Source of the DNA: Nemertoderma westbladi
Lineage: Eukaryota; Animalia; Xenacoelomorpha
Direction: 5' to 3'
DNA length: 42,750 nucleotides
Assembly (NCBI GenBank): GCA_032718475.1
Contig: JAUCBJ010003577.1
Coordinates: 1-42,750 of the forward strand
The notes beneath the pieces were generated by a model that saw only the letters and a list, made by a program, of their open reading frames with translations, made no database searches and was not told where the DNA came from. Shown here in pieces: positions 1 to 42,750 of the stretch. Every line of letters starts with the position of its first letter. The first letter of the stretch is position 1. The translations under genes and the position numbers were made by a program.

Positions 1-9
1 ATGATTTTA

Positions 10-928
10 TTCCAAAATTGTAACATTACTCAACGCCGCTAGGATTAACAGCGAGTTGTTATTAGCACTTTACAACTTTAGAGGACATTACAGCATTGTA
101 TTGGCCTGTATAATTAGTGTAGTGGGTGTTGTAATGTCCCTTGTTTATGTGGTAACCAATGACGGCGAGCTGTAAAGTTACGGTGTCATTGGTTACCACG
201 TAAACAATAGGTGGTATTTGCCTGACAGCCAGATAGGCCTACTGCATTACCTACCGATAGGCGGGGTATGGCTATTAATAAACAGTAGGGCCTAGCTTAT
301 TATTATAACATGGCTCCAAACGCTACCATAAATATAAGCTAACTTATTTATACTGTATATGTCATTTTTACATTTATTTATACAGCAACTAATATAATTT
401 GTGCATTTTCTATTACTTATAATATATATACAATCATGTCGTAATGTTACAATTTTGTAATAAAACTACATACATACTTGTCTTGTTGCAAAGTAATTTG
501 TTCCAAAATTGTAACATTACTCAACGCCGTTAGTATTAACAGCGAGTTGTTATTTAGCAATTTACAACTTTTGAGGAAATTACAGCATTCTATTGGCCTG
601 TACATTTAGTATTGTATTTGGTGTTATCCGTTAAGTAATGTCCCCTTAGTGGACATTATTTCACGCCGTCATTGGTTACTACGTAAATAATTCTAGTAAA
701 TCTAGCAAATGTCATGGGTGATAGGGAGTTGTGGCGGTGCAATTTTGTTGACAAGCCGGGACAGCATTCTTAAAAATGCAGCTGTAATGCAGCATGCCGA
801 TCCTAGTATGTAGTAACGTAAATAATAGGTATAAATTTGCCTGACAGCCAGAAAGGCCTACTGCATTACCTACCGGTAGGCGGGGTATATCTATTAATAA
901 CCAGTTGGGCCTAGCTATACTATTATAA
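10..928. repeat. ~490-bp tandem duplication inside the intron of the BAF-fusion gene
   Basis: TTCCAAAATTGTAACATTACTCAACGCCG and downstream sequence recur at 10 and 501, and at 22987 and 23476 in copy 2. Confidence 0.85.
692..815 (+). mobile_element. 5'-truncated 3' fragment of the RTE LINE family found at 12169-21002
   Basis: Matches the reverse complement of ~12170-12285 (...AAATGCAGCTG.AATGCAGCATGCCGATCCTAGTA tail). Flanked by the 11-bp TSD ACGTAAATAAT (681-691, 816-826). Absent at the equivalent site in copy 2 (~23655). Confidence 0.9.
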
Positions 929-1348
929 GGCAGTTATTTTTTATGTCCTTTTATTTGAATTTTTTTTGTTTTCCTTTTTTTACGAATTGTGCATAATGAC
1001 TTTTGTTGTCCCTTTAATGACTTTTGTTGTCCTTTTAATGACTTTTTATGTATGTATTTCTTCAAACTGTCAGACTGCTGAATTCTGGACTGTCAGACAA
1101 TTGATTTCAACATGCGTATGCCAAAACATTCAAAATTTGTTGATTTCTGGTCTGTCGGACAGTTGGTTTCACTATGCCTGTGCCAAAACATTCCATAATT
1201 CTATGATTTATAGACTATGATATAGATTTCCATATGCGCCTGTGGCAAAAGACTCTAAATCTAATAGTTTGTGGTTGTTGTCGATAATCGATTACCACAT
1301 GACGTAGCAAAACACTCATTTTATAGCCAAAAATAATTACCAATTGAT

Positions 1349-2001
1349 GGAAAGGAGCAGGTTAAGGCCGAGTTTTCTAACCAAAACAATAAACAGTCAC
1401 TTTACCAAATGAAGGAAAGGAGCAGGTTACAGAGGCGGGCATTTCTAACCAAAACAATAAACGATCATTTAACTAATTGAGGGAAAGGAGCGGGTTACAG
1501 GGGCGGGATTTTCTCACCAAAACAATAAACACTCACTTTACGAAATCAGGGAATGGAGCAGGTTGCAGAGACGCGATTTTCTAACCAAAACAATAAACGA
1601 TAACATTACCAATTGAGAGAAAGGAGCAGGTTACAGAGGCGGGATTTTCTAACCAAAACAATAAACAGTCACTTTACCAAATCAGGGAAAGGAGCAGGTT
1701 ACAGAGACGGGATTTTCTAACCAAAACAATAAACGATACCATTACCAATTGAGAGAAAGGAGCAGGTTACAGAGGCGGGATTTCCTAACCAAAACTATAA
1801 ACGATCACTTAACTATTTGAGGGAAAGGGGCAGGTTACAGAGGCGGGATTTTCTAACCAAAACAATAAACAGTCACTTTACAAAATGAAGGGAAGGAGCA
1901 GGTTACAGAGGCAGGCCTTTCTAACCAAAACAATAAACGGTCACTTTACCAAATCAGGGAACGGAGCAGGTTACAGAGGCGGGATTTTCTAACCAATACA
2001 A
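1349..2001 (+). repeat. Minisatellite, ~10 copies of a ~68-bp unit
   Basis: GGAAAGGAGCAGGTTACAGAGGCGGGATTTTCTAACCAAAACAATAAAC core repeated with a ~68-bp period. A further single unit is at ~4081-4128. Confidence 0.95.
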
Positions 2002-2159
2002 CCGGTCAGCCGGTAGGCCTACCAGTACCGTATTTAAATGGTAGGCTACACAGTAGGCCTATAGCAGTACCGGTGCCGGTACCGGTACTAAAATACCTAA
2101 AATACCTGTTTTATACCTACATCTGTACATGCAATACTGCAAAATAGTGCTCTATATAC

Positions 2160-2349
2160 TAATACCGGTACTGATAGCCTGAGAGAACAGTCGGTAGAGA
2201 AACCGGTAGCATGGAACCTAACGGTAAATTTCTGGAGGACATAAAAAGTCAAAATCAAACTAATACCGGTACTGATAGCCTGAGAGAACAGCAGTAGAGA
2301 AACCGGTAGCATGGAACCTAACGTTAGATTTCTGGAGGACATAAAAAGT
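2160..2349 (+). repeat. Two-copy ~90-bp direct repeat
   Basis: TAATACCGGTACTGATAGCCTGAGAGAACAG...CTGGAGGACATAAAAAGT occurs at ~2160 and ~2261. Confidence 0.9.
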
Positions 2350-2839
2350 AAAAAAAAAAGGATTTAAACGGACAATAAAAATTATTGCGTTATTATAACA
2401 TGGCTCCACAGTCCACACGCCACCATAAATATAGGCCTAAGCTAACACGTTCGTGGGGCCTTCGCACAGCACGAGGCCCAGTTATGAGATACAAGTTAAA
2501 ATTGTGCGACTGTATCACAAAATCAGGTTATGAGAGATTAACCCACACCACCAATTAATCTAAGAAAGGGGGATAGTACGTGTTCGCCCCTTTTAATCTG
2601 CACCCCCCCCCCCCCCCTCCCCCCACCCACCAATACATAACCGCGATATCTACCACCCATGGAAGGGTAGCACGAACCTATTTCCAAACGCACGTTCAAT
2701 ATGCAAAGCCAGGTGGTTTATAGGAATATAATCAATGCAGTACTCGTCTTCATTATAAGCCTCTTTGCGTTCGACCTGTTTTGTATTAAAATATATTTAT
2801 TAAACGCAGGCTGACGCTCTTTATAATAATAATACCTAG

Positions 2840-3176
2840 GGATGCCAGCTTCCAGACTTTCAATCTTTACTGCCGCGCAAACCCCGCAGAGGAAGTTTTG
2901 GTTTGAGAGATCAAGCCCATCGGCAATTGGTGTTTCAATTTCGGTCCAGGAACTCTGACAAAGGGAGCATTCAATCTTAGCTGTGGTCCATTCCCGTGGT
3001 TTCAGCTTCCTTTTCTTCGTCCCAATGACAGATTCTTCTGAAGACGTTCGATTCGCTTTCAGTTTATTGTTGGCGTTTGTGTTTTGAAGTTGTATTCGAG
3101 TGGACAGTCGCGCCGGTTTCGAGGTAACCATACCGACCTGTGATAAGCGTTGGTTTTGTTGAGTGCCGGTATTCAT
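2840..3176 (-). pseudogene. Fragment resembling a LINE ORF1 Cys-rich (PHD-like) N-terminus
   Basis: IECSLCQSSW...FLCGVC followed by the coiled-coil-like KIESLE. Truncated by unrelated sequence. Confidence 0.4.
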
Positions 3177-3421
3177 CTTCTCTCACCTCTTCAATGTCAG
3201 ATGTTGCAAATACTGATAACACGAATAACGGTATATATTTCAATACTTGTCAATAGATATAATTTAGATAACTATTTTATATCTGTACTGTTGAGCAAAC
3301 TCTACATAAATTCCAACCTGTGTATCGCCGGTAGTGCTGTTGCTGTGCAAGTGCTGAAGTGCTAGTTGCCACCGGTCAGCCGGTACCGGTAGTAGGGTGG
3401 TACCATGGCCTACTACACACA

Positions 3422-5197
3422 GGCCATGACAAGGACTTTGCTGTGAAATTAGCGTAGGCTGACTGCTGAATTATCAAATATTATATTTTCCACGAATGCA
3501 GGGTCCATATTTAAAAGAAGATAAGTAGATTTTCGTAAATAATTTAATTGAAACAGTATTTAATAATTAATTAATTAATTATCGCTAGAGTTCCTGCAGC
3601 TTTTATTTGTTTGTGGCTGCCTCTGGCTATGTTTGTGGCAGGAATGTTTGAACGCTTATAAGTCAGTCAATCAAGGATGAAATGGAACCAAACTTGGTAC
3701 ACATGTAGTCTATAACAAATTTTGAAATTCTACACACAGATAGACTTCTACAGTTCCCCTGTCTGCCGCTAGGGGGCGAATTAACAGGAACGTAAAAATA
3801 CGAGCATTGCCTAAGAGCATTGCTTAATTAGAAATTCTACAGAGACTTTTACAGTTCCTGTCTGCCGCTAGTGGGGAATTGTTAGAGCTCCAGTTCAACG
3901 TGCTTAGCACGGTTTAATAAACAATAAATTAATTATTTTATTCAATACAGTAATTATAACAGTAAAATGCAATGTATTCTATTTTTTAGTAAAATCAAGA
4001 GACAGGAGGGGGGTGGGACTGGACGCAAATCCCATCTTGGCGAATTAATATCCCGCCTCAATATTAATTTCTCAATTTTGGGAAAGGAGCAGGTTACAGT
4101 GGCACGTTATTTTAACCAAAACAATAAAGTAAACACAATAGAACAGGTTACAGTTTTATTTTTTAATGAGTAATCAGCTGTTGTTATTTGCGTCCAATTT
4201 CCGCTGGAGAGGGATGAATTTTTATTGCGTCCAGTCCCCCCCCCCCCCCCCCCCCCCTATCTTGAAATCAAATACCAAAAATATATTTATTATATGAACA
4301 ATCTATTTGGAAATTGTAAGTTCGGCCTATCTCTTTACCATAAGCTCAGTATCTTTATCTGGTGTGTTTTTATTATTTTACCAATTATTTAATACGTTTG
4401 ATAGAATTGAACAACACCGCCCAACACAACCAACTCTCTATCCGCCTCGAGCTGTCGAGCATCGAGAATACGAGAAACTCGATCGAAATACCTGCTTATC
4501 CCAGTAGTATCCGTCCGTAGTCACCGGACCGCTGCGGTTTACTCCCGTAGAACAGTAGAATTCCCGCAGCTTTCGACCCAATTCGACAACGAATTCGCTT
4601 CACACTTTCACGTCGCAGAGAACGTAATCCAGTGCGATACAAGTATGCCCGACGTTCAACCATTTCCCCCAGGCGATACCAGGATCCGGGCCGCCGCTAA
4701 ACCCAGATCGCAATCCTCGTCGATTCGTCCAGTCGTCGACGTAAGTCAGTAAGTGGGACTCTTCCCACCGCACTCCAAGGTGGGTGACCGGAGTGAGGCA
4801 TGAGGAACTTGGCAGTGGCCCGCATTACGATCTGACCGACCGCCGTATTCCCAGTGTCTGAGTGTAGTAAATACCCAAATAGAATCGTACTGACAAACAA
4901 GCAATTCCGTAGCAGCGTAGTATTCCCCCGTTAATCACCTCTTGAAGCAACTCGGCTGCTCGGGTCCAGATACGGGTCCAGGGAGCGTTTCAGACAGTAA
5001 TGGAGCAGCATTTGCGAATATTTCCAATGGTTTTATAATAAATAAGGGGATTAAATGCTAAAACAAATGGATTATTCCTAACCCCACCCCAATACAGCAG
5101 TATACCTAACAGTATATAGCTTGTACCACAGTACCATAATCTGATAATCAGCACAGTCAGCCTACGCTAATTTCACAGCAAAGTCCTTGTCATGGCC
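3422..5197. mobile_element. ~1.8-kb element bounded by perfect ~42-bp TIRs
   Basis: GGCCATGACAAGGACTTTGCTGTGAAATTAGCGTAGGCTGAC at 3422 and its exact reverse complement ending at 5197. No clear TSD and no transposase. Confidence 0.7.
3996..4264. mobile_element. Small MITE-like element
   Basis: G-rich GGGACTGGACGCAA (~4015-4028) is inverted relative to TTGCGTCCAGTCCC + poly-C (~4225-4257). Confidence 0.5.
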
Positions 5198-6521
5198 ATG
5201 GGTGGTACCTACGGTGCGCACTACAACGGCAGTACAGCAATACGGTGTACCGTGCCAATGCAGCAATGACTGAATGATTAGCGGTAACTATCTAAACTAT
5301 TATATTATTATTACCTGGTGCCGGTACCGGTACTGGGCTAATTAGGCCTAAACTTTAATCACCGCAAGGGTTGCCGGGGTTAATTAGATTACATGATATG
5401 GCATGTCTGCAGTGTATGGTACCGGCTGACCAGTATTGCAGTATTGACTGATTCTCAATTCATTCGCAGGATTCTCGATTCAGGGATTGAGTACAGCCTG
5501 ACAGTACCGGTACACATGGTACATGCAGACAACCCCAATGTATTGCAAAATTTGTCAGAAAACCCAGCTGATTTATCCTACAGTAATAATAATTTAACGC
5601 ATTTTAAATTTGGATAAATAAATTTATTATAACTGCAATAACAGTTACACTGATGCTGCACGAAGACCCCACGCAAATTCTACTTGGAAAATTTTCAAAC
5701 TTTTGCCAAACAACATGTGTACCAAGTTTGGATAGATTTCATCAAGGATTGGCCGAGTTATTAACGTTTAAAATAAAATACTGAAAAAAAACGCGACAGA
5801 ACGACAGGTTGATTAATGGTACCACTACGCTAAGGCTCACTCACTTCGTGGCTCGCCCCACAGGTTGATTAATGGTACCCCTACGCTAAGGCTCACTCAC
5901 TTCGTGGCTCGCCCCACATATTTATAACATAATTTTTGTCACTTTTACACTTATTTATACAGCAACTAATTTAATTTGTCCAGTTTCTATCACTTATAAT
6001 ATATATACAATCATTTCGTAATGTTAAAATTTTCGAATAAATCTACATACATAGTACTTGTTGCAAAGTACTTTACAGTGTTCTGATCCTCGTGTCTTTA
6101 TTTTCACTCACTCACTCACTCACTAACTTTCGTTCGTGTAACAAAGCCACTCGGATCATCACACTGTAAAGTGCTACTTTACACACAAGTACTGTATATA
6201 AATAGTTATTACGATTTTTAATGAGAACCGAGTCACGAAAGTAAACTAAAAAGGTAAAGTTATCTTTGTACATTATTTCAGGGAAAACGCACAAAGAATC
6301 ATTTATTTCCAGTGCGATTCCCCCAGAACTACTGTATTCTGCCTAGAAGAAACTTACTCTTTTAGCGATCGTTTAAGGATGCAAGGCGCATAGATGAATC
6401 CGGGTTAACTTGAACCCACGGTAGCCAGATATGTTAATTATAGGTAATGGGCTAAACGACAAGGATGTGACAGAGAAATTTTTCCCAACATAAATAATTA
6501 TATTAAAATAAATAAACAAAC

Positions 6522-6590
6522 CTTCCCTTTCATCCCATTCCCTCTACGACTCCTTGACCTGCTTCTATTCCCTTTCTTCTTCGCAGCCAT
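6522..6590 (-). CDS. Exon 1 of protamine-like/BAF fusion gene, copy 1 (MAAKKKGNRSRSRSRRGNGMKGK); BAF exon predicted just outside the window
   Basis: ATG at 6590, 23 codons, then the donor AAG|GTTTGT. Identical to 24377-24445. Window position 1 corresponds to 22978, which is 30 bp intron-side of the copy-2 acceptor. Confidence 0.8.
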
Positions 6591-6704
6591 TTCGTTCCAA
6601 CACGGATACAGTAGGCCTACTTGTTATTATTATCTATCCTATTTAATTTAAATTGTGTTACAAATTTAATAGAGCGATTCGTGTATGACAACTTTTTTCA
6701 ATGT

Positions 6705-6825
6705 TTGTTATTTATATATGAAGACTAAATTCTAGAATTAGTTAACCCACCGATTAAATTATATTATAGGTGGTTGATTGGATGTAATAAACTAACGGCG
6801 TATTAATTCTGTTAACGGTATTCAG
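6705..6825 (-). promoter_or_regulatory. Putative promoter of BAF-fusion copy 1 (TATA, CCAAT, MYB-like sites)
   Basis: Minus-strand TATATAAA at ~6711-6718, CCAAT at ~6777-6781, TAACGG at 6793 and CTGTTAACGG at 6809-6818. Same block at ~24565-24675. Confidence 0.5.
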
Positions 6826-7129
6826 AATCCACCCCCCCCCCCCCCCCCCCCCCCGCCTAACATGTCCAGAAATTACATTGTACTCATTCTATTGTCATAA
6901 TTTGGAACAAGTCTCCACAAGCACCCACAACCTACGTAGGTATGGGAGGCCCATTAAATTATTATACTGTACCTACAAATCGTAATCGCATGAAATTTTG
7001 ATAACAAATAGTGGGGTCCTAATATTTATTAGCATGGTAATACTTATTTATATTAGCTTAAACAGGGTGTTATATATATATATTCACGAAATAGGCGAAG
7101 CCTTAGCATTGGGGTAGGCCTAACACTAA

Positions 7130-7657
7130 GGCCCCCCTCACACGGAGCAATTGTTTCTGCAACTTGTTTCTGAAACATGTATCTGAAACTTGTTTCTGAA
7201 ACTTGTTGCTGGACCCCCTCACACACAGAAACTTGTTTCTAAAACTTGTTTCCGAAACTTGTTTCTGTGTGTGAGGAGTCCAGCAACAAGTTTCTGCAAC
7301 TTGTTTCCGAAACTTATTTCTGTGTGTGAGGGGGCCCAGCAACAAGTTGCTGGAAGTTATATTCCCAGCAACTTTTTTAAAAACCTTTTATACATCCAAT
7401 TTTTAGATTAGAGCTAATATTCGATAAATTGAGTGATTTGATATTATATATAAATCACTGGAAATGTTAGCTATTTGTTTTGAAATAATTGTTATTTTCT
7501 TGAGCAACAAGTTTCTGTGTGTGAGTGGGTCCAGCAACAAGTTGCTGAAGCAAGTTTCTGAAACAAGTTGCAGAAACAAGTTGCAGCAACTTGTTTCTGT
7601 GTGTGAGGGGGTCCAGCAACAAGTTGCAGAAACAAGTTGCTCCGTGTGAGGGGGGCC
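7130..7657. mobile_element. MITE (PIF/Harbinger-like or TA-target) with long internally repetitive inverted arms
   Basis: TAA|GGCCCCCCTCACACGGAGCAA ... TTGCTCCGTGTGAGGGGGGCC|TTA. Arms are built of AACTTGTTTCTG / CAGAAACAAGTT motifs. Confidence 0.85.
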
Positions 7658-7699
7658 TTAAATAGGTACTTGTTTGTTCCTAGTGTTCCTAGTGTATTC

Positions 7700-7925
7700 C
7701 TAGTTCCTGGGTGGGTAGGCCTACCACTAATGATTTGTCTGTCGTTATTGTCTGTCATCGTCGTCTAATATTTGATCGCTAATAACTCGGTTCTTCCATA
7801 ATAAACTTAAAGCAAACTTGGTACGTATGTAGACCGTCAAACGTTTAGAAAGAATCTGAAGTTTAGTCAAAAATCGGACTGTCTGACAGTTTGCATTCTC
7901 GGGCCGAGAATGCACGAGAATGTAC
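7700..7925 (+). mobile_element. Possible short HINE/Helentron-like non-autonomous element
   Basis: GTCTGTC microsatellite, AAACTTGGTACG core and a terminal hairpin GCATTCTCG-GGC-CGAGAATGC (~7893-7913). Confidence 0.35.
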
Positions 7926-8195
7926 TTTTGGCGGGAACGGCGACCAACACATACAATGAAAAAAAAGAGTTTCGGTATAATTGTTAGTTAAAGCTGATTT
8001 CTGAGGTGTTTGTGACTGTTGTTAGGGAGTAAGTGTGATGAGTGTTATTTTTCGCCAACTACTGTTGGTGAAGAAATTTGTTAAAAAGATACGTTTGTGT
8101 AAGGCCGTGGACAGTTTTGTAAAACGAGATTAGACAAAATAATGGCATCCGGTCTTGAGGAGAGGGGCTGTAGGTTGCATTCCTTTTTTTTTATA

Positions 8196-8368
8196 GATTT
8201 TATATAGGTAATTTAAAAAATATAGGGTTTCAAATAATACTTCTGCACAATTTATTAATTAATATGTTTATTGTAAATCGTCTAAATTACTGCCACAGTT
8301 GGCCGGTATCGTAAACTGTTCGATATTATAGCTTTTTGAAGAACATTTTGTCTGTAAGAACTTTATCT
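8196..8368 (-). pseudogene. Orphan duplicate of the 3' UTR/poly(A) region of the protamine-like gene
   Basis: Near-identical to 10457-10629, including the minus-strand AATAAA. No coding exon is attached. Confidence 0.8.
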
Positions 8369-8457
8369 TTCATTAACTTATATATTAACTTATACCACTT
8401 ATATACCACTTATACATTAACTTATATATGAACTTATATATTATTCATATATATATA

Positions 8458-10310
8458 CAGGGTGTCCCATAAAATTTGTTACTACTTTGAATTTATATAA
8501 CTCCCACGTATGTTGGATAAAATATAAGTTTTTTATAACAATTTAAAGCCAATATTGTAACTTAGATTTTGGTCTGTGTTTGGAAACTCAACGTTGTCAT
8601 GGAAACAAAATACAGCCAAGTGAATTCAAAAGCCAGAGTTTATACATTCGTAAGTGAAGCTTCGAGGCCGTTTAAATAGGTAATGCGCTATTTGGACGAT
8701 ACATGGTAATGAACATTGCTTGTTTGTTATGAAAGGATAAAATTCGAGGAACGGTGGTCATAAAGTGTATTATTTTTGGTTATTTATTTTATTACAATTT
8801 ATTTTGTGCCAATATTCAACATACTAATCTGACAAACAAATAAAGTATACAATCAATGCAATACTGTATGTATGCATACACACTCTAGCATTAAATAATA
8901 AATAATGCCTGTGACGATATAATAAACCTGGAATAATTATAATGTACTTGTAATGTAATTGAATCTAAGAGTTAGATTGATTAGACACTAGAAGTTTAAT
9001 GCTATTATTGTACCGGTATCTATTTGTAAATTTCTATGTGGCCACCTCCTATTTCCTTCACTTTTTCTAGTCTACTCATCATTTCTGCAAAGGATCTCTG
9101 AAGATGGGCTTTCGGTATTCCGTTGAAGGCTTCAGTAATAGCAGGACGAAGTTGGGCCAAGGATTCAATCGGTTGGCTATAAACTAAGTTCTTAATGTGG
9201 CCCCATAAATAGAAGTCCATCTCTGCCAATCCAATGTCCGTTAAAATGACAGTCCAAGTAATTCCTAACGATAAGCCCCCAGTGTGGCGGTGCACCATCT
9301 TGCTGGAACACAATATCGCTATGATGGATTCCTAACCGAGGAACAAAAAAATGAAGATATCAAATTTAAATAACTGGCACTTGTAACAGTTGGTGTATCA
9401 AAAAAGTATGGACCAATTAATAGTGTGCGAGACATGGCTTCCCATACAGTGACCTTTGGTGAGTCGCGAGATTTTTCAGCGATTGAGTGTGGGTTTTCCT
9501 TTCCCCAAATCCGAGAATTCCATCTATTTACTTGTCCATTGACATGAAAGGTAGACTCATCACTAAAGAATACCTTGGATAAGTCCTTAGATTCTAGAAA
9601 GTTCAATATCTGGGCCGCATTATTGACACGTCTGGTGTAGTCGTTTTGTTGAATTGCATGTAGGAGCTGAATTTTGTAAGATTTAAATTTGAGTTTCTTA
9701 ATAACTTTTTGAATACTGCTTCGACTGTAGCTTAATGATAGTGATGCCCGCCTCAGTGATGTCTTGGGATTCTGGATAAAATGGGCCTCAATGATTTCTC
9801 TTGAAACACGAATGCGTCTTCCTGACCCCTTTTTTCTGGTGAAACCGAATTCGGATGAAAGTTTTTTTACGAATCTTAAAATTTCAGCGTTTTTAGGAAG
9901 ACGCTGATTTGGAAATTTGTGTCCAAATGTACTAGCTGTTAGTTTGGGCGACTTAGTTTCAAAATACGTTTTTACAGTAAAAACTTTCTCTTCACCAGAG
10001 AACATGGTTCCAACTTAAAACACAAGAGTAAACCAAAATGGTAGCTAGTCTTATTTCCATAGCAACACTAACTTTCCCATAAAATAAATACCCACAAAAG
10101 CCTAGAACATGCACCTACGAATGTATAAAATCTGGCTTTTGAATTCAATTGGCTGTATTTTGTTTCCATGACAACGTTGTGATTCCAAACACAGACCAAA
10201 ATCTAAGTTAGAATATTGGCTTTAAATTGATATAAAAAACTTATATTTTATCCAACATACGTGGGAGTTATATAAATTCAAAGTAGTAACAAATTTTATG
10301 GGACACCCTG
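8458..10310 (-). mobile_element. Tc1/mariner-superfamily DNA transposon, full length but decayed
   Basis: TA|CAGGGTGTCCC ... GGGACACCCTG|TA, with ~195-bp TIRs (8458-~8652, ~10117-10310). Confidence 0.95.
9020..10005 (-). pseudogene. Frameshifted Tc1/mariner (DD..D-type) transposase
   Basis: VFFSDESTF, FQQDGAPPH (alternative frame near 9290-9315) and DFYLWGHIK motifs. The WPxxSPDL segment before the last Asp is missing and the frame is broken. Confidence 0.9.
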
Positions 10311-10652
10311 TATATTATCATATATATTATGTTAGTCCTTGGTAAGTATGTTATTGTGTAGACCTATTATAACTCTCTTATATTAGTTAGCTAGTGTTTT
10401 TTTTCATTATTGTTTTACCAGGCAGCTAGTGATTTCTAATAGTACAAATAGCTATCGATTTTATATAGGTAATTTAAAAAATATAGGGTTTCAAATAATA
10501 TTGCTCCACAATTTATTAATTAATCTGTTTATTGTAAATCGTCTAAATTACTGCCACAGTTGGCCGGTATCGTAAACTGTTCGATATTAAAGCTTTTTGA
10601 AGAACATTTTGTCTGTAAGAACTTTATCTCTCGGCATTTTCTTTCCTTTTCA

Positions 10653-11043
10653 TCATTTCTTCGATTTTCCCCGTCCTTTCTTCCCCTGTAAATATCAATT
10701 CATATACTGTTACAATCACGTAATTAGGAATATGTACTGTATAGGCCTATAGTAGACCTAAACCCACATTATATCCTATATTATATTTAGTCAAACAAAC
10801 CTTCCCTTTCTTTCCCTTTCCTCTACGACTTCTAGACCTGCTTCCTTTACCTCGGCGACTCCTAGACCTGCTCTTCTTTCCCTTCTTACTTCCCTTTCGT
10901 TTTTTACGTCTCCTTTTCTCCATTTCGTTCCGGCTGGTGGAACGATTACCTCTCTTTGATAGGCTCCTACTTTTCCTTTCATCTAAGGCCCAACTCGGCA
11001 AACTATCCAGCCCTAAATCGCTATCTTCAGGTTGAACAGGCAT
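10653..11043 (-). CDS. Two-exon protamine-like basic protein, 91 aa, with acidic 22-aa leader; join(complement 10801-11043, 10653-10685)
   Basis: Phase-0 GT-AG intron at 10686-10800 (AAG|GTTTGT ... TTTACAG|GGG). Exon 2 encodes GKKGRGKSKK-TGA. Residues 43-91 are only K/R/S/G (31/49 K+R) with SRSRSRR repeats. AATAAA lies ~120 nt after the stop. Confidence 0.8.
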
Positions 11044-11154
11044 GATTATTTAAAATATTACAGATAATTATATATGTCCTAAACAAAAATTGATTTCAGA
11101 ATTTATTTTGTAACTAATTTTTCCTAAATGACATAGATTGATGTGCAGTTCTAC

Positions 11155-11320
11155 TGTATTATATATAATATTTTGAATTCCAGAACTTAGTTTTGATTGG
11201 TTGATTTAAGCAATTCTGTTCTCATTGGCTAAAACAAAATGGTATTTGGTAGGCGGTTTTGGTGGGAGGTTTACCCGTTAACGGTGTTCATTTTGATTAA
11301 ACTGTTTGCTTAACTGTTTG
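11155..11320 (-). promoter_or_regulatory. Putative promoter of the protamine-like gene
   Basis: TA-rich TATA-like run at ~11157-11170, two minus-strand CCAAT boxes (~11196, ~11224) and the palindrome CCGTTAACGG at 11275-11284. Confidence 0.5.
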
Positions 11321-12207
11321 CTGTTTGCTGTTTGCTGTTTGTTTGCTTTGAACCATGAGGGGCGAATCAGTGCAATTTAAAGAAGAACGCTTGGGTTAGG
11401 CGTTGCCATGTATTCACCATTAGAAAGACAAATAAAACTGCACCTACCCTCCTTACTCTCCCCTACATACTGTAGTATAAGTCGCACAGGTGTGTACAGT
11501 AGTCTTAGTCTTAGCTTCCTTACATTAATATTTTCTTATTAAATAATCCCTAACAAATATAGCCTAGCTATGTAATTATATCCCTATGCTATGGGAGCTA
11601 GCAGTGACCGTAGATGAACCTACACTAGCACTGTCTGGGTGGGAGACAGTAATTTTTATTAAATAAGACATTTATGTTTGATGTTATAAAACAAATTATC
11701 CAAAGTTTTTTTTTATAATTTTGTACAGTACCGTAGATGGACTATATTTCTCTCCTTTCTATTCATTCCATTATTAGATATATCAAAACAGATAAACAAT
11801 AGCATTTACAATAAATTAAATAAATCCATAGCCTCATAGTACCATTTTGTAAAAATATGAATAGCTACACAATAGAGTTATTGTATAGGAATACCGCTGT
11901 TGCCAACCAACTCATAAAATAAATAACACGTTCTAGAATTTTGTAAATTTATTAGATGAAAAAGATGGCCTACCTACAGCGAATGATCGTTCTTGCAATC
12001 TTTGAACGCCTATATCTGAGCTGTTTCTCAACGAAATTCAGATATTCTTACATATTTGGAATCCTTGCAACTAAAGCTTTTTAATGATATGAAGAAATTG
12101 CGACTAATCGGAAGAATGGCCACGATACGGAAGGTGTGATTTCGCAAATTCCGGCTTCATGGGGTCATACTACTACTAGGATCGGCATGCTGCATTGCAG
12201 CTGCATT

Positions 12208-13925
12208 TTAAAGAATGCTGTGGCGGCTTATCGACAAAATTGCACCCCGCCACAACTCCCTATCACCCACGACATTTGCTAGATCATCCGCATCTTCAAG
12301 GCCAGTGTCCTTTAAGATGCGTCTCAAGAAAGTCATGGGCTGTCCACCATGCTTATTCACTCCACGAGGCTGCCAAAGTACAAGATTATGCACTGGTTGG
12401 TCCTCACGGCGAAAGCAATGTCCTGCAAAGCGGAGGCGATTTTGTTCTAGTGTCAAGCTTGGGGGAACCAATGAGACACCTCCAATGTTATATAGTGTCT
12501 GGTTGGAGATGTGTGCATTGTACTTGACACAATGAACCCGGCGTAGCATTCTTGTGAATGTGCCATCCAGAGATTTGGTGTCCTCAGCAGTTAGAGCCCA
12601 GCATGGACTCCCATAGAGGAGTACTTGAACTACTGCTGCTCTAAATAATCGGTCCTTAAGTTTCCGATTAATTCTCGGTGACTTCCAAATCCTGGAAAGC
12701 CTATTCAAGGCTGCCCATGCCTTTCCCTTACGTATTCGAAGGTCCTCACCTGACTTCCGGATCCATGATTCCAGGTAACAGAAGTCATCCACGTGCTCAA
12801 GCATACCATCTTTTGAGCTTATGCTCATCCGATCAGAGACTTGCTGAGGACTTTCAAAGTTAACTGTCAAAATTTTGGTCATTCTGGAGTTAATAAAAAG
12901 ACCAACACTAGAAGCAGCATGTTCTAATGAGCTGAGGAGCCGTTGGGCTCCCTCTAGTGATTCTGAGAGTACTCCTAAGTCATCAGCAAAGTCTAGATCA
13001 GTTAGGTACTTGGCAGGATTTCCACGACTTCTGGAGCCAGTAGGTGGAGTTATCATCACCCCATCATTATTATGATGATCTAAGGACATGCGTAGAACAT
13101 AGTCAACAACAATTATGAACAAGAATGGTGCAAGTGTGTCTCCCTGGAGGACGCCTCATAACACTTCAAATGGTTCTGTGTCACCGTCAACAGTAGACAC
13201 AAATGTTGTCGAACCATCGTATACTGATCTAATTGCTGCAATAATTTCATCAGGAATCCCATATAATGAAAGTATGCTGAACTTACGTGAGCGAGAGACT
13301 GAATCAAAGGCCTTGAAGAAGTCAACAAAGATAACAGCCAGATGCCTGTCTTATTTCCACGGAGCAGTCTCTCAATGGGATCCCTGATGCGATTTAATAG
13401 AATTCTATTGTATAGCTTTGCAGCAATCAAGATCAATGAGATTCCCCGAAAAGAACCATAGAGTGTTAGGTTGCCCTTCTTGGGAACTGGCACCAACTTA
13501 TTTGTTTTCATTTCTTGTGGGACTCTTGTTGTTCGGTACATGTCTACTATGATGGGATATATTAGCTTTAAACACTCAGGTATTTTAAAGACCTCAGGGG
13601 GAATCCCATCTACTACACTGGCACGATTGGTCTTAATGCTCTTTGCAGCAGCCTTCACTTCTGCAAAGGAGATATCACCAATGGGAATATCTGGGAGTAC
13701 AGACTCAGACACTTTTACTTCTATAAAGTTATCAGGCAATACCCTGTCATTATTGAGGAGCTTTTCAAAGTGGGCCTTCCAACCATTGAAGCGATCGGCT
13801 GGTGATTCAGCCTTAACCTTGGTGGTTGGTTGGCTTTTTCGACCAGCAAGCAAGTTGATCGATCTCCATGCCTGGGATAATTGCCTGTTGTCATCAGCAT
13901 CAGTGATGGCATCAACCTGTTGGTT
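12208..13925 (-). pseudogene. RTE ORF, RT and C-terminal part (frameshifted)
   Basis: PVPKKG, FRGISL, LDFADDL, VLLYGS and RLRFAGHCFR motifs across ORFs 13113-13853 and 12208-13122. Confidence 0.9.
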
Positions 13926-14119
13926 TATTTAATTTAATTGATATTCGTACATATGAATAAACGATAGACATACAGTAGTACACGGTACGTAGACATATTA
14001 TTAGTAAAGTAGCACAATATTAATGACGTAGGCCTATGTAATGAATAACTGACAGAACACGTAGTAAATGACACGGCATCGAACAAATAATGATAGGCAA
14101 TAATATAAAGAATATTTAA

Positions 14120-17100
14120 CTAACATGTAGTAATATAATTAAGGATATCAGTAATCTCATCAACATTAAAACCAGGTATATCAATATTGCTACAACGACA
14201 ATTAATTAATTCCCTACACAATTCTAATTTCCATCTATCAGCTACATCAAAAGGAACGTAGTTCAACTTATTAACGTGCGTAACATTGATCGAGTTAATG
14301 AGAGGTATTTTACACAGATTTGCGATAGAACGTAAATTGCACCCACTTCGCGATCGACAATCATATAAAAATAATTTTGCTAAATAACGAATGCTTGATT
14401 TTTCAGACTGCACTAAACTGGTACAAAATCTTATAAAACGTGAATATAACATAATACTGGGGTGTTTAAACTGCATTAAATTTTCTACAATATATCTATG
14501 TGATGTAAAAGGCAATCTAAAAATAATCCTAATATTAATATTCCATGAACTGTATATACGAGTACACGATGCAGAAAAAAGATCCCATAAATTACTACCG
14601 TAGAAGGATGTGCAATAAATACGCTGAATATTACTCAAAACATACGGATCAGAAAAATAGAATTCTTGTCGAAGTGCATTGAGCTTTCCTATAAATTTTC
14701 CCCGTTTTCGTATAATATCAGACTCCATTGTGTTCTGGAAATCTAACATGTTTCCTAGATGCAACGCCTCCCTGACCCAAGGAAGTGGTCTCCCGTTCAG
14801 CATTACTGACGCTGTGGGTTTAAACCACACTCTCCCAAAAGGAATGCACTTGGATTTGGATTTATCCGGATTCGGGTTTGTACTAAACACGAGATGGTTT
14901 TCGGTTGCGAACTCCTCGCATAACTTGACCATAAACCGTAGTCCCACTATGGAAGGGCATAAAAGGAGAAGATCATCTGCGTAGCCGAAAATACCAAAAT
15001 AAAAAGAACCAATATAACAGCCAACTTTAGATGACCTCAGTTTTGATATTAATTTATCCAATATAATACAGAACAGAATCGGAGATGCCACTGAACCTTG
15101 ACGAACTCCGTTCGTTAACGTAAATGACTCGGAATGGAAGCTGTTCCAGCGGACGCAACATGTTTGATTACTATAGATCCATAGCAGGGTTCGTAAGAAA
15201 AAAGGAGAAAACCCCTTCTTAATAAGTTCCAGAAATAGCTTGCACCATTCAACCATATCGAAGGCTTTCGATAGATCGAGAAGACATCCAAATACAGGAG
15301 TTGCGTTTCTAGAATAGAAACCGAGAACCTCTGTAGCCACCCAGGTACATTGGGACGTACTGGAACCACGTTGGAACCCGAATTGCAACTCATCCAAATG
15401 TAAGCACTCAGCCTGCGAGATCAGCATGACCCACTCAAACAACTTAATCAGAAGGGAGGATAAGGCAATAGCCCTGTAATTACTGGAAAGGGAATCGTCA
15501 CCTAATTTATCTTTTATCAAAGGAATAATGACACACGTCAGTAAGAACTGTGGAACAAAGCCGTGAATGAGAAAACTGTTGAACAAATCACTTAAATGTG
15601 AACATAATTCTGGAGGACCATTGATCAGGCAATCAGAATCAAAATCAAAAGTTACGTCTGTTTTAGAGCTTTTTAGCCTATGTAGACCTTCACTGACCAA
15701 ATCCGGAGTGATATGCGGGAAATCAGCTGAATCACATCCTTCGAGTTTATCGGTAATCTGCGATCTAACGAACTCTAAATCGGAATCATACGGTTGATTA
15801 TATAGATCCGAATATATACTGGCGAATCGGTCGGCTATCGATTGTGGGTCTGTACAACCATCAATGGTCGAAGTCACAGTGTTCGGTGTGGATCTAAGTT
15901 TCTTTATTTCTCTAAATATATCACTATTATTCCTTAAACACGCCTGTAGGAGTTTATCTCGACGCACATTATCTACTGAACGTTTGAGCCGTCGGACGGC
16001 ATACTTATACTGCGCGCGAGACACCCGTCGCATGTGAAAAAGCTGACTATTTTGTGAAGCATTTGGACACCCCGCCGAGACCCACAAGGAATGCCATAGG
16101 ATAGCTTCATCTCTAAATGGTTTAACTCGCTCCGACCAACCGGGAAGTTTAGGGCGATTAATAGTAGCACGGGGCTCACCATTATAATTATTATTTAAAC
16201 TACTACAGCTGATATCAATGCATTCAAGAATATCTAAAACATATTTTTCAATAAACAGTCTATGAGTAAGGTCCGCACAAAAAATATTACCACATGTTAT
16301 ACAACCTGACTCAACCTCAATGTCATCCAATTTATTATGTAGATTGTTTACAAAGTCATGTTGCTGTTCAATAGTAGCTCGCTTAAATTTAATTTTACCA
16401 TTACCAGTAGCATCACCTGAGCTATAATTAACACGTGGTAAATCTACACCACTAACTTTCAACTTCAAAAATATTGGGTCATGAAAAGATAAATTAGCAC
16501 CAGAATGTACTACACCAGAATCAGTAACATTTTCTACCAATTTACTCGAACTGAAAAAGTGATCTAAAATGTAATGAAAAGATGCCTGTTCTCTGTAGCA
16601 CGTGTAAGTATAATCAATAGGATTAAAATCCCATAGACGTTCTAATTTAAATTCCTGTAAAAATTGACTAATTACACGAACATGCATAGATACACGCGAA
16701 AAATCAGCATTGAAATCCCCTGCAAGTATAACATTACAAAGCTGCTCCGATAAAATAATATGTTTGATATCATTGGTAAGAGTAAGTAAATCGTCTGATA
16801 CATTAATATTGTCCCGCGTATCTACTGGACAATAACAATTAATTATCACAAAAGGGTTAACATTGGGCAATTCAACTCGTACAGCTTGCAATCGGGGATT
16901 CGTAACGTTAATTCTAGATATATATTTAGACAAAGATGGCCTATAAATAAAGCAGAGTCCGCCGCTAGGCCTACCTGCAGATACTTCATTTACTGTGCTA
17001 GACTGCGCAGGTTGTATTAAACATTTAAATGCAGGGAAAGCTGCTGTAAGCTTATAAGAATTATCACGCAATAAAAAGTGCTCTTGAATACAGACAATAT

Positions 17101-17173
17101 CGCTTCCAGCTAATAATACATTGATAAAGTCAAGTTTATCGGGTGACAAACCAGTACTGTTATATGACGTCAT
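14120..17173 (-). CDS. LINE ORF2: APE endonuclease + reverse transcriptase (1017 aa)
   Basis: YNSTGL, CIQEH, AGDFNAD, LDHFF and FHDPI (APE); LDLSKAFD, GVRQGSVASP and YADDL (RT). Confidence 0.95.
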   Translation of the reverse strand: MTSYNSTGLSPDKLDFINVLLAGSDIVCIQEHFLLRDNSYKLTAAFPAFKCLIQPAQSSTVNEVSAGRPSGGLCFIYRPSLSKYISRINVTNPRLQAVRVELPNVNPFVIINCYCPVDTRDNINVSDDLLTLTNDIKHIILSEQLCNVILAGDFNADFSRVSMHVRVISQFLQEFKLERLWDFNPIDYTYTCYREQASFHYILDHFFSSSKLVENVTDSGVVHSGANLSFHDPIFLKLKVSGVDLPRVNYSSGDATGNGKIKFKRATIEQQHDFVNNLHNKLDDIEVESGCITCGNIFCADLTHRLFIEKYVLDILECIDISCSSLNNNYNGEPRATINRPKLPGWSERVKPFRDEAILWHSLWVSAGCPNASQNSQLFHMRRVSRAQYKYAVRRLKRSVDNVRRDKLLQACLRNNSDIFREIKKLRSTPNTVTSTIDGCTDPQSIADRFASIYSDLYNQPYDSDLEFVRSQITDKLEGCDSADFPHITPDLVSEGLHRLKSSKTDVTFDFDSDCLINGPPELCSHLSDLFNSFLIHGFVPQFLLTCVIIPLIKDKLGDDSLSSNYRAIALSSLLIKLFEWVMLISQAECLHLDELQFGFQRGSSTSQCTWVATEVLGFYSRNATPVFGCLLDLSKAFDMVEWCKLFLELIKKGFSPFFLRTLLWIYSNQTCCVRWNSFHSESFTLTNGVRQGSVASPILFCIILDKLISKLRSSKVGCYIGSFYFGIFGYADDLLLLCPSIVGLRFMVKLCEEFATENHLVFSTNPNPDKSKSKCIPFGRVWFKPTASVMLNGRPLPWVREALHLGNMLDFQNTMESDIIRKRGKFIGKLNALRQEFYFSDPYVLSNIQRIYCTSFYGSNLWDLFSASCTRIYSSWNINIRIIFRLPFTSHRYIVENLMQFKHPSIMLYSRFIRFCTSLVQSEKSSIRYLAKLFLYDCRSRSGCNLRSIANLCKIPLINSINVTHVNKLNYVPFDVADRWKLELCRELINCRCSNIDIPGFNVDEITDILNYITTC

Positions 17174-17252
17174 ACAAAATGCACCATTGTGTAGTAAATG
17201 TGAAGTATCCTTTGTATAAAATATTTAAAAGAAAAATATATACCAAACTTTA

Positions 17253-18983
17253 CTAGTTACTGGAATTCGCGCTAGGAACCTGTGTATTATCTCGACCCCT
17301 GGGACCAACAATAGGAACCCGAGTATTATCTGAACCTCCAGAACCTGCATTCTCTGCATATGGAACCTGAGTATTATCTGGCCCACCGGAACCTGCATTA
17401 GGAACCCGAGTATTATCTGGCCCGCCGGAACCTGCGTATGGAACCCTAGTATTATCTGGACCGCTGTATCCTGTATATCTATTATCTGGACCTCCGTATC
17501 CTGCATATCTATTATCTGGACCGCCGTATCCCGCATATCTAGCTGTATTATCTGGACCGCCGTATCCTGCATTAGGAACCCGACTATTATCTCGACCGCC
17601 GTATCCTGCTTTAGGAACCCGATTCTTATCTTGACTGCCGTAACCTGGTGTAAAGCGGCTGTAACGCCACTCGCGAACACAAACCCCGGATGGCCACGTC
17701 TCTGGATCGAGCACTTTCTTTAAATCAACCCGTTGAACAGCAATCTTAAAACCATTCGACGTCGACCACGATTCGTCGCGAGATGTCTTTTCTATATCTG
17801 TTTCTTTGATCGTAATCCCCATCTCAGCCAGATCCGCCACCATATCCGCCGGAGTTACCGAGATGTGAACGCGAAACACATATATATGTGCTGGTGCCGC
17901 ACGAGTCTTTCGAGCGGTTCCCCCAGATGAACTAGCGGATCCTCCGCCCGTACCAATTACATGCTGCCGCTGCCGCCTCGGCTTCCGTTCGAAGAGGTTA
18001 TAACCCTCATCATCTATTCGACGCCTCGGAGTTGGTATCTCTTGGACATCCTGTTGGTTATCGACTTGTCCACCACCATCCCCAGTAGACGCCTGCCGGG
18101 GGCGCTTAGCGCTTCCTTGACCTTGGCCACTGTAGCGCCCATCCAATACTGTGTACATATTTCTGGTCTTTACGGCCGGGGACGGAGGATGACGGAATTG
18201 ATAACGCCCTGGTGGGGCCGGAGAATATAACCTCTGCGCGAGCACTTTCGGACGAGTATCCTGTGACTCCCGTCCACGGATAACTGGACTACCCACTTGG
18301 TTAGGGGCTGACGACGCTTTGCTTATAGCCTCCCGATACGGGAAATAAATTGCTGGTCTGTTGTTTTGATCAATGCTACTTACCGGTAACGGTGGGAATT
18401 CCCGCCCTACCGATGGCGGATCTCCGAACCGAACCGGTATTTGTGACTCTGTCGATTTAGTCGACATCACAAGATTCTCCAATGATTGCATTCTCTCGAC
18501 TAAATCTTTCTGCAATGACCGTAAACCCTGGTCAAATTTCTCCTCAAGACGTGACTGCTTAACTTGTAACCCCGTTTCTGACTGGATAATCAAGTTCGGT
18601 AGAGACAACGCTTCCAATGCCTCAACTGCTATTACAGGCATGCTTCCATTCATATCCATTGCTCTTATTACTTTATCAAACATATCACTTACATTCGCCT
18701 TTGCCGCAGTGCGTCCCGCAGAATCCCGCCTCTCGATTGGATCAAATCCACAACAATTAAACAGTTTGTCTTTCGCAAGAAGAATATCCGAGGGAGTGTA
18801 CCGAGTTAAACACGATTCCTGTACCGTTGCAGAACAGCTAGAGGATAAGCCTTGGACTAGCAAAGCTAAACACCCATTCACGATGGTGATACCCGATCTG
18901 TCCTCTGGAACAACATCCATGGCCCCCGACTGCGGCTGAGAGGCCAACAAGGAGCGCCTCCCTGCCGAATCAGGACCACTCAT
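17253..18983 (-). CDS. LINE ORF1 with coiled coil, RRM-like region and C-terminal Gly/Tyr repeats
   Basis: First ATG at 18983, directly upstream of ORF2. IYVFRV...FKIAV...WPSGVCVREW block, followed by (GYGGPDNTRVPNA)-like repeats. Confidence 0.85.
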   Translation of the reverse strand: MSGPDSAGRRSLLASQPQSGAMDVVPEDRSGITIVNGCLALLVQGLSSSCSATVQESCLTRYTPSDILLAKDKLFNCCGFDPIERRDSAGRTAAKANVSDMFDKVIRAMDMNGSMPVIAVEALEALSLPNLIIQSETGLQVKQSRLEEKFDQGLRSLQKDLVERMQSLENLVMSTKSTESQIPVRFGDPPSVGREFPPLPVSSIDQNNRPAIYFPYREAISKASSAPNQVGSPVIRGRESQDTRPKVLAQRLYSPAPPGRYQFRHPPSPAVKTRNMYTVLDGRYSGQGQGSAKRPRQASTGDGGGQVDNQQDVQEIPTPRRRIDDEGYNLFERKPRRQRQHVIGTGGGSASSSGGTARKTRAAPAHIYVFRVHISVTPADMVADLAEMGITIKETDIEKTSRDESWSTSNGFKIAVQRVDLKKVLDPETWPSGVCVREWRYSRFTPGYGSQDKNRVPKAGYGGRDNSRVPNAGYGGPDNTARYAGYGGPDNRYAGYGGPDNRYTGYSGPDNTRVPYAGSGGPDNTRVPNAGSGGPDNTQVPYAENAGSGGSDNTRVPIVGPRGRDNTQVPSANSSN

Positions 18984-19099
18984 CCTTTGCACAGTAGGCT
19001 AACACTTTGGCAGTCAGATTGTCAGTCAGTCAGTTCAGTCATTAGCAGTTACACTAACATTAGTTACATTAGCTCTTGTAAATTAACAGAGTACTGACT

Positions 19100-20563
19100 G
19101 TTCAGGGACCTAGATGCAGCCTTAACTGCATTCTTGGCCTCTGTAGTCTGTTTGAGTCGGGACTCTTTCTGCGCCTTGTAGAGGTCATTTCGGCACTTCT
19201 GAATTTTGTTGTCAGTCCGGGGGGCCCGTTTCCTGTTTCGAGGGTATACAGGAACTGTTTCTACAGCTGCTAACTTAACTGCCTCTGTGAAGGCAGTATA
19301 GCCCTCACAGTGATCTGCCGCCTCAGAGGCAAGTACCTCATACCTGTTGCTCAGCTGTACTGTGAAGCTGGATCACACACTTGGCTGTTGCAACAGAGAG
19401 GACCAGTCATGCCGCGGCAAGGCAGATTTCGTTGTTCTGCTAGCACGCAGACTAATCTTACCTTGGCCACAATAAGGCGGTGATCACTGGAGAAGGGTCG
19501 TAGTGTAAATGCATTACAGTCTTGTATAGAGCTCCTGTATTTCCTACGAAACAGGATATGGTCTATCTGGGACTTGTGACCACTGGGTCCACTATGAGTC
19601 CATAGCTTTCCAGTTCGCTTCTTGAACTGGGTTCCAGCCAAAAACAATCCATTTCCAGAGATAAAATTCTAAAGATGGACGGAATTTCGGTTAACACTAT
19701 TGTATAGACCCAGGGCGATGTAGGTGATTGATGCAGACTTGCATTAAAGTCTCCCAGGAATGTTAAGAATGCATGCTGATCCACTCCATCAGTAGCTGCT
19801 GTAGATTCTGGTAGAAATGTTCCACCTCCTCTACAGGGGCAACACTAGTTGGAGAGTAGCACACAATCAGAACCACCTTAGGAAACTTCTTAGCCAGTCT
19901 TCCAGACCATGAGAAGTGGCAACGGATGATGCGGTTAGAGATTTGGTCTATTTTGTCCAATGCTGCATGTGCAGTTGGATTCATCAATAGACCAATTCCA
20001 CCATTGCCACTATCATCTGCTGAAGCGAGGGCGAGTCGCCCACCGCCCCCCATGTCCTTAATCAGAACTTCATCAGTCTGTCCAGTCTGCATTCGGTGCT
20101 CTTGAACACCCACTGCACTAAGAGAAAGCTTATCTGCCAAGGCAGTCAGCTCACCTTGTTGCATTGGGGACCCGAGTGTTAGGGTGTTTACTGAGGCTAG
20201 TCTAGTGACTTGCCTCAGATTCACCAATGGCTTTGTTGGTCGGGGTGGAACATGAGAGTAGCCTCCAACTCCAGAATCCCTTTCCCCCTCACAATCTGGC
20301 CTCCCTGGTGACCCAGGGTTTGGGCCAGAAAGGTCATCAGGAAAGGGACTCAAAGAATTGTTTGCCGCTCTCTCTCCAGTAGGGGGTGAGACAGGCAGCC
20401 GGTCAGGAGATAACTGATGCCTGTGAGACCGATTGTGTCCAGTCATTCCACTGGCCTCTAGTGGCTGGACCTCCGCATTACAAATGTAATCCATAGTGGG
20501 GGTTGGGGGGTGCTTTTTTACTGAGTCAGCTCTCGGGGCAAATACCACACCCTGGTTTGCCAT
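19100..20563 (-). pseudogene. RTE ORF, N-terminal APE endonuclease part (frameshifted)
   Basis: LASVNTLTL, VGVQEHR, GGIGLL, VCYSPT, LGDFNA, SQIDHIL and SSDHRL motifs in three frames. Confidence 0.9.
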
Positions 20564-21333
20564 TCCACAGGGTGGGTGTCGCAGTGGAGTCAGATATGAG
20601 GCCCATCACCCATATCTACTCTCGCGCACATGACCCACCATTGGCTGTGCAGCTCCTCTGCTGGGTCATGTCCTGTACCCCTGATGCCAGGTGCAGGTCG
20701 CAGTGAAGTGCACTCAGAGTGGACATGAGAACACTCTACTCCTGACCAGCCATTGGTTGATCACCATCTGCCTGGCCAGGCCATATACCCCTGCAGCCAA
20801 GTATATGGGTCCTTAATCCCGAACCAAGGGCGTCCTTATCCCAGAACGAAGGGGGTCCTAGTTACAGGACCAGATTTGCCCTAGTAAGAGAGTCTATGCA
20901 GCTACAGGTGGCACCTCCTTTATGCTGCATGGAGTTGGCAAGTTTTCTTGATCAATGACCTAGAATACCTGACCTGACCTGATGCCGGTCGATTGTAAGT
21001 CGATGGGGTCATCGACGGTGAGTGGAACTAGTTGTCATCAGAAAATGACACTATATTACGGGACATGGTGTATATATTAGAGCAGAATTATCATTATTAA
21101 GTATTTGCTTTTATTTTTAATTGATAGTAACAATGTGTTGGCAAGCTGTATTTTTCGAGAATTCTGTATTTTTAAACATAAATGAATGATTAGGGGTGGT
21201 TGGACCGTTAACAGTGTTGTAATTATTTTTTTGGAATTATTTGTGGGCGAGTTGTGGGAATTATTTATTCCGTTAACAGTATTGGAATTATTTGGGGGCG
21301 GTTATTCCGTTGACAGTATTACATTTCTGTTAA

Positions 21334-22249
21334 GGGGGGGGGGGGGGGGGGGGGGGTACCCCCCCTTAATACCCTATATTTTCATGGCCGTTACTACTAC
21401 TTTGAATGAAACTATGTATATTTTGTGGGGTTCGAGCAACCACAGGGAGGTCAAATAATGATCATAAACAAAATATTTGTAATTTTACGTCGCCCTCTAG
21501 CGGGCAGGTGCGCAAATGCAAAATTCACTTAAAACGCTACTCTACCGTCAGTTTTGGTCCAAATTTGGTGAAATTAACACTATTTTCCTCAGGACGGTTC
21601 TGCACATGAAACATACTTGGCAGAAAATAAAATTTCGATTTAATTTTCATTTTATAATTATAAATATTATTTTTCACTTAAAAATATGGGTTTTATCATG
21701 AAAAATGCCACATTGGAGCAGTTAGGAATAAAAATTAAAAAATGTGGCAAGTATGTTTTATTACTGACAGATGCAGCACCAATGTATAAAAAAATTATGA
21801 AAATTGGATCAAAAATGGCGGAGGAGTAGTATTTTGAAAAATGGAAATATCGTGAAATGTAATTCCGAGATAATTTGCTTTAAAATTTGAACCTTCCCGC
21901 TCAAACCTGACTGTCTGTAGTCTGTTAACGGTCAGTAATGTTTGACACTATGTCGTCATACCAACTCACTAAAATTATCAATATGGGGGTTTTCGGGGTC
22001 GATGATTTCATTTCTGATGTCAGTTTTAATGTTTGGTGGTATCTAATATGTCTGTCTGACAGCATGTCTGTCTGTCTGTCTCCTAAATTTTGACGGACAA
22101 ACTGAAAGACGGAAAGACAGCGATAACTCGAGAACTAAAAAAGATCCCGCCAAACTGTTTCAAGATTTGAACTCCCCATTAAATTCTGCATCAGATGAAA
22201 TAGAAAACCCAAAATGTGAGAATTTGACCCAAGGAGGGGGTACCCCCCC
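21334..22249. mobile_element. Non-autonomous TTAA-target DNA transposon (Kolobok-like)
   Basis: TTAA|GGGG...GTACCCCCCC at left (TSD 21330-21333) and GGGGGTACCCCCCC|TTAA at right (TSD 22250-22253). Confidence 0.7.
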
Positions 22250-22611
22250 TTAAATACACAAGTCAATAATTATTAGCTATCGACTCGGTAATTATTCGAA
22301 CGAAGGAGATTTAAAGTTAAAGATATATTAAAAAATTTTATAAAAATATTCTAATAAAAATAAAAAAAAAATAAAATAAAACCATTCTTACGATACAAAC
22401 AGTAAATAGAACAACAAGCTCGTACGAAATCAAAATTACCGTGGACAGAATGAATATTTCATGTGATGGCGCGGAATTGAGTAGTTTTGTATTAATAATT
22501 AAATATAATGCAATGCAACAAATAGTTAATAAATATTTAGATCTGGTTACATAACTATCCAATAACATGTGGGCCCAATACATCTTATTTACTCGAGTCG
22601 GCTGTTAACAT

Positions 22612-24445
22612 TTACGAGTAGTATGCTTCGCACATGATCGATATAGCTCTATGAGCTCGATGGGAATAGGCCTTGTAAAAGTGGTCCCCACAGATCTTAG
22701 AGAGCCACAGATGGAAATCTTCCAGCTTCTCTCTTAGTAGAATGTACTTCGCTAAGACCTGGTAGGCTCGTGTGAATCCATTATTGGCGAGACTACCTCC
22801 GAATACTTCTCCTATTCCAGGGATGTACTTTACACTCCGATTTCCCAACTCTCGAGCCAGAATCCGTCGATGTTTCTTCGTCTTCAGGATCTTCCCTATT
22901 TTCTTTCCGTTTCCACCTCTTCTCGCGATTCCTCGACTTTCCTTACCCTGAAAGAATTGTATTGAGCATTTTGTAAAATGATTTTATTCCAAAATTGTAA
23001 CATTACTCAACGCCGCTAGTATTAACAGCGAGTTGTTATTAGCACTTTACAACTTTAAAGGACATTACAGCATTGTATTGGCCTGTATAATTAGTATTGT
23101 AGTGGGTGTTGTAATGTCCCTTGTTTATGTGGTAACCAATGACGGCGAGCTGTAAAGTTACGGCGTCATTGGTTACCACGTAAACAATAGGTGGTATTTG
23201 CCTGACAGCCAGATAGGCCTACTGCATTACCTACCGATAGGCGGGGTATAGCTATTAATAAACAGTAGGGCTTAGCTTATTATTATAACAAGGCTCCAAA
23301 CGCCACCATAAATATAAGCTAACTTATTTATATATGTCATTTTTACATTTATTTATACAGCAACTAATATAACTTGTGCATTTTCTACTACTTATAATAT
23401 ATATACAATCATGTCGTAATGTTACAATTTTGTAATAAAACTACATACAAACTTGTCTTTTTGCAAAGTCATTTGTTCCAAAATTGTAACATTACTCAAC
23501 GCCGTTAGTATTAACAGCGAGTTGTTATTTAGCAATTTACAACTTTTGAGGAAATTACAGCATTCTATTGGCCTGTACATTTAGTATTGTATTTGGTGTT
23601 ATCCGTTAAGTAATGTCCCCTTAGTGGACATTGCTTAACGCCGTCATTGGTTACTACGTAAATAATAGGTAGAAATTTGCCTGACAGCCAGATAGGCCTA
23701 CTGCATTACCTACAGGTAGGCGGGGTATATCTATTAATAACCAGTTGGCCTAGCTATATTATTATAACATGACTCCACACGCCACCATAAATATAAGCTA
23801 ACATATTTATAACATAATTTATGTCACTTTTACATTTATTTATACAGCAAATAATTTAATTTGTCCAGTTTCTATCACTTATAATATATATACAATCATT
23901 TCGTAATGTTAAAATTTTGGAATAAAACTTCATACATACTTGTTGCAAAGTACTTTACAGTGTTCTGATCCTCGTGGCTTTATTTTCACTCACTCACTCA
24001 CTAACGTTCGTTCGTGTAACAAAGCCACTCGGATCATCACACTGTAAAGTGCTACTTTACACACAAGTACTGTATGTAAATAGTTATTACGATTTTTAAT
24101 GAGAACCGAGTCACGAAAGTAAACTAAAAAAGTAAAGTTATCTTTGTACATTATTTCAGGGAAAACGCACAAAGAATCAATTATTTCCCTTGCGATTCCC
24201 CCAGAACTACTGTATTCTGCCTAGAAGAAACTTACTCTTTTAGCGATCGTTTAAGGATGCAAGGCGCATAGATGAAACCGGGTTAACTTGAACCCAATTA
24301 TGGGCTAAACGACAAGGATGTGACAGAGAAATATATCCCAACATAGATTATATTGTATTAAAATAAATAAACAAACCTTCCCTTTCATCCCATTCCCTCT
24401 ACGACTCCTTGACCTGCTTCTATTCCCTTTCTTCTTCGCAGCCAT
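22612..24445 (-). CDS. Two-exon protamine-like-tail/BAF-domain fusion protein, 134 aa; join(complement 24377-24445, 22612-22947)
   Basis: Exon 1 MAAKKKGNRSRSRSRRGNGMKGK ends AAG|GTTTGT. Acceptor TTCTTTCAG|GGT at 22948, phase 0. Exon 2 reads GKESRGIARRGGNGKKIGKILKTKKHRRILARELGNRSVKYIPGIGEVFGGSLANNGFTRAYQVLAKYILLREKLEDFHLWLSKICG...MCEAYYS. It aligns ungapped to BAF hallmarks KHR, GIGEV (HhH), GF.xAY.VL and F..WL...CG. Confidence 0.88.
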
Positions 24446-24764
24446 TTCGTTCCAACACGGATACAGTAGGCCTACCTGTTATTATTATCTATCCTATTTA
24501 ATTTAAATTGTGTTACAAATTTAATAGAGCGATTCGTGTATGACAACTTTTTTCAATGTTTGTTATTTATATATGAAGACTAAATTCTAGAATTAGTTAA
24601 CCCACCGATTAAATTATATTATAGGTGGTTGATTGGATGTAATAAACTAACGGCGTATTAATTCTGTTAACGGTATTCAGAATCCCCCCCCCCCCCCCCC
24701 CCTGCCTAACATGTCCAGAAATTACATTGTACTCATTCTATTGTCTTAATTTGGAACAAGTCTC
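22978..24764. repeat. Segmental duplicate (copy 2) of 1-6912, without the TE insertions
   Basis: Direct sequence match. Homology ends at GAACAAGTCTC, where the BEL/Pao element starts. Confidence 0.95.
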
Positions 24765-26258
24765 ATTGTAAAAGCTTTTGTGGGATAACTGATTCGTTTG
24801 CTTTGCTAACCAGTTCCCCCCAGGGCGCTGGAATACTCTAAAAGGGATCTCTAGCTCGAATAGCGCAAGCTACCGGCTGATTGGCTGATTTGCTGTGCGA
24901 AGGGATCTGGGCTACGTTTGATTGTCCAACCAGCTTGGGAAAGTTGCCCCACAGCCCTGCTTTCTGTATCTGCCAATAAGATTTGAGTTGATTTTGATTT
25001 CGACCTATCACAGATCTACTGAACTGAATTTTCCTATCTGTATGCTCTTTCTCTGTGGTGGGTGGAAGCCTTTGTAAATAAGGTTATTCTTATCAGTGTT
25101 CAGTGTTCTTGGTCTTTCTGTCCTGAGCCAGGAGAGAACGGCTTGGAAATATTTTGTGCTTTTCTGTTTTAGTCTAACACTAGTAGGCTTAATTATAAGG
25201 ACATATATCCGTTATCAATCCAAACTAACAAACTGATGTTTGGTCTTTCTTGCATACTTTTATATTGTTATACTGCTATTTACTGTCAGTTCTTCATAAC
25301 ATGGTTGATGAATTATTATATTTGGAATAACGATAAATAACCCCGAAACCCAATATTCTTGATATACCGAAGGTAAGAGAGAAAGGTTACATATAACGAT
25401 TGTGACTTATGTTAAAGTGGTTTGAAGTGAATCTAATGTTATTTGATAGACCCTACATGATTCGGTCCGTGTTCCTTTTATATGTGACTAAAATCAGTGA
25501 AGATCGGCAGATTAGTGTGCAGTATTGTGCAGCATTGTGTATGAGTGAGACTGATAACGAAGCATTTCCTAAAGAATGCGCCATATATGTGAATTATAAC
25601 TAAGCCATATCGTTGTGAGTAGTTTAAGTCATAACTCTGTTTATATAGATAGAGCGCCACGTCCTAAAGGAACTGTTAATATTTCCCGAAGGTGAATAAT
25701 ATTGTCAGAGATTATATAATACTGTCAGTCGAATAATACATTAGGCCTACATAGCAATACGATTAAGCCGTCGAACCCAATCTCCCGGGTATATCCAGCG
25801 GGTGAATGATCGCGCACAGATTGGTTTCGACTAGTGTAGTGAATCAAATACTTGTCATAGGCTAAAAGCGAATTATTATCTAGAAGACATCCTAATTTGG
25901 CGGGTTAAACTGCCAAAGGTCTGAAAGCGAGAACAATAACGGATATTGCTTCTGTATTGCAGTAGGCAATAAAGTTGAAAGTACCGGTCAACCGGTACAT
26001 CTGTAGGTCAGTAGGCCCAACTGCCAGAACCGGTACCCAGTAGGCCTGACTACCTAACCACCCGGACCGGTACCTACAGCAGTACAGGTACAGCAGTATT
26101 ATTCGATTTTGATTATTATATACCAGTAGGTCTTAATAATTAATCGGGGACGCCTGGTTTTTATTGGGATTTTACTTAGGCCTATTTCTGTCAGTTTTGT
26201 TTATTTGTAGGTCAATATTGAACAGAAGGCGTGTAAGCCTGATCAGATTGTACAGACA

Positions 26259-26830
26259 ATTTGTAGGTTGAACTGTTGTCTGATTGCTGTTAAGTCTGAA
26301 CGGATTGCAGTGTATGTAGATCACCTGTCCGATAAAGAACGGTTAGGAAGTAGGGGCAGCAAAAGCTGTAAGGTAAACCCCCAACTAAAGAATAAGTCGT
26401 ACTACTGGGTTAGAACGCATACTACCTAATCATTTCGGAGTCTGCATGTCCTGTAGTTTATTTAGGCTTGAGAGTAGTCTGCCATCGTTGAGTCTGTACT
26501 TTGTTTGTGTAAGTCTGTACGGGTAGCGTATAATATTTATTTAGATAATTTGTAGGCTGGATAGTTGTCTGGCTTTTGTTAGGTCTGAACGGATTTCGGT
26601 GTGTGTAAAGCATCTGTCCGATAAAGAACGGTTAGGAAGTAGGGGCAGCCAATGCTGTAAGGTAAACCCCCAACTAAAGAATAAGTCGTACTACTGGGTT
26701 AGAACGCATACTACCTAATCATTTCGGAGTCTGCATATACCGTAGTTTATTTAGGCTTGATAGTAGTCTGTCAGTGTTTGGTCTGCATTTTGTTTGAGTG
26801 GTTTGTACGCGTAGCGTAATATTTATTATT
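26259..26830 (+). repeat. ~290-bp two-copy tandem repeat in the BEL leader
   Basis: CTGTCCGATAAAGAACGGTTAGGAAGTAGGGGCAGC... occurs at ~26325 and ~26614. Confidence 0.9.
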
Positions 26831-27764
26831 CAGAGTTTATGCGATTATCCGCAACATTCATTCCCCAAGTTTGTTCCTACAGTAATTGTGTTTGTTATAC
26901 ATACCGCTATAGTTAAATTAACCCCGGTACTACACGGGCTGCTTGGCGTAGGTAAAGACTGGTGATTTTGTGCATCGGTCACTCCAGCAGATGCCGTGGT
27001 TCTTTTAGCTGTTCAAGTATATTTAACTACTGATTATCTGTTGTACAAGTACTCGTACCTAATTTAGGGTTTAGTGTACAGTGCTTTCCGAAAGTAATTA
27101 GTGTAGGCATTATATTTGTGTTGTAAAGTGGTTGATAGGCACGTTCGATTAGCTCTATTAACTTCTAGGTAGGAACACTCCGTGATACATAACGTAGTAC
27201 CTATAGCGACACGGCTATAGGTCGTCAGGCGGTGGTATTTTCCTATCTGGACAACGCAGTGTATTTACTAATACGTATTATTTTCAAATACCGCAGTACC
27301 CTGTCCGTTGTAATAACCAGAATTCTAACCCTTTGTTAGGCTGGTTTGTAGACTTCTTGTAAAATTACCCTGAAAATTTGTATTTTGTGTTTTTGTAAAT
27401 TTTTGTGTTTATTTAGAGATTGTAATCTCACCCGAATTGTACGTAATTTGTAGTATTAAGTAACTTAGGTAAATTAGCATTATTTGTTTTAGTGTCCTAT
27501 AAGTAACACTTCACTGAAAGCGTACCGCTTTGTGTAGTGATTAACCCCCAGAAATAATAACATTTATTTCAAACATTGACAAAACCCATTAAACGGGTAT
27601 ATATATATATTATAAATCAACTCAAACGATTTATAAATAGTAGGCCTGCCATATAACAATTAGGTCTCAATATCAGTTGGACTACTGCTTAAATAACGGC
27701 AATAAAGTAAGTTAAAGTAACCCAGTAACCCTTAAAATTCAGAAATTCAGTTATTTAAAATAAT

Positions 27765-28150
27765 TGATATACCGGTATTTACAATAGGCTTATTATATTT
27801 ATTTCTATAAATTTTGGGTTGAAATCATACCGGTATTCTGTAATTAATTCTAGTTTGTAATTATACTTATATATATACACTATAAGTGTAAACTGCATAC
27901 CGGTATTTACGATAGGCCTATTATCTTTATTTCTATAAATTTAGGCTGAAATTATACCGGTACTTGTAATTAATTCTAGTCCAGAATTATATATACTACA
28001 AACTGTAAGCTGTATACCGGTATTCCCGATAGGCCTATTATATATTTATATATATTTGTGCTAAAATTATACCGGTATTCTGTGATAAACCTAGTCTGTA
28101 ATAATACTTATATAGTTATATATACTATAAGCATACCGGTATTATAATAT
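27765..28150. repeat. AT-rich ~60-bp degenerate tandem repeat with ATACCGGTA palindromic cores
   Basis: About seven ATACCGGTA(T) cores at roughly 60-bp spacing, immediately upstream of gag. Confidence 0.75.
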
Positions 28151-28277
28151 ATTATATATATCACGCTACACTGAGTAGCAGTATCGGTAATTAATTACTA
28201 GGCTAGCAGTTAACTCTGAATTACTAGACTTGCTTAAACTGTAATATAGCAGTAGGCATTCAACTGTGCAAACCAAC

Positions 28278-31200
28278 ATGTCTGATACTAAACAGAACCT
28301 GTCAGACAGTTTATTAGATGTAACTATCTGCGACTCAGACAGAGGTGTAGAACCGTCTAGTCCTAAGTTCAGTTCACCTCCCACTGTGAGGAAGGTCATC
28401 CCTCCTGTAGTAATAACAGAACCTAGGCTGGTCCAACATCGTAGGTCTATCATAGGCACTCGAGCTCAGGTCAAGCGGGACCAAGAAGCAGCGGAACAGC
28501 AACAACCCGCGAGCCAAGAACTTATTTCTCAGCGGCCCAACAGCTCCAGTAGTGAAGATACGGTAGAACTGATACCCGAACGCGGAGCAAGGATGACGGA
28601 TGAGGCTTATTCAGATCCCCTTCTCATCCTTCCTGCAGCCGTACTCACTAGGTTATTGATCGCTGTGGAAGAACACCAGATCGATTGGGCGAGAAGCCAG
28701 CGTTCAACTAGAGATAGTTATGCTGGATACACAAGGGAAGAACTGAAGTCCACGGTCGAGTCGCAATGGAACTTCCCCGGACCCGGACTCCCGTTTGATT
28801 TATCAGAAGCTGCCTGGGAAGACATACACCGGATGGGAGTAGCCAAGGAAACCATCGATCCAGCTGTGTGGAAGAGGTCCGCAGCCGGATACGCACAGGG
28901 ATTCTTCAGCTCTATGGAGAGAGTAGAAAAACAACTGTTACAACAACCTCAAGGACCTCAAGAGCAGGGAAAGCTGCTTTATCAAGTTAGAGAAAGAATT
29001 CTGCGAATTAGGCTAATATTATCAGCCTTTGAAGAGGCTTCTAAAAGAAGACAAGACACGTCGTTGCAAGTTGCCGTAAAGACTTGGTTTCAACGGGTGA
29101 GTCGCCAAGTTCAAGGAACAGCTCAGTGGAAAGCTCAGCTGGAGGAGCGCTCAACCCATGGAGAATCAACAGACGCTACTTATTCCCAAGTGGAAAGTGA
29201 AGCGACGGCAGAGAAACCGCATAAGAGGGATGCCATTGACATCTATCTGTCAGACTATCAACGTTTTTTAGGTGATGACGAGTTGAGGAGAAGGTTAGAG
29301 GGACTTAGCCCTAATAGTGAAGGAACCAAGCTTGTGTTGGATGCCATCGATGTGGAAATGAGAGCTGCGAATCAGGCTAAATTCGATGAACAACTCCGCA
29401 TCGCTAGAGACCAAGAGGAAAGGGTTAAGAAAAAACGTATAGAAGACAGAAAGGCAGCGGCAGTAGCAGCAGCAGTGGCATCGGCAGAAGCGGAAAGAAA
29501 GGCGGCAGCGGCAGAGGCAGAAGCGGGAAGAAAGGCGGCAGCGGCAGAGGCCGAAGCGGAAAGAAAGGCGGCAGCGGCAGAGGCCGAAGCGGAAAGAAAG
29601 GCGGCAGCGGCAGAGGCCGAAGTGGAAAGAAAAGTGGCAGAGGCAGTAGCAGAAGCAGAACGGAGAGCGACTGAAGAAATCACCCAGTTAGAATTGGAAA
29701 ACATTCAGGAGAATCAAGACTGCATAAATAAACAGTTAACAGCTAGCAATATGCAGATGATGAATCGATCTACTCCCAAAAGACAGGGATATACATCATC
29801 TGAGGAAGGCGATACCACCGATACTGAAGGCAAAGGAAATAGATCTCGTCTAAGCAGACGTAAAAGAACATTCCACCGTCAGAAATTGCCTGATTTGCCT
29901 CCAGCTGTTAGAAGGCAACTAAATAACACCAACTTAGGTAGTACAGAGCCCACAGACCAAATAATTAAATTAGAAAGACTCCCTACTATAGTAGATGAGC
30001 CTGAAATAATTAGGCCTGTTTTTGAAATCACCCCTTCGGTGATAGACACACCTGTGCTCCCTGAAGCTACCTCTAAATTCCCTCTGCATAGCACTAAGCT
30101 ACCTGTGCCCAGTAGAACTGCCCAGGAGACAGTTCAAGTCCTGGACCCCGAGCGAAATATTCCTGATTTGTCGCCCGTTGTCCCTCGTCCGCCCGCTACA
30201 ACGTTGGCGACTCCCGCTTCGGCGGTCGAATGGGTGGACGAGAGACGGCGGGGGATGGATCTCCTGCTCGGGCAGATGCGGGAGACGGTTCAGCAATTCA
30301 AGGGCACAGTAAGGGAAAGTAGGCTAGAGTTGCAAGAAGTGCAGCAAAGTATCGCGCTAGAACGCGATAAATTAGTAAATACACAAAGGGGTATACCACC
30401 ACCCCCTGTAACAATGTGTCAACCTGTTAGGTCTGAAGTATCTCATGCGCAAGGTGTGGAGCCTACACGCATCTATACTGCTAGCGAAGTAGAAACTCCT
30501 ATAGTGAACCCTATTAAGGGTAATTATAGACCTGTTGATAATGACATTCCCTATAGACCTGATCATAATCCGAGAAATTTATATACCGATAACTCGATAT
30601 TAAATAACACGATGGCCCAAGAAAGTTTTACGCGTCAAATGGCTAGAACCGAAGCCCGGCAAGCAGTAAAGGTGGGAGAGATCGTCAAGTTCAATGGAGA
30701 TGAGATGAAATGGTTACCTTTTAATGAATATTACAAAGATAACATACAGAACTCTGTACTATCTAATGGAGAAAAACTTAGATACCTCATCGAGTGCTTG
30801 GAAGGATCTCCCAAGTTAATGGCGTTAAAGTTTATTGGACATCCAGACGGATTAAGACAAGTTTGGGATACACTAAACATCAGGTATGGTAATAGGAATA
30901 ACATCGCTGGGTATTTGTATGCAAAGTTAGTAGCGCCCCGAAAGTTTATTAGCAGCGGGATTATCGAGTTTTCCGATGAAATCCAGGAGATCTGCAGACA
31001 ATTAGATTGGCTAGGTAAGTCTCATGAGTATCAGAACACTATGGTTATTAGAGCAGTGGCTTGTACTTTACCGAAAGGTGGAGTAGGTACACGCTGGGAT
31101 AAGAAAGTGTTATATATGATGGAACAACAACGACGAGACCCTACCATGGCTGATCTCATGTTATTCCTAGATGGAGAAGTGAAATTACAGCTCCTGAAAC

Positions 31201-32561
31201 TGTCCAGAGAGAAGACACCGGAAAACAAGGTAAGTGAAAAACCCGTCTCTAGGAGAAAGGTAACACCAGTGTGTTATACAGACGACGGCGAAAGCCAGAC
31301 TTCTCAAGGAGAAGATAGCGGGAAAGACCCTGATAGATCTTATTATGTCAATAAAATGCCTAAAGATCAGGTAAGTAAATTCAAGTCTCGAACAAATGAC
31401 AGGAGAGAACAGGTAAGAAAAACTCCTCCCACGTCTCCCAAGAGAATTCAGGTGAGAAAGCCCGAAGAAAAGGCAAGTGTACACAATGTGACTCAGATCA
31501 AGGTAAGTAACATCAAACCGAAATGTGCGCTGTGTGACGGGACCCACCATTTGAGAATGTGTGATGAATTTCTAAAGAAATCATTAACTGAGAGACGTGA
31601 AGTCATGTGGGACAAGCGGTTATGTTATAATTGCCTCAGACAAGGACACCAACGGCGAACCTGTTACTCTGACACAAGATGTGCCAAGTGCGGTGCGAAA
31701 CATCATATCTTGTTGCACGCGGAATTCGAGAGAAATAGTCCGAGTCAGGTAAGTGATTCCGAACTACATGTCCAATTCAGTGATGTGAACGACACTGATC
31801 AATCTGAGATGGAAGGATTCTATACGGACGAGTTCTCCGACGAAAACGAATCCTGTTACATGATAAATACCACAGTGTATCGAGCACTTATTTATGAAAA
31901 GGATACATCAGACATTGACCTTGCTTTAAATACTTCTGATCGACAACTTTCTTGGAAAGCGCCAACTTCCAATGTAGGGATTAGAGAATTTCCTGTGGTA
32001 CAGGTAAGGGTTCACGGACCTAAGAGGAGTTACGTAGTGAACGCCCTCCTTGACTCCGGTAGTACAGGAACATTCATCGACCAAGAGCTAGCCGAAGACA
32101 TATTTGCTGGACAACCCAAGTTCCGAACTACGCTAAACATGTCAGGCATTATGCAAGTTTGGAAATCTACAATAACAGCGGATTATTATGTAGGAGCGTT
32201 GTCCACCCCCCAGGACGAACTAGGAGAACATAGCATAAGGTCAGTGAAAATGGTGGCTATAAAGAACTTCGCTACTACTCAAGCAGACCTTTATAATTGG
32301 GACGAGGATGAGAGCATCCAACATCTTAAGATACCTCGATTCCAGACTGATTATCCTGGAGTGCAAATACTCATCGGCCAAAACGCGCATGAGGCGCTGG
32401 AGACATTAGAGAAACGGCCTGCTCAACCGCAGCCGCTACAGACCTATGCGGTAAGAACTAGAGTAGGTTGGTACTTTACTGGCCCTTCCCGTAGAACACT
32501 CAGAGAAAGACTACCGCCAGAGAGCGTCTGCCAGGTACCCAAGGAGGTGAGGTCTCTATAG
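28278..32561 (+). CDS. gag: BEL/Pao Gag + aspartic protease
   Basis: First ATG at 28278 (MSDT). FNGD..KW...EKLRYL block, three Cys/His knuckles (CALC..HHLRMC, CYNC..GH...C, CAKC..HH..LH) and protease LLDSGS. Contains an (AAAEAEAERK)n repeat. Confidence 0.92.
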   Translation: MSDTKQNLSDSLLDVTICDSDRGVEPSSPKFSSPPTVRKVIPPVVITEPRLVQHRRSIIGTRAQVKRDQEAAEQQQPASQELISQRPNSSSSEDTVELIPERGARMTDEAYSDPLLILPAAVLTRLLIAVEEHQIDWARSQRSTRDSYAGYTREELKSTVESQWNFPGPGLPFDLSEAAWEDIHRMGVAKETIDPAVWKRSAAGYAQGFFSSMERVEKQLLQQPQGPQEQGKLLYQVRERILRIRLILSAFEEASKRRQDTSLQVAVKTWFQRVSRQVQGTAQWKAQLEERSTHGESTDATYSQVESEATAEKPHKRDAIDIYLSDYQRFLGDDELRRRLEGLSPNSEGTKLVLDAIDVEMRAANQAKFDEQLRIARDQEERVKKKRIEDRKAAAVAAAVASAEAERKAAAAEAEAGRKAAAAEAEAERKAAAAEAEAERKAAAAEAEVERKVAEAVAEAERRATEEITQLELENIQENQDCINKQLTASNMQMMNRSTPKRQGYTSSEEGDTTDTEGKGNRSRLSRRKRTFHRQKLPDLPPAVRRQLNNTNLGSTEPTDQIIKLERLPTIVDEPEIIRPVFEITPSVIDTPVLPEATSKFPLHSTKLPVPSRTAQETVQVLDPERNIPDLSPVVPRPPATTLATPASAVEWVDERRRGMDLLLGQMRETVQQFKGTVRESRLELQEVQQSIALERDKLVNTQRGIPPPPVTMCQPVRSEVSHAQGVEPTRIYTASEVETPIVNPIKGNYRPVDNDIPYRPDHNPRNLYTDNSILNNTMAQESFTRQMARTEARQAVKVGEIVKFNGDEMKWLPFNEYYKDNIQNSVLSNGEKLRYLIECLEGSPKLMALKFIGHPDGLRQVWDTLNIRYGNRNNIAGYLYAKLVAPRKFISSGIIEFSDEIQEICRQLDWLGKSHEYQNTMVIRAVACTLPKGGVGTRWDKKVLYMMEQQRRDPTMADLMLFLDGEVKLQLLKLSREKTPENKVSEKPVSRRKVTPVCYTDDGESQTSQGEDSGKDPDRSYYVNKMPKDQVSKFKSRTNDRREQVRKTPPTSPKRIQVRKPEEKASVHNVTQIKVSNIKPKCALCDGTHHLRMCDEFLKKSLTERREVMWDKRLCYNCLRQGHQRRTCYSDTRCAKCGAKHHILLHAEFERNSPSQVSDSELHVQFSDVNDTDQSEMEGFYTDEFSDENESCYMINTTVYRALIYEKDTSDIDLALNTSDRQLSWKAPTSNVGIREFPVVQVRVHGPKRSYVVNALLDSGSTGTFIDQELAEDIFAGQPKFRTTLNMSGIMQVWKSTITADYYVGALSTPQDELGEHSIRSVKMVAIKNFATTQADLYNWDEDESIQHLKIPRFQTDYPGVQILIGQNAHEALETLEKRPAQPQPLQTYAVRTRVGWYFTGPSRRTLRERLPPESVCQVPKEVRSL

Positions 32562-33779
32562 GGGTGCCTGGAACAGGCGGCGGCGGACTCGTGAGGGTCT
32601 GGGGGCACACTAAATTGACGCTATAGTGCAAGGGAGTTACTGAAGGCCCTCGTGTCTTGCGAACCATGAATCAACATGGTGCCGTGGTACCGTCTAGTCG
32701 GCCTGTTGCCGTACTGCCAGTCCTGTACACAGTAGGGGTGGTGGCTTAGTGTGATCTGTGGTTTATGTGGTCTATGTGGTAGGTCTATGTTTGGTATGTA
32801 TGAGTTGACCAGACTCTTTACTGTCTCCAATCGGTTGCCAAAACGTGTCTTTTCCGAGGGTAGCACTATTGGAATGGAGGTGTTGCATCGGAATGGACAG
32901 GTTCCTGATGATTCTGTTGGTACTACTATTGGAATGGAGGTGGCACCCGGAATATCGGCTGCAAGGAGGGGTTGGTGTTGTAGTGTGGTCCGAGTGAATG
33001 ATACTCTGGAATCTGTGGTTTGTGTGTGTACGTGGTATACGTGAGTGTATGTATGGCCACTGCGAGTGAGTATGGGAACCCTTGCCGGTTGGTCCAGACA
33101 CCGCTGGTATTAGTAGGACCATATCTTTACTGCGCCCCAGCATACTTAGTGCACACAAAGTTATTTTGCCCTGACGGCAAAATAAGGTACTCTCTACTCT
33201 TTTAACAGTCGATACAATTTTGTCCCCTCTGATTTTGTCCCCGATTTTGTCTTTCCCGATTATGTCCTCTGTGTGTGCATGGTATGTGTCAGATTTTGTG
33301 TTTACCGTAGTGTACTTGATATTGTGAACATCTGTTGAGTACACGTGTACAGTGACTGGTAAGTGGTTACTTGTTCCTAGCTTTCGAGCTAGTCAGTATT
33401 GTTTGTGGAACTGACTTCCCCTCAATACTGCCGGCGAGGCGGGTGAAAACGGTCAATATTCCATGTTGGGTAGCACAAGCCCACTTGGGACAAGACCGTC
33501 GGTTTGGCTCAAGGGCGACCTTGATGCTCGATCGCTATCGACTGGTCCACCCGCCGGTTGACTCTCTGAGTTGGCTCAATGTACAGTCAGGCCACAGCAA
33601 GTTGACAGTAGCCGACCATCTGGCTACACCGACGAGTTGTGCCGTTGTGATCGGGGGATTGAAAAGTGAACCCGGGAAGCATCGGGCTACCCTCCGGCCC
33701 GGTCTGATAAAAACATCAGTCGGACTGGCCCCAAGGGTGGTGGGACAGCGTCCGCCTCATGGGTGCGCCTCGGAGTCAT

Positions 33780-36700
33780 CGGAGAGGAGCCCAGAAGGAC
33801 GCAAGCGGAGTGAATGGGAAGATGATACTAGTGAGGGAGACGATTTAACTGAGGGAACTCCATACTCCTCAGATAACGACGACATTCACCAGCTTTTTGA
33901 TGAGGAGAATACCATCGATCTCCTTAAGGAAAACGAGGCTTGGCAAAACCAAGTGAACTTATGTCAACTTCTTTATCCATCTGAACGAGAAGCTTATAAC
34001 GACGAGTTAAATGACGTCATCGAGCGTTGTAATGCCAAGACTCGAGATGAACATGCCGTAAGATTCTTTACGCAAGAGGCGGTAGAGCCCAATTCCTACG
34101 ATAAAGCCTTGTCGGTGGAAGAGGAAAGGGCCAAGCAGATCCAAGAGACAACTACACGTTTCCTCAAAGATCAAGGTAGGTATGAAGTCGGTCTACCTTT
34201 CCGCAAGAGAGAACCGAAGTTCATCAATAACAGACCCTTGGCGGAAAAGAGAATCGCGCAACTCCATCGACGCCTTACGGCTAATTCTTCAGCTAAAGCA
34301 ATGTATCAAACACAGCTGGCGAAATTTATTAGTAAGGGATACGCGGAGAGAGTACCGGAAGAAACACCTGTGACTGAAAGAACGTATTACTTAACTCACC
34401 ATTACGTTCCTAAACCCGGTAAGCCACATGAAGTGAGAGTAGTGTTTGATGGCTCCGCTCTTTACATGGGTCAATCCCTTAACTCTGAATTGTTACCCGG
34501 ACCCAACTTGCTTCAATCTTTGTTGGGAATTCTTTTAAGATTGAGACAATATTCGATTGCTTTCGCCTCCGATATAGAAGGCATGTTCTTACAAGTCAAG
34601 GTGTTAGATCGGGATCGAGATAGTCTACGATTTCTGTGGTGGCCCGAAGGAGACCTCAACCAGAAACCGGTGGAGTACTGGATGACCATCCAGGCCTTTG
34701 GGATAATCTCAAGCCCTTCCAACGCCTGTTCGGTAGTGCGTACCACTGCAGAGGACAACCGAGAGGCCTTCTCTAAGGAAGTGATCGACAACATCAAGCG
34801 AGACATATACATGGACGACAATCTGAAGTCCCTTTGAGGTCGCTAAAGGAACGGTAGAGTGCTTAAAAAGAGGTGGGTTTCGATTAACGAAATTCACCAG
34901 CAACTCCCATGAGTTTCTGGAGTCGATCCCTGCGGAAGATAGAGGGGCGAAAGATCTAGATTTGATCAAAGATGATCTGCCAGAAACCAAGACACTCGGC
35001 TTGAAATGGGACACAGAGCGAGATATCCTGTTTTTCCAGCTAAAACAGCGAGATAATCCAGTTCGAACCAAACGGATTTGCTTAAGTATACTGAGCACTT
35101 ATTTCGATCCATTGGGATTTATTAGCCCAGTTATCTTGATTGCTCGTAGTTTGGTACAACAAATGTGGCTTGAAAACCACTCATGGGACGATCCACTTAA
35201 GGGAGAATTTTTGAAGAAGTGGATGAAATGGGAAGATTCTCTGCCGGCTATCGAGGATTTTATAATTTCCCGTTCATATTTTGGTCATGTTCTCCCTACG
35301 TATTCCTATCAACTCCATGTGTTTGGAGACGCCAGCGATATGGGAATAGGTATAGTAGCCTATCTAAGAGTGGAAACTCCAGATGGAATCAAAGTCGCCT
35401 TGGTTACTTCTAAGGCATTAATCAACAACAAGTTGAAAGTTCCTCGAGCGGAGTTAAAGGCGGCTCTATACGCTACAGCCATCGGCCGGAATGTAACAGA
35501 ACAGATTGACTATCCATTAGAGAAAACTGTCTATTGGACCGACGCTTTACTCGTGTTAGAGTATATAACCAATGAAGTCTGTCAGTTCAGCGTCTTCGTT
35601 ACCAACAGAGTAGCCATCATACTTAGTCGCACGACGATGGACCAATGGAGAAATTCCCCCGGAACGATTAATCCAGCAGACATCGCCTCCCGAGGAGCGA
35701 CTCCAAAGGAATTGGTAAATACTCCCGAATGGTTAGGTGGACCCGACTTTCTCTACAAAGAAGAAGAAGAATGGCCTCCCCATCTCACAACAGCAGAGAT
35801 CAGACAGGCCAAGGGAGCGGAGAAAGTTAAACCCAAAACTCGAGCGAGTAAATCGAAGTTGTTTAAACCTGCGGTTGATCTATCTGTATTATTTACTTCC
35901 GGAGAGGATGCTTTGGATCAGAAACCCACCGCCACGGATAAAGAAGTCTTGGAAATCCGTGACAAGGATTGGAAATCTGGAATACCAGACATCTCACAAG
36001 GACTCTCACCTCTCTTGCAGAGAGCGATACGTCACTACAGTTCCTGGAATCGGCTCTGTAAAGCTGTCACCTATTTGAAACAATGTTTTCATCATCGTTA
36101 CTCAGGAACAAAGACCAATAGTGATGATGCTCCATCAACATCTGCACGAGTCCATGTTGTTAAAGATCTTCCTAAATACAAGATATCCGACAGGTTTCTA
36201 AAGGAGAAGATCAGTTACCAGGAGCATGATGAAACCAACAAACAGATGCTGAGACTTCTACAATGCTATGAGGATTCCGATAAGTATTTCCTGTTGTTAA
36301 GAAATCCGCAGATGCGCTTAAGGGATCGCTTCTCTAGTACCATGATAGATGGGTTAATACGTGTTGGAGGCAGGCTTACCAACGCCCCATTATCCTTTGA
36401 CACTAAGTTTCCCATACTCATTAGAAATCTTGACATACAAATCAAGATGATTGTAGATGTTCATAGCAAACTGTACCATGCTGGTAGAGAACGAGTTCTG
36501 AGCGAAATTCGAACTAGCTACTATTTTTATAAACCCCGTAGGGCTCTGAACCAAGTTCTTAGGAACTGCATACCCTGTAGGAAAGCATTCAGTAGGCCTT
36601 TAACACAGCGAGAGGCAGAATTACCTAGGGAAAGAGTAAGCTTCTATGAACCACCCTTTACTAATACCGGTGTGGATTTATTTGGCCCTATTGAAGTATA

Positions 36701-37392
36701 TCGTGCCCGGACTATAGTCAAGAGATGGTGTGTCATCTTCGTTTGTATGACTTGTAGAGCTATCCATCTCGATATGGTAAACGATCTATCCACCAACAGC
36801 TTCGTGTTGAGTTTACGACAACAGATCGCTCGCTTCGGAACCAGTAACACGATGAGATCGGATAAGGGAACGAACTTCATTGGCGCCAACAACGAAATTC
36901 AAGCTTACGTAAAGGACTGGAACAAAAGACAGGTGGACGATCAGCTAAAGATAACAGCGTCTAGCTGGACCTTCAACGCCGCCGACGCCCCTTGGTGGGG
37001 AGGAAGTTGGGAGAGATTGATTAGGAGCGTGAAGACTGCGTTCCACTTTATTGTGCCTTGTCGCGCTTATCTCACCGACGAACTATTGCGGACGTTAATG
37101 GAGGAAATCGCCGCCTATCTCAACGAAAGACCGCTTATGCCAGTCTCTTCAAATCCTGATTCCCTGGAAGCGCTAACACCCGCGCACTTTCTACTGAAGA
37201 AACCCGTAGCCATGCTCCCACGATCTGTGATCACAGACGGAGATGAGTACTGCCGTCGAACCTGGCAACTTATGCAGTTGCTATCCCGTCGTTTCGCTGA
37301 CCATTTCGAGAAACATTACCTGCCCACTCTACAACTTCGAACTAAGTGGTTTGCGCAGCAAGAAAACGTCAGCGCTGGAGACATGGTGCTTA
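33780..37392 (+). pseudogene. pol: BEL/Pao pol (RT, RNase H, integrase), frameshifted just after YMDD
   Basis: RVVFDGS, SLN..LLPGP, DIEGMFLQV and YMDD (RT); FGDAS (RH); H..LYHAG..CIPC, GVDLFGP, SDKGTNF and GSWERL (IN). Confidence 0.92.
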
Positions 37393-37712
37393 TTTTATTT
37401 ATTATTAGTTTAATTCGGACAAGCCGACAATAAAATGTAGAATGCACATTATAATTAAAACTTGCTGGACAGACGTGTAACCATAATATATAAAAAATCA
37501 ACACAACGTCGATACAATATAAAAATTATTTGATAAATGCAAAGTAATTGGATATTAACATCGTAATTGATGAATTATTTCACTATAAGGTAGCATTTGT
37601 AGTTTAACTTTAACGTAAAAACTTTTGAAAATCCGACGTATTTTGATTAAGTTACAGTAATGTAATATGCCTATTGCCTATTCATATTTGTACACATAAA
37701 ACCCTTAGGTAC

Positions 37713-37786
37713 TCTCGTGGCGTAGTGGTCAGATGGTTAAGGCGTTGGTTACATTACGTAGGTTACGAGTTCGAATCCCAGTCGGG
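37713..37786 (+). other. tRNA-derived (SINE-head-like) sequence with Pol III A and B boxes
   Basis: A box TGGCGTAGTGG (37718-37728) and B box GAGTTCGAATCC (37767-37778). It does not fold into a clean cloverleaf. Confidence 0.6.
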
Positions 37787-37799
37787 AAATTTGTATTTT

Positions 37800-40700
37800 G
37801 GGGCCATTTATTTTCGTGTGGTGCTAATTGGTAGGCCAATGAGAAGCGTACAGCGTAGCGAATAATGAGCCAGGCCAATCATAGGGCATAAATTATCTTA
37901 TTGCTCAAATGTGAGGCAGTGGAAAATTCTGTTAGGATTCCATGTCCCAGATTTAGTGTAAGGGCCGGACTGCGTTGAACGATGAGCTGGACCAATCATA
38001 GAGCACGAAGCACTTCATTGCTCAATGGTGAAGCTGTGGAAAATTCTGTTTAGTTTCCATGTGCAATTTCTAGTATAAAAAGGCCGGTTTGCCTTCGGTT
38101 ATCACACTTATAACACCTTCACTTCCTTTTTTATTCGGTTTCTTGTTGAAACTTCGTTTGATAATTCTTTGTAAAACTGTAAATATACTGCAATTTCCTG
38201 ACATGTTTTCTTTTGGTCCGACTTCGGGACAGCCGAACACCAGGGAGATGGCAGCCTAGATCGTTAGGCCGTAAGCAACGCAGGGAAGGGATGTCCACAA
38301 CACGCTAGCGCCCACATTTGGATTGACCGCGCACCCCCTTTGCCCCTTCGAAATGCTCAACTTGCCATGCAGCACCCGCTTTGTGAGAAAGGTAAGACTT
38401 TGTTCGACGCCCTTGCCCGCCGTAAGACCTATAGATCAGGGTAAGCGTGACACCGTACTGGACGCCGCAAATTTAGGATCAAATAATTATATCCAGACAA
38501 ACCCCCCCCTTGTCAAGTCCTACGAATCCCTGGGTTAACCTGTACTTCCTACAGGTGCGAACTATTGCCATTCGTCAGTACGCGAGTACATATTAGGTAC
38601 GGACAGCATATGTTCCATAATTTAGTGATTCATAGCACTGACTGTTTGGTACCGGTTCGCTTTGTAGAACGTACATTAGTACCCCCCCCCCCCCTGTCTG
38701 GAGTTAGCTATTTGATCAGGCAAGGAGCATTTCTGCTACCGGCACACTGCTTGGCCTAGGGAGGTTTATTAATATCCTACCGCGCCTTGCCACGTACTGA
38801 TAGGTATTGCTGCTAACTACCGCAGCAACAAAGTTCTAGAATTAAATTAGTATACCAGATCAGCTAACGTACGGTAGCGATTAACCCCTATTCTTATCTT
38901 ACAACCAGAATCTGGTATTAGTGCCGATCACGGGTGTAGTTACTAACACTGTGGTTGCCCATTGGGTTGTGGATAGGAAGGAGAGAGCTTTGACGTCATT
39001 CGTGAGTATAAAGTTCTACAAACGCGACTAGTTTATTTTAGTAGCTAGCGCACGGTATCATTTAGTCAGAAAATCATTAAAACCTAGTAAAGGAATTACA
39101 CGAAATTGTTTTATTTGTAACACACCCACACACACACGCCCTAAAACATATCGCCCTTAAAGTTCTACTAGCTATAGCGTACTATACATTACTTTAGGTG
39201 GAAATTATCTGTATTTGTAAAATTAGGATCTGATTTAGTTGCGGCAAGATAAGGAGTATTTCACTTTCGTTATTAAACTGTTGTTTGTCTGGACAACGGT
39301 ATTGTTACATTTAGGCCTGACCCTTTAGACTGATTTCGTACAGGGGGATCAGTTATTGTTACATTTAGGCACGACCTTTAGGCTGATTTCGACAGGGATG
39401 ATCAGCATTGTTACACTAGGTCTGTTAACCACCTAGTTCGTATATAAACCATATAAATCACACCGCGGCAAGTTACTGTATTTAGGACTGTCAGTGATAG
39501 TTAGGATTCGCTGCGCGGGGATTGTTTTCCCGTGAGTTTGGTCTGTTACTGTAACTGTACATCTGCCTCACCGGTTAGAGGACAGGTATCCTTCTGTCTA
39601 GTACGTAGGCATTAGACCCGCTCACGTACATAGGATAGATACAAGGCTCTGTTCCTCGCCAGTAGTCGTTTGTGTACTGTATCTGTTTGTTTAGATATCC
39701 TGGACTGGGATTTGTTGTCAGATACTGTACAAGCCCGTATACATTACTAGAGTCTCATAGTAAGATACATCGTTACTAGGATCTGGTAAGCGGTATACTA
39801 CTGGACCCTTACAGTAGGAAGTATTTTATATAAATTAGTATATAGTATTTCCGCCGTAGCGTATAGTATAGTTTAGAATTGTTAGCTATTGAAAGTAGGA
39901 GATATTTAAAATTTAAGGTTAGTAAATTTAGTAATTTAGAACGTCCCCTGCTTCAGTAGGCTTTTAGGGTAGCTAGTACTTTCGTATTTAATCTTTGACT
40001 AGCTAACAGTTAGTTTGTAGCACTTTGTTTTACGCCGTGTGTGTGCGGTGTTACTTTTCGGTACTTGAAAAGGTACATAGGGTTTAAAGACCAATTTGTA
40101 TCGGTACCTAGGAAGATTTTTCGTAAGCGTAGAAGTAAAACTCTCACCTTCGACCTTTTCAGGACTCAAGGACTCATTTCTGGACCGCTTCGAGGATTAG
40201 ACCGCTTTTCGCAAAGTTTGGGAGACAATAAATTCGTCCGCGCCGCCGAAAAACGGAAAGACCCACGTCCGGTTTGTATTTGGGAATTTGTACGACTGGA
40301 AGATCAAAGGAACGTAAGTTTTACGACTCGCGTCGTTCAAACTTAAGAAAGCACAGTAGTACTCAAAATTTGTGGGTTTCACTGTCTATTAGTAGTGTTG
40401 TTGGTACTTATTTTCCCGTTAGACGTTGCTGTTTGGCCTATTGTTTATACTTGTTGATCTACATTTTGTTAACGTATACCGTTATCTCACTTATTCGTAC
40501 AAATTTAGCCGGTAGGCTAGATTACTACTTATTTTATTATATACCTTGTTAGTTTATTTGTACCGGTTAGGGTATATATATGATATATATATATATCAAG
40601 GTAAGTTTGACATTTGTACATTTCGACATTTTGACATTTCGACATTCTGACTTGTTGATTTATTTGTACCGGTTAGGTAAGTTTGACACTTCAACATTCA

Positions 40701-42750
40701 GACACTTTGACATTTTATTACCCGTACTTGACGTATATAATAAGACATGAGTGACACACCCCATTCGACGAGATACCCACCTACCGACTATGACTCGTGC
40801 GACCCGGACAGATCGACAGTAGACGAACCGAGAAGGAGAACCCGAGATTCCACCGATGTCACACCGCTTGCGTCGCCGGTACCCCGAACGGAAATACCGG
40901 AAGCCGCAACGCGTGGCGACGGCAGAATCGAAGATTTCCTTACCGTCCCGCAGACTAGATCGCGGGAACCGGACATGGTAAGTTCGACTGGAAGCCAGGA
41001 GAACGTTATTAGAAGTATAGGAGGACACATGGCCCAGATTACTCGGAACCTCGGAGAAGGTTTTCGCGTTTTACGCGAGTTAACCGCCCCGATGTCGAGA
41101 TACGAGTTCTACACCTTACAGGTAAGGATAGAAAGTAGGGTACATGCCTCCGTAGATAAACTTAAAGGTTTGCACGAACTTGCAGAGTTGCGTGGCGACA
41201 ACTTTACTCAGGTAAAGATAGTAGATAAATTGGTAAGTGCGAGAGAAAGCCTTATCCAGTTTAAGTCGGTAATAAGATTGGCTCAACAGGAGCAGTTCGA
41301 CCAACTGCTAGGTGAGTCAGTTTCGGACGCGTTGTTACAACCCGAAGAGGAAGAAGAACTCTACTGCCTGGACGGAAGGTTGGAAACGCTGACCAATTTT
41401 CTTCGTAGATGCGGCGTACCGATCGACGAACCGGAAGTCGAACCGCGAGGGACGACGGAAGTTCTCACTACGGAAGGCTCGCGAGCCTACCAACATCCAC
41501 CACTGGATAGATCCTTCGTTAGCGTACAGAGCGACGTTGGCAACGTTGGCGACGTTAGTAGAACAGCGTCTGGAATTACTCGACAACAACAGGAGGTTGC
41601 ACGCCGACAACAAGTCGCCGAGGAAGAAGCGCAACTACAGATGGCACAGATCGCCATCGAAGGAGAAAAACAGCGCAGAGAGGATGTAGCGAAACTTGCG
41701 AAACTTCAAGCGCAGGCTGAGTTCGAAGCATCAGAGATGCGGAGACTGGAGGAGGACTTAGCGCGAGAAGCGGCCGCGGCGGCAGCAGCCGACGAGTTAG
41801 CACGACAGGCGGGAGCTGACGAGTTAGCACGGAAGAAAGCAGCATCCGACGCTCGTGCCAAGTTGGAGGCGCGGCAAATAAACGCTCGATTAGCTATACA
41901 GGAAGCGGAATTAGCGGCACAACAACAGGACGCAGATCGACGCGAAAGGGAGATGCAACTACAGTTCGAATTGAATCGTAGATCGCGCGAGACAGCGAAC
42001 GCGCAAGCGGACCTCGAACTCGACGCGAGAGATAGATCTATAAGATCGCGAACTGGACACGACTTGTCTGCCCTGGATCGTATGGAAGCTCGATATCGCG
42101 GAATACAGAAGCGGATCGAGGAAGGAAGCGTGGGAGCGATAGATCGAGGAGAGGAGTTCGTCGAGGATTACTGTAAACGTTTTCCCCAAGTTATTCCTAT
42201 GCTCAAACCCACGACTCCAATAAAACCGGTCTTTGTTACGAAACCTAAGGAAATAACGCCTGTGCGTTCGACGCAAGGCAACAGGTTTGTTGTGACGGAA
42301 ATACCGCAACCTAGGGCGACTTCATCGCCAATTTTAGCAGGTAAGATAAGTAGTCCACCTACTGTAAGCCGTAGTTTACTTGTAGAGAGAGACGAACCTG
42401 CGTTTATGACAGTAAAACAGGTGAGTAAACCATTACAAGTTAAACCTGTGACGTGCTGCGCGAACCCAGTCATTTATAAACCTACAGTAGAGCTTAACTC
42501 CGATGTTTTTACTAGACCTCTCACCCAATGTTTAACGAGACCTACGACTTCGTGGAAGGCTTGCGAGCCTGCCGAACAACGGAGAGCCGTAGATCCCAGA
42601 CCACAACGAACTCGACCAAGAATAATACGCCGGACGCGAACCCGCCAACCACCTTATCCGGACGACAGCGATTCATCCAGTGACTCGGAGTCGACGGAAC
42701 GGGAAATATTCCGTACTGGAGCGGCGGAAGATTACAAACGGGAGGAACGA
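37800..42750 (+). mobile_element. 5' part of a second LTR retrotransposon (probably BEL/Pao); left boundary uncertain
   Basis: Three CCAAT boxes (~37835, ~37875, ~37992), TATAAAA at ~38074, then ...ACA and a PBS-like TGGTCCGACTTCGG at 38214. A ~2.5-kb leader precedes a long gag-like ORF. Confidence 0.6.
40747..42750 (+). CDS. Gag-like ORF, 668 open codons running off the window (absent from the ORF track)
   Basis: Manual translation from ATG 40747 (MSDTPHSTRYPP...) finds no stop to 42750. It has an Ala/Glu/Arg coiled coil followed by a Pro-rich region, the same layout as the first Gag (shared MSDT start and SSPPTV). Confidence 0.8.
   Translation, partial: MSDTPHSTRYPPTDYDSCDPDRSTVDEPRRRTRDSTDVTPLASPVPRTEIPEAATRGDGRIEDFLTVPQTRSREPDMVSSTGSQENVIRSIGGHMAQITRNLGEGFRVLRELTAPMSRYEFYTLQVRIESRVHASVDKLKGLHELAELRGDNFTQVKIVDKLVSARESLIQFKSVIRLAQQEQFDQLLGESVSDALLQPEEEEELYCLDGRLETLTNFLRRCGVPIDEPEVEPRGTTEVLTTEGSRAYQHPPLDRSFVSVQSDVGNVGDVSRTASGITRQQQEVARRQQVAEEEAQLQMAQIAIEGEKQRREDVAKLAKLQAQAEFEASEMRRLEEDLAREAAAAAAADELARQAGADELARKKAASDARAKLEARQINARLAIQEAELAAQQQDADRREREMQLQFELNRRSRETANAQADLELDARDRSIRSRTGHDLSALDRMEARYRGIQKRIEEGSVGAIDRGEEFVEDYCKRFPQVIPMLKPTTPIKPVFVTKPKEITPVRSTQGNRFVVTEIPQPRATSSPILAGKISSPPTVSRSLLVERDEPAFMTVKQVSKPLQVKPVTCCANPVIYKPTVELNSDVFTRPLTQCLTRPTTSWKACEPAEQRRAVDPRPQRTRPRIIRRTRTRQPPYPDDSDSSSDSESTEREIFRTGAAEDYKREER

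Follow-up and report, generated by a model that had tools for sequence, protein, structure and literature searches.

Among the proteins known to pack sperm DNA, protamine-like (PL) proteins are described as descending from histone H1, and the remaining kinds are histone variants and HMG-box proteins (PMC13148410). The PL proteins of molluscs, tunicates and wasps are H1-derived and combine a globular DNA-binding domain with a 30–50-residue stretch rich in arginine and lysine, which can be a separable peptide (PMC13148410). Precursor protamines, such as those of squid and human P2, are short, have a pI of about 12 and show an N-terminal pre-piece and arginine clusters (PMC12216123), N-terminal cleavage of the precursor being common in protamines (PMC12216123; PMC13251019). 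Packers outside the H1 lineage include the HMG-box SNBPs of Drosophila (PMC13148410), as well as the SPKK-tailed H2B of hydrozoans and sea urchins and the plant H2B.8 (PMC13148410; PMC9903204; PMC9668745). As regards BAF, residues 6, 25, 27 and 46 are critical for DNA binding and the K54E change abolishes emerin binding by the human protein (PMC2173821), while P14, Q48 and L58 are contact sites for lamin or the LEM domain (PMC6212729). A relative, BAF-L (BANF2), acts in the histone-to-protamine exchange of mouse male germ cells (PMC8877947).

The window analysed here is a 42,750-nt stretch of Nemertoderma westbladi DNA (contig JAUCBJ010003577.1). It carries on its minus strand, amid transposon remains, the genes A and B and a further copy, C. 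These are read as one two-exon family built on a common basic module of Ser, Arg, Lys and Gly, transcribed and encoding sperm-type DNA packers, in which the tail-only gene A would derive from a tailed BAF by replacement of the BAF part; a probability of about 0.5 is given to this reading as a whole. The sperm role taken by itself is regarded as highly probable, on the grounds of composition, architecture, diversity of copies and abundance of transcripts.

Gene A (11043–10650) encodes a lysine- and arginine-rich protein of 91 residues in two exons, with CCAAT motifs at 11228 and 11200 and a TATATAA at 11165–11159 as putative promoter. Exon 1, of 81 codons (11043–10801), begins with a near-neutral pre-piece of 40 residues (11043–10924; 7 Asp/Glu, 7 Lys/Arg, pI 6.2) and continues from Met41 (10923) with a basic part composed of Lys, Arg, Ser and Gly (10923–10801), where a 30-nt duplication at 10815–10881 has produced two SRSRSRR units. 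A 115-nt GT..AG intron in phase 0 (10800–10686), placed by splice comparison and by a gap in the cover of run X2, leads to exon 2, whose first 17 codons (10685–10635) are colinear with the linker of B in an anchored alignment and include TGA TGA as codons 11–12 (10655–10650). The 3' part that follows (10634–10472) is unrelated to BAF and holds a TAA at 10589–10587 and then a 3' UTR with AATAAA motifs. Counted from Met41, the protein has 51 residues, 18 of them Lys, 13 Arg, 8 Ser and 10 Gly (61% K+R), and with a computed pI of 12.0 gene A lies within the size and pI range of protamines (50–110 residues, pI about 12). The pre-piece is likely to be a cleaved pro-region. Contig ends of paralogues, read by hand, keep the frame open, with an S-T-S equally spaced from the Met and with synonymous codons. 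A Pfam scan of exon 1 returned no family at E<=1, and thus no winged-helix domain such as that of the H1-derived PL proteins; a word-based protein search with the pre-piece was without match and the Atlas search with A gave no usable match.

Gene B (24445–22612), the BAF fusion, encodes 134 residues. Its exon 1 (24445–24377), taken from the first in-frame ATG, which has in-frame stops upstream, contains 23 codons for a basic SR tail, with a CCAAT at 24636 and a TATATAA at 24573 further upstream, and is followed by a phase-0 intron of 1429 nt (24376–22948) whose splicing is seen in X2 contigs. Exon 2 (22947–22612) comprises a linker of 19 basic or Gly codons (22947–22891) and then the BAF domain of 92 residues plus stop (22890–22612), codon 20 (ATC) aligning with Met1 of human-type BAF; the 3' UTR extends to a poly(A) site marked by a poly-T contig end (22611–22464). 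With 40% K+R in its first 43 residues, B has the 30–50-residue Arg/Lys-rich stretch of PL proteins, as has A from Met41. An upstream coding exon joined through an AG at about 24476 was ruled out, since copy C has AA there. Exon 1 of copy C (6590–6522) encodes the same 23 residues as that of B, and its intron and promoter match those of B (5916–6915 against 23801–24764, 93.8% over 1002 nt; 1–691 against 22978–23666, 96.7%), exon 2 being expected just beyond the left edge of the window.

The surroundings of these genes are rich in mobile elements. MITE-like elements of about 490 nt, which have inverted ends of 25 nt and a hairpin inside, stand in tandem within the introns of B and C, two copies occupying 22982–23927 in the intron of B and others lying at 1–928 and 5937–6074. 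Downstream of A there is a Mariner/Tc1-like element (8432–10336) with 237-nt inverted ends that are 92% identical (8432–8668 and 10100–10336) and a transposase frame at 9319–10014, split into two frames, with the helix-turn-helix of Pfam DUF4817. Beyond this element, 8192–8371 is a direct 180-nt copy, 96% identical, of the 3' part of A (10453–10632), which starts no more than 3 nt from the end of the A/B homology, carries at the position matching 10630 the base of the sister copy of A described below, and could be a templated copy at a transposon edge or the relic of another tail gene. A non-LTR retrotransposon (14120–18998) has a 1034-aa open frame for endonuclease and reverse transcriptase (PF03372/PF14529, PF00078) and a further frame of 581 aa upstream, which matches no Pfam family and has a tail of GGPDN-type repeats; it is flanked by pieces of a second LINE-type element (12208–13928 and 19064–20605, with a reverse-transcriptase match in 12208–13155), into which it seems to have been inserted. 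A Bel/Pao LTR retrotransposon at 28245–37433 has three frames, with DUF1759, Peptidase_A17 and an integrase zinc domain, and an alanine-rich repeat in gag, and the window also holds a tandem array at 1336–2001 (unit about 67/134 nt) and a satellite in inverted blocks at 7100–7660.

A sequence-only reading of the window had claimed that the protamine-like gene A and the BAF fusion B are paralogues, and the resemblances on which it relied were all recovered. The context of Met41 in A is that of the start codon of the fusion, a 12-mer at 10920–10931 being identical to 24442–24453 and found again in copy C at 6587–6598, which makes three occurrences in all on the minus strand. The first exons end alike, that of A (to 10801) in SRSRSRRGKGKKGK and that of B (to 24377) in SRSRSRRGNGMKGK, and both are followed by an identical 8-nt donor in phase 0. 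When exon 2 of A is read from 10685 through its stops, GKKGRGKSKK, the two stops and KGKKM are obtained, colinear with GKESRGIARRGGNGKKI of B (from 22947), so that TGA TGA faces the GGT GGA (Gly-Gly) of the linker; an 11-mer is also common to both second exons at equal distance from the two acceptors. Compared with shuffled sequence, as that reading had proposed, the last 54 nt of exon 1, aligned from the donor and ungapped, agree at 43 of 54 positions, a value reached by none of 100,000 base and none of 100,000 codon shuffles, and the start of exon 2, aligned from the acceptor, agrees at 35 of 51, reached by none of 100,000 base and one of 100,000 codon shuffles.

Chance resemblance, or convergence, between purine-rich sequences that encode basic protein is the alternative on which these figures bear most directly. 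It could draw on the second exons, whose free local alignment is marginal (its score was reached by 71 of 2000 dinucleotide shuffles), and on the introns and promoters, which are not significantly similar: beyond the 8-nt donor the introns stay within chance (408 of 2000 shuffles for the 5' end, 1607 of 2000 for the 3' end), as do the promoters (234 of 2000) and the 5' UTRs (959 of 2000), and homology of intron, promoter and 5' UTR was dropped as evidence of paralogy because shuffles reach the same scores. Nevertheless, the anchored identities flank an intron of the same phase on both sides, five of the differences in the last 18 codons of exon 1 are synonymous, and sliding the exon-2 alignment by 1 to 9 bases lowers the identity to 11–24. 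Moreover, the acceptor of A is the best non-self match to B among the 5104 AG sites of the window (35, the next 26), and its donor is the best after copy C among the 5169 GT sites (43, the next 29), so that this explanation is refuted and retains almost no probability. The paralogy of A and B thus stands on the anchored identities, the common phase-0 intron and the ranking of sites. Beyond codon 17 of exon 2 the similarity is gone, with two codons left before the place of BAF Met1. No remnant of BAF was found 3' of A by tblastn or blastn, a resemblance of K-V-L-T-D-K to K-I-L-K-T-K being due to chance (shuffle p 0.41), and the untranslated leader of B has no significant similarity to the pre-piece of A (796 of 2000 shuffles).

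The origin of A was the point at which the sequence-only reading had to be corrected. It had offered truncation at TGA TGA as one origin of A: the Gly-Gly codons of a tailed BAF would have mutated to stops and the BAF part would have decayed thereafter. The alignment of the stops with GGT GGA, and a homology that runs five codons beyond them, do agree with such a route. A sister copy of A, however, present in runs X2, X3 and X4, has CGT GGA at codons 11–12, where the window has TGA TGA; of the three bases that differ, two are those of B (GGT GGA), which indicates that the open state is older than the stops, a reversion requiring three changes, two of them back to the bases of B. In X3 this copy is a single contig of 319 nt that crosses the intron from exon 1 and reaches 10512 (10512–10836, 12 differences and 6 gap letters). 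It keeps the same non-BAF 3' part as A, and its frame ends 16 codons past the common stretch (at 10589–10587), giving 113 aa in all; being open and yet without BAF, it implies that the BAF domain was absent before the stops arose. After codon 17, furthermore, the sequence is abruptly unlike BAF and not a decayed version of it. Nonsense truncation as the origin of A is therefore largely refuted and highly improbable. Replacement of the BAF part remains preferred, and the two stops would be a late trim that dates only the window's copy of A, the BAF domain having presumably been lost or gained at the junction near 10635/22897, which on the side of A (about 10635) lies five codons past the stops. 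The form with TGA TGA was not seen in runs X3 and X4, where codons 11–12 are covered by the sister copy and no other contig; of the summed depth that X2 has there, some two thirds lack the sister letters and may represent the stop form or another variant.

The BAF assignment of B is supported by several comparisons. Pfam PF02961 matches its domain with 64.1 bits (cut-off 25, E 1.7e-17), and the comparison with human BAF gives E 3.8e-11. The structure model of B, built on an alignment of BAF relatives, has a pLDDT of 88.9 and the five helices of the BAF fold (4–15, 26–35, 41–50, 55–66 and 72–90), and the top eight rows of a Foldseek search with it are human BAF, with TM values of 0.77–0.80 (0.79). 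Like BAF (BANF1), B keeps the DNA-binding residues K6, G25, G27 and L46 (numbered on the human-type sequence with which P0018 ends) and, on the LEM and lamin surfaces, A12, F39 and W62, with V51L and K53R as conservative changes. It differs from BAF in the near-invariant P14, G47, Q48, K54 and W84: B has P14E, G47A, Q48K, K54E, L58D and W84M, where 117 canonical BAFs have P in 117 of 117, G in 116 of 116, Q in 115 of 116, K in 115 of 117, L in 97 (M in 14) and W in 117 of 117. A two-residue alignment gap after residue 69 makes positions 75–88 of B less sure, and with this reserve P14E, Q48K, K54E, L58D and F88Y indicate, by comparison of sequences, that the surface for LEM and lamin is not preserved. 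B is further unlike BAF in its 42-residue SR/KR tail spread over two exons, in its several copies and in a net charge of +9, against -5 to +3 in the BAFs compared. By domain, predicted fold and DNA residues, B is thus a member of the BAF family without conservation of the envelope surface, and the pattern of residues and charge would suit a DNA-binding protein no longer tied to the nuclear envelope. The prediction of a homodimer scored 0.32, with 0.49 for one control, and G47 of the BAF interface is Ala in B.

Some positions of B vary among the runs: at 22661, X2, X3 and X5 have Arg where the window has His96 of exon 2, a residue that aligns with the DNA-binding R75 of human BAF, and at 22917 the first residue of the Gly-Gly pair is Ser in X2 and X5.

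The stretch of A is present in five of eight public runs, from three studies, which are listed as 'DNA?' with none recorded as RNA. Run X2 is taken as cDNA, since it shows cover limited to exons, ends at splice junctions and a poly-T end. On A it covers 10472–10702, beginning in the bin 10472–10504, and the exon-1 side up to 11113, with none at 10703–10768, and two contigs end at 10687 in the end of exon 1, as spliced sequence would. On exon 2 of B only the exon is covered, and 11 contigs end at 22949 in letters identical to the end of exon 1 (agreement 0.99). A poly-T end at 22464 is found in two X2 contigs, and a contig of X5 also ends there. The BAF fusion is therefore real, spliced and polyadenylated in the contigs, and A is spliced too. 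Of the 175,946 X2 contigs, 797 correspond to A and 694 to B, with summed word depths of up to 8e5 and 5e5, figures to be read as 'abundant' only, contig word depth being a poor measure of expression. An X5 contig ends at about 11129, 30–36 nt below the TATA box of A, in what we take to be a cDNA template-switch adapter; another spans exon 2 of B with 7 differences and no gaps, three of the five tabled coding differences in B being synonymous, and the lack of X5 cover on exon 2 of A is not informative on absence. Runs X3 and X4 extend through introns and flanks and behave as DNA. The contig depths of X3 (B 313–360, A 214–238, the second BAF gene B2 13) hint at many copies, depth not being equal to copy number. 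Run X6, from another organism, has 0 records on B, which does not imply absence of the gene.

The same runs reveal further members of the family, known from 30-letter ends and tables of differences. Two other tail genes, translated by hand from contig ends, have pre-pieces ending in S-T-S-G-R-D-M (X2, X3 and X5) and E-T-S-K-N-E-M (X5). The record of the latter aligns with 10800–10930 with 18 differences, continues as G-K-S-K-R-R-G-S-N-V and is not among the five X5 records on B, so that its 230 further letters hold no B-like BAF body at 80% identity. Met41 of A, which falls exactly at the position of the start codon of B, is kept in both. A further exon-2 start in X2, with an agreement of only 0.75, is not relied on. 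The second BAF gene, B2, was recognised at 22878, where X3 has an acceptor followed by E-R-I-T and then the K-K-H-R of B, and X5 contains the spliced form E-G-K-K-R-K / E-R-I-T. B2 thus has a basic end of exon 1 and a phase-0 intron exactly at BAF Met1, without the 19-codon linker, as known from 30 unaligned and 44–60 aligned letters. Its BAF body appears nearly identical to that of B, the X3 contigs merging at 22819–22848, so B2 could be a recombinant rather than an ancestor, and gene conversion or recombination blurs the history of the family. Two other departures from B were observed: at 22604 (X2, X3 and X5) a B-type copy is near identical as far as the stop codon, beyond which it carries another 3' UTR, and at 22825 one X2 contig follows B as far as Tyr41 of exon 2 and continues with 255 unrelated letters that open with an in-frame stop, being either a chimera or a BAF-truncated member.

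These members bear on the direction of change, for which the sequence-only reading had framed two possibilities, loss of BAF from a tailed BAF or capture of BAF by a protamine-like gene; that framing is upheld, and we lean somewhat towards loss. Loss is favoured because B2 joins a basic exon 1 to BAF Met1 without linker, as would an earlier stage, and because Met41 of A, at the start position of B, is conserved. Capture, with the same sperm role, would have an older protamine-like family, perhaps of H1 origin, take up BAF in exon 2 by retro-insertion or recombination to give B, with B2 arising through loss of the linker or a second exon swap. The position of the junction, almost at the edge of the domain, and the lack of an intron in the domain of B suit capture at least equally well: the homology stops two codons before BAF, where a capture must join, and codon 20 of B (ATC) stands at BAF Met1. 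The tail-only branch is diverse, with at least three types of pre-piece or exon 2, and the N-E-M context, coding in A and untranslated in B, looks like a relic. Capture must nevertheless account for the direct junction of a basic exon 1 with the BAF start in B2 and for the absence of significant similarity between the leader of B and the pre-piece of A. In addition, another tail paralogue is nearer to A (17–18 differences in 131 nt, no gaps) than B is (11 in 54 nt, with one SR unit fewer), so that the present data do not nest B beside A, and there is no winged-helix trace of H1, BAF being the only Pfam domain of B. Capture is considered less likely than loss, with a larger share than any of the other alternatives.

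Under loss from a tailed BAF, a BAF paralogue would first have acquired a basic first exon and then a linker at the start of exon 2; one branch would have gained the pre-piece and lost BAF at the junction two codons before the domain, and the window's copy of A would finally have acquired its two stops. At the protein level, B is predicted to bind DNA through its helix-hairpin-helix site and to bridge duplexes as BAF does, while its polycationic tail of 42 residues would neutralise DNA charge, and its anchoring of chromatin at the nuclear envelope would have been lost. The product of A would be a precursor: its first 40 residues, the pre-piece, would be removed by cleavage, or avoided by initiation at Met41, and the mature peptide of 51 residues (61% Lys+Arg) would act together with B in condensing spermatid chromatin, phosphorylation of the RS repeats possibly timing its deposition.

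A role outside sperm has also been considered, in which the family would compact chromatin in other terminal cells or in eggs, or sequester foreign DNA, with the tail-only peptides as cationic partners. The runs carry no tissue label, sequestering foreign DNA is a known BAF-type activity, and BAF is described as a general DNA-bridging protein (PMC2173821). The small size, the K/R/S/G composition, the RS repeats, the pre-piece, the divergent copies and the abundant transcripts match, on the other hand, what is described for SNBPs (PMC13148410; PMC12216123), and a role of this kind is improbable. The sperm role is retained, with one feature counting against it: A is richer in Lys than in Arg, unlike typical protamines.

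Set against the described systems, A resembles the precursor protamines of squid and human P2 in being short, in its pI of about 12, in its N-terminal pre-piece and in its R clusters, and differs from them in its mature composition (Arg 25%, Lys 35%) and in its kinship to a BAF gene; with 13 Arg and 18 Lys among 51 residues it does not have the arginine dominance (up to 80%) of P-type protamines. As PMC13148410 defines these classes, it is neither an H1-type PL protein, for want of a winged helix, nor an arginine-dominated protamine, yet it likely works like one. The family differs from the PL proteins in that its globular domain is BAF in place of a winged helix, its basic stretch stands at the N terminus and the separation is at the level of genes. 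With the non-H1 packers it shares the reuse of an ordinary chromatin protein for sperm packing, in the H2B case through an added basic N-terminal tail, and it is unlike them in its parent protein and in having a tail-only gene beside the tailed one. BAF-L, in turn, is described as a regulator that interacts with histones and protamines and not as a bulk packing protein, unlike the role proposed for B (PMC8877947), and a lizard BAF-L isoform (P0050) lacks the SR/KR tail of B.

As regards novelty, a HMMER scan of 1.84 billion representatives with B gave 127 matches, none of them close, and a profile search gave 1998, of which the best 120 were examined. The word-based protein search with exon 2 of B was without match, the Atlas search yielded ordinary BAF clusters only, and two metagenome scans gave no match. 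No basic tail like that of B was present among the 250 BAF relatives scored, of 251: an N-terminal extension of at least 15 residues occurs in 64 of the 250, the most basic with 33% K+R in 30 residues against 47% for B, and the top twelve extended relatives have at most one RS/SR dipeptide each against seven in B. B is identical to any of the 251 proteins compared at no more than 33 of 92 residues, and to 51 aligned relatives at 21–35%. No orthologues of the family were found. Ten of the proteins compared, from fish, insects and nematodes (P0001–P0006, P0010, P0012–P0014), have at least two BAF-matching stretches per chain and are either tandem-BAF proteins or mis-joined gene models. In the literature searched, with the subscription journals that hold older work on invertebrate sperm proteins mostly outside it, nothing was found that links BAF with protamine-like proteins or SNBPs or describes a BAF-derived sperm protein; a published protein sequence of the mature peptide of A may exist. 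Chromatin proteins given a basic tail for the packing of sperm DNA are already known in the cases of H1 and H2B; BAF as the parent is new within what was searched.

Protamines usually evolve too fast to be traced. Here a single species has retained codon-level homology, a common intron and several intermediates, so that the direction of change becomes traceable. We propose, tentatively and at slightly less than even odds, that sperm DNA in this animal is packed by BAF-based proteins, from which a protamine-like peptide has evolved independently of H1, with every step of the series alive and transcribed in one genome: a BAF whose first exon is basic, a BAF carrying both tail and linker, a precursor consisting of the tail only and a tail trimmed by stops. 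If this is true, BAF would be a further, previously unlisted parent of sperm packers, and the route from a globular DNA binder with a basic tail to the tail alone would have recurred from another starting protein. Even under capture, a protamine-tailed BAF without envelope contacts would be a natural experiment on DNA bridging by BAF.

Follow-up and report, generated by a model that had tools for sequence, protein, structure and literature searches.

In the reviews consulted, sperm basic proteins are traced to histone H1, the exceptions being testis histones and HMG-box proteins (PMC5550673, PMC13148410, PMC13251019). The family of protamine-like (PL) proteins is defined by a winged-helix domain of histone H1/H5 origin (PMC13148410). 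In its members, like Mytilus PL-II/PL-IV and PL-III, Spisula PL-I and Nasonia Nv-PL1, this small DNA-binding domain is combined with a disordered K/R-rich stretch of 30-50 aa that may occur on its own as a free peptide, too (PMC5550673, PMC13148410, PMC13251019). Mytilus PL-II has a mass of 15.6 kDa and PL-IV of 6.5 kDa (PMC11607694). Protamines measure 50-110 aa, and the genes of sperm basic proteins typically come in tandem copies and change fast (PMC13148410). Other chromatin domains provide a precedent as well: Drosophila Mst35A/B is built on an HMG box, and hydrozoan and echinoid sperm H2B carries SPKK tails. Duplication and fast change are described for both (PMC13148410, PMC9903204), and neither uses BAF.

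In human BAF (BANF1), mutation of residues 6, 25, 27 and 46 abolished or severely cut DNA binding, and residues 51, 53 and 54 belong to the valley that binds emerin (PMC2173821). Mutant 54E showed no emerin binding and lowered DNA binding, and was like the wild type in nuclear assembly; for mutants 14A, 18A and 47E, the chromatin was described as 'always condensed' (PMC2173821). A BAF paralog is at work in mouse spermatids (PMC8877947; bioRxiv 10.1101/2024.05.16.594580). This paralog, BAF-L (BANF2), is 90 aa long; it is reported not to bind DNA and to have a reduced LEM affinity (bioRxiv 10.1101/2024.05.16.594580).

The window analyzed here is a stretch of 42,750 nt from Nemertoderma westbladi (contig JAUCBJ010003577.1). 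A first-pass annotation had reported a single gene in it, here called copy A, in which a basic tail precedes a BAF domain. Self-comparison of the window added two copies of its first exon, B and C, on the same strand. The three related two-exon genes are best explained as a spermatid or sperm chromatin cluster, with a PL-like layout built on BAF; we give this reading a probability of about 0.6. In copy A, an RS-repeat basic tail would be spliced to a BAF domain that has diverged; copy B is likely alike, and copy C would encode the tail alone as a protamine-sized peptide.

Structure of the Cluster

Splicing of copy A (Table 1) gives a predicted protein of 134 aa and 15.2 kDa, with a 45-aa basic tail followed by an 89-residue BAF domain. 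Both the exon coordinates and the product of the first-pass annotation (two exons joined in phase 0 over a GT-AG intron, 134 aa) were reproduced from the sequence. So was its basic tail of about 45 aa with RSRSRSRR: the 45 residues comprise 10 K, 8 R, 10 G, 4 S and 1 acidic residue. With 40% K+R and a disorder predicted from its composition, this tail corresponds to the basic stretch of PL proteins. The words "protamine-like basic tail" in the title of that annotation suit the tail itself; since the whole protein has only 25% K+R, it is less basic than the title implies.

Table 1. Positions of the features of copies A, B and C within the window.
Feature	Position	Strand	Remarks
Copy A, exon 1 (ATG to donor)	24377..24445	-	69 nt, 23 codons; holds RSRSRSRR; homologous to B and C
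Copy A, intron, GT-AG, phase 0	22948..24376	-	1429 nt; donor GTTTGT, acceptor TTCTTTCAG
Copy A, two tandem ~460-bp elements in the intron	22982-23440, 23472-23926		24-25-nt terminal inverted repeats
Copy A, exon 2	22612..22947	-	111 codons + TAA; 22 tail residues, then BAF domain
Copy A, BAF domain, intron-free	22881-22615	-	within exon 2
Copy A, putative promoter and 5' UTR	24446..24640	-	CCAAT at 24636, TATATAA at 24573; motif match only
Copy B, exon 1	6522..6590	-	69/69 nt identical to copy A exon 1; donor as in A
Copy B, duplicate of copy A promoter, exon 1 and intron start	5916-6915	-	94%; holds copy B exon 1
Copy B, 3' part of the intron	1..691	-	97% like 22978-23666 of copy A
Copy C, exon 1	10801..10923	-	41 codons, K/R/S/G-rich; two SRSRSRR units; donor as in A
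Copy C, intron, GT-AG, phase 0	10686..10800	-	115 nt; position as in A
Copy C, exon 2	10650..10685	-	10 codons homologous to the start of A exon 2, then two TGA
Stretch behind the copy C stops	10635..10649	-	13/15 nt as in the next five codons of A; would read K-G-K-K
AATAAA behind copy C	10533, 10517	-	

The junction between the copy A exons (24377-22947) is deduced from the sequence, together with the homologous copies. Exon 2 is open over 123 codons, with its sole ATG at codon 117; hence, the BAF domain depends on an upstream exon. Upstream of the gene, CCAAT and TATATAA motifs are located 191 and 128 nt above the ATG, respectively. A poly-G run lies on the reverse strand ~240 nt above the ATG in both copy A (24684-24702) and copy B (6833-6853), with different lengths. 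Contigs from a sequencing run, apparently of DNA, cover the intron and the repeats, and one of them (22883-23109) crosses the copy A acceptor unspliced. No exon-exon joint is present in this run in 22300-24800 or 5800-11500, where copy C is uncovered; because the run looks like DNA, it has no bearing on splicing.

For copy B, window bases 1-691 correspond to the distal end of the copy A intron, and its BAF exon should therefore start ~30 nt to the left of window base 1, outside the window. The two copies differ at one of 319 nt over exon 1 and the 250 nt upstream, this difference being located above the ATG, vs. 18 of 574 nt in the intron (p 0.003). Constraint, gene conversion or a tandem assembly of two alleles could each account for such a likeness of exon 1 and promoter. 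The copy B intron also contains ~5.2 kb (692-5915) missing from copy A, with an array of ~68-nt tandem repeats at 1336-2001.

The coding span of copy C (10923-10653, reverse strand) predicts a product of 51 aa and 5.9 kDa with 61% K+R and without a BAF domain. Its 18 K, 13 R, 8 S and 10 G together make up 49 of the 51 residues. The exon 1 peptides showed no family in a profile search. In size, high basicity and lack of a folded domain, copy C corresponds to a protamine. As lysine is more frequent than arginine (13 of 51, 25%), 'protamine-like' is the safer word. The 12-nt context of its ATG (10923) is the same as that of the copy A ATG. The frame stays open for another 40 codons above this homologous ATG (10924-11043, reverse strand), up to an ATG at 11043. 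Starting there, the product would have 91 aa (42% K+R), and its acidic leader of 40 aa would be reminiscent of protamine precursors. As no hydrophobic leader results from either start, a secreted antimicrobial peptide was rejected. Two TATA-like and two CCAAT motifs are found upstream of copy C, at 11074-11228.

Homology between copies A and C extends over both exons. The alignment score of the copy C codons past the acceptor with exon 2 of copy A is higher than in all 300 of 300 shuffles. Over the 27 codons anchored on the shared intron, pS is 0.50 and pN 0.18 (pN/pS 0.35, Fisher p 0.011); the ratio is 0.22 in exon 1 and 0.55 in exon 2 (p 0.37), in a small sample with the 17-codon limit of exon 1 set by eye after looking. 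These values favor two coding genes and independently support the copy A junction. Ten residues differ between both products, and at five of these ten copy C has Lys where copy A has a non-basic residue, which fits a relaxed pressure on the copy A tail. The promoters and most of the introns of A and C align no better than shuffles.

The BAF Domain of Copy A

Copy A is a member of the BAF family. The Pfam profile SAM_BAF (PF02961) matches its domain with an E-value of 2.3e-17 (63.7 bits, curated cut-off 25), and human BAF matches ungapped over residues 4-71 (E 3.8e-11). The profile match and a model with the BAF fold bear out the complete BAF domain announced by the first-pass annotation. Its count of about 25 ungapped identities over residues 6-68 was close: the column table gives 24, including K6, G25, I26, G27, F39, Y43, W62 and C67. 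The domain was modeled from a 70-row alignment with a mean pLDDT of 90, and the model leans on the BAF alignment used as input. It exhibits the all-helical BAF fold with a helix-hairpin-helix, and the eight best and significant Foldseek rows (E up to 0.001) are all human BAF, with TM values of 0.75-0.78. The top matches in the ESM Atlas are also BAF (score 0.96). Rank 13 of this search is a 111-aa cluster (score 0.93, 50% viral), possibly of viral BAF-like proteins.

With BANF1, copy A has the domain sequence, the fold and all four residues required for DNA binding in human BAF (K6, G25, G27 and L46) in common; it differs by the 45-aa basic N-terminal tail, by E54 and by changed conserved residues. 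These were read from the columns of the alignment, which consists of copy A and 69 mostly single-domain matches out of 127, found with copy A as a query. The LEM-binding valley of copy A reads L51, R53 and E54, and E54 is unique to it among the 70 rows. At positions 14, 18 and 47, it carries E14, R18 and A47; these changes differ from the tested mutants, and K18R and G47A are mild. Furthermore, it is off the consensus at seven columns that are conserved in 75% or more of the other rows (F10, E13, P14, K18, G47, L50 and C77), Met replaces W84, and two extra residues precede the last helix. The lost conserved residues fit decay as well as specialization. The length of 134 aa and E54 set copy A apart from a canonical BANF1 ortholog, with ~89 aa and an intact LEM-binding valley.

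The net charge of the domain, +8, is the top of the 70 rows (median +2) and no outlier, as the next rows reach +7 and all were gathered with copy A as a query; P0018, with a domain identical to that of human BAF, has -1. The branch of copy A in the tree is 1.27 changes per site long vs. a median of 0.58. Only 8 of the 67 inner branches are supported, and copy A is unplaced; hence, no orthology with BAF-L follows from the tree. The two are alike as divergent BAF paralogs, tied to spermatids and of reduced LEM affinity in the case of BAF-L and predicted to be so for copy A. Contrary to BAF-L, with its reported lack of DNA binding, copy A keeps the DNA-binding residues and adds the basic tail. 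Taken from the residues, the domain fits a DNA-binding BAF that is no longer tied to the nuclear envelope.

Relatives in Databases and Literature

A phmmer search with copy A against 1.84 billion representatives gave 127 matches, none more than 43% identical. None of these 127 relatives has a basic tail like that of copy A; in 53, at least 15 residues precede the first domain, and none of these stretches is K/R-rich in the manner of the copy A tail. Since the representatives are clustered at 50%, so that a plain form could mask a tailed one, and since gene callers on raw contigs miss spliced tails, this absence is only moderate evidence. Among longer BAF proteins, restricted to 182-2000 aa, the three matches are a tandem BAF, a protein with an acidic extension and P0120, none with a basic tail. 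Several database proteins (P0001-P0006, P0010, P0012 and P0254) are tandem double-BAF proteins, single-chain dimers unless they are gene-calling artefacts.

A word search for close relatives gave five candidates and no hit, and none of the 579 pattern matches on metagenome contigs was confirmed. With P0018 as a query, 20 matches were found on viral contigs, and none was confirmed as a BAF relative. Given this result, the introns and the genomic setting, a viral origin of the cluster was rejected.

No BAF with a protamine-like tail was found in the literature searched, which is mostly open-access and covers older sperm biochemistry thinly. The term 'autointegration' is absent from PMC12216123, PMC11607694 and PMC13251019. 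The architecture of BAF plus basic tail is real and apparently undescribed, with no tailed form among the 127 relatives or in this literature; the first-pass annotation likewise knew of no described example. That annotation had gone further and proposed a candidate new class. The combination of a domain, a tail and a free relative is a layout known from protamine-like proteins, and 'new class' is, therefore, fair only by analogy; what is new here is BAF as the domain in this layout.

Putative Function

By analogy, copy A likely works like a PL protein. A small DNA-binding domain is joined to a basic stretch in both, and the masses of copies A and C are near those of Mytilus PL-II and PL-IV. 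The PL proteins have a winged helix, and copy A a BAF domain with the basic stretch on its N-terminal side. Moreover, the free PL peptide results from cleavage, while copy C is a gene of its own. A profile search of exon 2 gives only SAM_BAF; in the absence of a winged helix, copy A is not a member of the PL family. Unlike Mst35A/B and sperm H2B, it has no HMG box, histone fold or SPKK motif.

Like human BAF, the copy A domain would form dimers that bridge two DNA duplexes, which is proposed because K6, G25, G27 and L46 are kept. The tail begins only two residues ahead of the K6 equivalent; it would, therefore, follow the bound DNA and neutralize phosphates. Phosphorylation of RS serines regulates protamine-like proteins, and the tail is likely regulated in the same manner. 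E54 and the changes at 14, 18 and 47 may uncouple the protein from the LEM proteins at the nuclear envelope and leave it with a compacting role. Most of the charge neutralization would be provided by copy C, with A and B as cross-linkers or transition-type proteins. The sperm role, argued from composition, clustering and analogy, had already been suggested at first pass; it gains from the tail-only paralog with the same intron and 61% K+R and from the second exon 1 copy, and is still a prediction.

The strongest of the competing explanations, itself improbable, is that these are real chromatin proteins outside of sperm, acting in the oocyte or egg, the early embryo, a dormant stage or a terminally differentiated cell, or in the nucleolus or on RNA through the RS/RG tail. 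RS and RG runs occur in RNA-binding proteins too. In egg extracts, moreover, BAF compresses chromatin at high concentration (PMC2173821). On the other hand, the composition of copy C leaves no room for another domain, its size and charge match those of sperm protamines, and tandem copies and fast change are the habit of sperm basic protein genes (PMC13148410).

Somewhat less probable still, copy C alone would be a working protamine-like gene, and A and B functionless, decaying chimeras of a protamine copy that ran into an intron-free BAF copy. The lower K+R of the copy A tail, the several near-invariant residues missing from its domain, the intron-free state of this domain and the many transposons of the region would all agree with decay. 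Against it, the exon of 111 codons is free of stops and frameshifts despite the length of its branch, the domain has retained its glycines and the core residues on which fold and DNA binding depend, A and B resemble each other far more closely in exon 1 and promoter than in the intron, and the copy A splice sites have outlasted two intron insertions. It is very unlikely that exon 1 belongs to a different transcript and the BAF exon uses another first exon: two further in-frame AG acceptors do exist 6 and 45 nt downstream (22941 and 22902), but copy C repeats the order exon 1-intron-exon 2, homologous codons flank its intron of 115 nt, and the 22 codons ahead of the domain in exon 2 are K/R/G-rich themselves.

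With the sperm chromatin reading, a BAF-based protein would be a new source of sperm basic proteins and, if copy A keeps the dimer, its DNA bridging would offer a compaction unlike that of a linker-histone domain.

Origin of the Tail-Only Gene

Fusion gene A and tail-only gene C are ~12 kb apart with a common intron, so that a comparison of sister species can directly test how a folded chromatin protein gives rise to a protamine. Truncation of a longer gene into copy C is put slightly ahead of the capture of BAF by a protamine gene, since the two TGA codons of copy C align with Gly-Gly of copy A and the next 15 nt match copy A at 13. The likeness may extend ~40 nt past these stops, with borderline support (15 of 300 shuffles as high). 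Behind copy C, neither tblastn nor a profile nor an alignment of the DNA (282 of 300 and 79 of 100 shuffles as high) detected a BAF remnant, which counts against truncation; the region is occupied by a 180-nt duplication and a Tc1-like element. The mouse Banf2 gene has an intron at residue 42 that splits the domain (bioRxiv 10.1101/2024.05.16.594580). Compared only with this mouse gene, the intron-free domain of copy A would be as expected of a captured retrocopy.

A tentative extension, doubtful as a whole, is an independent BAF-based origin of a protamine: BAF would have gained a tail and become a sperm protein, and a Gly-to-stop change in a duplicate would have made copy C. If true, protamines would have a second route of origin next to that from histone H1, and both of its stages would still be found side by side. 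In the opposite order, with a protamine gene capturing BAF, copy A would still be an undescribed chimeric chromatin protein.

Repeats and Transposons

Outside of the cluster, the window consists mostly of LINE, Pao and Tc1-like transposons. The 180-nt sequence behind copy C (10453-10632, with the AATAAA signals) has a 96% identical duplicate at 8192-8371, and both flank a Tc1/mariner-like element (8432-10336). This element has ~237-nt terminal inverted repeats, a DUF4817 HTH and a transposase frame broken near 9320.

An apparently intact LINE occupies 14120-18998 on the reverse strand, with a 581-aa ORF1 and a 1034-codon endonuclease-RT frame; its nearest relatives are ~40% identical. At its C-terminus, ORF1 has a tandem repeat rich in G/P/D/N. 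The LINE seems to have inserted into a second, broken RT-endonuclease element, fragments of which flank it on the same strand (12208-13928 and 19064-20605). On the forward strand, 28245-37433 is a Bel/Pao retrotransposon with DUF1759, Peptidase_A17 and integrase. Its gag has an Ala/Glu-rich repeat, and the element is interrupted near 32560-33350.
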